Part shown: positions 1 through 64,000 of the stretch, one piece after another | Layout of the letters: each line of letters starts with the position of its first letter | Position numbering within the stretch: the stretch's first letter is position 1 | Assembly: GCA_963674965.2 (NCBI GenBank) | Contig: CAXXFL010000006.1 | Span: forward strand, 896,001 to 960,000 | Length of the DNA stretch: 64,000 nucleotides | Reading direction: 5' to 3' | Source of the DNA: a bacterium | GTDB lineage: Bacteria > RBG-13-61-14 > DATKZS01 | Position numbers and translations under genes: made by a program | Notes under the pieces: model-generated | What the model was told of the DNA's origin: nothing | What the model saw: only the letters and a program-made list of their open reading frames with translations | The model's database searches: none

Positions 1-681
1 GGCTTCCGTTTGTATAAAAGGCGTAGACCACCCTTCAGCTTTTGCGATATTTTTAGAGATAGCCTCAATCCTCCAGTTATTGTCCGAAAAGTACAATTCT
101 TGCCTGGCTTGTACCGTGCTTCCCGCCGGATATGGGTAATTATCTTGAGGAGTGACAATTTCCCAGTAATCCCCCCGCCAAGCGCATCCCGTGCCCTCGC
201 AGGCGTTGAAATGATAAAGCTCGCCGCCCTGGGTTAATAAATATGCGTGCAAAATATCTCTAATGTATTCAGGACGCGTCTCGAAATCATAAAAACTACT
301 GTAATGGAAAACAATGCGTTCGTTCATCACTTCCCAATTTAGACCATAAGGGGTTGCGGACTCCCGCCCAAGGAGAGTATACATGAAATCATCGGTCGCG
401 GTGGGATCGGATCTACGTATAATGGAAAAACCATATCCCCCATCCGATCCGATAGTCACATCCGCAAATGCAAGGTGGGGAATTCCGGTCATAGTGTCAA
501 TGTATTCGAAACTGGAAGGACGGTAATATTCCCTATATGGCGACATGAATTCCAACGTTCTTCGATAGTCATACTCGATTGGATTCAAAGTACCTTCCGC
601 CATTACCTTCGCGCTTGGAATAACAACTACCGCCAGCGCCGCCATCAAGATTACCTTTACACTTGCATACTTCAATTTCAT
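1..681 (-). CDS. Secreted RHS/YD-repeat-like protein, N-terminal part (runs off left edge)
   Basis: Manual translation from ATG 681 (GGAGG upstream) stays open to base 1: MKLKYASVKVILMAALAVVVIPSAKVMA signal-like leader, then EYIDTMTGIPHLAFADVTIGSDGGYGFSIIRR...PYGLNW resembling RHS N-terminal (DUF6531-like) segments. Absent from the ORF track because there is no stop in the window. Confidence 0.5.
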   Translation of the reverse strand, partial: MKLKYASVKVILMAALAVVVIPSAKVMAEGTLNPIEYDYRRTLEFMSPYREYYRPSSFEYIDTMTGIPHLAFADVTIGSDGGYGFSIIRRSDPTATDDFMYTLLGRESATPYGLNWEVMNERIVFHYSSFYDFETRPEYIRDILHAYLLTQGGELYHFNACEGTGCAWRGDYWEIVTPQDNYPYPAGSTVQARQELYFSDNNWRIEAISKNIAKAEGWSTPFIQTEA

Positions 682-1268
682 ACCTCCCAGATATGCGCTT
701 AAAACTGATCCCTGGCCTTCACGACACGAAAAGGCGCAGGGAGAACAAGCAAAGCTTTCCCCTTCGGTCAAAATAGCCGGGATAAATAAATTGGATTTTC
801 GATCTCCGCTCATGCCCCAAATTACAAGCCTCGCGTCCGAAGACTCTCCCCAAGAGTCAAGACTGGACTTTAACCGCCGTAAATGAACTGGACGGCTCTT
901 TTCCGTTCCTTATTATTAATGGTGAGCATTCAGGAGGGCTTGTGTCGGTCTTGGTGCTGTTGTTCCCCCCACGCACTTATAACTTATATTTATATAACTT
1001 GATCGCGAATCGTAGCAAAATGTTGTAATCAAGTCAAGATAGAATATTTGAAAAGATTGTGCCAACCTAAATTGTGTTACCAATACAGATAGTTATAATT
1101 TATTAGAAACCCCTGGTCTGCGCCTTCAAGAGCAATGTCTTGATAAGATACTGTCACTGCTGTTTGAATGTATAAGTGCCCTGTTCAAGGTAATGCGAGC
1201 CTCCCCGCGGTTAAAATGGAGTATCAGGCTTTTTAAGGCCGTCACCCAAACCAGACAAGGAGGCTTGC

Positions 1269-2294
1269 ATGAAAGATTATCATTATGTTGGGTTGGATGT
1301 CCACAAGAAGAGCATTGCTTTTTGTGTGAAGGAGGCGGACGGTCGGATCGTTGAGGAGGGCGAGATCGGGGCTACCCGTCGGGAGTTGGCGGCGTGGGCC
1401 GAGGGTCGAGATCGGGCGTGGAACGGGGCCATGGAGGCGACGATGTTCACGGGTTGGATCTACGATTTTCTTTTGCCTTACGCTGAGGACCTCAAGGTGG
1501 GTCACTCGTACATGTTGCGGGCGATTTGCGCGTCGAAGAAGAAGAACGACCGGGTTGACGCTCGCAAACTGGCCGACACCCTTCGCTGCGACTGGTTTCC
1601 CGAGTGCCACATGGCGCCGCCGGAGATTCGCGAGCTGCGCCGGGTCTTGCGCTACCGCAACTTGCTGGTTCGGGAGGCGGCCAAGCTCAAGACCAAGACG
1701 GCGGGACTGTTGATGGAGGTCGGGGCCGAATACGACAAGAATCGGCTCCATGGCGAGCGCTATTTCGAGGCCCTGCTCGGGAGTTTGGAAGACGTGCCGG
1801 ACTCGGTAGTTGAGTTGCTCGAGTTGACCCATTCGGGGATGAGGATTTTCGAGACGAATCAGAAACGGCTGGTTAACGCCTTGGTCGAACACCCGGTCCT
1901 GGCCGAGAGGGTAAAGCGGTTGATGACGATCCCCGGGGTTGGACAAGTAACCGCTCTGACCTGGGCGCTCGAAATCGGCGACCCGCATCGCTTCACTTCC
2001 GTGAAAAAAGCGCAGAGCTATTGCGGCCTGTGCAGCGCCCAAAACGAATCGGCGGGCAAGAGCAAACGCGGTCCGTTGTCCAAGCAGCGCAACAAACATC
2101 TTCAAACCATGCTGGTCGAGGCGGCCAAGCTCGCGCCTCGATATAACTCCCAGTTAGCGGAGGTTCACGAAAAAGCCCGGGCCGGAGGCGCTAACCGCAA
2201 CCGCGCCACTCTGGCCGTGGCCCGCAAACTGGTGGCGTACTTGTTGTGCGTGGATAAAACCGTGAGGCCCTTTGTGATGGCCGACGAAAATTAA
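1269..2294 (+). CDS. IS110-family recombinase/transposase
   Basis: DEDD RuvC-like motifs YVGLDVHK, MEAT, KNDRVDA; TIPGVG; YCGL..NESAGK serine motif; LAVARKL C-terminus; AAGGAGG RBS. Confidence 0.96.
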   Translation: MKDYHYVGLDVHKKSIAFCVKEADGRIVEEGEIGATRRELAAWAEGRDRAWNGAMEATMFTGWIYDFLLPYAEDLKVGHSYMLRAICASKKKNDRVDARKLADTLRCDWFPECHMAPPEIRELRRVLRYRNLLVREAAKLKTKTAGLLMEVGAEYDKNRLHGERYFEALLGSLEDVPDSVVELLELTHSGMRIFETNQKRLVNALVEHPVLAERVKRLMTIPGVGQVTALTWALEIGDPHRFTSVKKAQSYCGLCSAQNESAGKSKRGPLSKQRNKHLQTMLVEAAKLAPRYNSQLAEVHEKARAGGANRNRATLAVARKLVAYLLCVDKTVRPFVMADEN

Positions 2295-2311
2295 TCTCCG
2301 ATCGCGCGCCA

Positions 2312-2490
2312 CCCGCCGGTCCTCGCCGATTTTGGACTGGGCGACCCCGCTTCGGCGGGAGATGCTCCCTTACTGCTGTTTCGAGGCCGGCGGGATGATC
2401 CAAACTCAATCTTCGGCGATGGCCCAGGCCTGATGCCGCAAATGGATGTCTGGTCGCCCTCGGGGTCGGCCAAGGTCAAGAGGCGCGGCG
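2312..2490 (+). ncRNA. IS110 bridge/seek RNA (target- and donor-binding loops); ends approximate
   Basis: Stem 2312-2325/2382-2394 encloses ATTTTGGAC (2329-2337, reverse complement of flank 3549-3557), a UUCG hairpin and ACTGCTGT (2372-2379, identical to flank 1156-1163). ATCCAAAC (2398-2405) and ATGGATGT (2442-2449) match the circle-junction donor ATGGATGTTTGAAT. Confidence 0.8.
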
Positions 2491-3547
2491 ATCGAAAAGA
2501 AAATGAGTTTATCGCTTTGAGGGCCTACGGCCGGGACGAAGAAAAAAGGGCGAAGCAAATCCGCCCCGCCCGGCCGTCTGGACACCCGCGTCGGCGCTCA
2601 GGTTGCTCTCCAGCGGAGCCCTATCCTCCGCGCGGGCAAAAAGGATGATAGCATGAGTTGATCAGCGGATAAATCGTCGATGAACGGGGAGCCTCCCACT
2701 CCCCTTGACAAACACTTATCATGGAGGTCGCCCTCGGGGTCGGCCAAGGTCAAGAGGCGCGGCGATCGAAAAGAAAATGAGTTTATCGCTTTGAGGGCCT
2801 ACGGCCGGGACGAAGAAAAAAGGGCGAAGCAAATCCGCCCCGCCCGGCCGTCTGGACACCCGCGTCGGCGCTCAGGTTGCTCTCCAGCGGAGCCCTATCC
2901 TCCGCGCGGGCAAAAAGGATGATAGCATGAGTTGATCAGCGGATAAATCGTCGATGAACGGGGAGCCTCCCACTCCCCTTGACAAACACTTATCATGGAG
3001 GTCGCCCTCGGGGTCGGCCAAGGTCAAGAGGCGCGGCGATCGAAAAGAAAATGAGTTTATCGCTTTGAGGGCCTACGGCCGGGACGAAGAAAAAAGGGCG
3101 AAGCAAATCCGCCCCGCCCGGCCGTCTGGACACCCGCGTCGGCGCTCAGGTTGCTCTCCAGCGGAGCCCTATCCTCCGCGCGGGCAAAAAGGATGATAGC
3201 ATGAGTTGATCAGCGGATAAATCGTCGATGAACGGGGAGCCTCCCACTCCCCTTGACAAACACTTATCATGGAGGTCGCCCTCGGGGTCGGCCAAGGTCA
3301 AGAGGCGCGGCGATCGAAAAGAAAATGAGTTTATCGCTTTGAGGGCCTACGGCCGGGACGAAGAAAAAAGGGCGAAGCAAATCCGCCCCGCCCGGCCGTC
3401 TGGACACCCGCGTCGGCGCTCAGGTTGCTCTCCAGCGGAGCCCTATCCTCCGCGCGGGCAAAAAGGATGATAGCATGAGTTGATCAGCGGATAAATCGTC
3501 GATGAACGGGGAGCCTCCCACTCCCCTTGACAAACACTTATCATGGA
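2452..3547 (+). repeat. Four apparently identical 274-bp tandem copies of the IS110 right end
   Basis: Units start GGTCGCCCTCGGGG at 2452, 2726, 3000, 3274 and end CCTTGACAAACACTTATCATGGA; no spacers. Confidence 0.95.
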
Positions 3548-3630
3548 TGTCCAAAATAGGACGGACCTTGCCTTTGCCCCATTATAAAACGGGGATTTAG
3601 ATGGTCAAGCTATGGGTTTTCAGGTTGAGG

Positions 3631-4251
3631 TTATCCCTTTTTGTCCCGCCGGGGCTGTCCAAGACCGCTGATGGGAAGATATAGTTGCTGGGGTTTGGGC
3701 ACGATAGGCTCCACGCCGAAGGGATTTTGCAGCCATTCCGTCAAATCCCGATAAGTAAAGAGGTTCAGCCGCGGCATGGAGGCCAGGTTCGAGAACGACC
3801 AGCCGGCCATGGATATGTAATGGAGCCACTTCAAAATAAGGATGGCGATTAAGGCTGTCCAAATCCGGATGAGCAGCGCGTTCTCGCTCGTGCCCACGAA
3901 GGACTTGATTTTGAGGTTTTGTTTCAGGGCCTTGAAGAATATCTCGATCTCCCACCGGTCCTTGTAAAGCGCGGCGGGCCGGTTTTTGTTGGCGTAGGCG
4001 AGGGGCGACTTGTTGGGGTCCTTTTTGACGCCGAGGTGGACGAGCTTGCCCATGCAGCACTTGAGTCCGTTGCAGATTTCACGCAGGGAGTCGGCCCTCG
4101 CGAGTTGGCAGAACATCATGGCCACGAACTGGTCCCAGCAGGTGAAGCCCTTGGCCTTGTACTCGGCGTTGTTTTTCCTGACCAGGGCCGCGAACTCGGA
4201 GCGGGGAAAATGTTTCAATACTTGACTGAACAGGCTGGATACGCGTACCAT
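3631..4251 (-). pseudogene. IS4-family transposase with in-frame internal deletion
   Basis: DUF4372-like N-terminus (SLFSQVL..FTCWDQFVAMMFCQL..SLREI) runs directly into the IS4 signature Y-K-D-R-W-E-I-E-I-F-F-K; only 206 aa, the central DD region is missing. Confidence 0.85.
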
Positions 4252-4325
4252 AGTTTAGTCCTCCTTGTTGCCATGGATTTTTGTGTAATAAAAGTATCCC
4301 ACGGCATGGAGGACTTTTCATTTAA

Positions 4326-5668
4326 GGATCAACGTATTTAAGTATGGGTATATTTAGCATGGAAAGCGCCCCTTATCTTTAGGAAGAAGTATTCCATGTC
4401 CCTGAAGCCGAAGGCAATGCGCTTTATCACCTTGATCTTGTTGTTCACTCCCTCGATGAGGCTGGTGTGAATAGGATAACGGCAATGAGAGATGAGACCG
4501 GGCATGTGATCCTTGAGCTTCTTGGCGAATTTCTTCAAAGCGTCGATCCGCGATCTCATCGCTCGATGATACCAGTTCATCAGCCACTTGCGCGACCAAG
4601 CCTCGCTTTTATACCTCCAGATCTGCTTGAGGTCGTCCTTAAGAACATAGACTTTGAAAAGCTTGCGGTTAAGCCGGAGGAGATCGGCCAACCGAACGTG
4701 CTCGCCCCTTTCCACGTCAAGGTTCGAGGCGTTTTTAAGAAGCAGGTAGCGGCTGCCCTTGATGGCTTCCTTGCGTTCGCCTCGGGCCATCCTGAATTCC
4801 TGGACCCGGACCTTGTCCACCACCTCGCGTCCGTAAGCCGAAATGACGTGGAAGGGATCGTAAACTATCGCGGCGTTAGGGCAATGCTCGCGAGTGGCCT
4901 CCTCATAAGGCTTCCACATGTCCATGGCCACCGCCTCGATCTTCTCGCACTTTTCCGGCCCCAGGGCCTCGTAAAAAAAGGACAGGCTCTCCTTGGTCCG
5001 GTCCAGGCCGATGTAGGGGATTTCACCGCTCTTGAAGTCGATCACGGCCGTGGCGTAGCGATGGCGGCGGCGGATGGAAAACTCGTCCACGCCGATGACG
5101 GTGGGAGAAGCCTCGGACGGATCGGGCACTCGCTCATCCAGCGCGGCCTTGTCTATGGCCTTGACCGTCTTCTCGTGGAGGCCGTACTGCTCGGCAACGG
5201 CCTTAAGGCTACGAATCTCCTCGCAGGCCAAAGCCACCTCGGCGGCAAGACGTTTCGAGTACTCGACCCGGGGAAGCGTCCACTCGAGGCTCTCGGTGAC
5301 CACTCCGCAGTCGGGGCAATCAACGCGGACCTGATAGAAAAAAAGGTAACTCCGCTTGAAGACGCCGTAGGAAAGATCACGGACGCAACGTTCGTCGCAG
5401 TCGTAATACGCGCTGAACTCCCTGCCGCATCTGCACTTGTAAACGTTGCGATCGCGCGAAAGCTCGATCATCAGGCTGGGGAATTCATCTCCCTCCCAAG
5501 TATGAGTGCTGACCCGATGAACGGAAAAACCTGGAATGTTGACCATAATATCGATATAATCCTTTTTGACCGCCATCTCGTCCTCCTTGTTTTGGTGCTT
5601 TTTGCTAAAACTACTCTGACAAAGAGAACGGGGGCGGTCAATTCACCCACACTAAATTACGTAGAACC
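4326..5668 (-). mobile_element. ISL3-family insertion sequence
   Basis: Termini GGATCAACGTATTTAAGTATGGGT and GGTTCTACGTAATTTAGTGTGGGT (19/24 IR); 8-bp direct repeat TCATTTAA at 4318-4325 and 5669-5676. Confidence 0.93.
4338..5576 (-). CDS. ISL3-family transposase
   Basis: Zn finger CRCG..CPDC; IGVDEF; VAMDMWKPY; YDPFHV; IEGVNNKIKVIKRIAFGFRD. Confidence 0.95.
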   Translation of the reverse strand: MAVKKDYIDIMVNIPGFSVHRVSTHTWEGDEFPSLMIELSRDRNVYKCRCGREFSAYYDCDERCVRDLSYGVFKRSYLFFYQVRVDCPDCGVVTESLEWTLPRVEYSKRLAAEVALACEEIRSLKAVAEQYGLHEKTVKAIDKAALDERVPDPSEASPTVIGVDEFSIRRRHRYATAVIDFKSGEIPYIGLDRTKESLSFFYEALGPEKCEKIEAVAMDMWKPYEEATREHCPNAAIVYDPFHVISAYGREVVDKVRVQEFRMARGERKEAIKGSRYLLLKNASNLDVERGEHVRLADLLRLNRKLFKVYVLKDDLKQIWRYKSEAWSRKWLMNWYHRAMRSRIDALKKFAKKLKDHMPGLISHCRYPIHTSLIEGVNNKIKVIKRIAFGFRDMEYFFLKIRGAFHAKYTHT

Positions 5669-5889
5669 TCATTTAAAAGCTATCTTGGACAAGAGTGAGA
5701 TACTGTATTATTTTTTCTTTCTTCTCTGGAAAAATATTTATTATTGGGTCATATAATGCCGCTAAAATCAAGAAATGTTATAGACAAAATGAGTCACATG
5801 CGTCCGCCTTTTTGCAATGCTCGATAAATTCCGTTAACTCAGATATCACTTGTCCTCTTACTCTTGCCAAGCCCTCAAAAGTCATCATG

Positions 5890-6828
5890 CTATTTCGCAA
5901 AGGGCACGGATAAACGCTCCGCCAGTTCCAATGCATCCGCGGGCCAGAACCTCTCGGTCCGAGGATGGCGCACATTCCGCCGTCCAAACGCGGGGCGGCA
6001 TTCGAGCAGGGACTCGACCCATTGGGTGGGGAGCGAGTTCCGGCCATGCACCGCGCCCAACAGCGCGCCACAGATGGCGGCGTTGGTGTCGGTATCTCCG
6101 CCTCGCATAACGGTGTCAACGACGGCTTCCTCCAGGTTCGGGGCGTGCGGAAGCTGCCACAGGGCGTTTCCGAATGCCGTCAGTACCCACCCCTGTTGGT
6201 GGACATAGTCGGCGGGCGGCGCGTCGGCCGCTCTTCGGACAGCATCAAGGAGACTTTCATCCACCTCCATGCCTTCCGACCAGGTCACGATCTGCTCATA
6301 CAGATTTCGGCCATCGCACCCCGAGTGGATGGCATGGGCAATCGCCATCGTGAACAATGCGTTGGCTTGCTGGCAAACCGGATGGGGATGGGTGATCGCG
6401 GCATCCTGTCGCGCCCACTCGGCCACATGCTTCAAATCATGGTTGGCTCCGAAGATGCCGAGCGGACTGATCCGCATCATCGCGCCGTTGGCCTGGCTGT
6501 CCGGATTGGGACGACCCCGCAGACCACCGGCGACGGTCATGCCACAATCGAACGGCCCGGAGTCCAGCCAGAAGATGTACGCTTTCCTGGCTTCAGCGGG
6601 ATCGTACTTTCCCCGCTCGGAAAGCATGCGGGCCAGGGAGAGGGCCATCTCGGAATCATCGGTCGGTTGTCCGGCAATCGTGTCCCAGGCGCCTCCGTCG
6701 GCAAGCTCCCTCACTCCGTCGGGGTATTCCCGTCGGATGTCCTCCGGAGTTCGAAACTCGACCAGGCCGCCCAGCGCGTCTCCGGCAAGCTGTCCAAGGA
6801 GACAGCCTTGGGCGCGTTCAACTTGCAT
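5890..6828 (-). CDS. ADP-ribosylglycohydrolase (DraG/ARH family)
   Basis: GCLLGQLAGDALG, PTDDSEM, ANGAMMR, ITHPHP, GGDTDTNAAICGALLGA. Confidence 0.93.
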   Translation of the reverse strand: MQVERAQGCLLGQLAGDALGGLVEFRTPEDIRREYPDGVRELADGGAWDTIAGQPTDDSEMALSLARMLSERGKYDPAEARKAYIFWLDSGPFDCGMTVAGGLRGRPNPDSQANGAMMRISPLGIFGANHDLKHVAEWARQDAAITHPHPVCQQANALFTMAIAHAIHSGCDGRNLYEQIVTWSEGMEVDESLLDAVRRAADAPPADYVHQQGWVLTAFGNALWQLPHAPNLEEAVVDTVMRGGDTDTNAAICGALLGAVHGRNSLPTQWVESLLECRPAFGRRNVRHPRTERFWPADALELAERLSVPFAK

Positions 6829-7048
6829 GGGATATCTCCATAAATTCTAAAAGTCGCCGTCAGACTGTCGAAATTCAGATTGGCCCGCGGACCCTGACTG
6901 AATTGAAGGCTCAATGCCCATTAGTCAGCGCGGCGAACAATAATTTCTGAGCCGCTCGAGCGATGAAAGTCTAGTCGAAATCACTGATCGAAGTCAAGGA
7001 GGACGATGGAAAAGAATAAGTTGTCCTCGTATATTTTTTCATTCCATC

Positions 7049-7240
7049 TTATTCATCCGGCAGAACAAGCGTCCAAATACGTTTGAGAGGCAATTCGGCC
7101 TGGATGTCTTCTGAAAGTTTTTCATAGTGAGCAAAAAGCGCGTCCATTAAATCTTCAGAATCCCATAGACGAATCTGGAAAAATATCTGCCTTGACTCCG
7201 TTTCCACGTTTCCTTTAAAGCCTCCCCGACCACAACTGTC
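7049..7240 (-). pseudogene. C-terminal remnant of an Mrr-like restriction endonuclease
   Basis: GGFK..RQIFFQIRLWDSEDLMDALFAHYEKLSEDIQAELPLKRIWTLV resembles Mrr-family C-termini; upstream part of the ORF looks unrelated. Confidence 0.6.
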
Positions 7241-7401
7241 ATTATAACCACTCTCTATTCGACAACATGTCCCTTTTTGCTTTTCATCCTCAACTCCCCA
7301 ATACGGTAATTTTAATAGCGACTTCATGTAGCATGAGCAGTCAATACCGCCAATCTGATCCCAAAGTATTAAATATTATTTCATGATCATTATCTATTTG
7401 T

Positions 7402-8292
7402 CTATCCCTGTTTCTCATAGCTAGACCGAATATGATCCAGAAGCTCATCTTTATTGCAACGATTTGATTCGAAGAACAGCGAAGCCTCCTTGAGCAGGTT
7501 CCCAACAATCGGACCAGGTGCAATGTGCAACATATCAATGATATCGCGTCCTGTTACTGGAATAACAATACAATTTTCATCAAGGAGAGCTTTTTCGATC
7601 AGGAGAATGGCTTCGTGCTCAAAATCGAAACCATCATCCAAAATTTCAAGCTGTTTACGCCAGCGGTTAATATATCGGTTGCGGAATGCGACGGTGTTAA
7701 GCGCTTCCCTCCCGAGTTGACGCTTTGAATCTTCAATGAGCGGATCGAACGATGCAGCTGGCCAACTGCGAGCCAGGCGTCGGTTCCAGTCTTCAATTTT
7801 ATCTTTAGCGTTATCACCATCGGACTCTATTTGCCTCACAATAGTTTCAATACCGCCCAGGAATTCGACCGCATCCTCGATAAGATGATTGTAACATTCG
7901 AGCCAATGCTCTGCTTTTTCTGGTATGGCAGTGCCGCATGACTTCCGACGCCACAATTCGGCGACCGTTCTAGCTTGCTGATCAGAGTCGGCAAATCCAA
8001 GATTATGATGAAGTTCGGTCCGGAGACATCGCACCGCTTCGAGGTGTTGGTCAGTCCGATCACGATCCATTACATGATTAGTTTCACCAATACGCCTAAG
8101 GAATAATATACTTACTCGGCCCCCTTCGTAATAAAGACAGTATAGCCAAGATGTAGCTCTTATAAATGCGGGTTCAGGACAAATAGGATCTGGCAACATC
8201 ACATGAATCTCTTCAAAAGCAGAGCGCCCAATAAGACTTCTGCTAAGCGCGTTAATGCGCTGATGGTGGCGAAGAATATCTTCGAAGCTCAT
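7402..8292 (-). CDS. Uncharacterised protein: possible HEPN-like RxxxxH region plus CCA-adding-enzyme-like C-terminal tail
   Basis: RCLRTELHH; C-terminal IPVTGRDIIDMLHIAPGPIVGNLLKEA..KDELLDHI; ATGA overlap with upstream gene. Confidence 0.55.
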   Translation of the reverse strand: MSFEDILRHHQRINALSRSLIGRSAFEEIHVMLPDPICPEPAFIRATSWLYCLYYEGGRVSILFLRRIGETNHVMDRDRTDQHLEAVRCLRTELHHNLGFADSDQQARTVAELWRRKSCGTAIPEKAEHWLECYNHLIEDAVEFLGGIETIVRQIESDGDNAKDKIEDWNRRLARSWPAASFDPLIEDSKRQLGREALNTVAFRNRYINRWRKQLEILDDGFDFEHEAILLIEKALLDENCIVIPVTGRDIIDMLHIAPGPIVGNLLKEASLFFESNRCNKDELLDHIRSSYEKQG

Positions 8293-11200
8293 CTTCTGCC
8301 TACCCGTCTACTAGGACAGTCTGCAATAGGACCAATATAATTGAAGGCGATGTTAAATCCACCGTGAATCCCTGCTCCACGCTTAAGCTCAATCATAGGA
8401 AAATCTCGTGCCTGTAGTATTACCTCCTGGTGAATACCCTCAACTAGAACACGAAAACGTCCACTCTCCGGTGCCTCGGAGATGATGCGTCCATTGAATA
8501 GTTCGGGCGCACCCTTATGATCAGTCCAGACATGTTGGCGAACAACTCTACGCGAGTCACTATAATCTGTCTCACGGCTTAGCCCCTGCCACAGGTCTCG
8601 TGCAGTGCGCTCATTTCTGAGCCTCCATTGCAGAACGGCTTCTAGGTAACGTATGCGTGGGTCACCCAACGATCCTTCTACAGCTCGCAGACGTTCAACC
8701 GATTTTAGTACAATATGTAGATTCTTTTCATCATTTGGGATTGGAGCCCGCTCTTTGCAGAAAAGGTAGGACAGAGTCCAAATGAGCCACTGGCATTTGA
8801 GGAGATATCGTAAGCAGCGAGCATCGTCGCTAATGTATTCCTCATGCTCGAGCAAGAATGCGGCTGCCTGCTTTGCGCGCTCGACTTCTTCCTCATTGGG
8901 GGTTCCAGAACCAAATAGAGGTCCTCCGATATTCCGCGCATGAAGGAATAATCCGGCCCGAGACCCAGACTCTTGCAGAGCTTTAAGCGCATTCTGCTCA
9001 AGTTGTTTATTATCCAGTGTCTGGGCAACTCTAACTCTTCTGCTCTCGAATTGCTCACGTTGATCGATATCTAGAGACTCTGAGTTAACACGCTCAAGAG
9101 CATCCCATATATCAGCGATTAACTCAGCACGCGTCTTCTGGTCCCAATCAGCACCCTTAAGTAAGTCATTGGGAACCCAAATACTAATGTCGATTGCGTG
9201 GTACGTATCAGCCGCGAAAATGGCTGATTGAGCTGACTCTTTTGCAGCTAAGTAGAATTGCCAAACTTCATTAAGTTTTGCACCCTGTTTAAGAAGCTGA
9301 ACAGCCCGGAATCCATAGATCGCTGCACGCTCGACCCGCAGATTCGCACACATTCGCTTAAGACCTGGACTAGTGCTTCCATTAAATTTATCAAGCGCCA
9401 AGTCCACAACTTCTTTTGCCTCTTCAAGAATCGTTGCAGGGTCAATGTCCGAATCGTTAGATGCATCCCGGAGGTAACGCCGACGCAGTGTCGCTTCTTG
9501 TAGCATCAGACTGGGATCTTCCACACCTCTCTTAGTACGCATTTCAGTGAGAGCCCGAGCGATGGTCAAGTAACTTTGATGATATCTGATTTTATATGGA
9601 CCGTCTGGTCCCAATCGATGCACGATATCTAGGACAAACCTCCTTTCAGAGCTACCATAATATCCTGGATTCGCATAGTTGAGTAGCTGAATAGCAACTT
9701 CAGCCTCCGCCTGTGCCGTTCCTAAACGACGTGCGGAGATAAGCTCGGCCTCTAGTCGGAGTCGTGGGTGAATAAATATATCATCTTCGTCATTTGCACT
9801 CCAACGAAACAGGTCGATTCCTAAGAAAAGGTTGGCTACATCAATTAAGTTTTCACTACTACCAACCGCACGCATCAAAATATTAACAGGAACTGGGCAA
9901 CCAAGCTTGCCAGGAACCATTACATAGTCGATTGCCCGAATCGATGCATCTGACTTGCTACCCAAGAACTCTTCTATTTTTTCCTCAAGAAGCGTTTTGG
10001 GATTTAATAAACCAGCATTGATCAATGCCTGGCCAAGTTGACCAACTTGCATAGGAGTTGTGCTTTTTACCCTTCCACGGTTTCGTAGGCATTCTTCCGC
10101 GACTCTTGCCTCTCTACTTAGACCAGTGGCCAGAAGCGGACGTACTTCTGGCAATATATGATATATTGCCGGAAGCAGGTATTCTGACTCAGTAATCTGA
10201 GGTGCAATGCCCGTGAAACGCTTGAGAATTTCAGTAAGCAATTGCAGCTCTGTCTCGTCTAGTTCCGAAGGTACCTCAATCAAATATTTGCTTGCCTTAT
10301 TACCATCGACCTCGGGAGTATCAATAACTCGATAAGCGCTACCTACGACAACAACTCGACGTCCCCTGCTAAAAAGCGCACGAACAATTTCGCGGTAGCG
10401 GGAAATGGGAGCATTAGCGTCGCAGACGAACAGGGTTGCCAAAGCCCCAGCGGCTTCGGCCTCAATACAAAATTCGTCAATTTCATCGATTCCAGGAACG
10501 CGAGTAGCCCTCGGAGAAAAGAGAACAGGAAATTTTTTAGTGGCGCGAATTTCGTAAGCGAGCCTGGTTAGGCCGATGCTTTTACCTGAGCCAGACTGTC
10601 CATGAATAAGAACCGCTTCTTGGTTCGACCCCGCGTTGTTGAGTGCCTTCAGAACGCGTTCTCTAAGTAAGTCCTCAAATCTTCTTCGGATTGCAAATCC
10701 CCTGCGAATACCTTCGATAAGGCGTCGCGCATCCTCCGCATATCCATGAAAACGTCGGAACTCAAAATATTCTGACTCTGGCCCTAACGGGACGAGGGGG
10801 CCTAGCCATGTGTCATCTAGAATGGAAGCCGCTGTAGAGGTCTTTAGGCGTGTTGCTGCTGATAGGTTGAGAAGATTGTCTCCAATCGAAACCGAATCTT
10901 CGCTAATGTACCTAATCGGTGCCGTTAGGTCTATGTGATTAGTAAGTTCAAGTTCCCGCAGGGCGGTAGATAGTCGTTCTCGGACTAGCACTATCTGGCC
11001 ACTCTGATCAGCAAGTTCTCTAATGAGCTTATTTTCCATTATATCATCCTGATCGTTCCAGCCGAACCAGTAAATTTGGCCGGAACGAAATGCGCTCAGG
11101 ATTCCAGCAAGGGCATCAGTAGAAAGCCAATCGCGACCACATGCGAAGCCATCTATTACCAGCACTCCAAGTGGGGTCACAGTGTCATAAACTCTAGATA

Positions 11201-11723
11201 GGAGCGGTATTGCGTGTAATGCGGTCCTCGTTCGTAGCTCTTGAATGCTATGCGGAGGAACCTCATTACGCTGCCGCTCACCTGCTCTGCCAAAGAGATA
11301 CGTTATATGCAGCCTGCTACGTTGGCGAGGGGAGACGGGGTTGTCTTCTTTGCTAAGCACAGTCTCCACGTCACGGGCATGAGACCTAAAGATTTTGGTC
11401 AATGATGGGTTGATGGACGTTGTGAAGACGGCATTCCACAATAATGCAGCAACTGGTTCCATCCACTCTGGTATTGGCTGGCGCTCGTACAAGTCAGCAA
11501 GCCACTCGTAGAACTCTGGCGTAAATGGCGAGTCGTCAAGTAATGAAGGAAAGCCCGAAACCGCAGTTTCGGCGGAATAGCGATTGTTACGTTTTAATGC
11601 CGCTACCAGAACCGGATCAACGAGATTATTTTCTGACCAAGCGTTTTGACCGAGAAATAGAACCAGTGGTCGTCGCTCAGTGATAGCAACAACAAGATCA
11701 TCTAGGGTTCCTGTGTTATACAT
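8289..11723 (-). CDS. Large STAND-like P-loop NTPase with degenerate SIR2-like N-terminus, helical repeats and OB-fold-like C-terminus
   Basis: PLVLFLGQ, WNAVFTTSINP, ITYLFG, LVIDGF; Walker A GQSGSGKS; Walker B LFVCD; C-terminal FNIAFNYIGPIAD. Start moved to ATG 11723 after AGGAGG. Confidence 0.7.
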   Translation of the reverse strand: MYNTGTLDDLVVAITERRPLVLFLGQNAWSENNLVDPVLVAALKRNNRYSAETAVSGFPSLLDDSPFTPEFYEWLADLYERQPIPEWMEPVAALLWNAVFTTSINPSLTKIFRSHARDVETVLSKEDNPVSPRQRSRLHITYLFGRAGERQRNEVPPHSIQELRTRTALHAIPLLSRVYDTVTPLGVLVIDGFACGRDWLSTDALAGILSAFRSGQIYWFGWNDQDDIMENKLIRELADQSGQIVLVRERLSTALRELELTNHIDLTAPIRYISEDSVSIGDNLLNLSAATRLKTSTAASILDDTWLGPLVPLGPESEYFEFRRFHGYAEDARRLIEGIRRGFAIRRRFEDLLRERVLKALNNAGSNQEAVLIHGQSGSGKSIGLTRLAYEIRATKKFPVLFSPRATRVPGIDEIDEFCIEAEAAGALATLFVCDANAPISRYREIVRALFSRGRRVVVVGSAYRVIDTPEVDGNKASKYLIEVPSELDETELQLLTEILKRFTGIAPQITESEYLLPAIYHILPEVRPLLATGLSREARVAEECLRNRGRVKSTTPMQVGQLGQALINAGLLNPKTLLEEKIEEFLGSKSDASIRAIDYVMVPGKLGCPVPVNILMRAVGSSENLIDVANLFLGIDLFRWSANDEDDIFIHPRLRLEAELISARRLGTAQAEAEVAIQLLNYANPGYYGSSERRFVLDIVHRLGPDGPYKIRYHQSYLTIARALTEMRTKRGVEDPSLMLQEATLRRRYLRDASNDSDIDPATILEEAKEVVDLALDKFNGSTSPGLKRMCANLRVERAAIYGFRAVQLLKQGAKLNEVWQFYLAAKESAQSAIFAADTYHAIDISIWVPNDLLKGADWDQKTRAELIADIWDALERVNSESLDIDQREQFESRRVRVAQTLDNKQLEQNALKALQESGSRAGLFLHARNIGGPLFGSGTPNEEEVERAKQAAAFLLEHEEYISDDARCLRYLLKCQWLIWTLSYLFCKERAPIPNDEKNLHIVLKSVERLRAVEGSLGDPRIRYLEAVLQWRLRNERTARDLWQGLSRETDYSDSRRVVRQHVWTDHKGAPELFNGRIISEAPESGRFRVLVEGIHQEVILQARDFPMIELKRGAGIHGGFNIAFNYIGPIADCPSRRVGRR

Positions 11724-11965
11724 ATCTGCTGATCTTCCTCCTAATTTCCTACACGTTCGAGGCAATTGGCAAAATGCTTTATCACAACTGATCTTATCAT
11801 AATTAAAGCTTACGATCAGCCTGTATTAAGGGGAGCAAGGTAATTTGTACAATGTAAAGTTGCAGCCCCCCTAAACGAATAGAAACGGTGGTCTCTATAA
11901 AGGGAAAAATGTCCAAACAATCTCGCTCCCATTAGTAAGGCGCCCCCATCGGATGTGAAAACCAC

Positions 11966-12907
11966 CTAGCAAGCCTCGAATTTCCATCCATTATCGTCCA
12001 GGGTAATATCAGCAGAAGCAAGGAGATCATCTATGGTTCTGTCTATATTTGGAACTCCCCGCACCTGTGCAAAAAGTCTTGCAGACTTAACAAACAGTTT
12101 CAACATCTCTTTATAGTGGTCACCGACTGGCGTGTCCTTTAAGCCGTTGTAAAAATGAATTGCCAGTCTGAAAAGTTCATTCACATTTGAGACATCATTA
12201 TCTTCTACTAGCCAGTATGCGGGCCAAAGTATTTCATACAACTCTCCACTATTGACTGGTGACACATACTTCTTGTGTTCATCGTCTAATAAATCTGCAA
12301 AAGTTCCATCGCATATAATTCTGGGGCCTTTGAGTCCGGAACTTTCCAGTTTGACTGCATTGACAACACCGTTACCAAGAATGTTTGTTACAACGCCGAT
12401 TTCCGAGTTCACAACAGCATTCTGCCGAAAAGTATCAAAATCACCAAAGGTAACTCCACCTCGGAATAATATGGGAAATACGTTCATGTGATCTTGTTCG
12501 ACGTGAGCCTTCATCTTTCCATCTTTTGGTTTAAGCTTGAATACAGGAAACTCTGTGTTGTAAGGAGAGGCTGGGTCAGGAGCATCTCTCCATAATTCAG
12601 AGGGCAGTAAAAAGCAACTTACCAGGAAATTGGACAGTTGTCTCAGAAACAGGTCCGCATCGGTGGCGGTGATGAAAATGGAATCACTGCAAGGAATGAA
12701 GATATTGAAGCTATTCATCAAATTACTTTCCGCCCGCTCTTTGAGTTCATCATTTGGATATGAGTCTGGAGGATGGGATTCAAAATCTTGCAGTTTTGTC
12801 TTAACTATAAGCTGATAGGACAACAATAGGTTAGCCGCAGACGCAAAGTCCGCACGGCAAAAATAGCTGAAGCCCAAGAGGTCTAGAAATGCTATGATTC
12901 CATTCAT
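11966..12907 (-). CDS. Class III nucleotidyl-cyclase-like protein
   Basis: IAFLDLLGFS, CSDSIFI, LFRGGVTFG, GNGVVNAVKLES..GPRII pattern. Confidence 0.55.
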   Translation of the reverse strand: MNGIIAFLDLLGFSYFCRADFASAANLLLSYQLIVKTKLQDFESHPPDSYPNDELKERAESNLMNSFNIFIPCSDSIFITATDADLFLRQLSNFLVSCFLLPSELWRDAPDPASPYNTEFPVFKLKPKDGKMKAHVEQDHMNVFPILFRGGVTFGDFDTFRQNAVVNSEIGVVTNILGNGVVNAVKLESSGLKGPRIICDGTFADLLDDEHKKYVSPVNSGELYEILWPAYWLVEDNDVSNVNELFRLAIHFYNGLKDTPVGDHYKEMLKLFVKSARLFAQVRGVPNIDRTIDDLLASADITLDDNGWKFEAC

Positions 12908-13554
12908 CTGGATACCTCATCTTTTCGATGAATCAAAGTTCCGAGCTCCATTGCCGTGTCAACACCCAACTCCGTCAGGGAAGAGTTGGCGGGATGGTCG
13001 AAGGTGTGGACGGGCTTGCTCCAGGCGATGGCTTGGCGGGCGAGGTCCTGGGTTTTGCTGCCGGGCTGTGCGTGGACGATGAAGATGGTGGCGGCCAGGG
13101 CGGCGACGAAAAGGTTGCGGCGTTCGGCAAGGGCGGCGGTGGTTCGGTTCTGGCCGGGTGAGAAGGGAGAGAGGATCAGGAGTCGGCCCTGGTCGAGGGG
13201 GGTCTTCCACTCCTTGGGGATGCGCATGGTGTCGATGCTCCGGGCCGGGCAGATCACGATTGGCTGCTTGCCCTTCAGGAGGATGCCCAGGCAATCCTTC
13301 TCCATGGGAGAGTGGAACCCGCCGATCACCGGCACGCCCTGGTCCCGAAGCTCGGTCGCCAGGTCGTAGGTTTTCAGGATCAAATCTCCGGGGCACTTGA
13401 CCGAAGAGAACAGCGCAAGAGTTGGCCGCTCAAGGATGTCCATGTTACCGATGGCTGTGACTGTTTCCGGTGCCTCATATTTAAGGTGAGCCACCAGCGA
13501 CGGTGGGTATCGGGCATTTCCCTTGTCTACGGTCTGTAGTTCACGGCTAGCCAT
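12904..13554 (-). CDS. DprA/Smf-like SLOG domain protein (short form)
   Basis: YPPSL..AIGNMDIL..LALFSS, GGFHSPMEK, AERRNLFVAALA..AQPGSKT. Confidence 0.85.
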   Translation of the reverse strand: MASRELQTVDKGNARYPPSLVAHLKYEAPETVTAIGNMDILERPTLALFSSVKCPGDLILKTYDLATELRDQGVPVIGGFHSPMEKDCLGILLKGKQPIVICPARSIDTMRIPKEWKTPLDQGRLLILSPFSPGQNRTTAALAERRNLFVAALAATIFIVHAQPGSKTQDLARQAIAWSKPVHTFDHPANSSLTELGVDTAMELGTLIHRKDEVSR

Positions 13555-14537
13555 TACCCACGCAATCCTTTTTCTGTGTTCTTTAACAGGTCACGCCAAT
13601 TGTCGTCTTCTATTGCCCCAACAGTTCGGGCCGTTATGATCGCAAACCGGACTATCTCTCCTCGCTGCGGCTGCTCGCCTTTGAACCAGGTTTCGTGGCT
13701 GTGATACACATCGCCTTGCAGGGTCAATAACTTCTCGTAGGCTTGCCTGGCACCGGGAGCCTTAAGCAGCATCCGTTCAGTGATTACTTCTGTGTAATGC
13801 TGGGCGAGGCCCTCGATGACTTCTTTGTCGCTATCAAAGAAGTCACCATCTTCCCAGCTGGCACCGTCGATGTCACGCCCGACGTGGGTGTAGCCGTGGG
13901 CCAGTTCGTGGATAAGGACCACGATGGTCATGTCTTCGATTCTTAGGTCGAGCATGGCCGCAACCATCGCTATGGGCATCCAGTAAAGCTCGACCCATGA
14001 AGACCTGGCCAAGTATTTATATCTGTACATTCCGAGGATGTCCTCCACAAAGGACTTGAACTCATCCTCGATCTGTAGCTTAAGTATCTTCTGCTGGAGG
14101 GCGTTCGTAATCTCAAGGGTCTTTTCGATGCTGGGTTTGCCGTTCCGGGCCTCTTCGGGCAGGTGGGGCCAGCGCTCCACTCGGTCCCAGTCTTCGAGCA
14201 GAAACTCCAACCCCTCGATAATCCCGCCAAGCTTTGGCTGGCCCACAATCAAACGCCACAGAACCGGGTCGTGGGACTCCGCAATCAACTCAGCCAGCGG
14301 CCTGGGGAAACCTTCGACGATTTTTACGGGGATGGAAAAGCGGCTGTCGCCTTCGGACAGCTTTAACCCGGTCTCGCTCCGAATATGTTCACGCACTGCC
14401 AGGTTCCATTGCTTAAAGGATCGCATCACTCTGTCCTTAGAGTCCTTGGGGATCAGGGGGCGAATGATCTCCTCGGCTGCCTTGGAGAGCGCCTGGTCTA
14501 TGGCTGGGTGTTCCTGGTTCACGACCGTACTCCTCAA
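13554..14537 (-). CDS. HExxH zinc metallopeptidase-like protein
   Basis: VLIHELAHGYTH followed by IEGLAQ third-ligand motif. Confidence 0.65.
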   Translation of the reverse strand: MRSTVVNQEHPAIDQALSKAAEEIIRPLIPKDSKDRVMRSFKQWNLAVREHIRSETGLKLSEGDSRFSIPVKIVEGFPRPLAELIAESHDPVLWRLIVGQPKLGGIIEGLEFLLEDWDRVERWPHLPEEARNGKPSIEKTLEITNALQQKILKLQIEDEFKSFVEDILGMYRYKYLARSSWVELYWMPIAMVAAMLDLRIEDMTIVVLIHELAHGYTHVGRDIDGASWEDGDFFDSDKEVIEGLAQHYTEVITERMLLKAPGARQAYEKLLTLQGDVYHSHETWFKGEQPQRGEIVRFAIITARTVGAIEDDNWRDLLKNTEKGLRG

Positions 14538-17500
14538 TCCGTACTCTCGTCCTCAGTCAGGTCCTGGCCCATCCGGAACTTGATGTCGTAGTTAATAATG
14601 AAGTCGAGTTGTTGTTCGTTGAATCCATAATGCTCAGCGAGCAGGCGGTCTATATCATCAATAATGTCCTTAGATTTTGAGCCGAAATACTCGGCATAAG
14701 TGATAACATCACCACTTTGCAGGTTGATGCTCTGTCGCTCTGACTTCGATTCGAGGTCGTCCATTAACTTCTTACCCAAGTTCGACAAGTTTTTATCATT
14801 CGCTATGGCTTCAGTAATTGGAAAAGAAGAAACCAGTGTGTCACTAAGGTGGAAGCAATCCCCGTATGTAATGAAATAAAGGTAGAACAGAGTGCTGTTG
14901 AGTAAAGAACAGACAGCATATGCTATTTGGTCGTCACTGAAGAAAACATATCTACCATGAGCCGGAGCACCGACCTCTTCGTTCTTTGCATAGTACGGCA
15001 AACCATAGGTTGCCTTAACCCAATACTGCGTCGCTTCCTGGTAAAACAGGAGATGTTCTGTTTCGTATTTGTCAATATAAAATTTGATCGGAGTGTTGCT
15101 GCTCATCTTGCAGAGGGACAAGGTTTCATCGTGGGTTACTGTTGCAATCTTAGGGAATACTTCAGAGATAATCTGTTCATTTACTACATTTGAATAGTGG
15201 ATTAAGTCGAATAAGAGGCCACGATTACTACTATTCCACCTTTGGTATTTCGAGTTGTAAACTTTTGGTTTATTGGCTTGCTGCTTCTTCAACAAGAAAA
15301 TTACACTCCTGCAATGTTGTAGGCCGTTGAACAATTTTCCAGGCCTATCATCGAATGGTATTAGGTGGAGTACAGAGCTATTCTCAAGAATGACTTTCCT
15401 TACTGCTGTCATCCTGGATGAGCTTGCCATAGGAAGCTGAACAATATAGCTCATCCTGCCGAAGTCTGAAGAAAGTTCTAGGCTCCGCTCTGTGAAAATC
15501 CCATGCAAATTTCCACAGGATTCCGTGGAATACCCACAGACTGAATACATTTTTCTAACCGAGCTATATTTTTTCCAGGGAGGATTGCCTATAACAACGT
15601 CAAATCCTCCACCACTCATAATTCCGTAAAATTCGACCAGCCAATGGAAAGGTTGGTGTGATTCATGCCATTGCTTGTATTTCCTGGGCTTGCCTGGGTC
15701 CTCTCCATAATCAATGGCAAGATAGCGGTCCAGTTCATCCCGGAGCTCATCGAGTCGTTTACGAAGGTCCTCCTTGGCGTTTCGAAAATCCTTGGCCTTC
15801 ATGCCCTGCTTGGTTTGCATTTCCCGGAATCTTCGGAATGCCAGGGAAGACATTTCCGCCTTTTCCTTGATACGGTCCCAGGAATCATCGAAGTCAAAGG
15901 AGCCGCTTCCCTTGACGGCCTTTTCCACGTCTTCAACGGTTGCGAAACCGACCAGGGAATTTCCGGCCCTGATGTTGAAGTCGATGTCGGGCAGGGGCTC
16001 GATCTGGTCCGCCGACTCCAGTTGAGACACGAGCTTGAGGAAGAGGCGGAGTTTGCAGATTTCCACGGCCTCGGCCATGATGTCCACGCCATAGAGGTTG
16101 TTCACCACAATGGACTTGAAGACAAAGTAGTGCTCGTTGGGATGGCCATCGACCTCGGCCAGTATCTTCTCGAAGTCCTCGAACTTCTTGCTGTTCTTGG
16201 GCTTCTCCTCGATGAACCTCCTCATCCGCTCCAGGCAGGCCACATAGAGCGGCTCCAGGATGTTGAGAGCCGCGAAAAGGAACGCCCCTGACCCGCAAGC
16301 CGGGTCGAGCACGGTGATGCCCTGGCGGAATTTTTTATTGGTCCCTGTCTCTGAAAGCTGGCCATGAATTGTTACCCAAAAGGCCCGAAGCAGTTCCGGT
16401 CCTTCGCAGTTTTCGATCACGTCCTGGGCGAACTGCTGGATGTCGAGGTTATAGGTGATAAGGTCGTTGATGGAACTGATCTCTCCCGCCTCCATCTTGG
16501 CCTTTACTTCCTGGTAGCGTTGTCTTCTGGCCACTACCTCCCGCCATATCTCGGTAGGAAGAGCTGCCTCTTCCGGGGCTTGCGCGTTCCAGACCTTTCT
16601 TCTTTCGATGAGGTTGGGCTTGGTGGTGTCCAGGCCGTCCTCGATCTCGGGCGGATAGGGGACCTCCTCATCGAGGGGGCAGTCGTTTCGATAGTCCCAG
16701 GTGACGCCATGGCGCACGGCCTTGTAGATGTAGCGGTCCGGGTCGTTTTTTAGGAGACTCCAGACAGCTCCCTTTTCGTCAAAGGCAATGTTGCATTCCT
16801 TCTTGGCCTGGTCGAAGAGGAAGGGGATCACGGTGTTCCTGGAGATGTAGCCGGTGATGTCCTCCTTGGTGTAGTAGGCTCCCATCTGTTTCTGGTTGAT
16901 GTACTTCTCGAAGATGTAGCCGAGCACGTCCGGGTTTATCTCGTTGTCCGCCCGGAGGGGCCGCTCGTCGAGGTGCCAGTTGTATTCGTCGAAGAAGTTG
17001 AATATCTCTTCGAAGGCCTCGTCCGGTATTTTGATCTTGGGGTTCTCGATTTCGAGTTCGTGAACGTCGAAGAGTCCGCCGTTGAGATATGGCACCTTGC
17101 CCAGGAGCTTGGCCAGTTCGGGCTTCCGCTCAGCCTCGGGCAGACCCAGTCCCTCGTGGAAGAGGCGGAGCAGGAAAAGGCGGTAGAAGTCATGATACTT
17201 TCCCTTGATGCCCTCCTCCTGCATCATCTTGAGGCGGTTGCGGAGATAGTCGGTGTCATTGTCCAGGAATCCCTTCTTCTGGACGAAGTAGATGAACATC
17301 ATCCGGTTCAACATGAGGGAGGCGTACCATTCCTGGTCGGCCCGGTCCTTGATGCCCTTGATGAAGGTCAGGAATTTTTTATGCTCCTGCTTGAAGCGGT
17401 CGTAGAATTTCTTGGTGACCTTTTCCAGGTCAAAGGCGGCACGGGCGCGACTGGTCACCGTGAAGATGTCAAGAAGGTCTTCCTCGCCCAGGGCGAACTC

Positions 17501-17908
17501 CAGGCGCTCCAGGCGTTGGATGAGGTTCTCGGCGGTCCCGCCCTTGTAGTATGAGTGCTCCCTGGAGGCGGCTGGCTTGCCCGGTTCACGTCTGACCCAC
17601 TGCCAGGTCTGGACGGTCTGGTCTGCATCCACATAGATGATGATGTGCTCGTAATGAATCTTGCCGACACGATGATCCAGCTTCTTCCTGATCTTGTATT
17701 CCGGGACCTTTCCATCCGGGCCGGGTTCGCACACGTAGACGACCATGCCCCTCTTGTCGGCCACGGCGTTCAGGATGTATTCCTGGCCGTCGAGTTGGAT
17801 ATCAAGCGGTCTCTGATCGCACTTGTCCCAGCCGAGTTCACCGACCAGGGCTCCCTTGAGGTCGAAGTCCCTAATCTTTTGTCGAAGTCTTTCCCTGTCT
17901 ACCGCCAT
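14534..17908 (-). CDS. N6-adenine DNA methyltransferase with C-terminal specificity region (Eco57I/type IIG-like)
   Basis: YLNGGLF, GAYYT, motif I VLDPACGSGAF, LYGVDI, motif IV IGNPPW. Start moved to MAVDRERL at 17908. Confidence 0.9.
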   Translation of the reverse strand: MAVDRERLRQKIRDFDLKGALVGELGWDKCDQRPLDIQLDGQEYILNAVADKRGMVVYVCEPGPDGKVPEYKIRKKLDHRVGKIHYEHIIIYVDADQTVQTWQWVRREPGKPAASREHSYYKGGTAENLIQRLERLEFALGEEDLLDIFTVTSRARAAFDLEKVTKKFYDRFKQEHKKFLTFIKGIKDRADQEWYASLMLNRMMFIYFVQKKGFLDNDTDYLRNRLKMMQEEGIKGKYHDFYRLFLLRLFHEGLGLPEAERKPELAKLLGKVPYLNGGLFDVHELEIENPKIKIPDEAFEEIFNFFDEYNWHLDERPLRADNEINPDVLGYIFEKYINQKQMGAYYTKEDITGYISRNTVIPFLFDQAKKECNIAFDEKGAVWSLLKNDPDRYIYKAVRHGVTWDYRNDCPLDEEVPYPPEIEDGLDTTKPNLIERRKVWNAQAPEEAALPTEIWREVVARRQRYQEVKAKMEAGEISSINDLITYNLDIQQFAQDVIENCEGPELLRAFWVTIHGQLSETGTNKKFRQGITVLDPACGSGAFLFAALNILEPLYVACLERMRRFIEEKPKNSKKFEDFEKILAEVDGHPNEHYFVFKSIVVNNLYGVDIMAEAVEICKLRLFLKLVSQLESADQIEPLPDIDFNIRAGNSLVGFATVEDVEKAVKGSGSFDFDDSWDRIKEKAEMSSLAFRRFREMQTKQGMKAKDFRNAKEDLRKRLDELRDELDRYLAIDYGEDPGKPRKYKQWHESHQPFHWLVEFYGIMSGGGFDVVIGNPPWKKYSSVRKMYSVCGYSTESCGNLHGIFTERSLELSSDFGRMSYIVQLPMASSSRMTAVRKVILENSSVLHLIPFDDRPGKLFNGLQHCRSVIFLLKKQQANKPKVYNSKYQRWNSSNRGLLFDLIHYSNVVNEQIISEVFPKIATVTHDETLSLCKMSSNTPIKFYIDKYETEHLLFYQEATQYWVKATYGLPYYAKNEEVGAPAHGRYVFFSDDQIAYAVCSLLNSTLFYLYFITYGDCFHLSDTLVSSFPITEAIANDKNLSNLGKKLMDDLESKSERQSINLQSGDVITYAEYFGSKSKDIIDDIDRLLAEHYGFNEQQLDFIINYDIKFRMGQDLTEDESTD

Positions 17909-17915
17909 TAGTGCC

Positions 17916-20900
17916 TTACTCCTTGTCGAACATGCCCATTGAACAGATGATGCGAGGTTCCTGGAGATTGACTTCTTCCTCGATGAGACAAAGTTTTCCT
18001 TCCTCTTTGAGGAGGAGGACCAACTCGGCCAGGCGGTCATCGTCCACGCCCGCCCTGAGTTGGCGGTTGAGCATGTCAATGGCCGTCTGCCGCAAGGGGA
18101 ATCGATAGATAAGGTCGATGGCCTTCTGGATGTCATTGGCATGCTGCTCGAACAGCGTCCCCTTTAGGTCTCTGATATATTTGTCGAGTCTGGTATAGGT
18201 GCGAAAACGGGCTCCGCTCGGCCTGCCCAACTGCCCGCCCACTCGTTTCTCTTCCTTGGCCACATGGCGGACCGCCTCCTGGACCAGTGAGTGGTGTTTC
18301 TTGTGGCGAGGGATGGCCGGAGTGTCCGGGCCGCACTCCGCTATCTTCAAAATCTCATACTGGGATTCAGTGATGCTGTCGCCGTGCTTGTTCATGTAGG
18401 CAAGAGCGTCATTGCCCTCGGCGGTTCGCATGTAGCAAAGGACTCCTTCCGGCTCTTCTTCGCTTGGCATGTGGGGGCGGGTTGAATAAATCACATCGGG
18501 CAGTCCCTCGACCTTTTTCCTGAGTTCGGGGTTGTCCTCTGTTGCCTGTTTCCAAATCTCGAACGCCCTGGACGCAAGGTCCACGTCCTGGTCGTCGTCA
18601 TCGAGGATGCCCGCCTTTTCGTGGTAGAGGTCGATGGCGGTTTTTTCGTCCATGTCATCCTCGAAGAACGCCTCATCAGCGCCGACCACTTCGGCATTCT
18701 CGGTGAGCCGCTGCCGGACCCGCTGGCGGAGGCGGATGATTTTTTCGACTCCATCGGCGGGAAGGAAGGAATAACAGAGTATCTTGTCCGCCTTTTGTCC
18801 GATACGGTCCACACGGCCCGCCCGTTGGATAAGGCGGATGATAGCCCAGGGCAGATCGTAATTGACCACGATGGCGCAATCCTGGAGGTTCTGGCCCTCG
18901 GAGAGGATGTCGGTTGCCACCAGGACCCGGAGTTCCTGTTCCGGACTGACACGGCTTCGCTTGTTGTTGCTCTCGGGACTGAAGCGCCAGGCCAGGGCGG
19001 TCGGGTCCGCTGAATCTCCGGTGACTCCCGCTGATGCCTGGATGCCAGAGTCCGTGAGCTGAGCTTCCAGGTAGCGGACCGTGTCGGCAAACTGGGTGAA
19101 GATGATGACCTTCTCGCCCTGGTGAGTGTGCGTAAGGAGCCTGAACAACGAACTCAGCTTCTCGTCCTTTTTCGGGTCCCATTCTCCCGCTTCATGGAGA
19201 ATGCCCATCAGGGCCGTTGCGTCCTTCTCCATGTCCTTGCCCAGGGACTTTACGAAAAGGCCCGGCCTCAGCCATTTGAAGCGGCTCCCGTACTGTTTGT
19301 CGTACTCCTCATAGACCTCTGCCGCCCGTGCCTTGAACTCGGCCTCGGTGCGGAGGCAGGTATGATTGTTGATGCTGTCGCCATTGTCGTCATCATCATC
19401 GAACAGGGTCCCCACCATCTGGTCCGAGTCCTGGTCGGTGATACGGGTGTCCAGCATGGCGGCATCCTGGGTCCCGAGGGGCAGAGGAAGGTTGTTCTCT
19501 ATGGCGTGCAGGAAGATGTAGTTCCGGAGTATGTGGCGCTCTACTGACTGGAGGAAGGCGGAGCCGCTGCTCTCCAGGCGTTTGAACAGATTGGTCCTGC
19601 AAAATCCCATGAGACGCTTCCCTGCTCTGCCCAAATCGGCGAGTTGCTTGGCTTCGGTTTGGTTCGGTGGATTGCGTGGAGTTGATGCAATGTAGTTGCC
19701 CAGTCCGTAGCGGGGAAGGTTCAGGGAGTTGATGGTGTCCACCACCTCCTCGGCATAGAGGCGGGCGTATTGGTCATCCGGACTCTTGTCATCAATTGAG
19801 AACTTGACCGTCCTGGGCGTTCGCTCGGGGAAGTAGGCCTTCCCTCCGTCCTCATAGGTTATGTACTTACGACCATTGCCCTGGTCGGTCTTGGCGTAGT
19901 TGTCCTTGATGAAGCTTCGGGTTCGGCGGACAAGGTATAAACGCATGAGGTCCCGCCAGTCGTCGGCATAGTAACTCTTCTCAAATGCGGCCAGGGAACG
20001 AGTGGAACACTGATGACGGCGGATGAATTCGGTCTCGCCAATGTCCCGGAGAAGTTGCTCCGGGCGGATGCCGATGTCCCGCTCTTCTTCAAGGAACAGA
20101 CGGAGCTGGCTGGAAAGGTCCAGATAGCTCTTGTTATAGGGAGTTGCTGACAGGAGAATTACTCTGCTGTCATTCTCCTTGATGTATTCCTGGATTGCCC
20201 GGAAACGCTTGCCCTCCCGGTTACGGAGGTTATGGCTCTCATCTATCAGCACGAGACGGTAGCGGCGCATTTCCGGAAGTCTCTTGATGACCTTGCTTAT
20301 TGAGATCACCTTGCCCCGGAGCCGGAATCCTTCCCGGTAGTCCTTCCACATGGGGACCAGGTTTTTGGGACAGATGATTAGGGTCTCCAGGCCGAAGTCA
20401 TCCTCGAAGATTCGAGCCACGGCTGTGGCCATCAAGGTCTTGCCCAGGCCGACAACATCACCTATCAGCACGCCATTGCGCTTGTGAAGATGATGGGCGG
20501 CTATCTTGACGGCAGCGACCTGGAACTCGAAGAGCTTGTCTCCAAAGTCCTTCGGGATATTGAACTCGGACAAGCCGGACCTGGCCTCCTGGGAAAGGTG
20601 GTAGGCCATCTTGAGATAGACGTGGTATGGGGGAATGAGGTCTTCCCTGGCCCAACTGGTCTCGATGATCTCGGCCAGTTCTTCGGATATGTCCAGGCAG
20701 AAGCGGTCTTCCCAGCGGTCCTCGAACCACTTGGCCAGCTTCTGGCAAGCGTCCTGTTCGAGCACATCCACGTTGAGCTCGCCCTGGACCTTCAGCCCGG
20801 AGAAGGTCAGGTTGCTACTGCCCAGGAAGCCGACAACCTTGAAATTTGGTTCATTAGGACGAAAGCATAAGTAAAGTTTGGCGTGAAGCGGGTTTCGGAG

Positions 20901-21299
20901 ATAGAGCTTGACTCGGACTTTCTTGGCCCTGATCTGCCTTGCCAGCCTCTGAAGTCCAGCCTCATCCTCGTTGGTTGGAGTCCCGATAAGCAACTGCTGG
21001 CGGAACTCCTCGGCCAAGCGTTTCTTGAGGCGCATGGCAGTCTGGTTGTCCATCTCGTCGTCACCGTCTGCCGTGCTGAGGGCTTCCTTTAGTTCATCAT
21101 GAGGTAGCCTCTGCATCCCGACCAGGAGACGGCAGCAAGAGTCGTCAGTCCCTTGCCAGCTCTCGATGTAGGAGTCCAGAAGCTTCCAGCCACGAAGATT
21201 GAAGTATCCGACACAGAAGTCGGCCCGTTTTGAAACTTGCAGGGTATCTTTTAATCCGCGTATCAAATGAAATTCAATATTGTCGTAAATTGTAGGCAC
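17916..21299 (-). CDS. PLD nuclease-SNF2/DEAD-box helicase fusion
   Basis: VGYF, LHAKLY..GSSNLT..GELN (PLD); GDVVGLGKT; DESH; SATP; SEGQNLQ; QRAGRVDRIGQ. GTG start at 21299. Confidence 0.9.
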   Translation of the reverse strand: MPTIYDNIEFHLIRGLKDTLQVSKRADFCVGYFNLRGWKLLDSYIESWQGTDDSCCRLLVGMQRLPHDELKEALSTADGDDEMDNQTAMRLKKRLAEEFRQQLLIGTPTNEDEAGLQRLARQIRAKKVRVKLYLRNPLHAKLYLCFRPNEPNFKVVGFLGSSNLTFSGLKVQGELNVDVLEQDACQKLAKWFEDRWEDRFCLDISEELAEIIETSWAREDLIPPYHVYLKMAYHLSQEARSGLSEFNIPKDFGDKLFEFQVAAVKIAAHHLHKRNGVLIGDVVGLGKTLMATAVARIFEDDFGLETLIICPKNLVPMWKDYREGFRLRGKVISISKVIKRLPEMRRYRLVLIDESHNLRNREGKRFRAIQEYIKENDSRVILLSATPYNKSYLDLSSQLRLFLEEERDIGIRPEQLLRDIGETEFIRRHQCSTRSLAAFEKSYYADDWRDLMRLYLVRRTRSFIKDNYAKTDQGNGRKYITYEDGGKAYFPERTPRTVKFSIDDKSPDDQYARLYAEEVVDTINSLNLPRYGLGNYIASTPRNPPNQTEAKQLADLGRAGKRLMGFCRTNLFKRLESSGSAFLQSVERHILRNYIFLHAIENNLPLPLGTQDAAMLDTRITDQDSDQMVGTLFDDDDDNGDSINNHTCLRTEAEFKARAAEVYEEYDKQYGSRFKWLRPGLFVKSLGKDMEKDATALMGILHEAGEWDPKKDEKLSSLFRLLTHTHQGEKVIIFTQFADTVRYLEAQLTDSGIQASAGVTGDSADPTALAWRFSPESNNKRSRVSPEQELRVLVATDILSEGQNLQDCAIVVNYDLPWAIIRLIQRAGRVDRIGQKADKILCYSFLPADGVEKIIRLRQRVRQRLTENAEVVGADEAFFEDDMDEKTAIDLYHEKAGILDDDDQDVDLASRAFEIWKQATEDNPELRKKVEGLPDVIYSTRPHMPSEEEPEGVLCYMRTAEGNDALAYMNKHGDSITESQYEILKIAECGPDTPAIPRHKKHHSLVQEAVRHVAKEEKRVGGQLGRPSGARFRTYTRLDKYIRDLKGTLFEQHANDIQKAIDLIYRFPLRQTAIDMLNRQLRAGVDDDRLAELVLLLKEEGKLCLIEEEVNLQEPRIICSMGMFDKE

Positions 21300-21312
21300 T
21301 CTTAAAACCTCA

Positions 21313-21507
21313 TTATTTGGATTTGATATTCGAACCTTTCCGAACCCATACGTCAATTTCTTCTTTACGGAATTTCCAAAGGCGGCCAACCTTATGAGCC
21401 GGCATGCTCTTGCGAGATATCCACTTATATACCGTGTCCCGCTTTACGCCAAGGTAGGCAGCTATCTCATCCACGGAAAGCCAGCGATCTCCGATGGTGT
21501 CGTTCAT
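21313..21507 (-). CDS. Excisionase-like HTH DNA-binding protein
   Basis: WLSVDEIAAYLGVKRDTVYKWI..PAHKVGRLWKF (HTH_17-type pattern). Confidence 0.9.
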   Translation of the reverse strand: MNDTIGDRWLSVDEIAAYLGVKRDTVYKWISRKSMPAHKVGRLWKFRKEEIDVWVRKGSNIKSK

Positions 21508-21657
21508 TCTATTTTCTCCAAGCCATATAGTTGACCACAAGAACTTGTCAACGGTTGACATAGACACAGTTCAAGCAATCTGTCCAATAGATCAGATTAG
21601 AACCATCCCAATCATAACAGGAGCACATGCTCTGTCAAGGACGGGAACCTTAGCTTA

Positions 21658-22206
21658 TTATGGCCAGCTAATTATTCTATGAGTCTCGTGCTTAGTAATT
21701 CCATTGTCATCGAAGATGTAGAGCCAAGCAAGTGATTGGCTGCTCCCTTCGAAGTCTAGAAAAGAGGCAAGTACTCGCTTGTAAGCACCATGGCATCCAA
21801 GCCGAAACCCCTCCAACCGATCAATCGCCGGTAGCCTCACTTCCGGATCGTCGAAGGTCAGAAGTTCCCCCGACACGCGGGCCCAGTCGCCCGTGGGCGG
21901 GTCTTTGGGGAGGAGATGGGGGTGCTGATCAGAGAAGCGCTCCTGGGTGGCCACGTCGGCCAGGGGATCGGAGGTGCCGTGGGCGAGGATGTGCTCGGGG
22001 GGAACTTCGAGGATGGGGATACCGGAGGGGAACTGGTAGAGGCGGCCGATGATGGTGATTGGCTCAATCGAAAGGACTCCTCGACAGAATCGGTCATGAT
22101 TTGCCCGCCCTTTTCGCAGGGTACCGTAAGTGGCCAGGCGGAGCAGTCCCTTTGTGTTCTCCTTCAGGGGATCATGATGGTTCATTGGGGGTACTTCCCG
22201 GTTCAT
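21658..22206 (-). CDS. Gamma-glutamylcyclotransferase (AIG2-like)
   Basis: YGTLRKGRANH, IDRLEG, AWLY; ATGA overlap with upstream gene. Confidence 0.82.
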   Translation of the reverse strand: MNREVPPMNHHDPLKENTKGLLRLATYGTLRKGRANHDRFCRGVLSIEPITIIGRLYQFPSGIPILEVPPEHILAHGTSDPLADVATQERFSDQHPHLLPKDPPTGDWARVSGELLTFDDPEVRLPAIDRLEGFRLGCHGAYKRVLASFLDFEGSSQSLAWLYIFDDNGITKHETHRIISWP

Positions 22207-23000
22207 TGTACTCCTCCCGTCGTTACTTTCATGGACCTTGCCTGGGCCTGGAACGTGAAGCCTTCCCTCGAGTACCCAGAGACATCCTCGAACCTGAACA
22301 CAACCAGGCTCATGGGAGGCAATGGAACCTCGCGCCAACCCCGTTCACCTTCCAGCACCGAATCCAGAAAACCCTTTTCAGAAGCGTAAAGTACGGCCCG
22401 GTGGCGCTTGTTGAAGCATAAGCTGAGGGGTTTATTGCCTTTCAGGACCAGGACGGTACCAGGAAGGCTTCGAGAGCTCATTATCGCGGTAAGCTGCCCG
22501 CGACAGTGTGAGAGCTGGCGCTTGAACCCGTCGAGATCAAGCTGCCCGTTCCTGAAAGCCCTGTTGGCCAGGCGAAAGATGATCTCGCTGTCCACTTCCG
22601 CGTAACGCCTCAGTTTGAACTTGTTAAACAGGTAATTGGCGTTGTAGATGGTCCCATTGTGCGTCCCTATGATCTCTCCAGCGCGGATGGGATGGTTATT
22701 GAGGTTATTGCGTTTGTCGCCGCGCGTGCGCCTGCGGGTGTGGCCGAGCAGCACGGTGGTCTTGTTGTCGATCTCGGAGATGACGTCAAAGTAAGCCTTG
22801 TCGGCGATGAAGATTTCGGCGGGCAGGGGCCGCTTGAATATTTTGTATTCTCCACTCAGCTTCAGCCAGGCGATGCCGGTGGCGTGGGCGCCGCGTTTCT
22901 CGCTGAGGGCGAGCAGGCGCGTGAAGAGCCAGGCGAGGCGCCTGCGCTCCTCGGCTCGCCTTTGTTTCTTGCCGAAGATGATCCCGACCTGGCCGCACAT
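22203..23000 (-). CDS. Class II glutamine amidotransferase
   Basis: N-terminal MCG nucleophile, RGAHATG, GHTR, NNHP, HNG, VDSE. Confidence 0.88.
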   Translation of the reverse strand: MCGQVGIIFGKKQRRAEERRRLAWLFTRLLALSEKRGAHATGIAWLKLSGEYKIFKRPLPAEIFIADKAYFDVISEIDNKTTVLLGHTRRRTRGDKRNNLNNHPIRAGEIIGTHNGTIYNANYLFNKFKLRRYAEVDSEIIFRLANRAFRNGQLDLDGFKRQLSHCRGQLTAIMSSRSLPGTVLVLKGNKPLSLCFNKRHRAVLYASEKGFLDSVLEGERGWREVPLPPMSLVVFRFEDVSGYSREGFTFQAQARSMKVTTGGVQ

Positions 23001-23491
23001 CAGGACTTCCCCCCTTCCACTCGGAAGCCCCGGAACAGGCCCTCGGAGTACCTCGCGCGGTTGGCCTCGATCCACTTGGCGGTCTCGGGGAACCCGAACT
23101 TGCGGGCAAGTTCGACCACCATGGGCCGGTCGAGCATGTGGGTCACTCCAGAGCGCCGGACCACATCGAGTCCTTCCAGGACCACTCGCGGCAAGGTGAT
23201 CGGGCCGCTTTTCTCGTCGTCCACGAACTCGGCGAATCCCGCACTTTCCAGTTCGGTGATAAAGGACTCGGCCATTTCCTCGAGGGACACTCCCTTAATC
23301 TCCAGGTCCTGGCCCGAGAAGCTTCGGATATTGTCGGTGACCATCTTGAGATACTGTTCGAGGTCTACGCCGATAAGCGAGGCCGCGTTCATGGCGTGAA
23401 CGATGTCCAGTTCGGTCTTGCCCTCGAACACCTGGCCATCTCCATCGAGCGGCTCTCCACTTAGTGTCGTGTTCCTTATCAAAATCTTCAT
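23000..23491 (-). CDS. Hypothetical protein with DUF5049-like C-terminus
   Basis: [36 protein letters not shown]. Confidence 0.6.
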
Positions 23492-24429
23492 TGCGCTCCT
23501 CCTTCGACTCTGCTTTGCTCAACCGCTACTGTCTCAGTGGCCTCGTTCCTGGGCCTCGCCTTCTTAAAGGCCGAGTCGCCGGGAAGTCCGGCCAGCAGGT
23601 GTTTACGCGCGGTCTTGAACTCGTCGCCGATGAGACCGAGGTGGAGCAGGAAGACCCGGAAGTCGTATCGCGCGCTCTCGGCGTTGAAGGTCCTTTTCCG
23701 GCTGGAGGCGGCGCGTCCGTTCAGGGCCTTAGCCGCTATGGCCAGGCAAAGCTGGATGTAGGCCTTGACCTTTCCCGCGTGGAGCGTCCCCTCGAACCAG
23801 CGGAACTCGATGGTCCCCCGGTACCAGACATTGTGCAGGTTCACGCCGTGATAGCGGCTGCTGTCGAAGTGGGATGGCTGTCGGTTGTGGTACCCGTACC
23901 AGATCTGGTTCAACTGGTCCTTGGTCCTGGGGCGGCTCTTCTCGATCTTCTTGATCAGGTCTTCGCTCATCGGCTTGGTGTACCGGTTAAGCCTGTGGGT
24001 GGCGACGCCCAGCGCGGTGAGGATAAGCGCCTCCTGCTTGTAGATGATCTTGGCCAGATTCCCGAGGGTGCGTCCGTCAAAGGGCGCGGCGTTCACGTGA
24101 ATATGGATGCCGCATTTCTCGTCGATCTTGGCCCCGCACTTACGGACCGCCCTGATGACCTCCTGCAGGGTCGGGATGTCCTCGTATGAGAGGACCGGGC
24201 TTACGACCTCGGCCCGCAGGCTGAAGGGCACGTTGATGAGCGAGCCGTCCGCCACCACCTTCCAGACGCGGCCCTGGCTGTCCTTCACCTCCCAGGGATC
24301 GAAGCTACCCGGGCTGCCCACGTAAGTGACTTCGCCGCCCACCGCCAACTGGATGGCCCGAGCCACCCTTTCCCGTGTTCTTTTAACCGTCTCGATCTCG
24401 ACTCCAAAGTTTAATTCCCGTAGGTCCAT
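23488..24429 (-). CDS. Putative amidoligase (COOH-NH2 ligase type 2)
   Basis: [43 protein letters not shown]. Confidence 0.9.
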
Positions 24430-24669
24430 GATTCCTCCTTGCTTTCCGTAAGTCGTTGTTCCGTAACCGTTTTTAGTGCTTTGCATGACTCACATGAACG
24501 CTTCTTTCATCTTGGAAAGCAAGTCATTTCTGAAGTAAGTTCGGTCTGGATCCACGGGTTTTTCGGGCGCATGTACATGGCGAAAATACTCGCCAATTAA
24601 CGACGGGTTGCGGCCCGGCCAGGAATCGGGGGCATGGCCAGGGACACCATGAAAGAACACCGGCCCGAT

Positions 24670-25974
24670 TTACTTCCACTCGGCTCCGGTGAATTTCTGC
24701 CATGCACCGCCGTCGGGGAGGTCGGTGTTGAACCACTCGTCGCCCAGGGCGGGCGTGGGGATGGCGGCGTCGCGCTCGGCGGTGGCGCCCTGGCCGCGCA
24801 GGACCTTGGCCTGGGGACTCAATCCCTGCCCGAGTCGGCTAGGCGCGAGGAGGTCGGTCCAATCCAGCCTCTGGGCCCGGAGGCGGGCGACGAAGGTCTC
24901 GTAGTCCGATCCGCTACGGCCGGCGCGGTACAGGAGGAACGATCCGTCCTCGTCCTGGACCAGGCTTGGCGTGTAGCATCTTTGCAGGAAAGGACCCATC
25001 CCGGCCTGGAACACGGGGTTGAAATGAGCTTTGGTCCAATGTATACGGTCCCAGGACCAGGCGTAGCCGATCCCTTTGTTGCCGCCGCCTCCGCCCGAGT
25101 AGAGCATCCACCATCTTCCGTCCTCGAGCCTTTCCACGTGACAGGCTGAAATATAACCGTTGGCGCCTTCCCAGGATTGAGGATCGATCAGGCCGGAGAG
25201 GATGGGAGCATCGCCATATAGATTCCAGTTGATCGCGTCATCGGAGTAGCCTAGACCGAGGCAGTCGTTTCCTCCGGTGCTGGCGATAAAGTACATGGCG
25301 TAGCGCCAGGTAAATGGCTTCCCTGGGATCGACGTCGGCTCCGGGTTGTACCAGAGGAAGGAGGGACCGTAGTGGCCTCGGTTCCAAACGGGTTCACTTC
25401 CCTCGGTCACCAGATCGCCGGAGCACGAGAGGTCATCATAAAAAGCCGATGGATCGTCCAGCGGATTGCAGACGGCGGCGCGAAGCCCGGCCATGTTGTA
25501 GGGCTGATTGGCCACGTCCGGGTCCCAATAGAGGGCGCGTAGTCTCTCGGGCGTCTCGAGAACGCAGACGACGTGGTAGCCGTTCGCGGCGAGGCCGGAG
25601 ACCTTTTTCTCGGCGTCCCATGCCATGCCGTCATCCGAGAAAGCGATACTCATCCCGGCTCCGTCGCCGTAATAAGCGACGAAGTCTCTCATGGCGGAGC
25701 CGTCGTTGAATCCGCCCGCCGAGCGAAGGACTCGAACGTAATAAGCCCGGCTCGATGAGATCGGCAGCGCCTTGGGATAGTAGTGCTTGAAAATAACCGG
25801 CGGCGGGCCGGTGGGAGCGGCCGCGCCCGAAGGCGCCTCGATAAGGCCCAGGCCGATGGCTCGCGCGAGGTCCGGCGTGACGGAGGGAACTATAAGTGAC
25901 TCGCCCGGCCGGAGGACTCCCGGTATACCGGTCAGCTCGAGCACGGCGTCGGTAACGCTTTTGATGGTAATCAT
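24670..25974 (-). CDS. Tail-associated beta-propeller, glycoside-hydrolase-like protein
   Basis: Repeated blades IAFSDDGMAW, LGYSDDAINW, YAWSWDRIHW..NPV; last gene of the tail operon. Confidence 0.6.
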   Translation of the reverse strand: MITIKSVTDAVLELTGIPGVLRPGESLIVPSVTPDLARAIGLGLIEAPSGAAAPTGPPPVIFKHYYPKALPISSSRAYYVRVLRSAGGFNDGSAMRDFVAYYGDGAGMSIAFSDDGMAWDAEKKVSGLAANGYHVVCVLETPERLRALYWDPDVANQPYNMAGLRAAVCNPLDDPSAFYDDLSCSGDLVTEGSEPVWNRGHYGPSFLWYNPEPTSIPGKPFTWRYAMYFIASTGGNDCLGLGYSDDAINWNLYGDAPILSGLIDPQSWEGANGYISACHVERLEDGRWWMLYSGGGGGNKGIGYAWSWDRIHWTKAHFNPVFQAGMGPFLQRCYTPSLVQDEDGSFLLYRAGRSGSDYETFVARLRAQRLDWTDLLAPSRLGQGLSPQAKVLRGQGATAERDAAIPTPALGDEWFNTDLPDGGAWQKFTGAEWK

Positions 25975-26243
25975 GACTCTATCCCTTCGGCGTGGGATAT
26001 TCCCAGTTCCATGATTTTTCGGTTGAGTTCGCTCGCCTGGCGCTCTTCTCGTCCAATGCGGTCCAGGAGATCGTCGAACCGCGACGCCTCCTCGAGAGGA
26101 AGTCCGAAGGCCTCCTCGATTCTTTTTACTCGCTTATGAAGCTCCTCGATCAGGCCGAGCGCGTGGTCCCTTATCACTCCGTCCCGCTTCTCCTGGGGCG
26201 TTGGAATGAACTCGGTCATGCCTCCGTCTTTTCTTACGATCAC
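25971..26243 (-). CDS. Small hypothetical phage protein
   Basis: 90-aa ORF tightly packed in the operon with RBS. Confidence 0.6.
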   Translation of the reverse strand: MIVRKDGGMTEFIPTPQEKRDGVIRDHALGLIEELHKRVKRIEEAFGLPLEEASRFDDLLDRIGREERQASELNRKIMELGISHAEGIES

Positions 26244-26253
26244 GTCTATCCTC

Positions 26254-29200
26254 CTAGCTCAGGGTCGCGCCCAGGGAGTGAACGCGCGGATAGACCAGGT
26301 TGTTGCCGGTCATCTCGGCCTTGTAGCGCACTTTCCTCGCGGTGGGATCGGTGAACGACCTGGTCAGGATATACTCGGTCCACTCGTGGTCGATCTTCCT
26401 GGTCGAGTCGATGGACATGGCCTCCCAGGTATCGCCGCCGTCGTTGGAGGCGAACCAGTTGACGTTGGTCCCGCTGGGTATATTCATTTGCGCGTAGACC
26501 TTGGTGGACTCGACCCCCTGGGTAAGCTCGTTTTCCCTGGTGACGTAGGCCCCGGCCACGTTGTTTAAGTACCCCACCAGGTTCACGTCCTTATAGTTGA
26601 GGGCGGGCGAATCGTTCGCAAGGTCGCTGGTGAAGATGGCCCGGACGAGCACCTGGCCCGCTATGTTGGGCAAGTCCTCCTCATCTGCCGGCACGATGGC
26701 GTCCCAGGTGGCCCCGCCGTCGGTCGAGTATTCCCAGACGATCCCGGCCCCCTCGGGGATGGCCGAGTACTCGTCGAGGTTGATCTCGCTGAACTGGACC
26801 CCGGTGATGGGCTGAAAGCGGACCTCGCCGGCGGGATTGAAGTCGTATCCGTAGATTTTCATGCTCAGGTCCGAGCCGTTGAGGGGCGTCCAGGTCTCGG
26901 CGTTCGAGGATTCGAGGAGCACTCCCACCGGGTAGGCCTGCCGGGTAATAACGCCGTTTTGTCCCATCTGGCCCAGGGTGGCCACGCGGACCTTGTAATT
27001 GGTACCGTTGGTGAGAATCACCATCGCGTAGCCGGCGTCGGCCTCGGCGTAAAAGGGATCGTCGAACTCGATTTTGGTCTCGGCGTTCAAGGTTATCTCG
27101 GCGGGGGAGACGACCTTCTCGGCCAGGACCACCTCGTTGGGCAGTCCGGTGGTAACCCCTCGAATCTGGATGGTGACCGGGATGGCCGCTTCCTTTTGCG
27201 TGAAATACACTCCCACGGCGGAGATGACTCGGTTTTGGGCAAAGCTGAAGGTCTGGGCCAGGGGATCGCGGCGCCTGGTCCTCACCCGCCGGCGCCACAC
27301 GGTCCGGACCACGGGAACGCGTATAACGCGGGGTGGAGCGGGTTCGACCGTGACCTGCCGCCGCACGATGGCGCGGTCGACCACCACCCGCTCGATTCGG
27401 GTGATCTCCAATGGGTCGTTCACCTGGAGGTTGGCCTGGGCCGAATAAGTCCCGTCCGTCATCTCGACCACGCGGTCCCCGTTTCTGGCCTCCGAGGGGA
27501 TGGTGAAGGAGGCGATCACGCGCCCGACCGAGTCGGCTGTCAGGCCGGACGCTGCCACCTGGCCGTCGCAGCGAAGAATGACGTTTGCGGCGCTGGGCGT
27601 GAAATTCGATCCTATCGCGGCGATTCCGGTCTGACCTCGTCTTCCCATGTTCGGCGTGATCTCGAGCGCGGCCTCGGGCTTATCGAACACGGCGTAGGGG
27701 TTGACGTTTTTTTCCTCGGACCAGTCGGGCTGTTCCACCAGCGTCGTCTCGAGGCCCGGCAGGAAGGCCAGGCTGCCCCTGAACATGGCGTCGCTCGAGG
27801 CCTCGTCAACGACCAGCGGGTTGGGCGTGGCGTCGCGGTCCGGTCCCACGAACCTCCTTATCTCGTCGATGCGGGCGCTCCACTCGTCATGGAAAAGGTC
27901 CGACTGGGCGTCATTGGAGAAGTCGTCGGAGTAGATGCCCTTCTTGGTCTGGGCGTCCCGGTTCTGGAGTTCGTTGTTCATCTGGAACTGGGCGTCGTTG
28001 TATTTCAGGTCTTCCACGTCCTGGATGATCTCGTGAATGCGGTCCATGGTGACGCGGGTAAGGCCGAAGTTCCTGACCGTCATCTCGACCGAGTTGGGCG
28101 GGCATTCGACGCTGCAAAGACCGAGGGTCCCCTCCGGCGCGATGGGCAGCTTGGGAGAGTCGGCGGGCGATCCCTCGAGCCTTTTGATCTCGCCGGTGGT
28201 CGCGTAGATAATGTCCTTCCTGCCCAGGTAATAGTCGTAATCGACGCTGCAGTTGGACCCGTCCACCGGCTCGTCGCCAATGGCCGCCCTCCCGAAATTA
28301 ATGACGCTAAGGTTGTCAAGCTCGATCTCGACGGGCGACATGGCGAGGGCGCTGGTGTTGGTCTCGGGAGGATTGCCTCCCGCGATCACGTCCACGCCGT
28401 CGTCGATGTATGAGGTTTCACCGCTTCCCACCTGTTTTAGAAGCTGGAAGTCGGTCCTGACCGCGTTCTGAGTTCCCCGATACACCTTGTAACCCGTGGC
28501 TCCATTGACCGGAAGCCAGCTGATCCGGTTGATCTCACCGGCGAGAGTGGCCCTGGAGACAACTTCCTCGGCGCTATACTCGGTCTCGCCCGAGGCGTCG
28601 GTTACGGTGACGAGATAGAAGTATTCCTCCGCCGATGGATGTCCGGATTGGCCGAACCAGCCGCCGTCAACGTAGTCATCTCCCTTTGCCATTTGTTTGA
28701 CGTAGGTCCAGCGAACGGTGTAGGTGGTCCCTATGGCCGGCTCGCTTCCCGTGCCCAGCCAGTCCACGAAATTGCCCGACTGTTGCCAGTCCACTCCCTC
28801 GGCGAACACGGTCGCGCCCTGGCTCACCTCGAGGATATCCACCACCGGGTTGGGGACCAGGAGGTCCTCGCCGCCCCCCACCGAGCCGCGCGTGACGTTC
28901 GAGACGATCTCGACGATGGCCTCGACCTGGGTGGTTTCCTTGAGGGGGGTCGAGTTCAGGGCATAGCGCCGCTGGCTCACGTTGTAGGTTTTTTGCTCGC
29001 CTCGGACCGACTTCGTGGCCTCGGACTTGGGGACCAGGAGGGTGGCGGGAAGGTCGCGCTGCAAACGATAACCCCGGATATAAGCGCGCCCCGCGTTGGT
29101 GATGACCTCGACCTCCTGGCCGTCGTTGTCCCCGATAAAGCTGTCCAGCCCCTTGACCAGGTAGCTTCCCGCCTGGTCGAAGGTCCGCTCGGCCAGGTTC

Positions 29201-29847
29201 TGGAGGAGCGAGTTAAGCCCCTCGGCGGCGGCGAAGGCCAGTTGGTTCTCGGTGATGGAGGACACGGTGATGCGGCTTCCGGGCAAGGTCCCCAGAAGGT
29301 CCTGGAGATAGATGTTGGATTTCTCCCGGACCGTGGCCGTTACCTCGTCCAAATCCCGGTCGAACTTGTAGATGGCCACGACCTTGCGCTCGGTCACGTT
29401 GTTGGGCAGGCTCTCGCCGGAGGCGTCGTGGTCCTTGAGGGTCAGCACCCACTTCTCGCGCTCGGCGGTCGGCTCGCCCGTGGCGGGATTGATGAGGGTC
29501 GCGTCCTGGTTGTAGCCGTAGTTGTACTTCAGAAGCTCGACGTAAACGTAATCCACGCCCGAGGTCTTGGCGGGATCGAAGGTGAGCGCGGCCCCGGGCA
29601 CGGCTTCGAGATGGCCGTCAATATAAAGGACGCCGGTGCCCACGGTGAGAACATTGTCATCCTTGCTGACCTCGAGGCCGGTTATGACCGCTCCTTCCTT
29701 GAAGAGCATGTCGGCCAGCTTCTTGCGCTCAAGGTTGATGACGTCCTGTTGCTCGTTGAGCTCCGAGTCGAGCAGGTCCCGGTCCTGGTGGTAACGCACC
29801 CGTTTGTAGTTCTTGGCCGGGTCGAAAGTTTCGCGTGAAATGGACAT
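26254..29847 (-). CDS. Large baseplate/tail fibre protein (DUF4815-like)
   Basis: FDPAKNYKRVRY..ELNEQQ, AGRAYIRGY, DYYLGRKD, GIYSDDF, DPLAQTF. Confidence 0.8.
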   Translation of the reverse strand: MSISRETFDPAKNYKRVRYHQDRDLLDSELNEQQDVINLERKKLADMLFKEGAVITGLEVSKDDNVLTVGTGVLYIDGHLEAVPGAALTFDPAKTSGVDYVYVELLKYNYGYNQDATLINPATGEPTAEREKWVLTLKDHDASGESLPNNVTERKVVAIYKFDRDLDEVTATVREKSNIYLQDLLGTLPGSRITVSSITENQLAFAAAEGLNSLLQNLAERTFDQAGSYLVKGLDSFIGDNDGQEVEVITNAGRAYIRGYRLQRDLPATLLVPKSEATKSVRGEQKTYNVSQRRYALNSTPLKETTQVEAIVEIVSNVTRGSVGGGEDLLVPNPVVDILEVSQGATVFAEGVDWQQSGNFVDWLGTGSEPAIGTTYTVRWTYVKQMAKGDDYVDGGWFGQSGHPSAEEYFYLVTVTDASGETEYSAEEVVSRATLAGEINRISWLPVNGATGYKVYRGTQNAVRTDFQLLKQVGSGETSYIDDGVDVIAGGNPPETNTSALAMSPVEIELDNLSVINFGRAAIGDEPVDGSNCSVDYDYYLGRKDIIYATTGEIKRLEGSPADSPKLPIAPEGTLGLCSVECPPNSVEMTVRNFGLTRVTMDRIHEIIQDVEDLKYNDAQFQMNNELQNRDAQTKKGIYSDDFSNDAQSDLFHDEWSARIDEIRRFVGPDRDATPNPLVVDEASSDAMFRGSLAFLPGLETTLVEQPDWSEEKNVNPYAVFDKPEAALEITPNMGRRGQTGIAAIGSNFTPSAANVILRCDGQVAASGLTADSVGRVIASFTIPSEARNGDRVVEMTDGTYSAQANLQVNDPLEITRIERVVVDRAIVRRQVTVEPAPPRVIRVPVVRTVWRRRVRTRRRDPLAQTFSFAQNRVISAVGVYFTQKEAAIPVTIQIRGVTTGLPNEVVLAEKVVSPAEITLNAETKIEFDDPFYAEADAGYAMVILTNGTNYKVRVATLGQMGQNGVITRQAYPVGVLLESSNAETWTPLNGSDLSMKIYGYDFNPAGEVRFQPITGVQFSEINLDEYSAIPEGAGIVWEYSTDGGATWDAIVPADEEDLPNIAGQVLVRAIFTSDLANDSPALNYKDVNLVGYLNNVAGAYVTRENELTQGVESTKVYAQMNIPSGTNVNWFASNDGGDTWEAMSIDSTRKIDHEWTEYILTRSFTDPTARKVRYKAEMTGNNLVYPRVHSLGATLS

Positions 29848-29859
29848 GGCAATTCCTCC

Positions 29860-30393
29860 TTAGATCTTGATTACTCCGACAAGCTCGACCCGCGTGTCGG
29901 AGGTTTTGTTGAAGTCGGAGATGTTCTTCACTTCGTACAGATAGCCGGGGACCAGCACCTCGCCGGTCGGGTTTATATCCTCGTGGTAGACGCCGTTCGC
30001 GGCGTAGTCCGAACCCAGGCCGTCGATGTATTCCACGTTGCCGCCGAAAAAGCCGTACTCCTTGATGGTGACCCCGTTGGCCTCGTTCTCCTCGAAGCGG
30101 AAGAAGACCCCGATGGTCTGGGTTTCTTCCGACGTCTCGATGTAATGGATGCCGTTTACGATGAGCGTCCCGCTCGGGTCTTCCTTAAGGAAAGTCCGCT
30201 TATAATACTTCTTGCGGGCCCGCTCGTTCTTGAGCGCTGTCTGCTCGACGTCCGGCGAGGGTGGATTGATCGGATCGTCAAAGGTCGCGTCCCCGTCGCC
30301 GATGGCGCAATGGGTCAGTCCCTCGATAGGGTCTCCCATGAGCAGCCTGGCGGTCAGGATGCGACCGGTTTTTACGATTAGTCCTAATGACAC
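29860..30393 (-). CDS. Tail collar/fibre-attachment-like protein
   Basis: LTHCAIGDG..QTALKNE..EANGVTIKEYGFFG; position after tail protein I. Confidence 0.65.
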   Translation of the reverse strand: MSLGLIVKTGRILTARLLMGDPIEGLTHCAIGDGDATFDDPINPPSPDVEQTALKNERARKKYYKRTFLKEDPSGTLIVNGIHYIETSEETQTIGVFFRFEENEANGVTIKEYGFFGGNVEYIDGLGSDYAANGVYHEDINPTGEVLVPGYLYEVKNISDFNKTSDTRVELVGVIKI

Positions 30394-30408
30394 GATGTAC
30401 CTCCTTTT

Positions 30409-31965
30409 CTAGTTCAATACCTGGTGCTCGGACCAGGCTTCCATGGGCGGCTCCAGGTATGCATGCTCGTCTTTCTGCCTGAATCTCCAATGGAGCGATT
30501 TTTCCAAAACGCGGAACCCGGAGTTGTTCAGGGGCATAAGTCCCAGGCGCATGGGCCTGGTCCTGTCCACGGACAAGCGCAGACCCGCGTGATTTATCCT
30601 TCGGTTGTTCAAAACGAGCGTCTCCACTCTTCGTCGGCGCGGATATCCCGTATCCACCTTCAACTCGAACGAGGCCCTTGCCTCGGTAACGTAAGCGTCG
30701 GTAAGCTCACCAAGGTTGAGGGCCTGGTTGTTGAGATTGAATCCGGGCCTTCGGGCCCTCCAGCGGTCGACCACGTCATAGGCCTCCCGGACCTCGGACC
30801 ATAGCGCTCCCGCGAAAGCGATCAGGAAGGCGTGTCTTCCAACTGACGCGCCGGAGACCTTGTCCATACCGCCAAGCGGGGAATGGTTCACTCTGAACCA
30901 ATGTGACAAACGGGACCGCTTGCCATACTGATGGACTCGCCCATCGGCTATAATTACGGCTGGAGATATGCTCGACTCGGAGAGCATGTCCTTTTGCCTG
31001 AATTTGATTCTGCAGGGAACGCCCGATTGGTTCAGTCGCGAGCGGTTCAGATTTTCTCCGGCAAAACGAATGTATGGAACTCCAGTTTCAATCTCGCGGC
31101 GAGTGTCCACGTCACAACAGATGGCGAGTTTGCGTTCGCTCACCCACAGGTTGGGGAACTTTTCAGTGTTCAGAGGAACGCTGTTCAATCGGAATCGTTG
31201 GTCCCTGGCATGCCAGCGCGAGATGCAGGTGCCGGCCCGCTCGACGTCCTGGAGGAGCGTGGTCCCGCTCGTGATCTGCCACCAGCCCCAGGTCTTGTTC
31301 TTGCGGGTGAGATGATAGTCGGTGTTCAAGGAATTGTGATTGACCACAAAGGTCTCGTGAAGATGTCCCAGACAGACTCGCTGGGCCACCTTCTTGATGA
31401 AGGCCTCGAAGTCGGTTTCCATTGACAGCACCGAGTAAAGCCATTGCAGGAAAAACACCCTGGTCCCGGCCGGGTGATGAGGCTCGAGCGCGTCGCGGAT
31501 GTCCTGGATGACGTTGTCTTGCTCTATCCGATAGACGCCCAGGCTGTAGATGAGGCCGGGAAGGCGGGCGTGATTCATCACTGAGCGGCGGTTGAGCCGC
31601 AGTGCCTGGCGGAAGGTTTCCTCTATGTTGCCTTCCCATCCGATATCGGTGAGCGATCTCCTGATCGCGGGGATGGTTCCCTTCCTGCGATAGAACTCGA
31701 CGGCTTCACGGATTGCCCGGCGCTGAGTCGCCGAGTCCCTGGTCGGGTCGAAAGACCATCCCACGATTCGGGCCAGGTATGGCAGGAACCTCTCATCGCA
31801 TTGTTCGACGTCGAACAACTCCGGGAATCGATCGATAAGCTCCTTGATCTCGTCCAGGGTGACCGACGGCACGGTGAGAAAAGTTTGCAGGTCTCCGCTC
31901 TCGTCCTCTCGCTCGTACAAAGGAGGCAGGAGTTCGATGAGCTTTTTATCAAAGTAGGTGCCCAT
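30409..31965 (-). CDS. Baseplate wedge/tail protein I (P2 gpI-like) with C-terminal extension
   Basis: LLPPLY..D, FLPYLARIVGW, YRRKGT, HPAGT. Confidence 0.82.
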   Translation of the reverse strand: MGTYFDKKLIELLPPLYEREDESGDLQTFLTVPSVTLDEIKELIDRFPELFDVEQCDERFLPYLARIVGWSFDPTRDSATQRRAIREAVEFYRRKGTIPAIRRSLTDIGWEGNIEETFRQALRLNRRSVMNHARLPGLIYSLGVYRIEQDNVIQDIRDALEPHHPAGTRVFFLQWLYSVLSMETDFEAFIKKVAQRVCLGHLHETFVVNHNSLNTDYHLTRKNKTWGWWQITSGTTLLQDVERAGTCISRWHARDQRFRLNSVPLNTEKFPNLWVSERKLAICCDVDTRREIETGVPYIRFAGENLNRSRLNQSGVPCRIKFRQKDMLSESSISPAVIIADGRVHQYGKRSRLSHWFRVNHSPLGGMDKVSGASVGRHAFLIAFAGALWSEVREAYDVVDRWRARRPGFNLNNQALNLGELTDAYVTEARASFELKVDTGYPRRRRVETLVLNNRRINHAGLRLSVDRTRPMRLGLMPLNNSGFRVLEKSLHWRFRQKDEHAYLEPPMEAWSEHQVLN

Positions 31966-33374
31966 CAGCTTGCCCTCTTCATATCGAGGATGACCTCGCC
32001 CAGGGTGGGGATTTCACCGGCGTTGATCCGGATATCGTCAAGGGGCGTGAACACGCGCGCGTGACTCACTCCCCGCGCGCCGTCCATGGCGGCCACAAGG
32101 TCGGAGAAGTGAATATCCTGGCCAAAACCTACCCGGTCGAAAGCCAGGTGTTCCGACAGCGCGTCCTCGATCCGGCTTCGCGCGAGGTCGAGGTCTTCTC
32201 CCGCGTAAACATATACCTCGGCGTCGATGTTCACCGGCACATAAACCGGATCGAAGAGTCTGATCTCGATGGTGATGACTTTGCGGGATTCGAGATATGA
32301 AAGCAGTTCGTCCTTAAGCAGTGAAGAAGGGAGACCGCCGCCGTCCGGAGCGACCGCGATGTTGACGTTGTAATAACGTATGTTCGAACAGTCATTCGTA
32401 TCCAGGACCTGCGCCTTGGCGACTCCCGGATACCCTTCGGCGAGTGCCGTGTAGTCGTCCTTGGTCACCGCCTTCCAGAGTGAGCGCACTTCCGCCGGTG
32501 CCTGTCTCCTTGCGTGGGCGATGGTCTCTCGGTCGGCCCCTCCGGTGGAGGGAGTGGAGTTGATGACGGAGAGGGCCACCTGGATGCCGTTCAAATAGAC
32601 GGGCGTCATCACTTCCGTAACCAGCCCCCTGCCGATGTTTCCGGAAGCTCCCTGGGTTTCCAGATACTCGACTTCGATCAGTTCGCCCGAAGGAGGAACG
32701 GCGCCCCGACTGCCGTCTCCAAAAGCGATGCTGGAAACATCCAGGCCGTCGGTCTCGGTGAGAAAATCCTTCGAGTCCGCGTCGCTTTCCTGGAAATGCG
32801 GCGCCTCGGTCCAATCTTCGTTCTGGACGCTGACCTTAACGGAACCTTGCGCCACGTTCCGATTGGCGAGAACGAACCGCTGCCATGGCTGGCCCGTGCC
32901 GGTGAAGTTCTCCGACCTGGTCTTTCCCTGGCGGGCGCTGACCTCGACTTCTCTTTGACCCCGGGCAATCGTGGCGTCAAAAACGGTTTCGAACTCCACG
33001 TCTCCGTCATCGAGCCGCGCCCGGCAAAGGCAACCGGCGGGGATCATCAGGTCGTCATTCAGGGGAGCGGAGATTGTAAATCGCAGCAGGGTCGATGCCG
33101 CCACCGGAGTATCCAGCCGGTAGCTGATCAGCTTGCACAGGTTGATCACGTTCTGCCGCTGGCGAGCGGTGGGGAGGAAGGCCTCGGCTGCCTGGGCGTC
33201 GAGATAGTAGGAGAGCATGTCTCCAACACCGCAGAAAAGCTCGAGCAGCACCACTCCCAGGTCGGACTTGTTGAAGTCGGTCCATCGGTCGGTAAGTTGA
33301 GGAATGCGTGCGACGAGTTCCCGCCTGATGGACTCATAGTCTTTGTTGCTGTATGAGATTGACGCCCGGCCCAT
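31965..33374 (-). CDS. Baseplate J/gp47-like wedge protein
   Basis: WTDFNKSDLG, FLPTA, FGDGSRGAVP, GGADRET, AVTKDDY. Confidence 0.9.
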   Translation of the reverse strand: MGRASISYSNKDYESIRRELVARIPQLTDRWTDFNKSDLGVVLLELFCGVGDMLSYYLDAQAAEAFLPTARQRQNVINLCKLISYRLDTPVAASTLLRFTISAPLNDDLMIPAGCLCRARLDDGDVEFETVFDATIARGQREVEVSARQGKTRSENFTGTGQPWQRFVLANRNVAQGSVKVSVQNEDWTEAPHFQESDADSKDFLTETDGLDVSSIAFGDGSRGAVPPSGELIEVEYLETQGASGNIGRGLVTEVMTPVYLNGIQVALSVINSTPSTGGADRETIAHARRQAPAEVRSLWKAVTKDDYTALAEGYPGVAKAQVLDTNDCSNIRYYNVNIAVAPDGGGLPSSLLKDELLSYLESRKVITIEIRLFDPVYVPVNIDAEVYVYAGEDLDLARSRIEDALSEHLAFDRVGFGQDIHFSDLVAAMDGARGVSHARVFTPLDDIRINAGEIPTLGEVILDMKRAS

Positions 33375-33376
33375 TT

Positions 33377-33835
33377 TCAAGCTCCCGCCGCCGTGCGAAC
33401 CAGGTTGTCCGATGGAGCGAGGCGTGGTTCGCGATGGAATGGATAAACCAGGTTTCCTTCAACCTGGCTCTGGATGACGCGATAGGAGATGCGGACCAGG
33501 AGCAGGTTCCGGTCTTTGTTTACATCCGAATCATCGAACGAGACCTCGGTGATCACCACGCGCTTTTCCCAGCGCTTGATCGCGTCGATCACATAATGGC
33601 GCACCAGGCCCTTCAGTACTTCATCGTTCGGTTCGAACACCAGGTCACGAAGTCTCGATCCGAACTCGGGCAACATGAACCGCTCGCCCGGGCGCGTGCC
33701 GAGTATCTGGAGGATGCTCTCGTGGATGTGGGCATGCTCCGCCGAGGTGGTGGCGGAGACCTCCGCGCCGCCGCTTCTTTGTTTGAAGCGAAAGGGAAAC
33801 TTCAGCCCTTGGCCAAGGAAGTCTAGAGCCATCAC
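33377..33835 (-). CDS. Baseplate gp25/GPW protein
   Basis: ILGTRPGERFMLPEFGS..WEKRV..NLVYPF. Confidence 0.92.
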   Translation of the reverse strand: MMALDFLGQGLKFPFRFKQRSGGAEVSATTSAEHAHIHESILQILGTRPGERFMLPEFGSRLRDLVFEPNDEVLKGLVRHYVIDAIKRWEKRVVITEVSFDDSDVNKDRNLLLVRISYRVIQSQVEGNLVYPFHREPRLAPSDNLVRTAAGA

Positions 33836-34788
33836 TCGCGCTCCTCACAGATTTTCTCGGGGGAGTCGGGCCCTTCGGAGGATTGATCGCCATCCTCGTC
33901 CGGGAAACGTATGACCAGGTCCAGTCCATTCGAGAGGGCCGCGTGGATAGTTCCATCGGCTTCGATGACGCCCTGGTGATTGCTTTCCAGGGAGATGAAC
34001 GCCCTGGCCCCGCCCGGGACGGTCCTCGCGCTGACCTCTTCGCCAAGGCCCTCGATCCTGGAGGCGCTCAGGACCACCACCGTGCCAAGGGGATTGATAA
34101 CCATGGCCAGTCGGTCGGGATGAGAAACTTCGAGCCGGATGCCTCCGGGCAGATTGAGGGAAAAGCGTCCATTAGCCACCTGGACCGGCTCGATATCGAG
34201 GGGCAGACCCTCGATGCCGGCGACCTCATGAGTAGCCAGGATCGCCTCCTGGACCAGCGTAAACTCGCGGCCGTCGGGAAGCGCGACCACGCCGCCTAGC
34301 GCCGGCTCGAGCTTGGCCGCGTAGCCGTCCTCCATCACGGCGAAGATGATTCCATCTGGATTCGCTCGAAGGAATACGCCATCGGGGAGAGTGAACAGCC
34401 TTCCGCCGTCCGGAAGATCGCGCGCGTCCGTTCCTGAAGGCATGTCCGCGAAGGGGTAATAATCCGGCTGCTCCAGGTCCTGGAAGTATTGACTGGCGCT
34501 CTGGGCGTGGGTATCGAGAATGGCCTGGGCCTCGGCCTGAAGCGCGCCGGACGCGGCCAGGCTTTGTCCGAGCAAATCCTTGATCTCGCCCAGTTGGTCT
34601 CGAATCTGGGGAAGATACGGCTCGGCCGCCACGCCGGGCGTCCAATCTTCCCCCTCGCCCTCATCGCCGGGTCCCTCGATTGCCTCGACTCCCAGCCCGG
34701 CGGCCAGGATATTAATCAGCGCCATCAGCTCGAAATGGGCCTCGGCCGAGCTTGTCCTCTCCACGAGCGGTCCGTCTCCGTAGGGCAT
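33832..34788 (-). CDS. Hypothetical phage protein with LPDG-type beta repeats
   Basis: 318-aa ORF with RBS, coupled to gp25; LPDG/LPGG/LPSG-like turns. Confidence 0.6.
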   Translation of the reverse strand: MPYGDGPLVERTSSAEAHFELMALINILAAGLGVEAIEGPGDEGEGEDWTPGVAAEPYLPQIRDQLGEIKDLLGQSLAASGALQAEAQAILDTHAQSASQYFQDLEQPDYYPFADMPSGTDARDLPDGGRLFTLPDGVFLRANPDGIIFAVMEDGYAAKLEPALGGVVALPDGREFTLVQEAILATHEVAGIEGLPLDIEPVQVANGRFSLNLPGGIRLEVSHPDRLAMVINPLGTVVVLSASRIEGLGEEVSARTVPGGARAFISLESNHQGVIEADGTIHAALSNGLDLVIRFPDEDGDQSSEGPDSPEKICEERE

Positions 34789-34791
34789 GGC

Positions 34792-35532
34792 TTATTCTCC
34801 CGTTATGGGAATCATCTCGAGGTTGGAAACGAACCAGCCGTCGAACTTCTGGAACCCCTCGTCGAGCGTGTCCCAGACAAAGCGCAGGGTGACGCTCCGT
34901 CCGGTGAAAGCCGAGAGGTCGATATGCTCGACGCGGCGGGGAATAAGGTACGGCTCGAGCGGCTCTCCGCCCGAGCCCTCGTCGGGATTGAATTGCTTGA
35001 TATAATCGTTGCCCACGTAAAACTCCAATAAGTCGTAGGTGGCGGGGGCCGAGCTTTCGATTTCACCCCACACGTCGAAGACCAGCAGGTAGTCCTTATC
35101 CAGAAAAACCGGGCGCGAGAGTTCTCCACTGACCCGGACGTTGCTTCCATACTCGTCGTACCAGTCGGAGAAATAATAAAAATGCCAGGTCTCTTCACCG
35201 AGCCGCTCGACGTAGCCCGAGGCGGTCCATCCTTCTTCGCCGCCGTCCTGGTCGGGCGTGAAAATCTCCACCTGAACGTAGCGACGAGAAGCGGCCATTC
35301 CCTCCCTCATGGACTCGACCGTGACGACCGCCGCCCCGGGATTGAGGCCATACTCGAGCGAGCCGTCGATCACTTGGGCGACCATCCGATCGCTGGACTC
35401 GAAATACAACTCGCCGCCCGGATCGCCAAGTATGGACAGGGGCAACGACCTGGCCGAGTCGCCCCCGCCAAAGGGCGTCCGGACAAGATCGGGCTTCACG
35501 TCCCAATAAGGAGCGAGGGCGCTAAAATTCAT
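34792..35532 (-). CDS. Hypothetical protein with Ig-like N-terminus
   Basis: N-terminus parallels 35522-35839 (YWDV.P..PLS..G.P.G...FES.D..VA.V..RYVQVEI); beta-rich C-terminus. Confidence 0.6.
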   Translation of the reverse strand: MNFSALAPYWDVKPDLVRTPFGGGDSARSLPLSILGDPGGELYFESSDRMVAQVIDGSLEYGLNPGAAVVTVESMREGMAASRRYVQVEIFTPDQDGGEEGWTASGYVERLGEETWHFYYFSDWYDEYGSNVRVSGELSRPVFLDKDYLLVFDVWGEIESSAPATYDLLEFYVGNDYIKQFNPDEGSGGEPLEPYLIPRRVEHIDLSAFTGRSVTLRFVWDTLDEGFQKFDGWFVSNLEMIPITGE

Positions 35533-35839
35533 CGGGGTTTTCCTCCTCCCACTCGCCTCCGCCGTAGTCGATTATCTCGACCTGGACGTACCTGACGCTC
35601 GTCTCGTCCCACGAGTCGTAGGCCATGACCACCGTCGAGCCCGCTTGCCAACCCGGCCATAAGAGGCCGTCCTCGTCCACGGAAGCCACGCTTTGGTCCT
35701 GACTCTCGAAGAAGACTTGTCCCCTCGGGTATCCCCTGACCGATAGGGGAATGGGAGGGGCCTCCGCCTTGAGGCTCAGCTTGATGGACCTGGGGAAAAC
35801 GTCCCAGTAATGGGTGTATCCCTCGGGGAAAATTCCCAT
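35522..35839 (-). CDS. Small Ig-like (Big_2-like) protein
   Basis: FESQDQSVASVDEDG..AGSTVV pattern. Confidence 0.55.
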   Translation of the reverse strand: MGIFPEGYTHYWDVFPRSIKLSLKAEAPPIPLSVRGYPRGQVFFESQDQSVASVDEDGLLWPGWQAGSTVVMAYDSWDETSVRYVQVEIIDYGGGEWEEENPDEF

Positions 35840-35848
35840 GCCCCCTCC

Positions 35849-36115
35849 TCAACCGTCCTCGGAGTCCGGACCGCCGGTCACGATCATGGCCCCGCAGCCG
35901 GCAAAGTCGCCCACCCGAGCGTCGGGGCGGCCCTCGGTCAAGGAATCCGGGCTCCCGGTGACGATGGGAGTCACGCCGTGGAAGGGAATCGGGCATGAAT
36001 GAAAGTCGCCCATCCTCGCCGCCGGTTTCCCGTTGATCGTCGTCCTCATGGCGCCGGTTACGATCACGCCGCCGTGGCTGGTCATGTCGCCCATTCTGGC
36101 CTTGGGTCTGGACAT
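35849..36115 (-). CDS. PAAR-repeat spike tip protein
   Basis: PKARMGD..HGG, GKPAARMGD.HSCP..HG, GRPDARVGD..CGA. Confidence 0.93.
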   Translation of the reverse strand: MSRPKARMGDMTSHGGVIVTGAMRTTINGKPAARMGDFHSCPIPFHGVTPIVTGSPDSLTEGRPDARVGDFAGCGAMIVTGGPDSEDG

Positions 36116-36481
36116 TCAATTCCCCAGGTAAAGGCGGATCAGAAAACCAAGTATGCCGCCCAGCGCCCCGGAAAGCGCCAGGGCCAGGCCGATCACTTTC
36201 CACATGGTCTCCGTGCCCATCTTGCGGCTGAGACCGGCGTAAAGGTCCTTGATGTCGTCCGCGTGGCGGCAAAGCTCCTCCCGAATGCCCCGGGCGATCA
36301 ACTCGACGTTTTCCTTGTCCGACTTCTTCTCGATCTCGCGCTCGATCTTCTCCAGCCGCGCCTGGATATCGCGGCGATGGTCCTCGAGGATGCTCCTGAA
36401 CTCGGCCCGCCAGGACTCGAAGGTCCGGGCCAGAAGGCGCTCGCTTTTTTCCAGTTCCTGAGACCCGTTTTCCTTTTCCAT
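36116..36481 (-). CDS. Coiled-coil protein with C-terminal membrane helix (holin/XhlA-like)
   Basis: Charged heptads then VIGLALALSGALGGILGFLI. Confidence 0.5.
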   Translation of the reverse strand: MEKENGSQELEKSERLLARTFESWRAEFRSILEDHRRDIQARLEKIEREIEKKSDKENVELIARGIREELCRHADDIKDLYAGLSRKMGTETMWKVIGLALALSGALGGILGFLIRLYLGN

Positions 36482-36491
36482 TACCGATCTC

Positions 36492-37475
36492 CTAATTGAT
36501 AATCGTCTTGTTCGCCGCCTTGATTACGATATTGCCCGAGACGCCGTCCATAATGATCGCGCTTCCGGCCTTGTCGGACAGGCGTATCTTCTCGGAGCCG
36601 GCGGTCGAGTCGATCAGAATCTCCTGCGTCCCCCCAAGCCCCCAGACGTGGATTTTTTCCTTGCCCTTGGTGGTGTCCAGAAGTATCTTCTGCCAGCGGC
36701 TTCGGCTCTTGTCGCACGACTGAAGGTGAATCTTCTCCTTGTCCTTCCAGGCCTCGAGGCGAAGGTACTGCCGGCAAAGGTCCGTAATCTCGATCCTGGC
36801 CTTCTTGTCCTTGACGTCCGAGTCTATGTTCAGTTGGTCGCCTCGCTCCGCGTCCTTCGTCTTCCGGGGCTTGGAGTTACCAGATTGAACGTCCCGCTTG
36901 ACCTTGCAGTCCATATGGATGATCTGTCCGGTCCGGTCGATGATCTTGAAAAACTCCTCCTCGTCCCGGTCGTCCATCACGATGGTGTGGCCCGTCTCGG
37001 TCTTCATGAGCACCTTGCGCCGGGGACAGTAGTAGGGAGGATGCTGGTGGTACTTCTTGTGCTCGAGGTCGTCCGGGGTCTTGGCCTGATGCTCGAGCTT
37101 GTCCTCGCAGTCCAGGCAGGTCGGCTCGTTGCACAGGCGCTTGGCCTCCTCGGGCTGCTCGCCGGGGTCGCTCCTGGCCAGCCACGCTCCGGTCCAGATG
37201 GGACGACCCACGTCGCCGCCCTCGAACTCGGCCCAGACCGAGGCCCCCTCCTCGGGCACGAGGAACATGCCCGCGTCCTCGTTCCCGCCGTAGGGGAAAC
37301 ACGGCCAGGCCCACTCCGACCAGTTGTCCGGACCCGAGCCGAGCACGGCTGGAATCTCCAGCCGCGCCCGGCCCAGGCGTTCAGGGTCGTTGTTGTCGCG
37401 CACGAAGGCGCGGTACTTGCCGAACCAGCGGTTCTTGTACCTCTCCTCGTGTTGGCGGTCCTGGGTCTCGATCAA
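36492..37475 (-). CDS. Baseplate spike protein (gpV/VgrG OB-fold)
   Basis: GKYRAFVRDNNDPERLGR..WAWPC..VPEEGASVWAEFEGGD..PIW; KTETGHTIVMDD. Confidence 0.9.
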   Translation of the reverse strand: MIETQDRQHEERYKNRWFGKYRAFVRDNNDPERLGRARLEIPAVLGSGPDNWSEWAWPCFPYGGNEDAGMFLVPEEGASVWAEFEGGDVGRPIWTGAWLARSDPGEQPEEAKRLCNEPTCLDCEDKLEHQAKTPDDLEHKKYHQHPPYYCPRRKVLMKTETGHTIVMDDRDEEEFFKIIDRTGQIIHMDCKVKRDVQSGNSKPRKTKDAERGDQLNIDSDVKDKKARIEITDLCRQYLRLEAWKDKEKIHLQSCDKSRSRWQKILLDTTKGKEKIHVWGLGGTQEILIDSTAGSEKIRLSDKAGSAIIMDGVSGNIVIKAANKTIIN

Positions 37476-37496
37476 GGCCGGTCCCTCCCCTCCTTT

Positions 37497-37805
37497 TCAC
37501 GCCAGGATGGACTTGGCCACGCGGCTCGCCAGGGCCTCGGGGGTCTTCTTGGGGTCGGCTTTGGACACCGCGTGATGGATCGCGTCCTTGGCCGCCGGGG
37601 TCAGGTTGCCCTCCTGGTCGGTCACGCCCGTTTTGACCTCCAGGGCGCCCACCTTCTCGACCGCGTTGACCACCGCGTCCAGGGCGTCGGACTTGGCCTT
37701 GCCCCAGGAAGAGAGCTTCAAGATGGTCAAGGCCGCGGTAAGCAGCGTCCCTAAAAGGTCCGCGTTCTGAATGATGAGCTGGATAATCCCCTCGAACTGT
37801 CCCAT
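37497..37805 (-). CDS. Putative holin-like protein
   Basis: Single N-terminal hydrophobic helix; immediately follows the endolysin. Confidence 0.45.
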   Translation of the reverse strand: MGQFEGIIQLIIQNADLLGTLLTAALTILKLSSWGKAKSDALDAVVNAVEKVGALEVKTGVTDQEGNLTPAAKDAIHHAVSKADPKKTPEALASRVAKSILA

Positions 37806-37806
37806 G

Positions 37807-38223
37807 TTAATCGCCTCCCTCGCTTTTCATCGCCTCCGAGACCGAAACCGAGCGGCCGTGAAGCTTGGCCCACCTGGCCTTGTGCCCGCGAACGTCCACG
37901 TGGACGAACCCATGGCCCGGATATAAGCCCATGCCGCCGTTCGAAAAGGCCTCGACCTTCTCCGCCAGGCGATAGGTCTCGAAGGGCGTTAGCCCCTTGA
38001 TCACAATGTCCGCCGCCTTGCCCAGCATGTGCTGGCTGCGCTTGGCCCCGCCCACGGCCGCGTTGTGCTTGGGGCATCGATACCCGCTGATCACCGTTAT
38101 CGGGGCCCCGGCCAGGTCGCGAAGCTTCTGCAGGGCCGCTATAAGGCCGGGATCGACCTTGGCCTCGCCGCAGCACCTGCACCCAAACTCCGAGCGCGAA
38201 AAGTTCTCGCTCAAATCTCCCAT
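37807..38223 (-). CDS. Peptidase M15A endolysin
   Basis: NFSRSEFGC, SGYRC..HN..VGG..SQHMLGKAADI, FVHVDVR. Confidence 0.92.
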   Translation of the reverse strand: MGDLSENFSRSEFGCRCCGEAKVDPGLIAALQKLRDLAGAPITVISGYRCPKHNAAVGGAKRSQHMLGKAADIVIKGLTPFETYRLAEKVEAFSNGGMGLYPGHGFVHVDVRGHKARWAKLHGRSVSVSEAMKSEGGD

Positions 38224-38236
38224 TGAATTCCTCCTT

Positions 38237-39505
38237 TCAGGTTGTCCGCTCGCCGGTATTGGCGTCGATTGTTACCAGGGAAGGCGGCTCCTCCTCCGGC
38301 GACGGGGGAGCCTCGCGATGGTTTTGCCTTCCCAGGGACTCCTCCGACCTTGCGCCCGCGCCCCTCCCCAGCGCGTTCTTCACAAGTTTCAACTCGCAGC
38401 CGTAGCCGCTCGAGTCGATGACGTGGCGGGCGCCATGGCAGTAGTAAACGCCCGAGAACTTCTGGCCCACGCCCCTGATCTCGATATTGCGCTTGGCCCG
38501 AAGCGATGGGACGCCCATGGTCGCGGCCGAGGCCTCCACCTGTCTTAGCTCCGCCTCCTTGAATTTCCCCTCGGCCAGGTCCTGGGCCGGCTCCTGCAGA
38601 GGCTCCTCGTGGAACCCCTCGGAGCGCTCAAAGCTCGGGACCACCCGGCCGGTCTCCTCCTCCTTGTAACTAGCCTCGCCCGTGTTCCCGTCCACCAGGT
38701 AGGTGCGTTTGCCCAGCGACGTCCGCTCGGGGGTGGACTCGTTGTTGGCCTTGTGCTCGACCGGGGCCTTTGCGCGAGGGTCCACGCCCACCGCCCGGGT
38801 CTCGGTACCGGCCCCCTTGGCCGCCTGGGATTGGGTCGAGGGCCTAAAGGACCTGAGAACTCCCTTCCGGTCCGTGAAATACTCGAGGCACAGGAACGGG
38901 CCGCTCTCCAGGTCGCGGGGATGGAAATGCAGCTCGTCGTCCTGGATGTAAAAGGCGTAGCCGGCCACTCCATCCCCGTCCTTGTCGCGGGCCTTGGCCG
39001 CCAGTTCCCGCAGGAATTGCGCGTCCGAGACGTTGCTCTGAGTCACCCGAAGATGCCTTGCCTTGGTGGGCTTGACCACGGGAGTGAGCCCGTTCGCGGC
39101 CGCGATCTCCTCGGCGATCTCCGAGTAAAGGATGCCGGGCGGGGGCTTCCGCCAGACCTTTTGGTTCTCCTTGCCCGCCAGCTTGAAGCCCTTGTCATAG
39201 GCCTTGATCCGGATCGTGGGGTCTCCGTCCTCGGGAAAGTCGTAATCGATGTCCTTGATCACCGCCTTCTTCCTGGGCGAGAGGTTGTCCACGTAGCCGA
39301 AGCGGGCCACGATCTCGTTGCCCTCCTGGAAAAGCGGGTCGTCCACGAACTGGAGGTTACGGTCAGTGATAGAAAGCTCCATCACGTCCAGTTCCTCCTC
39401 GTTGTCCTCGAAGGAAAACGAGGTGATCTCCTGGGTCACGTCCCTCGAGAGGGTCCGCCCCTCGATCTGAATCAATAAAGTGGGTTTGAAAGTGTCAAGG
39501 TCCAT
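38237..39505 (-). CDS. Baseplate hub / late control D protein
   Basis: Q.NVSDAQFLRELA, GVGQKFSGVYY..RHVI..GY..L. Confidence 0.85.
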   Translation of the reverse strand: MDLDTFKPTLLIQIEGRTLSRDVTQEITSFSFEDNEEELDVMELSITDRNLQFVDDPLFQEGNEIVARFGYVDNLSPRKKAVIKDIDYDFPEDGDPTIRIKAYDKGFKLAGKENQKVWRKPPPGILYSEIAEEIAAANGLTPVVKPTKARHLRVTQSNVSDAQFLRELAAKARDKDGDGVAGYAFYIQDDELHFHPRDLESGPFLCLEYFTDRKGVLRSFRPSTQSQAAKGAGTETRAVGVDPRAKAPVEHKANNESTPERTSLGKRTYLVDGNTGEASYKEEETGRVVPSFERSEGFHEEPLQEPAQDLAEGKFKEAELRQVEASAATMGVPSLRAKRNIEIRGVGQKFSGVYYCHGARHVIDSSGYGCELKLVKNALGRGAGARSEESLGRQNHREAPPSPEEEPPSLVTIDANTGERTT

Positions 39506-39550
39506 TTCTCGCCGCCGCCTCCTAGACCCTTGAGAAGGTCATGAGGATAT

Positions 39551-39577
39551 ATACCGGCGAGAAGGCGAAAGTGTCGG
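39551..39577 (-). promoter_or_regulatory. Putative phage late promoter, copy 1 (CCGACACTTT-N10-CCGGTAT)
   Basis: Identical bipartite motif and spacing to 55979-56005; about 45 bp upstream of the hub gene. Confidence 0.65.
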
Positions 39578-39690
39578 GATTTTTTAAATCGAGGAGGAAT
39601 TTTTCGTGAAAAAAAGAAGCGGGCTGATTTTTTGGCCCCCGTTCAATATAAGATTCATATCGTCCTTATATTAGGAACAAAGTGGGCGCC

Positions 39691-40914
39691 TTAGAAATTT
39701 CCAAAAGGCCAGGCCATGACTCCCGAACCCAGAGGAAGGGGAGATTCTCCAGGATTGACCACGTAGCCGGGCAGGGCCCCGTCGCCAAAATCCTTCTGGA
39801 AGGTCTTAATCTGGTTCGCCATGGCTGGACGCGGCGTGGCTGAAAGCTTGACCTCGATGGGGACAAGCTTGCTTCCGGTTTCGATGATGAAATCTATTTC
39901 CGTCCCCGCCATGGTGCGCCAGAAATAAATTTCTGGATCAACGCCCCGGTGGGTCAGGGTTTTATATATTTCGGAAAACACCGCCGTCTCCATGATCGCG
40001 CCCCCCATCGGGCCGGAAGCCGCGTGCTCCGGGTCTTTCAATCCGGCCAGATAGCAAAGCGTTCCCAGGTCGGTGAAAAAAACTTTGGGAGATTTGACCA
40101 GCCTCTTTCCCACGTTGGCGAAATAAGGCCTTAGCTCCACCACCTGGAAAGTCGCCTCCAGCACCGAGAGCCAGGCCTTGACCGTGTTCAAGGAAACGCC
40201 CAGGTCGCGGGCCAGTTCCGCCTTGTTGATAAGGCCCGCGCTCCTGGCGGCAAGGAGTCGAAGGAAACTCTGAAACAAAGATAAGTCCCCAACCTGACGA
40301 AGCATCCGAACGTCCCGCTCGAGGTAGGTCTGGACGTAGCCGGCATGGTAAAGACCCGCGTCCCGCTCAGGCCGAGCGGCCAATTCCGGGAAACCGCCTC
40401 GTAGGAAGCTCTTCCATAAATCAAGATATGATTGATTGACGGACAACAAGGCCCCATCGCCGCCCTCCCATGGAAGCCGCGCCTGGGGCTGGCCGAAAAG
40501 TTCCCGACGAGAAAGAGGCAATAAGCGAAGGATGGCCGCCCGACCGGCCAGGGACTCGGTAATTTCCTCGATAAGAAGAAGGTTCTGAGAGCCGGTGAGG
40601 AGGTATTGGCCATATCTTCCCCGGTCCGCGTCGATTTTTTCCTTTATATAAGGGAGCAGATCGGGCGCGTACTGGACCTCGTCGAAAATCACGGGAGGAG
40701 CGTTCAATTCAAGAAAGGAGCGAGGGTCTTCCCTGGCCGCCGCCCACACGTCGGGCGGTTCCATGGAAATATAACGATAATCGTTTCCAAACAAATGCTT
40801 AAGCAGCGTTGTCTTGCCCGATTGACGAGGCCCGGTCAGCACCAGGGCGGGGAACTCCTTCACCGCTTTTTTAAGGACCGATTCCAACGACCTCTCGATA
40901 TAATTATCAACCAT
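39691..40914 (-). CDS. AAA+ ATPase with DUF4143-like nuclease-fold C-terminus (moron)
   Basis: GPRQSGKTT, IFDEVQ, LTGS, ESLAGR, GGFPE, KSPKVFFTDLG, EIDF..IEVK. Confidence 0.9.
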   Translation of the reverse strand: MVDNYIERSLESVLKKAVKEFPALVLTGPRQSGKTTLLKHLFGNDYRYISMEPPDVWAAAREDPRSFLELNAPPVIFDEVQYAPDLLPYIKEKIDADRGRYGQYLLTGSQNLLLIEEITESLAGRAAILRLLPLSRRELFGQPQARLPWEGGDGALLSVNQSYLDLWKSFLRGGFPELAARPERDAGLYHAGYVQTYLERDVRMLRQVGDLSLFQSFLRLLAARSAGLINKAELARDLGVSLNTVKAWLSVLEATFQVVELRPYFANVGKRLVKSPKVFFTDLGTLCYLAGLKDPEHAASGPMGGAIMETAVFSEIYKTLTHRGVDPEIYFWRTMAGTEIDFIIETGSKLVPIEVKLSATPRPAMANQIKTFQKDFGDGALPGYVVNPGESPLPLGSGVMAWPFGNF

Positions 40915-40984
40915 GGAGAGCACCCTTGGTTAATATTATGCATTTTAAGTGCAATTTGTCAAGTTTAAAATGGGCATGGTCCGA

Positions 40985-41275
40985 TCAAGCCAAAAGTCGC
41001 ATCTGAACGTGATCCAGGGAAGGAATCCGCAGTACCGCCCCGATCTCCAACTCCAGCGGGAAAAAGACGTCGTTATAGTCGCAGATGATCCAATAAAGGT
41101 CCGCTCGGCAGAAGTATCGGTGAGCCAGGACGTCTATCCGGTCGCCCTCGACCACCGCGTGGAAGCGGTCGTCATGTCGGGGAGAGGTTTCGATCATGGG
41201 CCTGGTCCCCAGGAATTCCTCCGAGCCGTCAAGATATAGAACGGAAGTCGCGTATCTCGAGTTTTTGCCGATCAT
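40985..41275 (-). CDS. LysM/tail X-like baseplate protein
   Basis: VVEGDRIDVLAHRY..LYWIICDYN..GAVLRIP. Confidence 0.82.
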   Translation of the reverse strand: MIGKNSRYATSVLYLDGSEEFLGTRPMIETSPRHDDRFHAVVEGDRIDVLAHRYFCRADLYWIICDYNDVFFPLELEIGAVLRIPSLDHVQMRLLA

Positions 41276-41742
41276 GGCCTCACCTCGGAGAAGTCCACCG
41301 ACTCGTCCACGTATTCCTCAAGCTCGAGGTCCACCTCGGCTCGCTGGGGAAGCAAATTGTCCCGGTCGAACATATGGAAGTACCTGGCGTTCACCCGCCG
41401 AACCACGCAGAGCAAGCCCGGGTACAGGTCGCCGAACATGAATATCACTCGGTGGGGAGCGTTCCTAAGCATGGTCCCCGCGTGCTCGGGATATAGAAGA
41501 GAGCGGAGCCACTCGACGTTCTCCTTTACCGACTGCTTGAAAAAGGCCAGTTTGAAGCTAAGCCTTCGCGGCTCGCCCGCCACGTACTGGTAGCGGGGAT
41601 GACTCATGCCCGGTATCTTGATGGCGGCGTAGGCCGTGCTTTTGTCGTCGCCGATGTCGTTGGGATTGTATTGGAAAGCGAGGTAGTCCCCTGTGTCCAC
41701 ATCTACCAGGTAAGCGGCGGTCTCTTTTTTGTAATCAACCAT
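41272..41742 (-). CDS. Tail tube initiator-like protein (CIS tube/gpU-like)
   Basis: FQYNP..IPGMSHPRYQYVAGEPRRLSF..P.RAEVDLELEEY. Confidence 0.75.
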   Translation of the reverse strand: MVDYKKETAAYLVDVDTGDYLAFQYNPNDIGDDKSTAYAAIKIPGMSHPRYQYVAGEPRRLSFKLAFFKQSVKENVEWLRSLLYPEHAGTMLRNAPHRVIFMFGDLYPGLLCVVRRVNARYFHMFDRDNLLPQRAEVDLELEEYVDESVDFSEVRP

Positions 41743-41749
41743 AGGGGCC

Positions 41750-44700
41750 TCACAGCGTTTCGTAATTCCTGATCTTGCGCTCGCGGATGTCCTTGTAAAC
41801 GGACCTGGCGATCTCCCGCCCGTCGAGCCTGGTTGTCACCTGGAGGTCGATGGGCCGATCGGCCATGGCGTCGAGTTTGGCCAGGATCGCTTCCAGGACG
41901 GATGCGACGTTATCGGGTGAAGAGCCGGTAGGTCCTTCTGACGACAGCCCAAGTTTGCCTCTTGTCTCAGCGAGAAGTTGGGACTGCCTGCCCGTGAGAG
42001 GAAGCTGTTCGATCCGCTCGTTTTTTCCGGCCACGACAGACTCTCGGGAGTAGGTCTCCGGAACAGACCCCGATATTATCGGAGTAAGAGCCAGGGTTCC
42101 CGCCACCAAGGATGGAAGGGCCGCGCTCATTACAGGCTTTCCAATGACCTCGGTTGTCTTCTCGATTACCTGGACCGGGATTTGGAAAATTTTGTTAATC
42201 CCGGCTTCCATCGATTTGATCGCTTCGCTAACCTTGCCGAGAGTGAAACGAGGCTCAAGTCCGATTTCAGGGGTCGCGGGCTTAAGCGATTTGGGGCTGG
42301 CGAAACCAATGCTGGCGGTAAGGTTTTCAAAGGGAGCTTTAATCCAGCTTCCCGCTTTTCCCGCCATGGATTTTATATTGTCCCAACCCGAATTGGCGGC
42401 TCCGGCCACCCTCTGCCAGGCAGCGTTCGCGACATTGCCCAACAGCTTGAACGGGGAGGAAACCGTCTCCAGTACCTGCGTCCCCATGCTTCCAATCTTC
42501 CCCCATATCGATGACCCGCCATCGAGCATTTTAGTGAAAGCCGACTTAAGAATATTTCCCGGAAGCGAAACCGCCCCGGACATCCCCTGGGCCAGGGTCT
42601 TTAATACAGATGCGCCCGAGTCCGTAAGCGTGGAAAGCGGTCCGATTTCAGCGTCTGAAAAAGGAAGCAGCTTTCGAAGTCCAGACAGCGCGTTCCTGAG
42701 CGCGGTGACGGGATAGGCGGCCGCCGCCAGGATGCCCTGGGCCAGGGTAATCATCATGCGCCTTCCGGCCTCCATGAAGGTCGAGTGTCCCGACAAAAAG
42801 TCACGCGCCACCCCGATCATGCCGGCGAGCGTTCGCAATATGGGAAGATTCATGAAAGCCGCCATCACGGTCTCGGCCGCCCGCCTTAAGAAATCCTCCA
42901 TCGCGCTGAAAAGACCCTTGATGAATCCCCAGATACCCGCGATCACGTCCCTCGCCCACTGAAATGGAGTGGTAAGGAAATCGAACGCCGCCCGTCCCAT
43001 ACGGCGAAGGCCGTCGGTCACGGAAACGTCTCCGGAGAGTACTCTCCAAAGAGTGAAAGCGGCGTTGGCCGCCAACTTAAACGTCTGAATCATAAGTCGA
43101 AGCGGCGGAGAGAATTTGTACGCGAACCGGGCGGCGGCTATGAACGATCCGACGATGGTCTTTCCCAGCCAGACCACGGCCTTCACCACCAGGGTTACGA
43201 CCTTGATAAGGAACACGAGTTGGTTGATGAGGTACTTGAGAATGAAGGCCCCGACTTTAGCGCCTATGCTGATTAACGATCCCAGGGCCTCCCCCAGAAT
43301 CCGATATATGGAAGCGTCGGCCGACAGCCCGGCCAGTCCGAAAATCTCCACCACCGAGAAGATGGCCTTGTATAGCTCTCCATAGGCCCCCATAAGCGAG
43401 CGAACGGCTGGTCCGAGTATGGCTGCAATCTTGCCGAAGGCTTGGGCAAAAGCCTGGTAAAGCCCGGCCAGGAACTGGCGCACCCGGTAGTAAACCTTGA
43501 ACACCGTGGTCACGATGCCCATGAGCCCGGCCGCCTCGAGCTTTTCGGCCAGGTCCGCCGACATCTGCCCGGTCCCGTCCTTGAGCGAGGAGAGCAATGT
43601 CCTTACCCCCTCGAAGACGAGCTTTACCTTGTTCCAGGCTCCAAGGACAGTTTCCCTGATTCCCGCGAAGTTGGTCTCCCAGGCCCGCTTGAGTAGGTAC
43701 ACGGCCAGGATCACTCCCCCGATGATGGCCGCGGCAGGAAGCAGGTAGGTCGCCAGGGCCGCTCCTATTCCCGAGAGCGCCGCCCCCATGGCCAGAACTC
43801 CAGCTTTGATGACCGGGACAATCACGCCGATGGTCCCGACGGCGGCGATGACTCCCCCTACCACGACCAGCGCCGCGCCCAAGGCCATGGTCAAAGTGAG
43901 AACCGCTCGAGTGACGCCCGGCATGGACTTGGCCAGCTTCTGGAAGAACAGAATCACCTTGGATACTCCCTGAATGATCGGAGAGACCACCGGGAGCAGG
44001 GTCCGGCCAAGGATTTCGAAGAGATTGCCAAGCTGCTGCTTCACAAGAACCACCTGGGCCCCGATGTCCATGTTCATGGCCCGGGCCATCTCCTCGGTCA
44101 CGGCGGTCCCGCTTTTCATGGCCTTCTCGATTGACTGGATGTTCCCCTCGAGCGCTCCCATGCCCTGAGACATCTGGAGGAGGAACTTGACCGCTTCGTC
44201 CGAACCGAACGCCTTCTTGAGTTCGACCTGGGCCGCCGCCTGGGAAAGATCGGGGAATTTCGTTTTGATCTCTTCCAGGATCGGAATGATTCCCTTGAGC
44301 CTGCCCGTCGAGTCGATAAAAGAGAGTCCCAACTCGTCCCCGGCCTCGGCGGCTTTCATGATGAAAGCTTTGTACAAGGTGCCCGCCTCGGACCCCGGCA
44401 TTGTAGTCTGCAGCTGGCCCAGTATGGCGAGTTGCTCCTGGAGGGGTATGTTGGCTGAGGCCGCCACCGCGCCGATGTTCTTGATGGCGTCGGCCATCTG
44501 AGCGCCGGTTGTCTTGAAGGACGCCACGGTCTGGGCCATTGCTCCGGCGAAAGCCTTGGACCACTCCATGTCCGAATACTCGGTCATGATTGGCTTGAAG
44601 ATCCCATAGGCCGTGGTAAAAGTCCCCACCATCTCGTCAGTGGTCGCCTTGGTGGCTTTGGCCGTGAGCGCGGCCATGGATGTGAAAGCGCCCACCGCCT

Positions 44701-45091
44701 CGTCACTCAACGACGACAGAGCGGAGCGAACGTCGTAGGCCGCCGAGATGAACTGCGCCTTGTTGGAGCCGGACCACTGATTGGTGAAGCTTTCCGCCGC
44801 GTCCTCGAGCGCCCTCAAGTCCTTGACTCCAAGCGAGGCGAGTTCTCCAAGCGCCTTCTGAGTCGCGGTGGTGGAGGCGATCAGGGCGGCGGGAACGGCC
44901 ATCAGAGTTAGCCCGGCCCCGATCATCATGGTCCCCTTCTGAATGCGGTCGAGGTTCCTGGTCATCCGTTCGCTCGACGCCGCCACCGCTCCGTCGAGAG
45001 AGAGCATGGACGACTGGATGCGGGCAGCGTTCCGGGAGAACGCGTCCTTCATCGAGACAACCACGCCAAGACCGAGATCGCCGCCAATCAT
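41750..45091 (-). CDS. Tape measure protein
   Basis: 1113 aa, Ala-rich helical, SEAGT motif, hydrophobic segments, PFSDAEIGPLS; position after chaperone. Confidence 0.92.
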   Translation of the reverse strand: MIGGDLGLGVVVSMKDAFSRNAARIQSSMLSLDGAVAASSERMTRNLDRIQKGTMMIGAGLTLMAVPAALIASTTATQKALGELASLGVKDLRALEDAAESFTNQWSGSNKAQFISAAYDVRSALSSLSDEAVGAFTSMAALTAKATKATTDEMVGTFTTAYGIFKPIMTEYSDMEWSKAFAGAMAQTVASFKTTGAQMADAIKNIGAVAASANIPLQEQLAILGQLQTTMPGSEAGTLYKAFIMKAAEAGDELGLSFIDSTGRLKGIIPILEEIKTKFPDLSQAAAQVELKKAFGSDEAVKFLLQMSQGMGALEGNIQSIEKAMKSGTAVTEEMARAMNMDIGAQVVLVKQQLGNLFEILGRTLLPVVSPIIQGVSKVILFFQKLAKSMPGVTRAVLTLTMALGAALVVVGGVIAAVGTIGVIVPVIKAGVLAMGAALSGIGAALATYLLPAAAIIGGVILAVYLLKRAWETNFAGIRETVLGAWNKVKLVFEGVRTLLSSLKDGTGQMSADLAEKLEAAGLMGIVTTVFKVYYRVRQFLAGLYQAFAQAFGKIAAILGPAVRSLMGAYGELYKAIFSVVEIFGLAGLSADASIYRILGEALGSLISIGAKVGAFILKYLINQLVFLIKVVTLVVKAVVWLGKTIVGSFIAAARFAYKFSPPLRLMIQTFKLAANAAFTLWRVLSGDVSVTDGLRRMGRAAFDFLTTPFQWARDVIAGIWGFIKGLFSAMEDFLRRAAETVMAAFMNLPILRTLAGMIGVARDFLSGHSTFMEAGRRMMITLAQGILAAAAYPVTALRNALSGLRKLLPFSDAEIGPLSTLTDSGASVLKTLAQGMSGAVSLPGNILKSAFTKMLDGGSSIWGKIGSMGTQVLETVSSPFKLLGNVANAAWQRVAGAANSGWDNIKSMAGKAGSWIKAPFENLTASIGFASPKSLKPATPEIGLEPRFTLGKVSEAIKSMEAGINKIFQIPVQVIEKTTEVIGKPVMSAALPSLVAGTLALTPIISGSVPETYSRESVVAGKNERIEQLPLTGRQSQLLAETRGKLGLSSEGPTGSSPDNVASVLEAILAKLDAMADRPIDLQVTTRLDGREIARSVYKDIRERKIRNYETL

Positions 45092-45264
45092 CTGTTACGC
45101 TCCAACTGTTCCTTTTCAAAAGCGAGCTGCCGCTCCAGGGCTTCGACAAACTCCCGTCTTACCCGAAGCGGCAGCGAAGTGATTTCGGAGTATCCCCAGT
45201 GAAGTCCTCCGTAAGCCAGGAAAAAGGCGTCCCTTACGAGAGAACTCCTGGGAACAAAAAACCC
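45088..45264 (-). CDS. -1 frameshift extension of the tail assembly chaperone (gpGT/gpE'-like)
   Basis: -1 frame from G GGT TTT reads GFFVPRSSLVRDAFFLAYGGLHWGYSEITSLP.. to a stop overlapping the tape measure ATG. Confidence 0.7.
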   Translation of the reverse strand, partial: GFFVPRSSLVRDAFFLAYGGLHWGYSEITSLPLRVRREFVEALERQLAFEKEQLERNR

Positions 45265-45911
45265 GGTTCGGCCTCCAGGCGGGTCCGGATACGCGCTCCG
45301 CAACTTTCGCAATCCACGTCCACGACCGTATCGATTCCCGCGTCCACCCGCGCCATCTCCTGGCGGAGCGCGCTCCGGTCCCGGAGGGCCATCTCCGACA
45401 TAACCTTCCTTGTGGGAGGCTTGCCGTCGATTTCGATGATCCTCATCAACATGGCCGAGGTGATTGTGGGCTCCTTTAGCGAGGCCAGCCTCTTTTCCAT
45501 GTTGCCGTCCAGATGAGTGAACTTGACCTTCTTGCCCGCGCCCGGCAGCTTGAAGGCGAACTCCCGATCCTTGCCGTAAGGTGTGACCTTCAACTCGTCC
45601 AGGTTCACGCTGATGAGGTTGGTCTCGCGGCATGCCGCGTTCGGACAGACCAGTTCCAGATCGACTTCGTTGCCCAGGGAGATGTCCCTCAGCTTTACCA
45701 GGATGAAGAGTCGGTCGCCGGACAGGAGATCGAGAACATCCTTCGAGCCAGGCTTCGAGTTTTCTCCCAGACGAAGCACGCAGTTCTTTAGAACCTGATT
45801 AACGGCGTCGCCCGTGCGGATCAGCCGCTGGTTAGTGAGAAGTTCCTCCTCGGCTCCGGTCATCTCCTTGAGATCGGCCTCGATGCCGCTCGGCAGTTTA
45901 AAGGTGTGCAT
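45234..45911 (-). CDS. Tail assembly chaperone (T4 gp26/gp51-like, two CxxC-type motifs)
   Basis: LPSG..EMTGAEEELL..LLSGDRLFIL..CPNAAC..CESCG..GFLFP; between tube and tape measure. Confidence 0.75.
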   Translation of the reverse strand: MHTFKLPSGIEADLKEMTGAEEELLTNQRLIRTGDAVNQVLKNCVLRLGENSKPGSKDVLDLLSGDRLFILVKLRDISLGNEVDLELVCPNAACRETNLISVNLDELKVTPYGKDREFAFKLPGAGKKVKFTHLDGNMEKRLASLKEPTITSAMLMRIIEIDGKPPTRKVMSEMALRDRSALRQEMARVDAGIDTVVDVDCESCGARIRTRLEAEPGFLFPGVLS

Positions 45912-45925
45912 GTTTCTCCCTCCGA

Positions 45926-46387
45926 TCAGGTCCAGTACTGGTAGCAGATGGTGAGCTTCTCGATGGTGTTCTCGGTGTTCGCTCCCTCGAGTTCGTCATA
46001 TTCCAGGACCTTGATCCAGACCCCGTGCAGGGTCCAGCGGCGGGTCTCTTCGCCGGTCCGGTCGTAACGGACCACTTCGATGTCGCGCATGTAGTCGTTG
46101 GGAAGGCCGCCGGTCACCGCGTTTACGTCCACCTGCTTCTTGATCCAGTCCCTCGCCGCCTCGTCCGAGCCGTCCTGCAGGATTCCCTTCTCCAGGGTGA
46201 TGTCCTCGAACTTGACCCGGCCAGCCACCTTCTGATCGAACATCGAACCACCGGGAGCAAAGGCCACTTCCTCGAACTCGGTTTTCGGCTCCTGGCCCTT
46301 CTTGAACAGAGCCACGTCGAACCCGTTGACCTCAATGGCGAACTGCCAGTTCTGGTACAGGCTCTTGGGCATGTTTCCGCTGCGCAT
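45926..46387 (-). CDS. Tail tube protein (T4 gp19-like)
   Basis: GRVKFEDITLEKG..W..RDIEVV..RWTL..W..EKLTI. Confidence 0.9.
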   Translation of the reverse strand: MRSGNMPKSLYQNWQFAIEVNGFDVALFKKGQEPKTEFEEVAFAPGGSMFDQKVAGRVKFEDITLEKGILQDGSDEAARDWIKKQVDVNAVTGGLPNDYMRDIEVVRYDRTGEETRRWTLHGVWIKVLEYDELEGANTENTIEKLTICYQYWT

Positions 46388-46399
46388 TTTCAAGCCTCC

Positions 46400-48259
46400 T
46401 TATGAAGTGGTGAAGATTTCCTTGAAGTCCGCCCCGGTGGTGGTGAGCACGAAGTTTAGCTCGATGAACTCGGCCGTCTTGGTGGGCTTCACGAAAACGC
46501 GGGCCACCATCTCGTTGCGGTCGATCACCGCCGGGGTATTGGTCTCCTCGTCGCACTGGACCGCGAAGTCGTATAGTCCTCCCTTGTCCTTGACGTCCTG
46601 GAGGAAGGGATTGATGAGCCGAATCAGGGCCCGCCAGGTCTGGGCGTTGTTCGGCTCGAACACCACGAACCGGGCGGACTCGGCGATGGCTTCCTCCATG
46701 TAAATCATCAGCCGCCGGACGTTGACCCGGTCCAGGGCCGAGGGCTGGCTTTGCAGGGTCTTCTGGCCCCAGACGTTGATCCCGCTGTCCGGAAACACGG
46801 CGATCACGTTCACGCCCTCGGGGTAGAGCACGTCCCGCTCTCCCCGGCTGGTCTTGTAGCTCACGGACAAGGCGTTGAACACGCGGCCCCGGTCGATTCC
46901 CGCCGGCGCGTACCAGACGTGGGTCTTCTCGTCGCTTCGGGCGAAGCAGCCCGCCACCGCTCCCGTGGGCGGCACCAGCTTCTTCCTTCCCGAAATGGGG
47001 TCCATGATCTCGAGCCAGGGGTAATAAAGCGCGGCGTAGGACGAGTTGAAGGCCGCGTGATTGTACATGCCCTGGCCCTTGCGGAAATCAACCGCCTCGA
47101 GGGGCTCCAGCAAGATGGGGACCTCGGCCAGGTAGATGAGGTCCTTGCGGTTCTCCGCGTAGGTGACGCCGCCGTTGATCACCGTCGCGGTGGTGACGCC
47201 GGGGACCATGAGGATGTTCAAGGCGTCAATCTCGTCAAAGGCGTAAAGGCCGGTGCGCTGTGAAGGGTCGCCGGTGAAATCGACGTCGCCAAGGCCGGTT
47301 AGGCCATCGTCGCCTCCGATGAGACAGTACATTCCCGACTCCGGCCGGTCAGAGGGGATTCCCGAGGCCGGACCCAGGTCATCAACGGCCACATAGTCCG
47401 ACTTCTCGTTGATCAATAGCTCGACGTGGTTCGGGGAGTTCTCGTCCATGGAGAGGTCCTTGAAAACCTCGACCACCCGGTTCTTGTAGCGGACGATCAA
47501 ATTGAAGGCGTTGTCCGGATCGAGCGTGCCGTCCTCGATTACCACAGCCAGGTCCAACCCCCAGGTCCCCTCGTCAATGGCGCTTATTGAAAGCGCGTCC
47601 TGGCCGTCCGCCCCGTTGGCGAGGTTGGCCGAGGGGGCCGGCTGCACCACGCCGCCGTCGGAGGTGGATACCTCAACAAGCGCCGAGGCCTCGGCGTGTT
47701 GGTTCACGGCGGCCACGACCTGGTCGGCGGTGCTGAGCGGGTTTCCCGAGGCGTCCGTCTCAAGATGGACGTTGATCGTTTGTCCCAACACCTCGATGGA
47801 ACATTCGGCGTTGAGTATTGGGAAAGCCGCCTGCTCGACCCTGATGTTGTTCCCGTCCGCCCCTGGTTGTCTCGCGCGCCAGTTAATCTGGTCCTCTCCC
47901 TGTGTGCCGGTCAGCAGGAAGGCGGCGGCCGCCGTCCTGTCCCTTAACGTAACGCCGGCCTTGGAAGCGGCGAGACTTTCGCGGTCGGTGGGATCAGTGA
48001 GGTGGGCGATCCGGTTCACGTAAAGGACCCTCCCGCCGTTGTCGAAAAAGGCCCGAGCCGCGTAGGCCAGGTACCCCGCCTGAATGTAGGAGCCGAACTT
48101 GTTAACGAACTGCTCCCAGCTGGTGACCAGCGCCGGCTTGTTGATCGGGCCCCGCTCGGCCACGCCGACCATGCCGCAGGAAGAGGTCGATATCTGCTTC
48201 ACGTAATAACTGAAGTCGGTCTCGCGAGTGAAAATGCCCGGTGAAAGATAGGTCCCCAT
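46400..48259 (-). CDS. Contractile tail sheath protein
   Basis: YLSPGIFTRE, AFFDNGG, ALYYPW, WYAPAG, WGQKTL, VNVRRL, PTKTAEFI. Confidence 0.96.
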   Translation of the reverse strand: MGTYLSPGIFTRETDFSYYVKQISTSSCGMVGVAERGPINKPALVTSWEQFVNKFGSYIQAGYLAYAARAFFDNGGRVLYVNRIAHLTDPTDRESLAASKAGVTLRDRTAAAAFLLTGTQGEDQINWRARQPGADGNNIRVEQAAFPILNAECSIEVLGQTINVHLETDASGNPLSTADQVVAAVNQHAEASALVEVSTSDGGVVQPAPSANLANGADGQDALSISAIDEGTWGLDLAVVIEDGTLDPDNAFNLIVRYKNRVVEVFKDLSMDENSPNHVELLINEKSDYVAVDDLGPASGIPSDRPESGMYCLIGGDDGLTGLGDVDFTGDPSQRTGLYAFDEIDALNILMVPGVTTATVINGGVTYAENRKDLIYLAEVPILLEPLEAVDFRKGQGMYNHAAFNSSYAALYYPWLEIMDPISGRKKLVPPTGAVAGCFARSDEKTHVWYAPAGIDRGRVFNALSVSYKTSRGERDVLYPEGVNVIAVFPDSGINVWGQKTLQSQPSALDRVNVRRLMIYMEEAIAESARFVVFEPNNAQTWRALIRLINPFLQDVKDKGGLYDFAVQCDEETNTPAVIDRNEMVARVFVKPTKTAEFIELNFVLTTTGADFKEIFTTS

Positions 48260-48262
48260 TGG

Positions 48263-48517
48263 CTAGCTCCTTTTTTTCCTGGTCTTCTTCGGCTTGGCTT
48301 TATTCGCCCCGGCCGCTTGTTCAATCGCCCCGGAGGCGTCCTCGACCGCCTCGCGCTTGATGGAAATAAAACCGCGCTTCTCGGCCGCCTCCATCTCCGG
48401 GGACAGGTATTCCCGGCCCAGCTTCCTGACCTCTCGCGGTTTCAAATGCAGTCCCCCGCCGTCGCCGGCCAGGTGCAGGGTCAACGGCTGAAACATAAGG
48501 TTCTTGATCTCGATCAT
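48263..48517 (-). CDS. Small hypothetical phage protein
   Basis: 84-aa ORF with AGGAGG RBS just upstream of the sheath. Confidence 0.6.
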   Translation of the reverse strand: MIEIKNLMFQPLTLHLAGDGGGLHLKPREVRKLGREYLSPEMEAAEKRGFISIKREAVEDASGAIEQAAGANKAKPKKTRKKRS

Positions 48518-48534
48518 TCAATTTCCTCCTTTTC

Positions 48535-49083
48535 TCAAGGCTTATAGGTAAAGTCCTCGTCAACTCCGTCGCGGAACTGGAAAATCAGGTCCTTGACCAG
48601 CTTCCCGTCCCGGACGAGGCCGTCGTATACCGGGCAATCCTCGATCCGGCATCGCCCGGAACTCTGTCTCAGGTTGGAAAGATTCACTCTTTTTAGCCCG
48701 CCCAGGGGGACCATTTCGGTTACGTTCAAAAAGCCTTCGTCCTCCACCTCCAGGACGGGATGCAACTGATAAAACCGGGCAACCTTCTCCTGGTATTCCA
48801 GAAGGCCCAACTCATGACCGGCGGTAACGATCAGGTCGAAATCGAGGTGATAGAGCCTCGGGTGTCTGCACTCCTCATAAGTCAGGCCGGGGATGTCCTT
48901 TTCCACCAGCTTGACCTGGGACCTGCGGTCCCCGTTCTCCGTCAGGGTCGGGCCCTGCAATACGACGCTCGGGACGTTGGGCACCTCGAAAACGTCATCC
49001 GAGAAGACCAGGACGGCGTCCTCCTCTATCTCGGCCTTGACCAGGCGAATGAAGCTTTCCACGACCAGCCGGATGCTTTCCAT
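48535..49083 (-). CDS. Putative tail terminator/completion protein
   Basis: Position and size; PSVVLQGP..YHLDFDLIV. Confidence 0.5.
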   Translation of the reverse strand: MESIRLVVESFIRLVKAEIEEDAVLVFSDDVFEVPNVPSVVLQGPTLTENGDRRSQVKLVEKDIPGLTYEECRHPRLYHLDFDLIVTAGHELGLLEYQEKVARFYQLHPVLEVEDEGFLNVTEMVPLGGLKRVNLSNLRQSSGRCRIEDCPVYDGLVRDGKLVKDLIFQFRDGVDEDFTYKP

Positions 49084-49092
49084 TTCAATCCT

Positions 49093-49578
49093 CTACAAGG
49101 CCGAACGGATGGCCCGCCGGTAGTTCTCGATCACCTCTTCCCGGTATTTTTCCATCACCGGATGCAGAAAAGGCCTGGGAGGGATCACCATCACCGCTCC
49201 GTTCGGGTGGTTGATGGTGGCTCCGTACTCCATGACCGCGCCGATGTTGACCATGTCCTCGCCATCCTTATTCACCGTTCCCCGCAGTAGTCCCACGAAG
49301 GCCCGGTCGGACATGATGCGCTGGGTAATGGCGTTCACCAGGAAGCCCGTGTCGATCAGCGCCTTGCTCGATCCCTTTTTCAGGATTGTGCTCGGAGCAA
49401 GCTCCGCGAACTGCTGTCCGCCCGGGGCCTGGCTTTTGATGCCCCGCTTTATCTCTCGGACCAACAGGATCGCGTTCTTGATGGTGGCTTGGCGCAAGGC
49501 CAGGGCCAGGCGAGCGCCGGGATTGCTCGCCAGCTTCGCCTTGGCCTTTTCCCAATCGCCGAATCTCTTAACTCCCAT
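49093..49578 (-). CDS. Virion morphogenesis/tail completion protein
   Basis: LAPSTILKKG..LIDTG.L..EYG..IPPRPFL. Confidence 0.85.
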   Translation of the reverse strand: MGVKRFGDWEKAKAKLASNPGARLALALRQATIKNAILLVREIKRGIKSQAPGGQQFAELAPSTILKKGSSKALIDTGFLVNAITQRIMSDRAFVGLLRGTVNKDGEDMVNIGAVMEYGATINHPNGAVMVIPPRPFLHPVMEKYREEVIENYRRAIRSAL

Positions 49579-49930
49579 GCAGCCTCACCAGTTTGATCAC
49601 CTTATGGGTGACGACGCCGAAGCAGCGCTCCTCTTCTATGGCCTGGACCCTGAAAGTGTCGTCGCCAAGCTGAAAGCGATCCTCGGTGCGGACATCCAAC
49701 TCCGGCAATACGCATGCCGTGGCGTCGATCTTGTTGGCCAGGTCCTCGGGTGGGGTCTCGATAAGCTCCATTGGAAACGTCTCTATCTCCGAGTACGAGG
49801 CGTCGTCGGAACCGAAGAGCCGCTCGCCGGGAACGCTCCGCCATAGAGTCGCCTCCAGCCCGGAAGCGAGGATCAGGTCCCTTACGTCCTCGGCCACCAG
49901 TTCCTTCTCCCGGTCAGACAAGAGGCTCAT
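49568..49930 (-). CDS. Putative head-closure protein
   Basis: Position; DVRTEDRFQLGDDTFRV beta pattern. Confidence 0.55.
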   Translation of the reverse strand: MSLLSDREKELVAEDVRDLILASGLEATLWRSVPGERLFGSDDASYSEIETFPMELIETPPEDLANKIDATACVLPELDVRTEDRFQLGDDTFRVQAIEEERCFGVVTHKVIKLVRLHGS

Positions 49931-50378
49931 TGTCCTTCCCCCGTTCATAAATCAAGGGCGAAAGTCCTTTCGGCGTAATGACGTAATCATCCGGGCTTAC
50001 CGTGGAACCGGGCTTGATCTCGCCGAGCCTAGCCTTGTAATAAGCCCTTAAGTCCTCCTCGAGTTGGGCCCAGTGCTCGGGCTGCTTGGTCTTGTCCACG
50101 CGCTTGTCCGCGCTCGAGAAGGAGAAAGCGTTGGCCGTGGCCGCCCTCATTGCCTGGCAGGCGTGTATGCGCCCCAAAAGAAGGAGCATCTCCAGGGTTT
50201 CGCCCTCCGGCTCAGGGGTTATCTCCCCGTTACTGATCGCCATCGAAACCTCGAGGTCCCGGGCCGCCTGATATACACCCTTGAGGATGCACCTCCCCAG
50301 GACCTCGTCCGTGAACAGCCCGGCGTCCGGATCGGAAAGGTCTTCGCGAAGACTAAGGATGAAATCACTCAGAGCCAC
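49914..50378 (-). CDS. Putative head-tail adaptor
   Basis: LREDLSD..LFTDE pattern; position after capsid genes. Confidence 0.55.
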   Translation of the reverse strand: MALSDFILSLREDLSDPDAGLFTDEVLGRCILKGVYQAARDLEVSMAISNGEITPEPEGETLEMLLLLGRIHACQAMRAATANAFSFSSADKRVDKTKQPEHWAQLEEDLRAYYKARLGEIKPGSTVSPDDYVITPKGLSPLIYERGKDNEPLV

Positions 50379-50754
50379 CCTCAACCTCCGCTAATCTCTT
50401 CTTCAGCGCGTCCAATACCTTCCGCCGCTTCTCCTTTTCCAGGCCCGCTTTCAATTTGGCGAGGTCATTTTCCTCGCCGACCCTGGAGATGGCCTCGGTC
50501 GCTGAAAGACTGGTGAAGTCCATATCCTCTTCGTCGCCTTTCTCGTCCGCGCCCGGCGCGTCGGCCTCTTGGTCCTCGAACAGGGGAGCGGCGCTCTTCG
50601 CGGCCTCGACCTTTACCAGGAAGCCGCGCTTAAGGGCCGCTTCCGTCCCCCTTGTCAGGCCCATCACCTCCACCACCTCTCCGGGGGAAAGCCTAAGACC
50701 CGCGTCGGGGACCATCAGGATGCCCGGGCGCGCGTTCTTTAGTTTTCTGGACAT
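50365..50754 (-). CDS. Hypothetical capsid-adjacent protein
   Basis: 129-aa ORF, GGAGG RBS; C-terminal EKRRKVLDALKKRL helix. Confidence 0.6.
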   Translation of the reverse strand: MSRKLKNARPGILMVPDAGLRLSPGEVVEVMGLTRGTEAALKRGFLVKVEAAKSAAPLFEDQEADAPGADEKGDEEDMDFTSLSATEAISRVGEENDLAKLKAGLEKEKRRKVLDALKKRLAEVEGGSE

Positions 50755-50766
50755 GGCCTCCCTCCC

Positions 50767-51630
50767 TTATCCGAGGAGCCTGATCTTGGCCAGGATTTCA
50801 GGGCGCGTCACGCCCTGGCCCTGCTCCGACCAGATCAGCCAGCCCGTCTTGAACTTGAGCTTCTGCTCGATGGCCTCGGTCTTGAGCGTCTCCCGCACCG
50901 GGAGCTTGCCGTATTCCTCGTCGGGGATGATGAGAATCTCGTCCAGAGGGGCCGCCGCCGTGAGCAGGATGCCGCCGGTGCCGTAGTTCTTGATCAGACC
51001 CTTGGCCCGAAGCTCGAGCTTGGTCTGAGGGTCCAGGTCCCAGCCGCGCATGTCGTTGAAACGCCGGCCCCGCATCACGATGTATTTCACCGAAAGCTCC
51101 ATGTCCTCGATGATCGAGACGGCCTCGTTGAGGGCCTCCTCGGTGAGCGCGTTCCCGGTCACCTCGACCGTGTTCTCGGCCGGGATAGCCGCCGTGATCA
51201 CGCTGAGCGTGCGCTTGTCGATTTCCTTTCTGATTTCATCGGCCGCCGCCGTCTGCATGTCCGTCAGCGTTCCGATGTTCCCGTGCTTCAACACCGAGAT
51301 GTCGACCATGGGAGCGGAATGGATGCGGTGAGTGGGGAACTCGACCTCGTCCTTTCCCACCTCGGTCTCCTGGGCCTCGCCCTCCTTGCTGATCCAATAG
51401 GCCTTTACCCGGGGCTTTTTCTGGTAGACCGGGCGCTCGCCCTTGGGCAGAGTGTGCTTGGTCAGGAGCAGCGAGGATATCTCCTTGCGCTTGATCTCCT
51501 GCTCGATGGGAGCCGCGATGGCCGCCGCCAGCGCGTGCATGCCCTCGGGGGATTCCAGGGCCTCGCTCATGAGCCTGGCCATGGTCTCCATGTATTCCTG
51601 GCTGTGTACGTTCATCAGGTTCGAATCCAT
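50767..51630 (-). CDS. Major capsid protein (compact HK97-like fold inferred)
   Basis: AYWISKEGE, ADEIRKEID; position after scaffold and decoration genes; strong RBS. Confidence 0.72.
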   Translation of the reverse strand: MDSNLMNVHSQEYMETMARLMSEALESPEGMHALAAAIAAPIEQEIKRKEISSLLLTKHTLPKGERPVYQKKPRVKAYWISKEGEAQETEVGKDEVEFPTHRIHSAPMVDISVLKHGNIGTLTDMQTAAADEIRKEIDKRTLSVITAAIPAENTVEVTGNALTEEALNEAVSIIEDMELSVKYIVMRGRRFNDMRGWDLDPQTKLELRAKGLIKNYGTGGILLTAAAPLDEILIIPDEEYGKLPVRETLKTEAIEQKLKFKTGWLIWSEQGQGVTRPEILAKIRLLG

Positions 51631-51643
51631 TTGCGCTTCCTCC

Positions 51644-52006
51644 TTAGATCAGCAGCCTGAACTTGACCAGTCCGTCCGATACCGAGATGGCCCTGGCGAT
51701 AACTTCCTCACCGGCAGCGACGCCGGAGGTGAGCTTGCCATTGCCCGACACCTTGAGGTCGTCGCCGGGATTGATAACCCCCTCGAAGACGTCGGTCTCG
51801 TAAATCCCGCCCATGCAGTAAACGCCGGGCATCTCGCCGTCCTTGTAGTCGGTTATAAGAAGGCCGAAGGACTTCTGCGTCGGATCGGTGTTCACCGCGA
51901 ACAGGTCGCCGCCCACGATCCTCACCACCTGGCCCCTCTGGCCCTCGCCCTGCATGTAGCCGTCGCCGTATGCCAGGCCTCGATGACACGGATTGATGTA
52001 AGACAT
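51644..52006 (-). CDS. Putative capsid decoration protein
   Basis: Gly-rich 120 aa (GIYETD..PGDDLKVSGNGKL) between scaffold and capsid. Confidence 0.6.
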   Translation of the reverse strand: MSYINPCHRGLAYGDGYMQGEGQRGQVVRIVGGDLFAVNTDPTQKSFGLLITDYKDGEMPGVYCMGGIYETDVFEGVINPGDDLKVSGNGKLTSGVAAGEEVIARAISVSDGLVKFRLLI

Positions 52007-52023
52007 CGCTTGTTCCTCCTTCC

Positions 52024-55000
52024 TTATTTCGCCTCGGCGGACTCGCCGGTGTTCGAAGACACCCGGTTGCGGTAAGCCGCCATGAACCCGGCCTTGAGCT
52101 TGTCCTCAAGCGTCTCCTTTTTGTCATCCACGTCCTTGGGCCGCACCCCGGCGTCACTGCGCATGGGAGGTTCCTGGTCGGATTTCTCGGCCCTGGATTT
52201 TTCCTTGTCGGCGGGAGGGTCTTCCTTCTTTTCGGTCTTTGCCTCGGCCCGACCCTTGATCATCCGCTCGTAGGCGGCCTCGGTCGCGGCAAAAGCGTCG
52301 TCGGTCATTTCCGCCAGACGTTTGAACTCGGCTTCGCGGTCCTCGTCGCTGTCGAAGGCGAGTCCCTGCTTTTCCAGCTTGCGGACGAGTTTCTGCGCCC
52401 GCGAACGGTTGGCCGCCGCCTGCTGTTCAGCCTCGAGTTCCTCGACCCGTTTCTGGAGAGAGGCAACCTGCTTCTTCAGTTCGCCGTTCTCCTTTTCCAA
52501 TTCCTTGATTCGGGTCTTGTCGTCGGTGGAGCCGCCACCTCCGCCCTCGTCCTGTTCTTCTTCCTTGCCTTTGGCGGCCTCGGCCCGCTCGTCTTTCTGC
52601 TTTTCCTTCTCGTCCATGGATGGACCTCCTTTTTCATGGTTTTCGGTTTCCGCGTCGTCAATATCCGCTACCTGGGTTATCCGCGCGTTCTCGTCCGCTC
52701 CCTTCCGGTCAAGAAGGCCCAGCCCGGTAAAAGTCACCCCATGCAGAATTTCGTACACGGGCTTTCCCTGGAATGAGCCTCCCTTGTTCTTCCGCAAATG
52801 AATGCAGTAGTCGGTCTTGTTCCTGACCTTCTTCCCGCACACCGAGCACTCGCCCTCCTCGTAATCGCACTCCATCGATACCTGGGTGATGATCCCGCGC
52901 TTCATCAGCTTGTAGGCCAGCTGGGCGTTCTGGCTGTCACCGGTATAAAGCTCTCCCACGCATTCGACCCGTCCGCCGTTCTCGTCCTCGATGAAGTCCG
53001 CGCCCACGATGCCGCCCACTATGTCGGTGAAGTCCTGCGAGTGCTTCAGGTCGATCTTCTTGTTGATAGCAGTCATGTATCTGGTGGAAAGCTCTTCCGG
53101 AGTGAAGTGGTCGCCGTTCTTGTTGGTCCCGGCCCGGCACAGCACGAAGGTGAATTGGGGGTCTCCGACGTGGTTGCCCATGTCGAGGGCCTCGGTGAAT
53201 AGTTCCTCAGACTCCATGATCTCGATATCGACCGGGACCGTTGTGTGGCAGGCTGCGGCGGACAGCGCCCCCTTGGAACGGGGCGCGCTCCTGGCCTTCG
53301 AGGCCACGAACAACAACTCCTTGGCGTGCTTGCCTTCCCGGCCTATGTCCTTGGCGATGTTATAGTCGACTTCCAGGCCGCTGACCTTGACCTGCCCGAA
53401 ATGATTGCCGAAGATTTCCTTGATCTCGTCCTCGCGGGGGAAGGCCCGGTCCCGGTAGGAGAGGAGAACTGCCCCGTACTTGCCCCGGGCGTCCGATGCC
53501 ATGGTCGTCATCAGTTCCCTGATCGACTCCTTGGTGTACTTCGTCCGGGAAGGGAAACTGCGCCTTGGGTTCGAGCCGATCTTCTTATCGGCCCAGCGGG
53601 TCATCAGCCCCTCCACGAAATGAAGGGAATCCTCGTAATCGTTCGACCCGAACTCCGTGACATAAGGCGGGTCCAGGTAAAGCACGTCCGCGCTGTAGCG
53701 CCTTACCGCCTCCGACGCCTCAAGGTTCGTGGCCTTGCATTCCTCCCCGTTGTCGAACACCAGGTTGTTGAGTTGATTGACCGAACGCCTGAAGGACTCG
53801 ATAAATTTCTTGAGAGGAGGGTTGGAAAGCTGCGACTGCTCCAGGCTGGCCTCCGCTTCCAGGTCCGCTTTCCGCTGCATCTTCGAGCGAGAGAACTGGC
53901 CGAAGGCGCTCTTGGACTTGACCGTTGTCCCCAGCGCCGCCAGCGCCAGATCCTTCTTGTAACCGGAGAGCTTCTGGATGTTGGACCACACCTGGTCGAG
54001 CCACTGGAGCACTGGCCTGGTGTAGTAATAGCCGTAGAAATGGTCCGCGATGAACGTGCCCGCGCCCGGATTGGGGGCGAGAAGCATGTCGATGTCCTCG
54101 TCGGTAAGTTTTTCGCTCGAATTCTCGACAACCGCCCGGGCCAGGTGGTGAGGGTACCTCAAGAGGTCATTGGCCATGACCTTGTATCCCTTTCGCTTCA
54201 GGTTGTAGGCCACGTTGGCCCCGCCCGAAAAAGCGTCAAGCACCGTCTTCGTGCCTTTGGGTATGTGGCTGTCGATCCAGCCCATCATGAGGTACTTGCT
54301 GCCCATGAAACCGGTGACCCGCACTGGGCCGCTTTTCCCGGCCACGCAACTTAAAAGGTCCACGGCGTCATCGAGAGGAGCATCGGCCAGAGCCCGCATG
54401 TTCTCCTCGATTCGCAAGGCCGCCTCGGCCGCCTGCTCGGACTCGTGCTTATCGATCCATTCCCTGGCCTTCTCCTTGCTCCAGCCGTCCGGAGTGTCAT
54501 CGGTCTTTCTGGCGAAACGATAGGCCTGGAGCACCATGCACTTGGGGTCGTGGCCTTCCTGGACGTGTTCTTTCTTAAGCCTCCCGACAATGATCGTGAC
54601 TCCATCCACTCCCTCGAGCGGCTTGGTTCGGAAGCTGTCCTTCTCGAACTGCTCGGGATCGCGCACCCGGTACCGGATCTCATTGTCGGTCTCGTCCCAG
54701 ATGGCCTCGGTATCGAGTTCGCCCTCTGCCCTGTCCTCCAGTGATGCCGCTGCTTTCTGGTCGGCCTTGCCCCGCTTGCAGATGAACAGCCGCTCCTTGG
54801 CGTGGGAGGCGTCACCGTGACGCGAGGTAATCGAGTAATGGTGATCATGCGAGCGCATGGTCGAGTCGTGCCCAAAGGAACTGATGATCCGCTTCATGTC
54901 CTTTTCGTTCGGGTAGGCGTGGTCCCGGTAGGAAATGAGCCAGTGAGGTATGTGCTTGGCCGCGCCCAGGAAGCCCTCGAAAAACTTGTTGGCGTTGGCC

Positions 55001-55899
55001 TTGGTCACGGTTATGTGGTCGGTCTCGTAATGTTTGGTCTTCGAGTCATCCTTGATCGTGAGCCCTTCCCAGTAGGTCATTAGGCCCTCGATAAAGTGAT
55101 AGGACTTTTCGTAGTTCGTGGTCGAAAACTCGGTGGCGTAAGGAGGGTCGAAGTAGACAAGGTCGACCTTCACTCCTGGGAGCAGTTCGTTAACATCCTT
55201 CCGGAATGCCTTGCAGTCCTTGCCGTTGTCGAAAACAAGAGCGTTGATCCGGGCTGCGTTCTTTTTGAAACGCTCCTTGAACTCGTCCGGCGAGTCTTCC
55301 CGCTTGCCGTACCGGGTCGAGGACGAGAAATGCCCGAACCCGCCCTTTCCGGACATGCAGGTTTTGCCCAGGGCGAAGAGCGCTATGTCCTTCTTGTAGC
55401 CGTCCAGCTTGTCGATATTGGCCCTGATGGTGTCGATCAGTCCGTGGACCCCGTTGGCGAAGAAGATTCCCTTGAACTTGTCCCGAACAAAAGTCTCGGC
55501 CTTGGGGTTGTCCGAAAGGAGCATCTCCAGGTCCTCGTCGGAGAGCCGGACCTTCTTGTTCTCGATAATCGCCCGCGCCGCATGGAAGCAGTAGCGCAGC
55601 CGGTCGTTGGAGATTACCCGAAGTCCCTTGGTCTTGTACATATAGGCCACCACCGCCGAGCCGGAGAAAGCGTCCAACGCCGACTCCACGCCCTCCGGTG
55701 TATGCTTCCAGATCCAGTCCACCAGCTTTTGCTTGGAGCCGATGTAGTTGGTGATGTACTTGGGACGCTTGCCCGGGGGAAGTTCGTCTTGAGAAACTTC
55801 CCTGGCCTGGGCCTCGAGTGCTTCGAAGTCCAGGTTTAGTGCCGCGTCGGTCTCCAGCAGGAAGGCCAACCGTTCGAAATCAGTGGCAAAAATTTCCAT
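52024..55899 (-). CDS. Fusion: two D12-class (FokI-like) adenine methyltransferases + small domain + prohead protease-like domain + scaffold
   Basis: YIGSK/DAFSGS/YFDPPY; FMGSK/DAFSGG/YLDPPY; NKNGDHF..IDLKH..VSMEC..CSVC..CIH..FTGLGLL..GAD; charged coiled-coil tail. Confidence 0.85.
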   Translation of the reverse strand: MEIFATDFERLAFLLETDAALNLDFEALEAQAREVSQDELPPGKRPKYITNYIGSKQKLVDWIWKHTPEGVESALDAFSGSAVVAYMYKTKGLRVISNDRLRYCFHAARAIIENKKVRLSDEDLEMLLSDNPKAETFVRDKFKGIFFANGVHGLIDTIRANIDKLDGYKKDIALFALGKTCMSGKGGFGHFSSSTRYGKREDSPDEFKERFKKNAARINALVFDNGKDCKAFRKDVNELLPGVKVDLVYFDPPYATEFSTTNYEKSYHFIEGLMTYWEGLTIKDDSKTKHYETDHITVTKANANKFFEGFLGAAKHIPHWLISYRDHAYPNEKDMKRIISSFGHDSTMRSHDHHYSITSRHGDASHAKERLFICKRGKADQKAAASLEDRAEGELDTEAIWDETDNEIRYRVRDPEQFEKDSFRTKPLEGVDGVTIIVGRLKKEHVQEGHDPKCMVLQAYRFARKTDDTPDGWSKEKAREWIDKHESEQAAEAALRIEENMRALADAPLDDAVDLLSCVAGKSGPVRVTGFMGSKYLMMGWIDSHIPKGTKTVLDAFSGGANVAYNLKRKGYKVMANDLLRYPHHLARAVVENSSEKLTDEDIDMLLAPNPGAGTFIADHFYGYYYTRPVLQWLDQVWSNIQKLSGYKKDLALAALGTTVKSKSAFGQFSRSKMQRKADLEAEASLEQSQLSNPPLKKFIESFRRSVNQLNNLVFDNGEECKATNLEASEAVRRYSADVLYLDPPYVTEFGSNDYEDSLHFVEGLMTRWADKKIGSNPRRSFPSRTKYTKESIRELMTTMASDARGKYGAVLLSYRDRAFPREDEIKEIFGNHFGQVKVSGLEVDYNIAKDIGREGKHAKELLFVASKARSAPRSKGALSAAACHTTVPVDIEIMESEELFTEALDMGNHVGDPQFTFVLCRAGTNKNGDHFTPEELSTRYMTAINKKIDLKHSQDFTDIVGGIVGADFIEDENGGRVECVGELYTGDSQNAQLAYKLMKRGIITQVSMECDYEEGECSVCGKKVRNKTDYCIHLRKNKGGSFQGKPVYEILHGVTFTGLGLLDRKGADENARITQVADIDDAETENHEKGGPSMDEKEKQKDERAEAAKGKEEEQDEGGGGGSTDDKTRIKELEKENGELKKQVASLQKRVEELEAEQQAAANRSRAQKLVRKLEKQGLAFDSDEDREAEFKRLAEMTDDAFAATEAAYERMIKGRAEAKTEKKEDPPADKEKSRAEKSDQEPPMRSDAGVRPKDVDDKKETLEDKLKAGFMAAYRNRVSSNTGESAEAK

Positions 55900-55978
55900 T
55901 CAGTTCTCCGGTAGCGGGCTTCTCACAAGTCCTGCCTGTAAAATTTGCGTGGGCTTGAATGAAGCTCCTATAGGTTAC

Positions 55979-56005
55979 ATACCGGAAACGAACTAAAAGT
56001 GTCGG
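55979..56005 (-). promoter_or_regulatory. Putative phage late promoter, copy 2 (CCGACACTTT-N10-CCGGTAT)
   Basis: Same motif and spacing as 39551-39577; 80 bp upstream of the methyltransferase-protease gene. Confidence 0.65.
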
Positions 56006-56024
56006 AAAAAAGTTGAAGAAAAAT

Positions 56025-56080
56025 GAAAAAACGACCCCCTCGCCACGTTCGGCAAAAAGCCTACTTGCCGCGAGGGGGTC
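56025..56080 (-). terminator. Possible intrinsic terminator of the DGR transcript
   Basis: 11-bp IR GACCCCCTCGC (56033-56043) / GCGAGGGGGTC (56070-56080) followed by a T run on the minus strand. Confidence 0.5.
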
Positions 56081-56198
56081 TTTCATATTCGGCCCGGCAA
56101 AATACCGGCCCGGGAAGGGGGCCAGGACTGATGGGGCTCGCTCCCCGGGAAATACTCCCGAGGACTCCGGCCATGCCTCCACGTCTCCGTGAAGGAAC

Positions 56199-56324
56199 TC
56201 AGTCCCCAGCACAACGGAATCCTATGTTGTTGTTCTGGTTAGTAGGCGTATTGTTGTTCCGGTTTGCTACGCGCAGGTTGTTCGTATTGTTGTTCCAATT
56301 GCCGCCGCGCAAAACGCGATACGT
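56199..56324 (-). ncRNA. DGR template repeat (TR)
   Basis: 126-bp ungapped match to 57825-57950; 14 Asn (AAY) codons in the target frame; overlaps the RT stop codon by 1 nt. Confidence 0.96.
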
Positions 56325-57400
56325 TATCGGCCACCCTCCCCAATCACGAATACAAACGATGGCAGCATTTGCGCTCTGAGTTTGTAGCTGTCGGCATAGG
56401 ACGCGTGAGACAGCCATGAAGTAACCGAGGCACCGATCTCCGAAAGCGCGACCTCGCCTCTCGAATATTCATCCTGCAACCGCCTCATCCTGGCCTTGAA
56501 GCGTCTGACGTTTTCCTTGCGCACCTTGGTCATGTGCGGCAGGTGCCTGAACCCGAGGAACTCCACTCCCTCCTTCACCGTGTATATCCTGCTCTTACCG
56601 TCATGGATTGAAAGTCGAAGCCCGGCCAGGTAATCGACCACCGCGGACCTGATCTCGTTCAGCCGATTCTTGTCGTCGCCGAAGATGCAAAAGTCGTCCA
56701 CATAGCGGACATACGGCCCGGCCCTGAGCTCCTCCTTAACCCAGTGGTCGAAGTCATTTAGGTAAAGGTTGGCGAAGAACTGGCTGGTCAGGTTGCCCAC
56801 CGGGATGCCGCGTCTCCTTTCATGCGGCGTGAACAGGCCGTCGCCGGGGTAGTAAATGATCGGCCCCTTGTCATTGAAACAGCGCGAGCCGATGATCTCG
56901 GAAAGCAGCCACATCGCGTCCCGGTCCGCGATCCTGCGCGAAAGTTTCCCGATCAGTATCTCGTGGTCAATGCTCTGGAAATATTTGCGGATGTCGCACT
57001 TGAGCACATACTTGTGGCGCTTGAGGAACTCCCGGAATCGCATGAGCGCTGCATGCGTGCCCTTGCCCTTTCTGCAGGCATAGCTGTCGGGGATGAAGCT
57101 TTTATCGAACAGCGGTTCGATAATATTGGTCACCGCGTGATGGACCACCCGGTCGCGATAGGGCGCGGCAGAAATCAGCCGCTTCTTTGCGTCCTTGACA
57201 ATGAAGTCGTGGTACGGGCCGTGATGATAGATTTTATGTAGCAGTTCGTCATGAAGCCGAAACAGGTTCCTCTCCAGGTCCATGTTGAAAATGAGCGTGC
57301 TCTCCCGGTAGCGCTTGCCATTCTGTGCTTTTTTGGAAGCCAGCAAGAGGTTCTGAAAACTCGCGATCTCGGGGAAGATGTTTTTGAAAGTCTTGGCCAA
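56324..57400 (-). CDS. DGR reverse transcriptase
   Basis: [46 protein letters not shown] (DGR-type SQ), RYVDDF, FLG. Confidence 0.96.
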
Positions 57401-57409
57401 TACTCCGCC

Positions 57410-57754
57410 TCACGTCTTCTTTGCCGCCTGCTTGCGCCAGCCGCCCACCTGGCTGCCAAGCTCGGTAATCATCTTCATCACGTGCTCGTAGCCCTTGTTG
57501 GAAAGAGCACCAAGGTCACGGCTAAGGCGAAGAAGAAAGCGAAGACGCTCCAGCCGTCGATTTGCTTCATCAAGCAGGTGTACTTTATCACGACGATATG
57601 ATGCCTCTGTTAAAATCTCAAGAATCGAAAGGCAATTGTCCACGATCCTCTCTCCGAGCGAATACTTAAGATCTTTTGGAAACTTTGAAACCCTTGGCAA
57701 AACCTCTTTGCACAGATCATACGCCTTTTGAACAGCGGGAAGTTCTTTCTTCAT
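57410..57754 (-). CDS. avd: DGR accessory variability determinant (four-helix bundle)
   Basis: 114 aa basic; KAYDL..FPK..KYSLGERI..LRFLLRLS..ELGSQVGGW; directly upstream of RT. Confidence 0.92.
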   Translation of the reverse strand: MKKELPAVQKAYDLCKEVLPRVSKFPKDLKYSLGERIVDNCLSILEILTEASYRRDKVHLLDEANRRLERLRFLLRLSRDLGALSNKGYEHVMKMITELGSQVGGWRKQAAKKT

Positions 57755-57766
57755 TTTTAAAAATTT

Positions 57767-57794
57767 TTTAATGGGGGCTTACGCCCCCATTAAA
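57767..57794 (-). promoter_or_regulatory. DGR target-recognition hairpin/cruciform downstream of VR
   Basis: Perfect 12-bp stem TTTAATGGGGGC/GCCCCCATTAAA with 4-nt loop (GTAA on minus strand), 30 nt after the target stop. Confidence 0.8.
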
Positions 57795-57824
57795 GTGTAA
57801 GAGTTAAAAAGGACAAAAGAGTAA

Positions 57825-57950
57825 TCAGTCCCCAGCACAACGGAAGCCTATGAAGACGCTCTGGGCAGTAGGCGAAAGGTTGTACCGGTTCGCCACGCGC
57901 AGGGTGCCCGAAGTGATGTGCCAACCCCCGCCGCGCAAAACGCGATACGT
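57825..57950 (-). repeat. DGR variable repeat (VR)
   Basis: 24 differences from TR, 23 at TR adenines; 14 amino-acid changes. Confidence 0.96.
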
Positions 57951-59138
57951 ACCTGACGCGGGACCGGGAGGATCGTTGGTGGGACTTGTACTGTAGTAAT
58001 CGCTCTGATACCAGTCGTTGACCCATTCATAAACATTACCCCCCACATCATAAAGACCGTAACCATTAGCAGGATAGCTTTCAACCTCGCTGGTATCTCC
58101 AATACACCAATCGTAATTTGCGTCAACACATGCTGTAGCTGTATCTCCCCAGGGATAGCGTTTGCCGGACAGGCCGCCACGGGCAGCGTACTCCCACTCG
58201 GCCTCGGTGGGCAGTCTCTTGCCCGCCCAGGCGCAATAGGCCGTGGCCTGATTCCAGTCAACCCAGATAACAGGAAAATTGTCATAGGTCGGATTACCGT
58301 AATAAGAGCCGCGAGAATAACTTGAAGAATAGCCGGGCGCCGTGCATCCCCCTCCGCTCACGCAAGCCGCGTACTCCGAGTTGGTCACCTCATGAACGTC
58401 CATGTAGAAGTCCGAGGTGATGCAAACGTTATGCACCGGAAGTTCATCGCTGCTTCCCTCGCTGAACGCGTCGCCCATGTTGAAACAGCCGGAGGGGATA
58501 AGGGCCATTGGGCCGACAGTGCTTCCTCCCTGGCAGTCAGGGTCATCACCGTCGATCTTGCCGTCGCAGTCATTATCGAAACCGTCGTCACAGACTTCGG
58601 CCGCGCCGGGGTTTATGGAGGCGTCGACATCGTTGCAATCCGTGGTGGCCGTGGCCCCGTCAACGACCTTTGAGTAACCGTCCCCGTCGTAATCGCTCTT
58701 ATTGTAAAAGGCCGTAAGCCAGCCTCCTTCTACCTTCAAGGCATAAGGCACGCTGGCGATCCTGGACCGGGGCGACATCTCGCCATCGCTTTCAACCTCG
58801 ACTCCCATCCACACGTCCTGGTGGTTCTGGAAGACAGCGGAGAGGCTTGGCTCGGTACCCGGCGTTACCGTGCCCGAGCCGATGAGAACATTATAAAGCC
58901 CGCCGGTGACCGCCACGTCCTCCTGGAGAACGGTCAGATAAGCGGTCCCGCCCGTTTCAACACCATAAAACGCGAACGTCAGATCAACGGTAGACCCGTC
59001 CGCAAGAGGCTGGCCTGCAGAGTTCGTGAGCCGCCCCTGGTAATTGATAAGCTGCGGAGCGGACTGCGCCCAGGCAATGCCCACCACCACGGCCATAACA
59101 AAAACACCAACCAACGCCATTCCAATCTTAGCCCTCAT
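57825..59138 (-). CDS. DGR target: signal peptide + beta domain + MopE-like Cys/Asp motif + FGE-sulfatase (CLec) domain
   Basis: MRAKIGMALVGVFVMAVVVGIAWA-QS; INYQGRL; DCND..INPGAAEVCDDGFDNDCDG; F.MG..E.PVH, EVTN..Y, RLPTEAEWEYAARGG, GNVYEW, RGG.W..GFRC. Confidence 0.93.
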   Translation of the reverse strand: MRAKIGMALVGVFVMAVVVGIAWAQSAPQLINYQGRLTNSAGQPLADGSTVDLTFAFYGVETGGTAYLTVLQEDVAVTGGLYNVLIGSGTVTPGTEPSLSAVFQNHQDVWMGVEVESDGEMSPRSRIASVPYALKVEGGWLTAFYNKSDYDGDGYSKVVDGATATTDCNDVDASINPGAAEVCDDGFDNDCDGKIDGDDPDCQGGSTVGPMALIPSGCFNMGDAFSEGSSDELPVHNVCITSDFYMDVHEVTNSEYAACVSGGGCTAPGYSSSYSRGSYYGNPTYDNFPVIWVDWNQATAYCAWAGKRLPTEAEWEYAARGGLSGKRYPWGDTATACVDANYDWCIGDTSEVESYPANGYGLYDVGGNVYEWVNDWYQSDYYSTSPTNDPPGPASGTYRVLRGGGWHITSGTLRVANRYNLSPTAQSVFIGFRCAGD

Positions 59139-59203
59139 GACTTAATCCCCCTTCTTCGAGATTTATAGACAATTATCCATATGTTACCATGCTGTAAATT
59201 ACA

Positions 59204-59231
59204 ATACTATCCCCCCCCCCCCGATTGTCAA
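59204..59231 (-). promoter_or_regulatory. Sigma70-type promoter with G12 tract in the spacer
   Basis: TTGACA (59231-59226)-ATC-G12-A-TAGTAT (59209-59204), 16-bp spacer, 65 bp upstream of the target ATG. Confidence 0.7.
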
Positions 59232-59241
59232 CCTCCGATTA

Positions 59242-59571
59242 TTAAAATAGTGATCGCAGCTTAGCGGCGGCAAAAGCTTCCGCGGATGCTAATTCTTCGA
59301 TCTCGACAATTGGCCCTCGCATGCCTTTATAGGGTGATAGGGTTTTCTGGTGGTACGCCAGGAAATCCTCGGGAAGCGATTTGACTCCAGCTTCCACAAG
59401 CCGGTTGATGACCCAGTCGGCCTCCTCCTGAGCTTCTTGGTTGCCGGGGAAGTACTTGATGACCAGGTCGAGTCCGGGGCCGGGCCCCTGGACCCAGACG
59501 CCGATTGGCTCGTAATGGGGATCGCGAATGCGGTCGCGGAGCGCGTACTCGATCATGTAGCGGAGCTTCAT
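59242..59571 (-). CDS. Hypothetical protein downstream of MuF (candidate immunity)
   Basis: 109 aa; ATGA overlap with 59568-60038. Confidence 0.6.
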   Translation of the reverse strand: MKLRYMIEYALRDRIRDPHYEPIGVWVQGPGPGLDLVIKYFPGNQEAQEEADWVINRLVEAGVKSLPEDFLAYHQKTLSPYKGMRGPIVEIEELASAEAFAAAKLRSLF

Positions 59572-60038
59572 TCCCACTCCTCCGCGATCCGGATGTGTTC
59601 TTCAAGGATGCTCTGATCGGCGGTCTCAAACCTCTCCTTGTTCTCGGCCTTGTACTTTTGCCAGGCCTTCCAGTCTTCGACCATCCCCGGCTCCGAAACC
59701 TCCATGATCAATTCCACGTGGAAGCGCCGGTCCATGTCATCGAACAAATCAATCAGGTAGGTGTCGTCCTGATCCCAGCGCCGGACCTTGATGGTGTGCG
59801 AATACTGGAACCCTTGGTCGTAGCCAGCCATCTTGAAAAGGAGCCAGAAGTCCACGTGGGTCATTTCGCCCGAGGCGTTGAAAATCGGGGCCACGCGGGT
59901 GACCGTGTAGCTGTCAACCAGGCCCAGGCGGATCGACTCACTGCCGCGCTCCCGCATCTCGATCCACGATCCTTGCTGGTTGAACTCCGCGAACAGGGCC
60001 TGCAGTCGCTCTTTTTCCTTTTCGATAAACTCCTTCAT
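59568..60038 (-). CDS. Acidic hypothetical protein immediately downstream of MuF (candidate immunity)
   Basis: 156 aa from MKEFIEKEK, 2 bp after the MuF stop, GAGGTG RBS. Confidence 0.65.
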   Translation of the reverse strand: MKEFIEKEKERLQALFAEFNQQGSWIEMRERGSESIRLGLVDSYTVTRVAPIFNASGEMTHVDFWLLFKMAGYDQGFQYSHTIKVRRWDQDDTYLIDLFDDMDRRFHVELIMEVSEPGMVEDWKAWQKYKAENKERFETADQSILEEHIRIAEEWE

Positions 60039-60040
60039 GC

Positions 60041-63000
60041 TCACCTCGCAATCACAATATCCTCGACCTTGCGGCCGTCGGGAAGTTTCACGATACCCTT
60101 CTTGCGGAATGAATCCAGTATCTTTTTCCGCTCGTTCTGGCTCCCGACCACGATGACCTCGATGTTGTCCAAGAGCGTCACCGAATACTTGAATATGGTC
60201 TCGTTGCCGCTCTTCTTCGCGAACCTTTTCCACTCCTCGGGAGTGCTGCCGCGATGCCGCGTCACGTAGTCGTCCACCACTTTGCCGTAAGCGTCATGGT
60301 CGTAACTTATCGCGTCCATCCGGCGCAGGAGCCGCTTCTTGAAGTACAGCCCGGTTTCGCCCGGCCCTCTTTCCGGCACCTTCTTTATCCGCGTGAAAAA
60401 GTAGCTTGCTCCGCCGGTTCTCATGTCCTCTTCGGGCGACATTCCTCCCACCGGGACCCCGGCCCGCAGTTTCTCGACGGTGCTTACCGCCGCGCCGTTC
60501 TGCTCGATCACCTTGTCGAGGAATGAGGACACGCTCTCTCCATTGGTGAGGTGGTGATGGAGCGCATAGCCTTTCATCTGCTTCTCCAGGTCCTCGTCCG
60601 AGATATCGAACCGGTATTGATGCCTGTAACCGGCGCTTTTGCCGGGCTGCTTGAACGCCAACTGGTGCTCGCCGATGGGATCATAACCCGGCATGCGAGT
60701 CAGGTCTTTCACGCCCAGGCGTTTTTCCCAGAACGACCGCATCTCCCGGACACGGACTTCCTTGCTCGCGGACCGCCGATCAAGGTCGGCGACTATCTTC
60801 TTGTATGCCGCGTCCTTGTCTACCTTGGACAGATAAGCCTGCTTGTGAAGGTAGAGCAGTTCGGCGTCCTCGGCGGTAGCCGGGGTGGAGTTGAGTCCAA
60901 GGCTCTCCATGTGCTCCATCGCCCGCTCCATGCTCTTCGCGTCCGGGCGATCCGGCAGAACTATCTCGAACTCGCCCCGCTGGGCATAGAGGTTCTTCTC
61001 CGACCAGGGGCGGTACACGGCCTTTATGCCGTCGCCGAAGTCAACTTCGTACTGCTCGCCAGCCTTCATGCTGTGGCCCTTGAACATGGCGGAATTGTCC
61101 GAGTTCTCGTTCACCACCACCAGGTCGCCCTTCTTCAGTTCGCGTTTCTCGTGCAGGACCTTCGAGCGAGTAACCTTGAAACCCGCGTCCTTGGCCTTAG
61201 CCGGGCGAGGCGATTCGTGCTTCTTGGTATAGGCACCGAACATTTCATTTATCGGCTTCTTGGCCCGCTCGGCATCCTCGATCTTGGAGAGCCAGGCCAG
61301 GTACTCGTTGGCCATGCCCCGAACGTCTGGGTCGCTCGACTGGGCCAGCTTCTGGAGCGCCTTTTCGTAGCCCTTGGCCTTGTTCAGCTTGTCCTGGTTG
61401 TACTTCTTGTCGTCTTTGTGGTGGTTGATGGTCTTGGCGGCGGCCAGGATGTCATCGGCGAACCGGTCCTCGGGCAAGGTGTCGCCGACCTTGGTCGAGG
61501 CGGGATCAATCCCGGCCTTCTTGAGCGCCTCCAGGATTTTCGCGTCGGCCTCGGGCCGGACCTTCATTTTGACCACGGTCCGCTCCTTGCCCTTGGCTTT
61601 TTCAACGAAAATGAGAGCGTTCTGGTCCTCGATGTCATCTTCGTCAATGGGAAGCGCTTTTCCCTGCCAACCAAGGCGCCTTACTTCCTCGATTAATTTT
61701 TCATCCTCCGGACCGAGGCGTCCCTTTTTGGCGATAGGTTCAGCCGCGTCCTCGAAACGGAACCCCTTTTTGCCAAGGACGTCTGAGTAGAAAGATTCGA
61801 AGTCGCGACGAAGGTTGCGCTTTCGATCCAGGGCCGTCTCGTAAAAAGCCTTCTTTTTCGCTTCGTCCTTCCCGAACCGGCCCTCGACGTATGGGCGCAG
61901 CATATCCAGATAGTCGTCATCCGATATTTTTTCGACTTCGCGGATGTACTTCAGCGTGACGGAGGGGTCGGGTTTAACCTTGCCTTGCTTGGCCGCCCTG
62001 AAGACCGCGTTGTAAAAAGGCTCCTGCTCGCCGAACTTCTGGTTCGGGTGATAGTCGATGGAAAGCTTGTCCTCGCCCAGGTGCTTGAGCAACTGCCCTT
62101 TGTCGATGCCGTAAATCTTGCCGCTCCTGGAGCGGAGGAACTGCTTGGAGTGGCCGTCGTGATTAGAGATGAGCCAGTCGATCACGTGCTCGCGCTGGAT
62201 CTGTTCAAGCTCAAGGGTGGTGAGGTCGGTGGGGTCCATGCCCGAGAAGTCGATCTTGGACTGAAGGTCGGTGCGCCATTTCTGGATCGAGCCGAGCTTT
62301 CCCTTGAGTCGAATGGTACGGACTTCGATGGCGTCAGGATCGATCATCCGGGCGATTTTGTAAGCGGCCTCCTCGCCGTAAGCGATGAACTCGTCGCCTG
62401 ACTTCTCGACCGGTTTGAACATCCACTTGTCGCCGTTCTCGTCGGTCCAGAATTCCTTGCTGTGAGCGCCTCCCACCTGGGCTTTCCCGGCGGGCTTGAA
62501 CTTGCCCGCTTTCCTTTTTGCCTCCCAGGCCTTGTCCGCATCCTCGAATTCCGATCCCTTCTTGGTGAAGGTCGGCTTTGCCACTGGTTCAGGCTCGGGC
62601 GGAGGCGGGGCTTTTACCTCGGGTTTCGGTTTCGATGCTTTCTTCTTGCCGCCGTGTTTCTCGGCCCAGGCGGCATGCTTTTCCTCGATGGCTGCCTTGG
62701 CCGCTTCGACCTTCTTTGGATCGGTCTCGCTGAACAGGGTGACCAGTTCATCCTTGTTCGCCCACTGCCAGTGCTTGAGCTTGGTGTCCTTGGCCAGGGT
62801 CTTGAGGTCGCCCACCTTCATGCCCGCCAGTTGCTCCTGAAACACCTTCTTCTTGAGCGCCAGTTCCTTGGCATGTGATTCAAGCATCTCCTGCGGCAAA
62901 ACACCGCCTTCTTCGAGCGCGGTTTCTGCATCCTTAACCGCCGCCAGGAAGTCTTCGTATTGGGTGGGCGACTTGGGCAGCACAACCTTGGCAGATGACT

Positions 63001-64000
63001 CTTCCACGCTCTCCTTGGCTTTTTTGATCTTCTCCTTGGCGGCGGTCTCGACCGCCTCCTTCTTTGCTTTCTCGGCAAGTTCCTGGCCGGCGGATTTCTC
63101 GATGGCCTTGGCGAGTTGCTCCTTGTTCTTGAGCGGCCCGATGTGATGCTTTTTCTTGGCCGCCATGAGGTCTTTTCCCTGAAGGCCCGAGTGGTCGATG
63201 CCAGGCTCCAGTTCATCCAGGAGATCGATCACGTCCTGCTTGGTCATATTGAGGGAGATGCCCTTTTCCTTCGCCATCTCCTTTAGCTCCGCCGCCGATA
63301 AACCCTGCAGTCCCTTTGGATCGGGAATCTTCTTCAACTGTTCGGCAACCTGCTGGGCCTGCTTGAGCGCAGATTGTTTCTCGGCCAGGAGCTTGACCAG
63401 TTCTTCCTTGGTTCTTAGAAGCCCTATCTTGTGCTGCTTCAGCTTTGCTTTGAGCGCCTGGCCTGACAGGTCCGAGTGGTCGATGCCGGGTTCTGCCTGA
63501 TCCAGTAGCTTGATAAAGTCGGATTTGGTGCGGGCTATGGAAACGCCGTTCTGTTTGCTAAGGGCCTGCAACTGCTTTGAGGTAAGGGCTTCCAGATCGC
63601 CGATCCCTCCCTTTTCGAATGCGGCCTTCAGCTTGGCGTCCTCGGTTGCTTTGGCCTTGGCTTGTCCCTCGATGGCTTGTGGCGGGAGGATGCAGGCGGA
63701 AGGTTCATCGGCCGCCACCGCGCCCAACTCTCCACCGCAGATTTTTAAAGGCCAGGCCGGGAGGTTGCTGCAGCGACAATTGGGGTGAGCGGGTTGCTGT
63801 GGGAAGCGGTCGATGTCATAAGTCTTGCCGTCGAGTGGACCGCACACAGGACATACCCGCTCGTCCTCCATGGTCATCCATTCGAGCTTTCGAACGCCAA
63901 CGTGCTTATGGAACTTGATCCTCCCCTGGTTGTGAGCTCGCAGTACTTCGGTCCGGGCTATGACCTCCATCCGGTATTGGGCCTTGCTGAACACCTTCGA
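60041..64000 (-). CDS. MuF/SPP1 gp7-like minor head protein with long C-terminal extension (5' end outside window)
   Basis: IARTE..W....DERVCPVC..HPNCRC; five helix-extension-helix-like repeats; kinase-like WMFKP..E..DWLISNHDGH..IDKG; C-terminal LHHHL..VST..YFFTR..NETIF. Confidence 0.85.
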   Translation of the reverse strand, partial: SKVFSKAQYRMEVIARTEVLRAHNQGRIKFHKHVGVRKLEWMTMEDERVCPVCGPLDGKTYDIDRFPQQPAHPNCRCSNLPAWPLKICGGELGAVAADEPSACILPPQAIEGQAKAKATEDAKLKAAFEKGGIGDLEALTSKQLQALSKQNGVSIARTKSDFIKLLDQAEPGIDHSDLSGQALKAKLKQHKIGLLRTKEELVKLLAEKQSALKQAQQVAEQLKKIPDPKGLQGLSAAELKEMAKEKGISLNMTKQDVIDLLDELEPGIDHSGLQGKDLMAAKKKHHIGPLKNKEQLAKAIEKSAGQELAEKAKKEAVETAAKEKIKKAKESVEESSAKVVLPKSPTQYEDFLAAVKDAETALEEGGVLPQEMLESHAKELALKKKVFQEQLAGMKVGDLKTLAKDTKLKHWQWANKDELVTLFSETDPKKVEAAKAAIEEKHAAWAEKHGGKKKASKPKPEVKAPPPPEPEPVAKPTFTKKGSEFEDADKAWEAKRKAGKFKPAGKAQVGGAHSKEFWTDENGDKWMFKPVEKSGDEFIAYGEEAAYKIARMIDPDAIEVRTIRLKGKLGSIQKWRTDLQSKIDFSGMDPTDLTTLELEQIQREHVIDWLISNHDGHSKQFLRSRSGKIYGIDKGQLLKHLGEDKLSIDYHPNQKFGEQEPFYNAVFRAAKQGKVKPDPSVTLKYIREVEKISDDDYLDMLRPYVEGRFGKDEAKKKAFYETALDRKRNLRRDFESFYSDVLGKKGFRFEDAAEPIAKKGRLGPEDEKLIEEVRRLGWQGKALPIDEDDIEDQNALIFVEKAKGKERTVVKMKVRPEADAKILEALKKAGIDPASTKVGDTLPEDRFADDILAAAKTINHHKDDKKYNQDKLNKAKGYEKALQKLAQSSDPDVRGMANEYLAWLSKIEDAERAKKPINEMFGAYTKKHESPRPAKAKDAGFKVTRSKVLHEKRELKKGDLVVVNENSDNSAMFKGHSMKAGEQYEVDFGDGIKAVYRPWSEKNLYAQRGEFEIVLPDRPDAKSMERAMEHMESLGLNSTPATAEDAELLYLHKQAYLSKVDKDAAYKKIVADLDRRSASKEVRVREMRSFWEKRLGVKDLTRMPGYDPIGEHQLAFKQPGKSAGYRHQYRFDISDEDLEKQMKGYALHHHLTNGESVSSFLDKVIEQNGAAVSTVEKLRAGVPVGGMSPEEDMRTGGASYFFTRIKKVPERGPGETGLYFKKRLLRRMDAISYDHDAYGKVVDDYVTRHRGSTPEEWKRFAKKSGNETIFKYSVTLLDNIEVIVVGSQNERKKILDSFRKKGIVKLPDGRKVEDIVIAR

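Follow-up and report, generated by a model that had tools for sequence, protein, structure and literature searches.

IS4321 and IS5075 belong to the IS1111 family and, as Partridge and Hall reportedly described in 2003, use the terminal inverted repeats of another transposon as insertion sites. Both elements target Tn21-family (Tn3-type) transposons carried by enterobacterial plasmids, in the 38-bp repeats. Hiraizumi and colleagues are said to have studied the bridge RNA of IS621 in 2024. This RNA was shown to be bispecific, with a target loop and a donor loop; it is encoded in the left end of the element upstream of the gene, and its core is CT (Durrant et al., 2024, PMC11208160). In the IS1111 group, elements with a 3' seekRNA include ISEc11, ISKpn4, ISPst6, and ISPa11, according to the available part of a second paper (Siddiquee et al., 2024, PMC11187229). 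Traits of the group named there are non-coding sequence 3' of the gene and subterminal repeats about 11-13 bp long, beyond which the ends extend by 7 bp (left) and 3 bp (right) (PMC11187229). Modular loci have been described as well. ISPpu9/MITEPpu9 is an earlier modular case in the excerpted text of PMC12288879, and the accessible portions of two preprints describe half-match recombination (bioRxiv 10.64898/2026.08.14.744561; 10.64898/2026.08.31.748434).

The window (the whole stretch of DNA that was analyzed, 64,000 nucleotides) carries at 1161-3547, on the plus strand, an IS110-family insertion sequence of the IS1111 type. The element is 2387 bp long and would measure 1565 bp with a single right-end unit. 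It very probably chooses its insertion site by means of a seekRNA (bridge RNA) encoded just 3' of the transposase gene. The features of the locus are as follows.

1146-1154, no strand assigned: target duplication of the IS4-like host element (AGATACTGT, 9 bp), left copy; right copy at 5698-5706
1155-1160, plus strand: left target half CACTGC, the 6 bp at the outer tip of the IS4-like terminal inverted repeat, as read from the empty sites CACTGCTGTCCAAAATAGGACGG
1161-3547, plus strand: IS1111-type element, delimited by empty sites elsewhere in the genome and by a 1576-nt metagenome contig that is its single-unit form
1161-1178, plus strand: left end, with the 7-bp extension TGTTTGA followed by the subterminal inverted repeat ATGTATAAGTG (1168-1178)
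1269-2294, plus strand: 341-aa transposase/recombinase that combines a DEDD RuvC-like domain with a Ser domain at the C terminus (PF01548, PF02371, NF033542)
2312-2394, plus strand: target-binding domain of the predicted seekRNA/bridge RNA, with compensatory changes at 11 of 13 stem pairs and guide-flank covariation
2395-2455, plus strand: second (donor-type) domain, with a 5' strand, a hairpin (2414-2438; compensatory changes at 7 of 7 pairs), and a 3' strand
2452-3547, plus strand: four right-end units of 274 bp in tandem (99% matches, 4.0 copies, and period 274 in Tandem Repeats Finder)
3527-3547, plus strand: right terminus, with a -35-like TTGACA (3527-3532), the subterminal repeat CACTTATCAT (3535-3544), and the 3-bp extension GGA
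3548-3557, plus strand: right target half TGT CCAAAAT, within the IS4-like inverted repeat, known from the empty sites and the guide complement
3548-5697, minus strand: rest of the IS4-like deletion derivative, with a 206-aa open reading frame (3631-4251) and the other inverted repeat (5679-5697)

The boundaries of the element are proven by intact copies of its target that differ in their outer flanks. The intact 23-mer CACTGCTGTCCAAAATAGGACGG occurs at four other places in the 6.5-Mb genome, with a different outer flank at each, and the 15-mer target ACTGCTGTCCAAAAT at five other places, all of them empty. On the left, the target half is followed by TGT (1161-1163) and then by TTGAATG, the left end of the element, from 1164. 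On the right, the element finishes with ...ATCATGGA at 3547, and TGT (3548-3550) and CCAAAAT (3551-3557) follow. The target halves that flank the element read ACTGC / TGTCCAAAAT, and the element entered the IS4-like terminal repeat 6 bp from the repeat's tip, beside a TGT present on both sides. In relatives, the left junction is always TGT, while the first base of the right-hand NGT is G, A, or C in 5 of the 38 copies of a Bryobacterales relative. This agrees with the left TGT being part of the element and with no target bases being duplicated; the 7-bp length of the left extension holds if this TGT is counted as element. The left end TGTTTGAATGYATAAGT is kept in relatives. The two subterminal repeats agree at 10 of 11 positions with one indel, and relatives have the same layout; these repeats and those of the IS4-like host were read by eye, and an inverted-repeat search of 1000-8000 did not list them. 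Upstream of the gene, 105 nt (1164-1268) are non-coding; downstream, 1253 nt are, a length that a single unit would reduce to 431 nt.

The host of the insertion is a 0.8-kb deletion derivative (relic) of an IS4-family element. Its 206-aa open reading frame matches DUF4372 and the tail of the DDE domain in Pfam, and reaches 88 bits with NF033592, below the cutoff. Genome-wide, the eight matches to IS4-type transposase never extended beyond 206 aa of the query and were truncated copies only. An earlier, sequence-only reading of this DNA had given the target as ACTGC-TGT-CCAAAAT together with the element's ends, and had placed the insertion in the terminal inverted repeat of an IS4-family element; all of this was located where that reading had put it. 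The same is true of its remark that the other IS4 repeat departs from the target at three positions, seen at 5679-5697 as 3 of 15 target positions. A complete ISL3-family element lies near that other end of the relic, at 4326-5668. It encodes a 412-aa transposase (4338-5576, minus strand; NF033550, 294 bits) and is flanked by the 8-bp duplication TCATTTAA at 4318-4325 and 5669-5676.

The transposase of the IS1111-type element matches PF01548 (DEDD_Tnp_IS110) at 2.6e-15 and PF02371 (Transposase_20) at 8e-22, and scores 192.4 bits against a cutoff of 140 with the NCBIfam model NF033542, "IS110 family RNA-guided transposase". The reading frame is intact and the catalytic residues are kept: D10, E56, D94, D97, and the Ser of GLCSAQNESA align to the ISCro4 and IS621 structures. 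Similarity to the IS621 protein is weak (E 5e-8), identity to an ISEc11-family match is about 30% over part of the transposase, and protein matches from enterobacterial plasmids share only about 37% identity with it over 22% of its length. Compared with the IS1111 consensus GL-P----S(t)G, the C-terminal motif GLCSAQNESA keeps GL and Ser and changes P to S and G to A; the length of 341 aa falls within 330-350. At this place in the motif, an occasional TA is mentioned in the excerpted text of PMC11187229. The layout traits of IS1111 elements are mostly present, namely the downstream non-coding region, the subterminal repeats, the 7 + 3 bp extensions, the protein length, and the order of the guides. 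Judged by this layout, the element is an IS1111-type, and not an IS110-type, member of the IS110 family; among the RNA-guided insertion sequences of the known IS1111 group it is an ordinary one. Its earlier description as an RNA-guided IS110-family element is backed by the protein domains, the covariation of the guides, and the conserved fold; the family assignment was retained, and the narrower IS110 type gave way to IS1111. The same genome hosts three further IS110-family lineages on several contigs (L008-L022), present in 1, 4, and 10 copies and 30%, 29%, and 26% identical to this transposase, respectively.

The region of the predicted RNA (2312-2455) lies 3' of the transposase stop at 2294, unlike the IS621-type placement. 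In its target domain, a closing stem pairs 2312-2325 with 2382-2394 and encloses the UUCG hairpin CCCGC-TTCG-GCGGG at about 2347-2360. The two target guides are placed in the internal loop closed by this stem, whose pairs show compensatory changes. The 5' guide ATTTTGGAC (2329-2337) has its top-strand complement at 3549-3557, and these two sites are the sole matches to the word in 64 kb (0.55 expected). The 3' guide ACTGCTGT (2372-2379) is identical to the top strand at 1156-1163. From the per-base word rates in 64 kb, the probability that both target words fall by chance on the plus strand of the 431-nt non-coding region was estimated at about 6e-6. Rfam covariance models run over 1000-3700 on both strands gave no match at E <= 1.

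Relatives of the element were collected by a scan of genomes (79 loci) and a scan of metagenomes (80 loci), 159 loci in total, with transposases 57-72% identical. These scans found no near-identical copy, the best relatives being 72% identical. The 3' regions of the relatives share an architecture that consists of a GC stem, a variable stretch ending in a GGGAC-like motif, a hairpin, a second variable stretch, an invariant TGTTT, the closing stem strand, ..CCAAACTCAATCTTC, a second hairpin, and ..AATGGATGTCTGGTC. In an alignment of 30 lineages, compensatory changes were found at 24 of the 33 predicted pairs, and 94.7% of cells were paired. None of 500 shuffles reached any of five fold measures, and controls with slid positions gave covariation scores of 0.06-0.10 vs 0.416 observed. 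By this comparison of sequences, the predicted RNA was shown to have a conserved fold made of the closing stem and two hairpins. Folding the sequence by itself over 2295-2480 and 2295-2730 gave results no better than shuffles (z 0.14 and -0.67, respectively), so the structural support comes from the comparative analysis only; of the folding that had been suggested for the 3' region, it is the form based on 30 lineages that was informative. A candidate helix between the two strands of the donor loop was set aside, with compensatory changes at none of its six predicted pairs.

The distribution of the element bears on whether it still moves. One full copy is present in the 6.5-Mb genome, and a DNA search of this genome otherwise gave two right-end fragments only. 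With a single copy and five empty perfect targets, activity in this genome is unproven. A near-identical variant comes from a microbial-mat metagenome of another study (run X3), in which a 1576-nt contig covers 1155-2712 with 38 differences (97.6% identical). This contig consists of the single-unit element plus 6 + 5 flank bases, starts exactly with CACTGC, and ends ...ATGGATGTCC / ...ATCATGGATGTCC. There is no difference within 2312-2518, and the guides are unchanged; the gene carries 25 differences, 16 synonymous and 9 non-synonymous. This pattern of substitutions points to recent purifying selection on both the protein and the putative RNA. The contig also points to the same insertion site in a second sample, as far as its 11 shared flank bases reach; it stops at TGTCC, and another continuation is possible in some copies.

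An immobile relic would account for part of this picture. The element would have arrived once, by transfer or in an old event, and would no longer move, leaving the guide matches as fossils of a past specificity. The single copy among empty perfect sites would fit such a history, as would the lack of any further copy in the 10 other genomes of the order that were searched and the rearrangement of the right end into a four-fold array. Against it stand the intact reading frame with its catalytic residues, the excess of synonymous over non-synonymous changes in the 97.6% variant with none at all in 2312-2518, and the intact right terminus kept by the last unit of the array. On balance, immobility is an unlikely explanation, though one that deserves some weight.

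The right end itself was revised by the analysis. Where 2295-2725 had been taken as the whole right end, Tandem Repeats Finder shows the 4 x 274 bp array. Every unit finishes at the right terminus ...CACTTATCATGGA, with TTGACA 15 nt from the unit end, and the junction between units, ATGGA/GGTCGCC, is the same at all three places. The four-fold array is probably real, because the unitig depth of the unit relative to the unique part was 84.2 vs 21.2 and 61.8 vs 17.2 in two runs in which the entire stretch is present (ratios of about 4.0 and 3.6) and because a contig spans the unit junction.

Similar arrays are found in the 61%-identical relative in one Bryobacterales MAG. In 9 of its 38 copies, right-end arrays occur with periods of 142, 330, and about 610-615 bp, with up to 12 units in one copy (L096). 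All junctions of these arrays join right end-TGT-C.. to an internal TGTC site, and three such internal sites were used: one provided by the DNA of the donor 3' strand, another upstream of the target loop, and the third within the gene. The junction in the window lacks the TGTCT seen at the corresponding junction of the relative, so that a recombinase origin of the window's array is proposed rather than read directly from the sequence. The junction fits the scheme of the relative if the internal site is CT/GGT/CGCC at 2452. Most likely, the recombinase would then have made "half-match" joins that link the right terminus to an internal NGTC (here GGTC at 2452), and amplification would have expanded the product into the array. 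By analogy, right-end arrays of this kind fit the half-match recombination of the 2026 preprints.

Alternatively, the recombinase would have had no part in the array, which would be due to faulty assembly or to slippage during replication. The absence from ATGGA/GGTCGCC of the TGT that marks the relative's junctions is compatible with this origin, three identical junctions are expected from amplification by homologous exchange, and the check was made on contigs rather than raw reads. Against it stand the depth ratios of about 4.0 and 3.6 in two runs, the junction-spanning contig, and the exact end of all units at the right terminus. The relative's own right junctions include GGT, AGT, and CGT in the 5 copies mentioned above, and a right terminus followed by GGT and C falls within this range. 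In addition, one preprint describes arrays of this sort as common (n = 468): non-coding units repeated in tandem next to IS110 transposases, with boundaries of the left-donor-only type (bioRxiv 10.64898/2026.08.14.744561). An origin unrelated to the recombinase is accordingly given a low probability, similar to that of immobility, and half-match joining is the preferred reading.

Other rearrangements of right ends were observed beside these arrays. Two solo right-end fragments of this or a related element, both lacking the transposase gene, are present in the same genome. The first (L005, C1 about 8188-8290) is 94% identical over 94 nt and finishes ...CTTATCATGGA-TGT-CGACC. The second (L006, C6 486958-487190) is 76% identical, is flanked by the 17-bp direct repeat ATGGATGTCCCCAGATC, and is like a reinserted right-end module. 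In one Bryobacterales copy (L080, about 5170-5250), the 3' target-guide end ...TATCTC-TGT is fused to the 5' guide TGTTGGGGAC, with about 66 nt duplicated in the target loop; this duplication looks like recombination between the two guide-encoding TGT sites. In another lineage (L109), what had seemed a right-end array proved to be a false pattern match.

The central evidence for RNA guidance is the covariation between guides and flanks. A collection of homologs and a test of this covariation had been suggested by the sequence-only reading, and both were carried out. In 21 lineages with readable ends, an offset-free best-match score was compared between cognate and non-cognate flanks. On the left, the cognate mean was 3.81/6 vs 1.64 for non-cognate flanks; on the right, it was 9.05/12 vs 6.89. 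On either side, 0 of 20,000 permutations reached the cognate value. The window's own element scores 5/6 on the left and 11/12 on the right. The 5' guide was also found to follow the NGT beside the right end, with TGA and GGGTC in L037, TGC and GGGGGC in L097, and TAT and GGAT in L110. As far as comparison of sequences can establish it, the two target guides are firmly supported by this covariation, and they are the words that had been picked out in the window beforehand; the enclosing GC stem, the UUCG hairpin, and all four proposed guide words likewise lie where they had been described. Recognition of the site mainly by protein-DNA contacts or DNA structure, with incidental RNA complementarity, could draw on the TGTC common to the sites of all relatives, on the many targets that look palindromic (e.g., L046, L100, and L101), and on the poor fit of the Bryobacterales left flank to its guide (1/6 in L052, with only C at -1 conserved), but it is highly improbable in view of the joint covariation of both variable guide segments and of the seekRNA reprogramming shown experimentally for ISEc11 in the excerpted text of PMC11187229.

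Of the two donor-side guides, the one for the right end is the better supported. The donor 3' strand ATGGATGT (2442-2449) matches the right end plus TGT at 3543-3550 in 8 of 8 positions. This strand covaries with the right terminus, with ATAGA in both places in L037, L094, L109, L111, and L157; L047 and L071 (a Bryobacterales copy) are exceptions. The donor 5' strand ATCCAAAC (2398-2405) is complementary to 1162-1169 in 7 of 8 positions, and no covariation between this strand and the left end was detected across the 60 lineages in which both are readable. The strand varies (CAAAC, CTAAC, CTGAC, CACAC, and others) while the left end is constant (TGTTTGAATG). An 82-nt seekRNA with the target matches alone was sufficient for ISEc11, according to the available part of the paper (Siddiquee et al., 2024, PMC11187229). 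Because covariation is lacking in 60 lineages and this short seekRNA was enough, the left-end guide may not be needed in the IS1111 group. The earlier claim that all four guides had been identified thus holds for the two target guides and the right-end donor guide and not for the left-end donor guide. Both 3' strands were also observed to fit the junctions formed by insertion better than the substrates. The match of 2372-2381 is 10/10 with the left junction (1156-1165) and 8/10 with the substrate, and that of 2442-2450 is 9/9 with the right junction (3543-3551) and 8/9 with the substrate. By analogy, this better fit recalls the handshake guides of IS621.

Transcription, processing of the RNA, the promoter, and the point of strand exchange are proposed as follows. 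The RNA (about 2312-2455) would be read with or after the transposase mRNA. Its transcription would most likely be driven by a promoter at the circle junction, in which TTGACA of the right end, an 18-nt spacer, and TGT-TTGAAT of the left end come together. The candidate parts are the -35 TTGACA (3527-3532), 15 nt of right end plus TGT, and an extended -10 TTGAAT (1164-1169). Among 53 distinct right-end tails, 44 have TTGAC at a distance of 14-15 nt from the right end, and a 45th has it at 19 nt. For the first loop, predicted pairing joins the 5' strand to the right target half on its top strand, GTCCAAAAT, and the 3' strand, which reads ACTGC+TGT, to the left target half on its bottom strand. 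The 3' strand of the second domain, identical to the element's right terminus plus TGT, would represent the donor side. The DEDD/Ser recombinase would then join the circle to the target in a single orientation, beside the TGT that lies 6 bp in from the tip of the IS4-like repeat.

The sequence-only reading had further called the element specialized on IS4 ends. The insertion described here and the 6 + 5 matching flank bases of the X3 contig speak for such a preference; the claim is drawn from one or two insertions, and the five other perfect sites are empty. In the Bryobacterales MAG chromosome (L052-L103), at least 38 copies of the 61%-identical relative occupy sites that share little beyond C/TGT CCCC. 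Specificity in this relative is therefore relaxed despite an intact target loop. A possible, if rather doubtful, scenario is that the element in the window is a hyperparasite redirected from the usual TGTCCCC-type sites of its clade to one IS4-family tip, spreading only where the IS4 element spread and disabling one IS4 end; in the same scenario, the guide-encoding DNA would serve as a recombination half-site that has repeatedly seeded right-end arrays in the clade. Landing in the end of another transposon is common to this element and IS4321/IS5075, and differs here in that the end belongs to an IS4-family relic. The target class, an IS4-family end, is new, and targeting of another transposon's end is precedented by IS4321/IS5075.

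Among the described systems that come close to the element are the ISEc11-type IS1111 elements, as these appear in the excerpted text of PMC11187229. Shared features are the DEDD transposase of about 340 aa, the long 3' non-coding region, and the subterminal repeats with 7 + 3 bp extensions. In both, the known or predicted RNA carries the top-strand complement 5' of the bottom-strand match within a stem-closed loop. Natural re-direction among relatives and a right-end -35 box suited to a circle-junction promoter are further likenesses. Unlike ISEc11-type elements, the element has a distant transposase with the motif GLCSAQNESA, a 1-nt indel in the subterminal repeat, and a new target, and it is known from sequence alone. 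The predicted RNA resembles that of IS621 in having a target loop and a donor-type loop, with a short shared core beside the crossover. It differs from IS621 in its position 3' of the gene, the reversed order of its guides, a core other than CT, and a left-end guide that is unsupported. Like the modular IS110 loci described in the available parts of PMC12288879 (ISPpu9/MITEPpu9) and of the two preprints (bioRxiv 10.64898/2026.08.14.744561; 10.64898/2026.08.31.748434), the locus has tandem non-coding modules beside a transposase gene, each copy keeping the right (left-donor) terminus and being joined at sites with a match to only half the guide set. What is repeated here, unlike in those loci, is the right end of the element itself and not a separate small-RNA gene; no circles were observed here.

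The kind of element is already described, and its novelty is therefore low. The current picture of IS110/IS1111 biology is unchanged by it, and thousands of other candidates exist for use as a reprogrammable tool. Its value lies in providing a clean natural example of RNA-guided retargeting in a large, uncharacterized IS1111-type clade. It adds a second kind of transposon end as a landing site, together with natural cases of half-site recombination that yield right-end arrays. With at least 21 lineages that have readable guide-flank pairs on a conserved RNA scaffold, the clade could help to define the guide rules of 3'-encoded seekRNAs, including which of the positions adjacent to the crossover are read by the guide.

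Follow-up and report, generated by a model that had tools for sequence, protein, structure and literature searches.

In the phages lambda and Mu, the prohead protease and the scaffold are encoded in a single reading frame (lambda C/Nu3 and Mu I/Z). The protease comes first and the scaffold follows, and an internal start additionally yields the scaffold by itself. The C-terminus that the two products share takes the protease into the procapsid. Capsid-targeting tags are known as well from the T4 internal proteins and from the C-terminal tail of the HK97 protease, and the HK97 tail can carry foreign proteins into proheads. A different relevant design is M.FokI, where two D12-class domains in one chain serve the two strands of an asymmetric site.

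Methyltransferases can also travel with a phage. Loading of the P1 protein DarB is aided by other Dar proteins. DarB is described as an adenine methyltransferase that travels in the P1 head and is held to shield the entering DNA in cis (main text of Iyer et al. 2017, PMC5512222). Neither protease-scaffold genes with a nested start nor anti-restriction enzymes borne in the capsid, DarB among them, are new in themselves.

The locus described here lies in a window of 64,000 nucleotides, which is the whole stretch of bacterial DNA that was analysed (contig CAXXFL010000006.1, positions 896,001 to 960,000). One of its genes encodes two methyltransferase domains, a prohead protease and a scaffold in a single polypeptide, and a second gene is nested within it. 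We hold this architecture and the nested gene with high confidence. The features are as follows, with positions counted from the start of the window and amino acids (aa) from the start of the long protein.

52024..55899, minus strand: full-length ORF of 1291 aa, comprising MT1, a small domain, MT2, the prohead protease and the scaffold
54745..55764, minus strand: MT1, D12-class N6-adenine DNA methyltransferase by family (aa 46-385, with motif I at residue 76 and DPPY at residue 251)
54385..54717, minus strand: small beta-plus-helix spacer domain of ~110 aa (about aa 395-505)
53260..54327, minus strand: MT2, second D12-class methyltransferase by family (aa 525-880, with motif I at residue 555 and DPPY at residue 743)
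52660..53169, minus strand: predicted prohead protease core (aa 911-1080), a serine protease of capsid maturation with the fold of T4 gp21 and herpesvirus assemblin
53041..53043, minus strand: codon of His953, the invariant candidate catalytic His
52876..52878, minus strand: codon of Ser1008 (in SMEC), the invariant candidate catalytic Ser, 55 residues after His953
52798..52869, minus strand: cluster of Cys1011, Cys1018, Cys1021, Cys1032 and His1034 inside the protease
52624..52631, minus strand: internal Shine-Dalgarno (SD) sequence AAGGAGGT, 6 nt ahead of the Met1095 ATG
52024..52617, minus strand: nested in-frame scaffold gene from Met1095 to the stop (197 aa, aa 1095-1291)
51644..52006, minus strand: conserved gene of 120 aa, probably a head decoration or cement protein (a DUF2190/Phage_cement_2 lead only)
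50767..51630, minus strand: HK97-fold major capsid protein of 287 aa (NF042927, E 8.9e-84)

The original prediction, made from the DNA letters, had described one uninterrupted 1291-aa ORF with a methyltransferase, a small domain, a second methyltransferase, a protease-like domain and a scaffold tail. This description is borne out. The ORF starts with ATG and contains zero internal stops, a coiled-coil tail lies C-terminal to the protease, and every part of the domain order that was tested holds. The boundaries first proposed for the two methyltransferases (~aa 47-373 and ~aa 527-866) and the protease-like domain (~aa 910-1073) fit the domains found here, and a probable decoration gene and the capsid gene lie downstream, as first proposed. 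Since the fusion is conserved, with 442 matching database proteins and full-length two-methyltransferase relatives at 55-80% identity, an assembly or frameshift artefact was rejected as the origin of the ORF. Databases label these proteins only as "DNA methylase".

Two stretches of the ORF match the Pfam family PF02086 (MethyltransfD12) with E 9.2e-45 and 153.8 bits, where the gathering cut-off is 22 bits. Both contain motif I, of the form D-x-F-x-G-[SG]-[GA], together with DPPY. By family, MT1 and MT2 are D12-class (Dam-like) N6-adenine DNA methyltransferases. Comparison of the two halves (aa 46-387 and aa 525-879) with each other gives 38% identity (E 2e-79). The NCBIfam model for the Dam subfamily, TIGR00571, scores 27.1 and 24.6 bits, under its curated cut-off of 114.85, and judged by sequence both domains are distant from canonical Dam. 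PDB sequence searches with MT1 and with MT2 returned no match. No nuclease gene was found adjoining them among the neighbouring genes, which makes them orphan methyltransferases.

The spacer domain is found in relatives directly before the protease too, in one or two copies. Parts resembling it are found in viral proteins with lengths of 414-472 aa, and one of these proteins is named prohead protease. Compared with solved structures, its best match is an unconvincing BRX domain (Z 5.0), with no clear fold, and in the Atlas it matches only unnamed viral clusters, below 0.9.

The structure of the protease part was predicted. The model is confident, with a core pLDDT above 90, and aligns 132 residues with T4 gp21 (5jbl_A) at Z 11.5 and rmsd 3.3. 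It also resembles the proteases of VZV (1vzv, Z 10.7) and HCMV (Z 8.2), and Foldseek ranks assemblins and gp21 highest, with probability 1.00 and E about 0.01. On this model, the protease part has the gp21/HK97/assemblin fold of prohead proteases. The protease-like domain with His/Ser motifs and a Cys cluster that had been proposed from the DNA is upheld by this match and by conservation: across 28 aligned relatives, His953, Ser1008, Cys1011, Cys1018, Cys1021 and Cys1032 are invariant and His1034 is nearly so. The Cys4-His cluster is presumably metal-binding. In sequence, the similarity is marginal. Pfam Peptidase_S78 reaches 15.2 bits, under its cut-off of 21; phrog_18299 is a weak match to the ORF (E 0.002); and a PDB sequence search with the protease piece gave chance zinc-finger rows only.

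Within the same frame, a second start lies behind the protease. The scaffold that it would produce has an acidic, Gly-rich head, then a coiled coil and then a conserved C-terminal motif. Of 62 distinct homologs from viral contigs (the window included), 61 keep the internal start, which reads AAGGAGGT-N6-ATG in the window. AGGAG or GGAGG with ATG stands at the same place in 57 of these 62 proteins, GGAGG is followed by GTG in three and by TTG in one, and a single protein has GGAG only. The start is also present in 55 of 56 intact genome-contig ORFs, and the SD letters are kept although the surrounding residues vary. The nested scaffold gene with its own conserved start is new here, as read from these alignments.

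A start that would yield the protease without methyltransferases was sought as well. Of 67 distinct linkers joining the protease to the methyltransferase nearest to it, 57 lack an SD-preceded start, and the other ten have one at no common position. A separate protease start was rejected for want of conservation across these 67 linkers.

The fusion gene sits in a late structural operon, in a head module adjoining the capsid gene. The order MuF, orf221, fusion gene, 120-aa gene and capsid gene is kept in about 70 of 76 viral loci. No second prohead protease or scaffold gene was found between the portal and capsid genes. Because the capsid protein is short, at 287 aa, it presumably has no delta domain and depends on a separate scaffold. 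Terminase, portal, primase, helicase and Sak4 genes lie upstream; together with the lack of any transposase family in the 17 upstream ORFs scanned, they led us to reject a Mu-like transposable phage. The fusion is best explained as a temperate myovirus's gene for prohead protease and scaffold, to which an N-terminal enzyme cargo has been added.

Module order and number vary among relatives. Most viral-contig relatives carry an MT1-type domain only (72-76% identity), whereas P0250 has an MT2-type domain only. Other protease-scaffold relatives (P0221, P0159 and P0195) are free of methyltransferases, and therefore the cargo is dispensable for head assembly. P0132 and P0204 were not counted as true stand-alone short forms, as they resemble frameshifted fragments. 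It had been suggested that a survey of homologs might reveal swapped N-terminal cargo. Among 29 representatives of the near clade (50% clustering), PF02086 precedes the protease in 16, no family does so in 10, and inteins are present in 3; the only cargo found in this clade was D12 methyltransferases and the small domain. Of 25 long proteins with an N-terminal protease among the distant relatives, 24 matched no Pfam family and one an intein.

By their genome labels, related prophages from many bacterial phyla share this design. Loci with 96-99% DNA identity come from cultured bacteria and from closed genomes whose labels name different phyla. Cultured, non-pathogenic strains labelled Desulfosarcina alkanivorans PL12, Syntrophus buswellii DM-2, Desulfofustis glycolicus DSM 9705 and Ectothiorhodospira shaposhnikovii DSM 243 all have the gene. 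In a protein search of a phage collection, 10 records matched and none covered the fusion, so that it yielded no relative from a cultured phage.

What might the methyltransferases do in such a protein? The original prediction supposed that they ride into the head. This idea is strengthened because the scaffold has its own conserved start, because no conserved start would yield a protease free of methyltransferases, and because the protease of the fusion is the sole prohead protease found from portal to capsid. With no other such protease found and no conserved start that omits them, the methyltransferases should enter procapsids attached, and they are probably carried into the capsid. That they function there as cargo is the reading toward which we lean, by a modest degree. 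Encapsidation, cleavage, retention, ejection and anti-restriction are all steps that we infer.

Two products would be expected: an abundant 197-aa scaffold starting at Met1095, and a rarer full-length protein of 1291 aa. The latter ends in the same scaffold sequence and would be built into the procapsid together with scaffold and capsid protein. Like lambda gpC and Mu gpI, it would bring in the protease, here with the Dam-like methyltransferases covalently attached. Once activated, the protease would clear away the scaffold and cleave the linkers. The freed methyltransferase domains, at ~40 kDa each, would remain in the head with the DNA, since they are too large for the capsid pores. They could then be ejected into the next host and, as proposed for DarB, methylate the incoming genome ahead of restriction enzymes. 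Additional methylation of phage DNA in the cytoplasm, late and before assembly, may also occur.

Several considerations count against the cargo reading. The methyltransferases might be broken down by the protease, or set free by it ahead of assembly. The methyltransferase-free relatives, the Peptidase_S78 score under its cut-off and the lack of a cultured-phage relative in the collection searched also weigh on this side. Many loaded copies, each with 890 aa of cargo, would by rough estimate take up a noticeable share of the head volume. Finally, membership in the late operon could by itself account for a need for late methylation.

One alternative is cytoplasmic: the fusion only ties methyltransferase synthesis to the expression of head genes. 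Replicated phage DNA would be methylated before packaging, any copies dragged into procapsids would be destroyed by the protease or inert, and nothing useful would be ejected. Orphan Dam-like methyltransferases that work ahead of packaging are common in phages, which favours such a role. The conserved catalytic motifs of both domains, the position within the late structural operon and the existence of methyltransferase-free protease-scaffold relatives fit it as well. Co-expression needs no fusion, yet the fusion is found in at least 16 clusters (50% identity) and in several module orders, and its protease never has a start of its own. We consider a purely cytoplasmic role doubtful, if still a serious contender.

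A second alternative concerns the pairing of the domains. The original prediction drew an analogy to M.FokI, and the two D12 domains of one chain could serve one asymmetric site, each acting on one strand. One homolog cluster, P0118, has even been automatically named 'Modification methylase FokI'. The analogy is weakened because modules are shuffled and single-methyltransferase forms are common: most forms on viral contigs have MT1 alone, one has MT2 alone, and both the order and the number of modules vary. The two domains are, moreover, only 38% identical. Two independent specificities fit these sequences better, and a FokI-like pair seems unlikely.

Methylation could instead take place inside the head, as the original prediction also proposed. 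Methyltransferases tethered to the inner capsid wall would modify DNA during packaging, and protection would extend to every packaged genome, independent of cytoplasmic timing. The same architecture (an internal scaffold start and no methyltransferase-free protease) is compatible with this reading as with the cargo reading, and the sequence offers nothing to tell it from ejection. It would require S-adenosylmethionine within the shell and access to rapidly condensing DNA, and we know of no precedent; it strikes us as quite improbable. Least credible of all is a structural, non-catalytic role as internal head proteins that bind DNA and condense or position it, for although the domains would sit inside the head next to DNA, motif I and DPPY are kept throughout both of them (both xPPY motifs in 120 of the 120 homologs listed) and related phage heads assemble without them.

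Returning to the cargo reading, its consequences can be stated if it is true. It would be a simple way, encoded in the gene itself, of loading enzymes into HK97-type capsids, and a second, independent answer to the difficulty for which P1 has DarB. It might also contribute to the unusually broad distribution of this prophage lineage. A further and tentative idea is that the capsid-loaded methyltransferases are ejected as a ready-made anti-restriction kit that helps establishment in very distant hosts; we regard it as speculative. Such a kit, if real, would explain the nearly identical loci in genomes labelled as different phyla. The cargo reading is directly testable because the gene occurs in cultured strains. 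A literature search of listings and abstracts outside the subscription journals found no description of a methyltransferase-prohead protease fusion. In the literature so covered, there is no natural fusion in which a protease-scaffold would serve as the handle by which DNA-modifying enzymes are loaded.

The closest parallel for the layout is found in lambda C/Nu3 and Mu I/Z. An in-frame internal start, here at Met1095 and conserved in relatives, is shared with them. They differ in that here ~890 aa of enzyme cargo (two methyltransferases and the spacer) precede the protease, and in the Cys4-His cluster within it. T4 gp21, HK97 gp4 and herpesvirus assemblin share the fold and the gene's place beside the capsid gene, and the invariant His and Ser are candidates for the catalytic residues of such a protease. 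Compared with these, the protein described here has marginal sequence similarity, a putative metal-cluster insertion and a long N-terminal extension. Unlike M.FokI, it has no adjoining nuclease, its methyltransferase domains occur singly in close relatives, and they are fused to head-assembly modules.

For function, the working model of P1 DarB may by analogy be taken as the model proposed for the fusion protein. DarB is loaded via Dar proteins, whereas the fusion would be loaded via its covalent link to the protease-scaffold. DarB is a different type of methyltransferase, fused to an SF2 helicase; the fusion protein is D12-class and has no helicase. It resembles the polyvalent proteins of Iyer et al. 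2017 (PMC5512222) in its beads-on-a-string effectors among virion genes, its variable module order and its methyltransferase effector. Their anchor is MuF or portal, where that of the fusion is the protease-scaffold (PMC5512222, main text), and none of the polyvalent-type anchors or hubs sought in the ORF (MuF, portal, MPTase, ArdC and DarB-type methyltransferase with helicase) was found there. The main text of that paper uses 'scaffold' 0 times and 'prohead' once.

The proposed loading also recalls the capsid-targeting tags, in that cargo would enter by way of a sequence that binds the shell or core and be freed by the maturation protease. It is unlike them in that the tag would be a whole protease-scaffold and the cargo is a natural one.

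The gene at window positions 52024-55899 (minus strand) is a single ORF of 1291 aa that starts with ATG and has no internal stop. It is present once in the 6.5-Mb, 7-contig genome, at C6:948027-951899. PF02086, the Pfam family of D12-class N6-adenine DNA methyltransferases, matches it twice (E 9.2e-45; 153.8 bits, cut-off 22). Two methyltransferases in one uninterrupted ORF, as in the original prediction, are thus borne out, each with its motif I and DPPY.

MT1, the N-terminal methyltransferase: aa 46-385, motif I at aa 76, DPPY at aa 251
MT2, the second methyltransferase: aa 525-880, motif I at aa 555, DPPY at aa 743

MT1 and MT2 are 38% identical. Both are distant from canonical Dam, scoring 27 and 25 bits against TIGR00571 (threshold 114.85), and no close solved relative of either was found by sequence.

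Sequence evidence for the protease that follows is weak. Peptidase_S78 scores 15.2 bits on the region of aa 881-1100 (cut-off 21), and phrog_18299, 'head maturation protease', matches weakly (E 0.002). Identities of 30-34% link the region with gp19 of Bacillus phage G and with a 'capsid maturation protease' from a Gordonia phage. Because of this, aa 881-1110 were folded by structure prediction, together with 27 relatives. The predicted model has a mean pLDDT of 82, with most of its core (aa 911-1080) above 90. In an all-against-representatives structure search, the best match is T4 gp21 (Z 11.5, rmsd 3.3, 132 residues aligned), followed by the proteases of VZV (Z 10.7) and HCMV (Z 8.2), with unrelated barrels below (Z ≤7.5). 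The top Foldseek rows are the same families (E ~0.01, probability 1.00).

Across the 28 aligned sequences, His953, Ser1008, Cys1011, Cys1018, Cys1021 and Cys1032 do not vary, and His1034 is almost invariant. These residues and the gp21 match agree with the expected protease-like domain with His/Ser and Cys-cluster motifs, and the C-terminal domain, as modelled, has a protease fold. His953 and Ser1008, 55 residues apart with a spacing like that of gp21, are a candidate catalytic pair. In distant relatives of the protease (P0295, P0316, P0332 and P0312), intein or LAGLIDADG insertions lie in this domain or next to it.

After the protease come an acidic, Gly-rich stretch, a coiled-coil region whose coiled-coil Pfam matches are all sub-threshold, and a conserved C-terminal motif, in keeping with the proposed scaffold tail. 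This tail very probably is also made separately, as a 197-aa scaffold (window 52024-52617), to judge from the DNA around Met1095, which reads AAGGAGGT, six bases, ATG. The comparison of start sites took in 76 IMG/VR loci together with the window (62 distinct proteins). At the position of Met1095, AGGAG or GGAGG is followed by ATG in 57, GGAGG by GTG in three and GGAGG by TTG in one; the last has GGAG only. In a second set of 59 genome-contig loci, 55 of the 56 intact ORFs have the signal (53 ATG, 2 GTG). The residues at the site vary (EKGGPSM, PKGDPTM, PEGDSTM, EGGNDSM, KGGSSV) while the Shine-Dalgarno (SD) letters are kept and the start codon alternates between ATG, GTG and TTG, which fits a translation start and not a constraint on the protein. 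Each gene has 11-32 in-frame ATGs, and the only other recurrent SD-like match is at the conserved methyltransferase motif EGLM, owing to its Glu-Gly codons. Nested scaffold products are found in lambda, with Nu3 inside C, and in Mu, with Z inside I; the fusion gene resembles them in that a scaffold encoded within a protease gene is very probably made separately.

In the linker that joins the protease to the last methyltransferase, 57 of 67 distinct sequences have no ATG, GTG or TTG behind even a loose SD, and the SD-preceded starts of the other 10 are all at different positions, so that no conserved start would yield a protease devoid of methyltransferases. The head module runs from portal through a giant MuF-like protein, a pair of small ORFs, a diversity-generating retroelement, the fusion gene and a 120-aa gene to the capsid gene, and no second prohead protease or scaffold candidate was found within it. 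The fusion ORF is directly upstream of the 120-aa gene, a putative decoration gene, and of the capsid gene, as first described. The capsid protein is HK97-fold (NF042927, E 8.9e-84) and, at 287 aa, short enough that a separate scaffold would be expected. Since the protease has to act inside the procapsid, methyltransferases that share its polypeptide would be expected to go in as well, unless cut off earlier.

A word-index search found 442 proteins that match the fusion ORF (E ≤ 0.001); two xPPY motifs are present in all 120 of the matches listed. When the protease alone was used in a profile-free search, 1043 representatives (50% clustering level) were found; in the more distant relatives the protease is N-terminal. 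In the survey for swapped N-terminal cargo proposed at the outset, the protease is away from the N-terminus in 29 representatives, preceded by PF02086 in 16, by no family in 10 and by inteins in 3. Module orders, assigned by domain-wise BLAST, are as follows ("small" is the domain between MT1 and MT2).

MT1-protease: ~800 aa, commonest form in viral contigs, 72-76% identical to MT1
MT1-MT2-protease: in relatives
MT1-small-MT2-protease: the window's ORF
MT1-small-small-protease: in relatives
small-MT2-protease: in relatives
small-protease and small-small-protease: in relatives
protease alone: P0221, P0159, P0195

The core of the small domain is modelled confidently (pLDDT ~90 at residues 16-105 of the folded piece). 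No solved structure matches it convincingly (best Z 5.0). In a viral structure library it resembles parts of 414-472-aa proteins (E 3.9e-4 to 0.08, probability 1.00), one of which bears the name prohead protease, and because of these matches it appears to be an accessory to proteases of this kind.

The fusion architecture itself is highly probable. A cargo function for the methyltransferases is somewhat favoured. They would be loaded via the scaffold C-terminus common to both products, released by proteolysis and retained in the head; once ejected, they would protect incoming DNA, a role for which P1 DarB is the virion-borne precedent (PMC5512222). In the main alternative, the enzymes would matter solely in the cytoplasm, at a late stage of infection, and the fusion would be incidental. 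This is doubtful, as co-expression requires no fusion, yet the fusion persists although the modules are extensively shuffled. Methylation inside the head is less likely than cargo delivery. So is the FokI-like pairing first suggested: MT1-protease being the commonest viral form and small-MT2-protease existing, module variability argues for independent methyltransferases over an obligate pair. A purely structural role is likewise less likely.

Viral loci keep the gene order MuF, orf221, fusion gene, 120-aa gene, capsid, neck, sheath (120-aa gene in 70 of 76, MuF in 69, capsid gene in 67). The window differs in that the fusion ORF is immediately preceded by a complete diversity-generating retroelement (56199-59138, minus strand).

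57825-59138: target gene, FGE-sulfatase/C-type-lectin-like domain
57825-57950: variable repeat, 3' end of target gene
57410-57754: Avd
56324-57400: reverse transcriptase
56199-56324: template repeat (81% identical to the variable repeat over 126 nt)

Because retroelement genes are absent from all 76 viral loci, it is, by this comparison, an insertion into the head module particular to the window's prophage. Between template repeat and fusion ORF, a GC-rich hairpin followed by a T run was read by eye (56024-56080, minus strand; GACCCCCTCGC ... GCGAGGGGGTC). A 110-aa ORF overlapping it (55880-56212) has no family match and may be no gene.

Portal, large terminase, late activator, primase, helicase, Sak4-like annealing protein, exonuclease and sigma factor genes lie upstream of the window, so the phage is an ordinary terminase-portal myovirus. 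A Mu-like transposable phage was rejected on the terminase, portal and replication genes. The giant MuF-like minor head protein (phrog_6577; ~1520 aa; 60041-64000, minus strand, continuing into L137:1-612) has a Phage_Mu_F domain near its N-terminus. Apart from a Rho_N-like motif, its C-terminal part of >1000 aa matches no family, and the protein may be a further multidomain protein delivered by the capsid.

Other genes of the window (minus strand except where no strand is given) are these.

39691-40923: AAA_14/DUF4143 ATPase inside the tail module, PADLOC candidate defence family PDC-S01 (E 1.5e-113)
21658-24486: amidoligase (PF12224), glutamine amidotransferase-like and GGACT-like genes, prophage tail-fibre end
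7402-21389: defence-like island adjoining the prophage, with the next four
17916-21389: HKD+Snf2 helicase
14534-18142: Type IIG restriction-methyltransferase (PDLC03628, 1064 bits)
12904-13554: PsyrA/DprA-like protein
8289-11765: STAND NTPase-like protein
1269-5576: IS110-, ISL3- and DDE-type transposase genes, with the island (no strand)

The fusion gene is present in genomes labelled as many phyla. Over ~5-7 kb per locus, Ectothiorhodospira shaposhnikovii DSM 243 carries a one-methyltransferase locus with 97.0% DNA identity (5385 nt) to its counterpart in Desulfosarcina alkanivorans PL12 and 96.6-96.8% to its counterparts in Desulfofustis glycolicus DSM 9705 and Desulfobulbus rhabdoformis DSM 8777. 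For Syntrophus buswellii DM-2, whose locus encodes two methyltransferases, the identities are 98.4% with a Nitrospiraceae MAG (6846 nt), 98.8% with a Phycisphaerae MAG and 91.8% with a Zixibacteria MAG chromosome. This suggests that one phage lineage spread across phyla very recently. Misbinning is ruled out for isolate genomes; misassembly or contamination may still contribute. Identities of 96-99% between differently labelled phyla (loci L078-L136; example pairs are L135 with L127 and L085 with L082) also take in Anaerolinea MAGs, in comparison with Syntrophus. D. alkanivorans PL12 has both a two- and a one-methyltransferase copy (L092, L127), and one Bryobacterales MAG chromosome has four copies (L099-L102). 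The window's copy is more distant (74-80% protein identity), and 2 of the 13 genomes of its own phylum in the collection searched have the gene.

In PHROGs, the single-methyltransferase form is phrog_27806, named 'DNA methyltransferase' only; homologs are named 'DNA adenine methylase' or 'Modification methylase FokI' at source, and none of these names mentions a protease or scaffold. Literature listings and abstracts gave no description of a methyltransferase-prohead protease fusion. Conceptually, the nearest parallel is the class of polyvalent proteins described by Iyer et al. 2017 (PMC5512222), whose anchors include MuF and portal among others. The figures and supplement of that paper might include the architecture; its main text has 'prohead' once and 'scaffold' not at all.

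Follow-up and report, generated by a model that had tools for sequence, protein, structure and literature searches.

Our analysis indicates that a diversity-generating retroelement (DGR) of cellular type was captured as cargo in the head module of a prophage, where it probably supplies the lysogen with a secreted variable binder and most likely also acts in trans on genes of the host chromosome. The window, which is the whole 64,000-nt stretch that was analysed, contained a complete DGR at positions 56199-59138 of the minus strand, with a target gene, an accessory variability determinant (Avd), a reverse transcriptase (RT) and a template repeat (TR). The first-pass annotation of this DNA had described the target gene and suggested that its product was a captured protein of cellular type rather than a tail fibre. 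We recovered the 437-aa frame at 57825..59138 (minus strand), and the evidence below largely agrees with the suggestion.

The Avd gene (bAvd, 114 aa, 57410..57754, minus strand) was identified by Pfam (bAvd, E = 1.7e-19, 70.7 bits against a cut-off of 40), by NCBIfam (NF033474, 98.3 bits against a cut-off of 80) and by the PHROG family 'Avd protein of DGR'. The RT gene (358 aa, 56324..57400, minus strand) matched RVT_1 (E = 3.7e-27) and phrog_1423 (E = 3.7e-122) and contained the motif VGNLTSQ, which we take to be the DGR-type (I/V/L)GxxxSQ signature. It encoded the sole complete RT domain of the genome; two further RVT_1 matches spanned only half of the domain. Altogether, one intact RT and one intact Avd were present in this genome, which is 97.6% complete.

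The TR (56199..56324, minus strand) is 126 nt long with 41 adenines and overlaps the end of the RT stop codon by one base. The variable repeat (VR; 57825..57950, minus strand) consists of the last 41 codons of the target and its stop codon. The two repeats differed at 24 of 126 bases, of which 23 were at the adenines of the TR and one was at a C. The probability that 23 mismatches would all fall on adenines by chance is about 2e-14 (hypergeometric). With 23 variable codons, the VR could specify about 5e21 proteins. A search of the same genome found no other TR-like sequence with intact AAC/AAT codons besides the prophage TR.

About 30 nt past the target stop codon we found a GC-rich hairpin (57767..57794, minus strand) with a 12-bp stem (six G-C pairs), a 4-nt loop, GTAA, and a following T-run. 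The same hairpin was found after five genes of the target family. The DGR hairpins described in PMC3240598 have GC-rich stems of 7-10 bp and 4-nt loops (consensus GRNA) and lie 4-34 bp from the VR. The loop here departs from that consensus at position 2, and the placement fits the published range. The hairpin is a candidate for the target-recognition cruciform of the DGR and/or for a terminator. Directly downstream of the TR, comparative RNA folding revealed a structured element (56090..56172, minus strand), in which an outer helix surrounds a hairpin and a second hairpin follows. It was conserved among five related DGRs on chromosomes and also downstream of one chromosomal paralogue of the target, and RNAalifold gave 26 pairs, eight of them with compensatory changes. 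This element presumably belongs to the DGR RNA. An Rfam scan of 55800-59400 returned no family for it and only one chance-level match below the gathering score.

The domains that had been noticed in the target from the sequence alone could all be traced. The leader (aa 1-24; 59067-59138, minus strand) was of the basic-hydrophobic-AWA kind, with two basic residues (K/R), a mean Kyte-Doolittle hydropathy of 2.86 in a 15-residue window, and A-W-A followed by QS. The leader with its A-x-A site was retained in the aligned full-length homologues, and residues 2-24 formed a lone N-terminal helix in the AlphaFold model. Judged by these heuristic criteria together with conservation, the target carries a putative Sec-type signal peptide. 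The model was built from a 27-sequence alignment and was poor (mean pLDDT 60.4, pTM 0.48), and we used it for coarse domain limits only. The next domain (aa 25-165; 58644-59066, minus strand) contains the INYQGRL stretch and was beta-rich at residues 32-127 of the model, as had been proposed. Residues 17-107 matched the NCBIfam profile NF053851 (Bdello_MAT_N) at 37.5 bits, below its cut-off of 60. The same profile matched 26 of 27 family members at E <= 1e-3 (best E = 6.5e-11), and none of 22 matches in the same genome reached 60 bits. On these profile matches, the resemblance to the N-domain of MAT (mosaic adhesive trimer) fibres is real but distant. In a protein-atlas look-up with residues 25-165, no score exceeded 0.84, which falls short of the meaningful level.

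The Cys/Asp motif resembling MopE was PF11617 (aa 167-196; 58551-58640, minus strand; 43.3 bits against a cut-off of 27). The C-type-lectin domain, which holds the VR, was recognized as FGE-sulfatase by Pfam (aa 211-435; 57834-58508, minus strand; E = 6.8e-60). A profile of the family also matched the Treponema variable protein 2y3c (E = 2.9e-28), and the fold-level match to FGEs in the PDB had an E value of 1e-62. C434 was the only invariant cysteine in the VR stretch of the target family; the catalytic cysteine pair of FGEs presumably falls in the stretch that is occupied here by the hypervariable VR.

A consensus scan revealed a promoter-like site upstream of the target gene (TTGACA-16 nt-TAGTAT, 10 of 12 matches; 59204..59231, minus strand), and its spacer contained a run of 12 G (59211-59222). 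The promoter element and the 5′ leader were conserved upstream of most full-length paralogues, among which the length of the G-run varied. Such a poly-G tract would be slippery and may switch each gene of the family on and off (phase variation).

The surroundings of the cassette were those of an integrated tailed phage. Within a 1.25-Mb contig, one block contained integrase, repressor, replication, packaging, head, tail and lysis genes. On one side of the DGR were genes for a MuF-type protein, terminase, primase, a RecD-type helicase, a LexA-like repressor and a serine recombinase with DUF2924 (C6:982.5-986.1 kb), and cellular genes followed past C6:986 kb. On the other side were genes for the major head protein, sheath, tube, tape measure, baseplate and endolysin. 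Phage structural genes flanked the DGR on both sides, an arrangement that counts as a phage-associated DGR by the conservative definition of Wu 2018. The prophage is apparently complete and myovirus-like. The cassette sat between the genes for the MuF-type head protein and the major head protein, on the same strand as the head genes. As the first-pass annotation had noted, it was away from the tail genes: the start of the sheath gene was 9.5 kb off and the likely fibre genes were about 28 kb off. We also asked whether a tail-fibre gene of the prophage might be a second DGR target. A genome-wide blastn search with the TR gave no second match within the prophage, and this candidate was rejected.

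Comparison with related phages delimited the insertion. In the closest relative, L123, DNA homology ended at 59329 and restarted at 56027, and 87 bp stood in place of the 3.3 kb of the window. We placed the inserted cassette at 56028..59241 (minus strand). Its upstream flank, orf111 (59242..59577, minus strand), was 35-76% identical in related phage loci and matched no family. Further upstream was the MuF-type minor head ('polyvalent') protein (60041..64000, minus strand; Phage_Mu_F, E = 1.4e-12; PHROG head-morphogenesis), which runs off the window and measures 1523 aa as a complete frame in the genome. The downstream flank was a head-module protein of 1291 aa with two D12-class adenine-methyltransferase domains (52024..55899, minus strand; Pfam and PHROG matches), which is kept in related phages. 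Among 80 related phage loci, 38 spanned the junction between orf111 and the methyltransferase fusion, and none of these 38 had the target, Avd or RT there. Therefore, the target is not a conserved part of the virion. Six relatives had other cargo at the same junction, namely AbiE toxin-antitoxin parts, a Ser/Thr kinase, a P-type ATPase and an HSP20 with a SpoIIE phosphatase. Judged from these loci, the junction in the head module is a cargo hotspot.

The affinities of the cassette were cellular. We compared the RT with cellular DGRs by identity search. The nearest RTs were 66-73% identical and came from chromosomal DGRs in MAG contigs titled Deltaproteobacteria or Myxococcales, whereas the best viral match was only 41% identical. 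All RT relatives at 44-73% identity were in cassettes with the order target-Avd-RT. The neighbours of the nearest RT loci were housekeeping genes, and no phage Pfam family was present in eight of eight loci (49 of 98 picked ORFs scanned). These nearest relatives diversify fusion proteins of caspase, NACHT or KAP-NTPase with FGE. A search for chromosomal paralogues of the target, which the first-pass annotation had advised, revealed eight further full-length ones among housekeeping genes; their neighbours included MnmA, RNase III, TyrRS and transketolase. All paralogues had a leader or lipobox, and the genome also encodes Omp85. The target family was found in all four other genomes of the same taxonomic family, and genomes of that family hold RT/TR fragments 80-92% identical to the prophage DGR. 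An IMG/VR search with the target gave no related loci, the window's own record possibly being left out by the search. The matches in a separate phage collection covered the lectin domain only, at 25-40% identity, and were from Microcystis phages and others annotated as 'kinase'. The chromosomal paralogues, the occurrence in the same family, the absence from IMG/VR and the chromosomal nearest RTs together imply that the target is of cellular type.

Two VRs on the host chromosome were related to the prophage TR in the same manner as the cis VR. The VR at C6:1175939-1176064, 222 kb from the cis VR, had 25 mismatches to the TR, and the VR at C2:337085-337210, on a separate contig, had 23; all were at adenines. 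In the remaining paralogues, 7-19 or more of the 85 non-adenine bases were mismatched. Searches of the same genome found no other RT, TR or intact Avd. Thus, both VRs show the pattern by which Wu 2018 recognizes remote targets, namely A-to-N differences only and no other DGR. Since the sole intact RT, Avd and TR are in the prophage and two paralogues match the TR at every non-adenine base, trans diversification is the most likely explanation, and the prophage DGR probably also diversifies chromosomal members of the family.

In the 500 nt preceding its VR, the C2 gene had only 78.6% identity with the prophage gene. It nevertheless shared the synonymous codons of the TR, which were absent from the other paralogues. 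Its A-only VR had no downstream hairpin, whereas its tandem neighbour had the hairpin but also 10 non-adenine mismatches (of 85). If homing depended on the hairpin, the reverse pattern would be predicted. The gene at C6:1174751 was much closer to the prophage copy. Their flanks were identical over 856 nt on one side of the VR and 166 nt on the other, and the VRs differed at 29 positions, of which 28 were at TR adenines. In public contigs of the probable source sample, depth was twofold in the shared tracts but single in the VR. This twofold k-mer depth ruled out assembly collapse or artefact as the origin of the near-identical copies. With 29 differences in the VR and no substitution over 1,022 nt of flanks, homing must have been very recent on the timescale of point mutation.

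A more restricted explanation is that the prophage DGR acts on its adjacent target alone, and that the chromosomal A-only VRs are relics of since-decayed chromosomal cassettes or of gene conversion from the prophage copy. Decayed cassettes do exist on the chromosome. Truncated 5′ ends of avd followed the genes at C6:1174751 and C2:335647, and the former locus may once have had machinery of its own. At C4:79326, the VR of the gene runs into a downstream flank of TR type (81% over 171 nt), as would be expected after a VR-by-TR deletion. The RT/TR fragments in genomes of the same family are also consistent with relics, and the 1.1-kb identity tract indicates that the C6 chromosomal gene and its prophage counterpart recombined recently. 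The gene conversion to which the identical flanks are due could also have brought in the A-only VR at C6:1175939. The C2 VR is harder to explain in this way. Its non-adenine bases, 85 of 85, agreed with the prophage TR although the flanks were 21% diverged and showed no conversion tract; had it been left by another, older TR, drift like that of its neighbour (10 of 85) would be expected. Together with the lack of any other TR, RT or intact Avd in the genome, this makes action in cis only rather unlikely. It is less probable still that the cassette is an inactive passenger, with intact-looking genes but without retrohoming, in a prophage that is possibly defective. In the public contigs, where rare VR variants and expression are not visible, the prophage copy had one VR sequence at the same single-copy depth as its flanks, and the cis VR had its one non-adenine mismatch. 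No RNA run was listed for the stretch, which is uninformative either way. However, the frames of RT, Avd and target are all open and full-length relative to homologues, and the very recent homing noted above argues against lost activity.

The target might also be a receptor-binding or head-decorating protein of the virion, as in BPP-1, with a hydrophobic N-terminus that is not an export signal. The gene lies within the structural block and shares the strand of the head genes, and phage DGR targets are usually described as virion receptor-binding proteins (PMC8144416, PMC6199706). We consider this very improbable, given the absence from all 38 related phage loci at the junction, the promoter-like site shared with chromosomal paralogues, the terminator-like hairpin that separates the target gene from avd, the paralogues among housekeeping genes, the family-wide conservation of the leader with its A-x-A site, the lack of any relative in the IMG/VR search, and the restriction of matches in the phage collection to the lectin domain.

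For the preferred reading, that of a captured cellular-type cassette, we propose the following mechanism, drawn by analogy from DGRs that have been studied. The cassette would have been captured with its own promoter, the predicted secreted variable protein, Avd, RT, TR and the structured RNA element 3′ of the TR. The RT, with Avd, would copy the TR-containing RNA into cDNA with misreading of adenines, and the cDNA would replace the VR at the 3′ end of the target gene, guided by the downstream GC hairpin and by homology up to the stop codon. As a result, 23 codons would be rewritten, all specifying residues in the ligand-binding face of the C-type-lectin domain. Sec export is predicted for the product in a diderm host. 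The N-domain bears a distant resemblance to the surface-proximal one in MAT fibres of Bdellovibrio and would probably keep the protein on the cell surface. The protein would then be a binder expressed by the lysogen and no part of the virion.

The locus combines features of several known systems. Like the Mtd DGR of Bordetella phage BPP-1, it comprises Avd, RT and TR, shows adenine mutagenesis in a VR that ends a lectin-fold protein, has beyond this VR a GC-rich hairpin whose loop is 4 nt long (PMC3240598), and is carried by a temperate tailed phage. However, the BPP-1 target is the tip of a tail fibre without an export signal, whereas here a predicted secreted protein of host type is diversified, leaving the tail genes unaltered; the genes run target-Avd-RT-TR, and the identity of the RT to phage RTs does not exceed 41%. 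The cellular TvpA DGR of Treponema denticola likewise has its VR in an FGE-type C-type-lectin domain (the 2y3c profile match) and one RT/TR for scattered paralogues, with seven non-adjacent targets reported in Wu 2018 (PMC5758913). It differs in that the machinery here is inside a prophage and the N-terminal region of the target consists of a putative Sec leader, a MAT_N-like beta domain and a MopE-like motif. Clade 5 cellular DGRs, described for aggregate-forming bacteria such as Thiohalocapsa PB-PSB1 (Dore 2024, PMC10907252), have caspase-, NACHT- and KAP-NTPase-FGE targets like those of our nearest RT relatives, a likeness in target types. Incomplete loci and trans diversification are also described there, but those DGRs are chromosomal and their targets are STAND/conflict-system sensors, not a small secreted protein.

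MAT fibres of Bdellovibrio (PMC10769870) have a signal peptide, which is putative in the target, and share with it a conserved beta-rich N-domain of about 130 aa directly after this leader, a variable binding tip and many paralogues per genome. In contrast, the target has no fibre shaft or S74 domain, and MAT tips owe their variation to domain swapping rather than to a DGR. The first-pass annotation had assumed that phage DGR targets lack Sec signals. This agrees with Benler 2018 (PMC6199706), where the phage DGR proteins described had no detectable transmembrane regions or signal peptides, but it is not absolute. A 2024 preprint (10.1101/2024.11.15.621889) reports that 70% (201/287) of Bacteroides DGRs with pilin-like variable proteins are prophage-encoded. 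These type V pilin-like adhesins of prophages and ICEs resemble what is predicted for our case, in that a DGR on a mobile element diversifies a bacterial surface or periplasmic binder exported by a signal peptide; they differ in protein family, RT lineage and phylum. Such carriage amounts to horizontal transfer of 'evolvability'. The main text of the preprint contains no mention of chromosomal targets remote from the element (no occurrence of 'remote' or 'in trans').

A published survey expected that phage-borne DGRs with remote chromosomal targets would not occur. Such a DGR, with trans action suggested by the sequence comparisons, is the apparent new point of this study. DGR surveys separate two kinds of element, and phage DGRs are those that vary virion receptor-binding proteins without export signals (PMC6199706). 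This locus crosses both lines of the surveys in a single, well-assembled genome: a prophage carries a cassette of cellular lineage with a predicted secreted target, and the TR of this cassette is matched by chromosomal genes beyond the prophage. It also provides clean experimental material in the three matched VRs, in the sister cassettes that have decayed and in a recent recombination tract, from which the last homing events can be dated. A further-reaching reading, which we hold only tentatively and think somewhat doubtful, is that the prophage alone keeps the hypermutation machinery for a chromosomal family of surface binders. The trans variation of the lysogen would then depend on the phage, the copies would recombine with each other, and poly-G switching of promoters would possibly add to it, giving variation in two layers that a virus can transfer. 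If the trans action is true, a temperate phage would deliver targeted hypermutation of host genes as a trait of lysogenic conversion, and the variability of the host family would depend on the phage.

The 437-aa protein encoded at 57825-59138 (minus strand) belongs to a textbook diversity-generating retroelement (DGR), in the order target-Avd-RT-TR. Downstream of the target ORF lie bAvd (57410-57754, minus strand, 114 aa), which passed the NCBI curated DGR-Avd model (98.3 bits, cut-off 80), a reverse transcriptase (RT; 56324-57400, minus strand, 358 aa) and a 126-nt template repeat (TR; 56199-56324, minus strand) that begins at the final base of the RT stop codon. The matching variable repeat (cis VR; 57825-57950, minus strand) is the last 126 nt of the target ORF. 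The TR, the RT-proximal copy, has 41 adenines, mainly within AAC/AAT codons. Among the 24 mismatches between TR and cis VR, 23 are at TR adenines and one is at a C (C-to-G), an adenine bias with a chance probability of ~2e-14. The 23 variable codons allow ~5e21 possible proteins. Immediately 3' of the TR, we observed a conserved structured element (56090-56172, minus strand) that is common to five related chromosomal DGRs. Eight of its 26 predicted pairs have compensatory changes, and no Rfam family matched it. It may be the counterpart of the DGR RNA spacer from which cDNA synthesis is primed in Bordetella phage BPP-1.

The first-pass annotation had described this target as carrying a basic-hydrophobic-AWA leader, a beta-rich N-terminal domain, a MopE-like motif and a C-type-lectin domain, and we found all four. 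At the N-terminus, two basic residues precede a strongly hydrophobic stretch, which is followed by A-W-A and then QS. In the AlphaFold model, residues 2-24 form a separate helix and residues 32-127 a beta-rich domain (mean pLDDT only 60). A heuristic, conservation and this model are the grounds for predicting an export leader. The host is diderm, because the genome encodes Omp85 proteins. Pfam placed Cu-binding_MopE at residues 167-196 and FGE-sulfatase, which has a C-type-lectin fold, at residues 211-435 (E 6.8e-60). The target-family profile matched solved FGEs (E ~1e-62), the Treponema denticola variable protein 2y3c (E 2.9e-28) and MopE 2vov (E 5e-5). The N-domain matched NCBIfam Bdello_MAT_N at 37.5 bits, below the cut-off of 60. 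This sub-threshold match is common to 26 of 27 homologues and occurs at 22 places in the source genome, none above the cut-off.

The DGR lies within a prophage. The window (C6:896001-960000) is part of a 6.5-Mb genome of seven contigs, and the phage genes that PHROG and Pfam scans identified around the DGR are all on the minus strand. On one side, two small conserved phage ORFs separate the DGR from a MuF-type head protein that extends from 60041 past the end of the window. Next after the DGR is a double D12-methyltransferase fusion (52024-55899, 1291 aa), followed by the major head protein (50767-51630), by neck, sheath, tube, tape measure, baseplate and endolysin genes, and by a 1197-aa DUF4815 protein and amidoligase-type genes. 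Beyond the window are a terminase-like gene, a primase, a RecD-type helicase, a PD-(D/E)XK nuclease, a LexA-like repressor and a large serine recombinase with DUF2924 (C6:983.9-986.1 kb), after which come cellular sugar-nucleotide genes. Positions 1-21400 carry restriction/STAND genes and transposases.

Several features of these surroundings were also recorded. Two giant head-module proteins are conserved across the phage group: the methyltransferase fusion, with two D12 adenine methyltransferases and a long charged tail, and the 1523-aa MuF-type 'polyvalent' protein (60041-64000 in the window). Left of the tail/amidoligase genes is a defence-like block (8289-21389), possibly part of the prophage, with a STAND NTPase (1158 aa), an Eco57I/MmeI-type methylase (1202 aa) and an SNF2/PLD helicase (1157 aa); still further left come IS110 and DDE transposases. 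Between the transposase genes, three 80-aa ORFs evenly spaced at 274 nt, with a 71-aa ORF before them (2433-3470), suggest a tandem repeat. An AAA_14/DUF4143 ATPase within the tail module (39691-40923) and an AbiEi/AbiEii pair between a 549-aa ORF adjoining MuF and the terminase-like gene (C6:962565-964363) are apparent insertions in the prophage.

We compared the prophage with 80 IMG/VR loci whose major head protein is 71-91% identical to its own. Among them, 38 span both orf111 (59242-59577, minus strand) and the methyltransferase fusion, the phage genes flanking the cassette. The gap between these genes is at most 346 bp in 32 of the 38 and 1.2-4.2 kb in the other six, and none of the 38 has a target, Avd or RT at this junction. 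One related locus has an RT elsewhere, 25% identical. The closest phage relative has 87 bp in place of the window's 3.3 kb. The six wide gaps (L137, L144, L145, L165, L170 and L192, all related phages) carry AbiEi, AbiEii, a Ser/Thr kinase, a P-type ATPase with EIIA, and HSP20 with a SpoIIE phosphatase. The junction is a cargo hotspot of the phage group, and the DGR cassette is cargo, outside the phage's conserved plan.

The cassette is of cellular lineage. A locus search of IMG/VR found no relatives of the target, and its matches in the phage collection were distant and confined to the lectin domain. The best viral relative of the RT is 41% identical, whereas GTDB genomes hold relatives at 73, 70, 69, 68 and 66%, on contigs titled Deltaproteobacteria or Myxococcales and all in target-Avd-RT order. 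Eight related DGR loci have NAD kinase, MgsA, Nuo subunits, an aldehyde oxidoreductase and similar genes as neighbours. No phage families were found among the 49 of 98 picked ORFs that were scanned, with most Avd/RT genes and all short ORFs excluded. The target genes of these loci encode caspase-, NACHT- or KAP-NTPase-FGE fusions or small FGE proteins. RT/TR fragments 80-92% identical to those of the prophage are present in same-family genomes, and the target family is present in 4/4 same-family genomes and all six same-order genomes searched.

Within its own genome the target protein matched 42 places at E <= 0.001. The first-pass annotation had proposed a search for chromosomal paralogues sharing the N-terminal domain, and there are eight further full-length copies (nine including the target itself; 60-94% identity), besides genes sharing the N-domain only or the lectin half only. 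Full-length copies share the target's leader, most lectin-only copies have lipoboxes, and the paralogues neighbour housekeeping genes (MnmA, RNase III, TyrRS, transketolase and others). RT domains in the genome comprise one complete copy and two half-domain fragments; of Avd there is a single intact copy besides a 48-residue remnant, and there is one TR. Decayed cassettes can be recognised. Stumps of the avd 5' end follow the family genes at C6:1174751 and C2:335647. The full-length gene at C4:79326-80743 (L023:9327-10744) lacks both hairpin and avd, and its VR is joined to a copy of the flank downstream of the TR (81% over 171 nt). This junction looks like the scar of a lost chromosomal cassette, as expected if VR x TR recombination deleted avd and RT.

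Two remote VRs match the prophage TR except at adenines. The VR at C6:1175939-1176064, which lies 222 kb away from the cis VR and 190 kb past the recombinase end of the prophage, has 25/25 mismatches at adenines, and that at C2:337085-337210, on another contig, has 23/23. In other paralogues, 7 to >19 of the 85 non-adenine positions are mismatched. Near the stop codon, all three matching VRs use the same synonymous codons as the TR, and the other paralogues do not. Over the 500 nt before its VR, identity between the C2 gene and the prophage copy is only 78.6%. A perfect non-adenine match beside so diverged a flank points to homing from the prophage TR or an identical TR and is otherwise hard to explain.

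Recombination has to be weighed for the C6 copy. Between the C6:1174751 copy and the prophage copy there are no differences in the 856 nt preceding the VR or the 166 nt following it, and divergence is 10-28% beyond these tracts; the two VRs have 29 differences, 28 of them at TR adenines. The public contigs of the probable source sample end exactly at the boundaries of the shared tracts, and depth is about twofold on these tracts and single on the prophage VR. The two copies were joined by recent recombination, with at least one VR rewritten afterwards. The comparison dates DGR activity as very recent; on its own it is no proof that the chromosomal copy received a homing event. The prophage VR is one sequence at flank depth, so the contigs, in which rare variants are hidden, give no sign of a highly mixed population there. 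In the tandem array of three lipoprotein-type FGE-domain genes at C2:335647-339468 (L020), the middle gene has an A-only VR without the GC hairpin found after five other genes of the family, and the first has a hairpin and an avd stump, yet 10 non-adenine mismatches. In BPP-1, the hairpin was found to be necessary for efficient homing (PMC3240598). The L020 pattern does not fit, nor does the one C-to-G difference of the cis VR. Trans action of the prophage DGR on chromosomal genes is proposed as an inference.

The target gene has its own promoter-like site (TTGACA, 16 nt, TAGTAT), a 5' leader common to chromosomal paralogues and a terminator-like GC hairpin at its end. Poly-G runs of varying length sit within the -35/-10 spacers of family promoters: G12 in the target's (59211-59222, minus strand), G14 at C6:1174665-1174678, and others at C2:271856-271864 and C2:269892-269899. 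The 6.5-Mb genome has seven G/C runs of at least 10, two of them in family promoters, and 136 of at least 8, four of which are located 77-86 nt before family start codons. The pattern resembles slipped-strand phase variation acting in addition to DGR variation. A literature search combining DGRs, phase variation and homopolymeric tracts turned up nothing but an unrelated paper.

In the survey of Benler 2018 (PMC6199706), the targets of 92 phage DGRs are described as without detectable transmembrane regions or signal peptides. [quoted passage not shown] The prophage DGR, with structural genes on both sides, is phage-associated by the conservative criterion of Wu 2018. The method of a further survey could not see remote targets. 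Bacteroides prophage- and ICE-borne DGRs are described as diversifying exported pilin-like proteins (preprint 10.1101/2024.11.15.621889), and trans diversification has been proposed for clade 5 cellular DGRs (PMC10907252); both are precedents that soften the surprise. The first-pass annotation's observation is confirmed, and its proposal that the phage captured a cellular binder is supported by the cargo position, the cellular RT lineage and the chromosomal family: the element is a cellular-type DGR, with a predicted secreted target of a host family, captured as prophage cargo. To this can be added that the prophage now holds the genome's only DGR machinery, while chromosomal paralogues match its template.

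Follow-up and report, generated by a model that had tools for sequence, protein, structure and literature searches.

A phage MuF head protein with a kinase-type fold and a DarT-like ADP-ribosyltransferase fold as candidate head-packaged cargo

The window, a stretch of 64,000 nucleotides analysed as a whole, ends within a gene of a myovirus-like prophage that is read on the minus strand and encodes a protein of 1523 aa (G000:C6:956041-960612, equal to L002:142-4713). The first 204 codons lie outside the window and the true ATG is found 612 nt past its end (L002:4713), 12 nt downstream of the portal stop codon; the GTG at 63994, where the range given in the initial annotation ends, is an internal codon. 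Full-length relatives of the protein measure 1510-1536 aa. The gene order of the prophage is TerL - portal - MuF-kinase-ART gene - orfA - orfB - (DGR) - methyltransferase fusion - major head protein - neck - sheath - tube - tape measure - baseplate, so that the gene has the portal (phrog_2739, E 2.5e-62) as its upstream neighbour and the major head protein downstream. The features of the gene and of the two small ORFs behind it are as follows:

60041..64000, minus strand: MuF-repeat-kinase-ART gene, part inside the window; the ORF runs past the window end
63767..64000, minus strand: C-terminal part of the MuF / SPP1 gp7 domain (aa 168-282; includes CPVC...HPNCRC), by Pfam and TIGR01641
63488..63601, minus strand: repeat R1, HeH/SAP-like (aa 338-375); leave-one-out HMM 24.6 bits, score reached by 0/200 shuffles
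63371..63484, minus strand: repeat R2, HeH-like (aa 377-414); leave-one-out HMM 36.1 bits, 0/200 shuffles
63203..63316, minus strand: repeat R3, HeH/SAP-like (aa 433-470); leave-one-out HMM 21.4 bits, 0/200 shuffles
63086..63199, minus strand: repeat R4, HeH-like (aa 472-509); leave-one-out HMM 19.7 bits, 0/200 shuffles
62723..62836, minus strand: possible weak repeat R5 (aa 593-630); leave-one-out HMM 2.6 bits, score reached by 13/200 shuffles
62534..62650, minus strand: Lys/Pro-rich linker (aa 655-693), read directly from the translation
61733..62533, minus strand: atypical kinase domain, predicted PI4KII / CtkA / HipA-type fold (aa 694-960), by AF2, Foldseek and VIA
60611..61732, minus strand: conserved middle region between kinase and ART (aa 961-1334, 374 residues), by AF2
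60044..60610, minus strand: predicted DarT-like ADP-ribosyltransferase (ART) fold (aa 1335-1523; H1353, R1383, Y1404/F1406, E1471), by Foldseek and VIA
59568..60038, minus strand: orfA, 156 aa; its start lies 2 nt downstream of the MuF stop
59242..59577, minus strand: orfB, about 110 aa, its ATG overlapping the orfA stop (ATGA)

The motifs on which the initial annotation was built are all present in the minus strand translation (full-protein positions HPNCRC 276, PPPPEP 669, GGAHSK 714, MFKP 731, EEAAY 747, NHDGH 817, IDKG 836, LHHH 1351, GGASYFF 1400 and GNETIF 1469), and its approximate coordinates agree with the repeats at 62723-63601, the kinase at 61733-62533 and the terminal domain at 60044-60610. 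The domains it named are in place, but the 374 residues between kinase and ART were omitted.

The assignment as a MuF head protein stands on curated thresholds, as both Phage_Mu_F (PF04233; E 2.8e-15, 57.4 bits versus a Pfam cut-off of 29.6) and TIGR01641 (E 6.8e-17, 61.8 bits versus an NCBIfam cut-off of 39.65) are exceeded and the gene lies directly 3' of the portal in the head module. Besides, the region matches many PHROGs of the category minor head/head morphogenesis. Five repeats had been proposed behind this domain, of which R1-R4 are solid when the leave-one-out scores (19.7-36.1 bits) are set against the shuffles, whereas the fifth is weak and has as sole further support a Rho_N match (E 0.063) on a 40-aa segment. 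They are laid out as a double unit in two tandem copies. Their description as nucleic-acid-binding-like agrees with a SAP/Rho_N-like character, with scores that fall just short of the cut-offs in the 1523-aa protein (Rho_N 24.0-24.3 bits, cut-off 24.9; SAP also below; for the 40-aa segment of R3, Rho_N E 3.4e-4 and SAP E 3.6e-3, both below cut-off); some relatives carry precomputed PF07498/PF02037 matches. The Pro/Lys linker that had been noticed behind them is visible in the translation.

For the following domain, the suggestion of a HipA/PI3K-like kinase agrees with the predicted structure. The AF2 model (pLDDT 95.4) resembles CtkA of Helicobacter pylori (Foldseek E 2.5e-6, prob 1.0; VIA Z 15.5, rmsd 3.8, 222 aligned) and the type II PI 4-kinase PI4KIIalpha (Z 15.4, rmsd 3.7, 229 aligned) over the whole domain, followed by PI3K/VPS34/mTOR (Z about 11) and HipA (10.7), and it shares with CtkA, type II PI 4-kinases and HipA the catalytic-loop and IDxG-type motifs. 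Among relatives, K733 (241/241), Q777 (241/242), D819 (243/243) and D837 (243/243) are near-invariant; putatively, K733 is the ATP-binding Lys, D819 belongs to the catalytic loop (NHDGH) and D837 binds metal (IDKG). The domain differs from these enzymes in its fusion to a phage head protein and in the position of the PI3K-type catalytic-loop Asn, which in 243 relatives is Q (158), N (68) or A (13) and in the 1523-aa protein is Gln. In sequence searches this protein missed every Pfam kinase cut-off (HipA_C, PF07804, 19.6 bits versus 30.5), while 17/40 of its relatives match HipA_C (best E 1.1e-6) and 7/40 PI3_PI4_kinase (PF00454).

The terminal domain, first described as ART-like, has a predicted ART fold that is specifically DarT-like. 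Within the AF2 model of aa 965-1523 (pLDDT 93.4), the best Foldseek match of the ART domain is Thermus DarT (prob 1.0), and a Foldseek-independent VIA search of 48,161 chains placed four DarTs on top (Z 11.3, 10.6, 10.2 and 9.8), led by E. coli DarT1, with SopF as the next non-DarT ART at 6.3; in a second structure look the best six matches were again all DarTs. The per-domain Foldseek comparison advised in the initial annotation returned both expected folds, kinase and ART, from the predicted structures. Apparent common features with the DarTs of DarTG systems (PF14487; 8baq, 7omu, 7omv, 7yk3; Z 9.8-11.3, 145-156 residues aligned) are the ART-characteristic Glu, a strand-1 His and the strand S-Y-F-F, which resembles V-S-F-Y-F of DarT; a conserved Arg between the His and Tyr strands is by its order the putative counterpart of DarT2 R51, the Arg that serves DarT to abstract a proton. 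In the model, H1353 lies at a strand end, Y1404-F1406 within a strand and E1471 at a strand start; H1353, Y1404 and E1471 come in the same order as the H-Y-E triad of ARTs and are putative catalytic residues. Conservation among relatives is high for these positions (E1471 253/254, H1353 233/246, Y1404 239/254, R1383 243/254) as well as for D1396 (255/255), G1400 (255/255) and D1440 (254/254). The catalytic assignments in both kinase and ART derive from motif order and conservation and not from a residue-by-residue superposition on CtkA or DarT.

In contrast to the fold, the sequence has no significant similarity to DarT: no Pfam ART family, including DarT (PF14487) and ART-PolyVal (PF18760), matched the C-terminal domain at E<=5, Pfam DarT matched 1/40 of the relatives at E 0.052, and the profile of the C-terminal domain against 120 DarTs gave an hhalign probability of 0.9%. 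With the Pfam DarT profile, the DarT of the host, which belongs to a canonical DarT-DarG pair elsewhere in the genome (G000:C2), scores 203 bits. Judged by sequence, the 1523-aa protein belongs neither to Pfam HipA_C nor to Pfam DarT; unlike in DarTG, its ART forms the C-terminal domain of a head protein and lacks a DarG partner. In the AF2 model, the middle region has a core rich in beta strands, into which a three-helix bundle is inserted, followed by a helical subdomain. It contains conserved polar residues, accompanies the ART domain in relatives and gave no clear match to known folds in the structure search, with weak CYTH/TTM-like similarity only (Z 5.0-5.9).

At E<=1e-3 the block of kinase, middle region and ART has 2184 representatives and is in most cases fused to MuF; within a listed subset of these, 105/150 relatives carry both kinase and ART. 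Other architectures join the block to portal, MuF and ART-PolyVal or to MuF and NUDIX; ART-PolyVal as an extra domain occurs in one relative (P0182). Two phage head proteins, which adjoin the portal or lie in the head module, share one domain each, and in both records the kinase or ART domain is unannotated. Mycobacteriophage McProf gp54 (aa 476-731) is 32% identical to our kinase domain (E 6e-38) but its N-terminus is of the VG15 type and its ART a classical ADPrib_exo_Tox domain in place of the DarT-like one, whereas Pseudanabaena phage Pan1 gp15 (aa 627-916) is 29% identical to our ART region (E 2e-31) and has no kinase. Relatives are carried by a prophage of 56-80 kb, whose copies in bacteria assigned by name to different phyla are 95-97% identical. 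Since close relatives are present in the cultured and non-pathogenic strains Desulfosarcina alkanivorans PL12, Ectothiorhodospira shaposhnikovii DSM 243 and Desulfofustis glycolicus DSM 9705, proteomic work on virions and enzyme assays are feasible.

As to function, we infer packaging, ejection, enzymatic activity and targets of the 1523-aa protein in the following way, which we hold to be probable: a MuF minor head protein has been extended to a polyvalent cargo that is packaged, ejected with the DNA and acts on the host with two enzymes. The N-terminal MuF domain would place the protein in the procapsid at the portal, and the HeH/SAP-type repeats would hold it on the packaged DNA, with a flexible Lys/Pro linker between repeats and enzymes. 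The PI4KII/CtkA/HipA-type kinase and the DarT-like NAD+-dependent ADP-ribosyltransferase, joined by the conserved middle region, would be packed in few copies into each virion and exit together with the DNA. In the cell, the kinase may phosphorylate host proteins and the transferase may ADP-ribosylate a host target, for which a nucleic acid is somewhat likelier than a protein, given that the fold resembles DarT and that the repeats are of a DNA-binding type; the protein would thereby serve cell takeover or weaken host defences. That the protein would be ejected with the genome is reasoned by analogy to what Jamet et al. (2017; PMC5576092) and, for their part, Iyer et al. (2017; PMC5512222) set out on MuF/gp7 and T4 Alt, and the literature likewise proposes that MuF and polyvalent proteins are packaged in the head and injected, like T4 Alt (PMC5512222, PMC9503650, PMC5576092). 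The view in the initial annotation that both head-assembly proteins, MuF and the methyltransferase fusion, serve as cargo carriers is plausible. As counterpoints to the cargo reading, the domain sequences stay under the family cut-offs and the loop Asn position is a Gln; moreover, a DarT-like enzyme would also endanger the phage's own DNA, and the prophage has no Macro or NADAR gene (the genome has three Macro matches on other contigs and no NADAR).

This last point touches on an alternative that we regard as unlikely, namely that the enzymes act at home: the DNA-tethered ART, perhaps together with the kinase, would act on DNA or head proteins of the phage itself while packaging proceeds or at entry, e.g. 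to set an anti-restriction mark, alongside two Dam-type methyltransferases of the neighbouring head gene. That gene (ORF 52024-55899) contains two D12 methyltransferase stretches, lies directly upstream of the major head protein at the usual position of the protease/scaffold gene, with one weak PHROG match (E 0.002) as the sole basis for a protease/scaffold part, and forms a syntenic pair with the MuF gene in relatives. Together with DNA-binding-type repeats within the same chain and DNA-modifying DarTs as top structural matches, this fits an action on phage DNA. However, NAD+ and ATP are not expected in a capsid, DarT-type marks stop replication in the cases covered by the relevant part of PMC11543638, and the prophage lacks an ADP-ribose-removing enzyme.

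It is quite unlikely that the protein belongs to the MuF polymorphic toxins as understood by Jamet et al. (2017), with a tip that harms non-lysogens and with orfA and/or orfB encoding immunity proteins of the lysogen. The prophage location would suit this idea, as would the two small, tightly coupled ORFs 3' of the gene, for which profile searches in Pfam, PHROG and NCBIfam found no known family and which recur behind the MuF gene (orfA at 13/13 viral loci with downstream DNA and 37/38 genome loci, orfB at 13/13 and 36/38). But both are dissimilar to the genes 3' of the related Pan1 and McProf MuF proteins, and the C-terminal block does not vary: the order MuF-kinase-middle-ART is kept in 109/120 near-length relatives, with tips 51-88% identical. 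Toxin-free phages such as SPP1 likewise have small ORFs in the interval from gp7 to the scaffold gene, which also counts against this reading. Because the block is conserved as a unit and together with the N-terminus, it is not a polymorphic toxin block, and the competition that the initial annotation had offered as one role is a poor fit in this sense. Finally, pseudokinases and inactive ART folds exist and the enzyme-family matches are below cut-off, but it is very improbable that the two domains are catalytically dead scaffolds for head assembly or DNA retention only, as the residues at the putative positions of the ATP-binding Lys, of the two catalytic Asp and of His/Tyr/Glu in the ART are 94-100% conserved in about 240-255 diverged relatives. 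Such conservation is difficult to account for if the domains neither catalyse a reaction nor at least bind a ligand.

That phages pack effector enzymes into their heads is an idea already known, of which very few cases, T4 Alt and the P1 Dar proteins among them, have been tested. The packaged ART of T4 Alt is a functional precedent for the cargo reading, although it is an R-S-E ART and is not fused to MuF. Closest in design are the polyvalent proteins, in the sections of Iyer et al. (2017; PMC5512222) and of the NAD+/ADPr survey (Iyer et al., 2022; PMC9503650) devoted to them: these combine MuF with several enzymes, including ART and kinase, in one head-module polypeptide and are likewise proposed to be packaged and injected, and the relatives described here add NUDIX, portal or ART-PolyVal domains. 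At least two effector-type domains, here kinase and ART, in one phage polypeptide within a virion-gene context are what Iyer et al. (2017) call polyvalent. In contrast, the polyvalent ARTs in these sections belong to the HYD2/ART-PolyVal clade, whereas ours is DarT-like, and the kinases there, by their published description, lack the entire C-terminal subdomain, whereas a helical C-lobe that aligns with CtkA/PI4KII is present in our model. The MuF toxins, as presented in the relevant part of Jamet et al. (2017; PMC5576092), share the MuF carrier with a C-terminal enzyme, the temperate phage and the small ORFs 3' of the gene, and differ from our protein, which has two enzymes and a conserved middle region in a non-polymorphic block. 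The idea of head delivery is already known, and the very widespread cassette of MuF, kinase and DarT-like ART appears unstudied.

A bolder version of the cargo reading, to which we give a low probability, is that HeH repeats, kinase, middle region and ART form one DNA-tethered machine on the leading genome end that would ADP-ribosylate host DNA or RNA at entry; paired with the methyltransferase cargo, it would serve as an all-round kit for entry into very different hosts, and orfA/orfB would silence it in the producer. If true, such a broad-host kit would help to account for the occurrence of near-identical prophages across phyla.

With its 2184 cluster representatives, the kinase-ART cassette is among the commonest candidates for head-packaged effectors. 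Atypical kinases and DarT-like transferases are both bacterial toxins or defence effectors elsewhere, and here a phage has adopted both types. Should nucleic acid be the substrate of the transferase, the phage would carry a counterpart to the defence toxin DarT, in a prophage whose host has a DarT of its own.

The gene of interest lies on the minus strand at the right edge of the window (stop codon at 60041-60043), and its open reading frame extends past the window end, with the ATG 612 nt outside the window at L002:4713, L002 being the locus that covers the gene beyond this border. Its product (P0002) has 1523 residues, and a gap of 12 nt separates its ATG from the stop codon of the portal gene before it. 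The MuF domain (aa 168-282) exceeds the Pfam and NCBIfam cut-offs, and the position of the gene is the usual site of MuF/gp7 genes. The element carrying it is a myovirus-like prophage with the following order of genes:

Large terminase gene: ahead of the portal gene
L002:6666-8464, outside the window, + (opposite) strand: AbiEi antitoxin/AbiEii nucleotidyltransferase toxin pair flanked by the terminase and portal genes, probably a defence insertion carried by the prophage
Portal protein gene: directly 5' of the MuF-fusion gene (phrog_2739, E 2.5e-62)
MuF-fusion gene
orfA: 156 aa, starting 2 nt after the MuF-fusion stop
orfB: about 110 aa, with an ATGA overlap with orfA
56199-59138: complete diversity-generating retroelement, between orfB and the methyltransferase gene
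57825-59138: target gene of the retroelement, with a signal peptide, a MopE motif and an FGE-sulfatase (C-type-lectin-like) domain
57410-57754: bAvd of the retroelement
56324-57400: reverse transcriptase of the retroelement
52024-55899: 1291-aa methyltransferase fusion with two D12 N6-adenine methyltransferase stretches (Pfam E 9.2e-45)
Major head protein gene, followed by genes for neck protein, tail sheath, tail tube, tape measure and baseplate proteins

Within the protein, all sequence motifs listed in the initial annotation were found where it had placed them, and its Pro/Lys linker corresponds to a Lys/Pro-rich stretch at aa 655-693. The kinase-like and ART-like domains it proposed both hold as folds, while its layout passed over aa 961-1334 between them, here called the middle region. 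It had also counted five repeats, of which four are clear and the fifth is weak:

aa 338-375, 377-414, 433-470 and 472-509: repeat units of 38 residues each, arranged as two copies of a double unit

When each was compared with an HMM by leave-one-out, these units scored 19.7-36.1 bits, a level reached by none of 200 shuffles, and the weak fifth unit (aa 593-630) scored 2.6 bits, reached by 13 of 200. Helix-extension-helix motifs such as SAP and Rho_N usually bind nucleic acid. On the third unit, Pfam reports Rho_N (E 3.4e-4) and SAP (E 3.6e-3), both below the cut-off, as is the weak Rho_N match of the fifth (E 0.063), and precomputed Rho_N or SAP matches are present in some relatives. This likeness suggests that the repeats of the MuF fusion may bind nucleic acid.

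The kinase domain (aa 694-960) was folded from a 34-sequence alignment (pLDDT 95.4, pTM 0.92), and both Foldseek and the structure-comparison search VIA assign the model to a CtkA/PI4KIIalpha/HipA-type fold. Foldseek against the PDB gave at least 500 matches at E<=0.001, led by H. pylori CtkA (E 2.5e-6), the remaining ones being PI3K, PI4K and protein kinases. VIA placed CtkA (Z 15.5, rmsd 3.8, 222 aligned residues) and PI4KIIalpha (Z 15.4, rmsd 3.7, 229 aligned residues) ahead of Golgi casein kinase (Z 12.3), PI3K/VPS34/mTOR (Z about 11) and HipA (Z 10.7). At the profile level, HipA_C stays below its cut-off on P0002 (19.6 versus 30.5 bits); among 40 relatives, Pfam reports HipA_C in 17 (best E 1.1e-6), PI3_PI4_kinase in seven and HipA_2 in two. 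Counted over 241-243 aligned relatives, K733 of the FKP motif (241/241), Q777 (241/242), D819 of NHDGH (243/243) and D837 of IDKG (243/243) are kept, and the site matching the PI3K-type loop Asn carries Gln in 158, Asn in 68 and Ala in 13 of 243. We read this domain as a putatively active atypical kinase, with residue roles taken from motif order and not from superposition.

For the C-terminal domain (aa 1335-1523), a model of aa 965-1523 folded from a 40-sequence alignment (pLDDT 93.4) has an ART fold with DarT as the top match. In the PDB, Foldseek ranks NAD+-bound Thermus DarT first (E 3.2e-3, probability 1.0, TM 0.53 on the target), with other DarTs next. In the VIA run on 48,161 chains, which is independent of Foldseek, the top four are all DarT and align model residues of about 371-559, i.e. 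aa 1335-1523: E. coli DarT1 (Z 11.3, rmsd 3.2, 156 aligned residues), Thermosipho DarT (Z 10.6), Thermus DarT (Z 10.2) and M. tuberculosis DarT (Z 9.8). The first ART other than DarT is SopF at Z 6.3, and a second look with VIA agrees. No Tpt1/KptA, PARP or Alt-type ART is among the structural matches listed, an absence that excludes nothing. Compared with viral models, the domain is most similar to uncharacterised proteins from giant viruses, an iridovirus and baculoviruses and to a few phage proteins; a DarT-related "ORF28" family is known from arthropod DNA viruses, according to Iyer et al. (2022; PMC9503650).

The key residues follow each other in ART order, with H1353 ending a strand, GGASYFFTR (1400-1408) forming the next core strand and E1471 (of NETIFK) beginning a later one. 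Conservation is high at H1353 (233/246), R1383 (243/254), S1392 (253/255), D1396 and G1400 (255/255 each), Y1404 (239/254), F1406 (241/254), R1408 (242/254), D1440 and G1443 (254/254 each) and E1471 (253/254). For DarT, PMC11543638 names a Glu (E152/E160), an Arg (R52/R51), Y71 in DarT2 and a base-contacting residue of the ARTT loop as key residues, and both proteins share the order His - Arg - Tyr - (Asp) - Glu, a comparison of order and not of superposed coordinates. By sequence, the domain is not a DarT, since no ART family profile matches it at E<=5, the DarT profile finds only one of 40 relatives (E 0.052) and a profile-profile comparison with 120 DarTs by hhalign is not significant (probability 0.9%); hhalign against one DarT was likewise not significant. 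PDB sequence searches gave nothing with the whole protein (best E 0.42) and helical-bundle noise only with the alignment profile A2. The ART of the MuF fusion is thus predicted to fold and work like DarT and yet forms a separate family.

The middle region (aa 961-1334) is confidently modelled as a beta-rich core with an inserted three-helix bundle and a helical subdomain. Structure searches gave no convincing fold match and the ESM Atlas search no usable one; weak matches to CYTH/TTM entries recur over model residues 44-280 (2fjt, 1yem, 2dc4, 2een, 7nsa, 7nsf, 2qy2, 3tvl; Z 5.0-5.9), below the VIA noise level. CYTH/TTM enzymes are expected to carry an ExExK-type signature. None is seen among the conserved residues of the region, the polar ones including E995, D996, K1017, D1049, K1060, H1065, E1251, Y1254, R1334 and D1336, and we take a possible CYTH/TTM relationship as a lead only.

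Queried with aa 694-1523, a set of 1.84 billion representatives yielded 2184 relatives at E<=1e-3, of which 770 also pass E<=1e-30. Among the best 150 of the 2184, a list which favours proteins matching the whole query, 116 carry the kinase, 137 the ART and 105 both; seven have two kinase copies plus the ART, ten have one or two kinase copies alone, and 19 lack the kinase but have the middle region and ART. MuF was detected in 46 of the 150 by a profile that is built from close relatives and undercounts it; Pfam finds it in 13 of 22 long relatives, which include one portal+MuF+ART-PolyVal protein, two MuF+NUDIX proteins and one intein. Since 105 of the 150 listed carry kinase and ART and 109 of 120 near-length relatives keep the order MuF, kinase, middle region and ART, the kinase-middle-ART block is a conserved, mobile cassette of head proteins and not a polymorphic tip. 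Four variants (P0173, P0266, P0182, P0260) have a NUDIX domain after MuF and ahead of the middle-ART block, a portal+MuF+ART-PolyVal fusion to the kinase, or an intein right after MuF.

In PHROGs, the family is phrog_6577 ("unknown function"). In a tblastn search, 85 of 50,697 phage records matched and none reached 80% query cover, so that no relative of full length was found. Of cultured phages, McProf gp54 has the kinase domain in common (32% identity), set next to a classical exotoxin-type ART, and Pan1 gp15 shares the ART region (29% identity); the records of both are without annotation of these domains.

Besides the cassette, its surroundings are also kept. orfA and orfB stand 3' of the MuF gene in all 13 viral contigs having downstream DNA; in 38 genome loci that extend 900 nt or more past the gene, all of them close relatives found with a single protein as query, orfA follows in 37 and orfB in 36. 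Neither has a family in Pfam, PHROG or NCBIfam, and neither resembles the genes downstream of Pan1 gp15 and McProf gp54; the two may be immunity proteins, chaperones or components of the head. A complex prediction of the ART region (aa 1200-1523) with orfA (score 0.01, mark 0.32) speaks neither for nor against binding. The prophage contains no Macro or NADAR gene. The methyltransferase fusion follows orfA/orfB in most loci and is kept beside the MuF gene in relatives; its C-terminal half matches phrog_27806 and gives a weak match to a head maturation protease (E 0.002), and a Glu/Lys-rich tail is present. Its place directly ahead of the major head protein gene makes it a possible second enzyme cargo of the head. 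The retroelement, whose 126-nt template repeat (56199-56324) shares 81% identity with the variable end of its target (57825-57950), is an insertion, because most relatives have none at the same spot.

One subgroup of relatives, about 60% identical to P0002 in the ART region, includes 16 loci that are 95-100% identical in DNA over 5.9 kb and a Hydrogenedentales MAG (L058) at 91-93% (together L036-L047, L049, L052, L054, L058, L066); judged by their record titles, they belong to several orders of Desulfobacterota, to Ectothiorhodospira, to a Rhodospirillaceae MAG and to a Verrucomicrobiota MAG. An element of 56-80 kb is shared at about 95-97% DNA identity by four records:

G013:C1:358649-414752: Desulfosarcina alkanivorans PL12 chromosome
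G014:C11:53795-113695: Ectothiorhodospira shaposhnikovii DSM 243 scaffold
G015:C222:228425-310000: Desulfocarbo indianensis
G016:C1:2076-46206: Verrucomicrobiota MAG

Its GC content is 62-63% in all four and the flanks differ, the 18-kb Ectothiorhodospira flank giving no more than short end matches in the other genomes. Judged from DNA identity, the element could represent a temperate phage whose host range is very wide, the phyla being taken from record names and not from flank taxonomy, and MAG bins can misplace phage contigs. A literature search found no paper on this shared cross-phylum prophage. Two short contigs of a Methanomicrobiaceae archaeon MAG (L055, L065; 1.3 and 1.1 kb) carry the same gene at 59-73% identity, probably a binning artefact and not an archaeal host.

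Following SPP1 gp7, T4 Alt and the polyvalent-protein model, as presented in PMC5576092, PMC5512222 and PMC9503650, we consider it fairly probable that the MuF fusion is packed in the head, released in a genome-coupled manner and acts on host targets early through its kinase and ART. The head-packed effector concept is already published; the combination of a kinase with a DarT-like domain apparently is not, as we found no paper on it in searches that covered few subscription journals, with published polyvalent kinases compared by description. Given the DarT-like fold and the putative DNA-binding repeats, nucleic acid is a somewhat likelier ART target than protein. It is unlikely that kinase and ART act on the phage's own DNA or proteins, and a toxin/immunity system serving competition appears still less likely. 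That the kinase-like and ART-like domains, with their near-invariant residues, are dead scaffolds is very improbable.

In this context, the host genome also encodes a canonical DarT-DarG pair on a different contig from the prophage, beside a type I restriction specificity gene:

L005:1474-3184 (G000:C2:110090-111800): host DarT, scoring 203 bits against PF14487, and a Macro-domain DarG

The lysogen therefore has both a classical DarTG and a putative phage DarT-like head cargo. As a head-packed effector, the MuF fusion would be built into the head in a few copies via its MuF domain and held on DNA by its helix-extension-helix repeats; it would then be released into the cell along with the genome, and there, at an early stage of infection, its kinase and ART would modify targets of the host.
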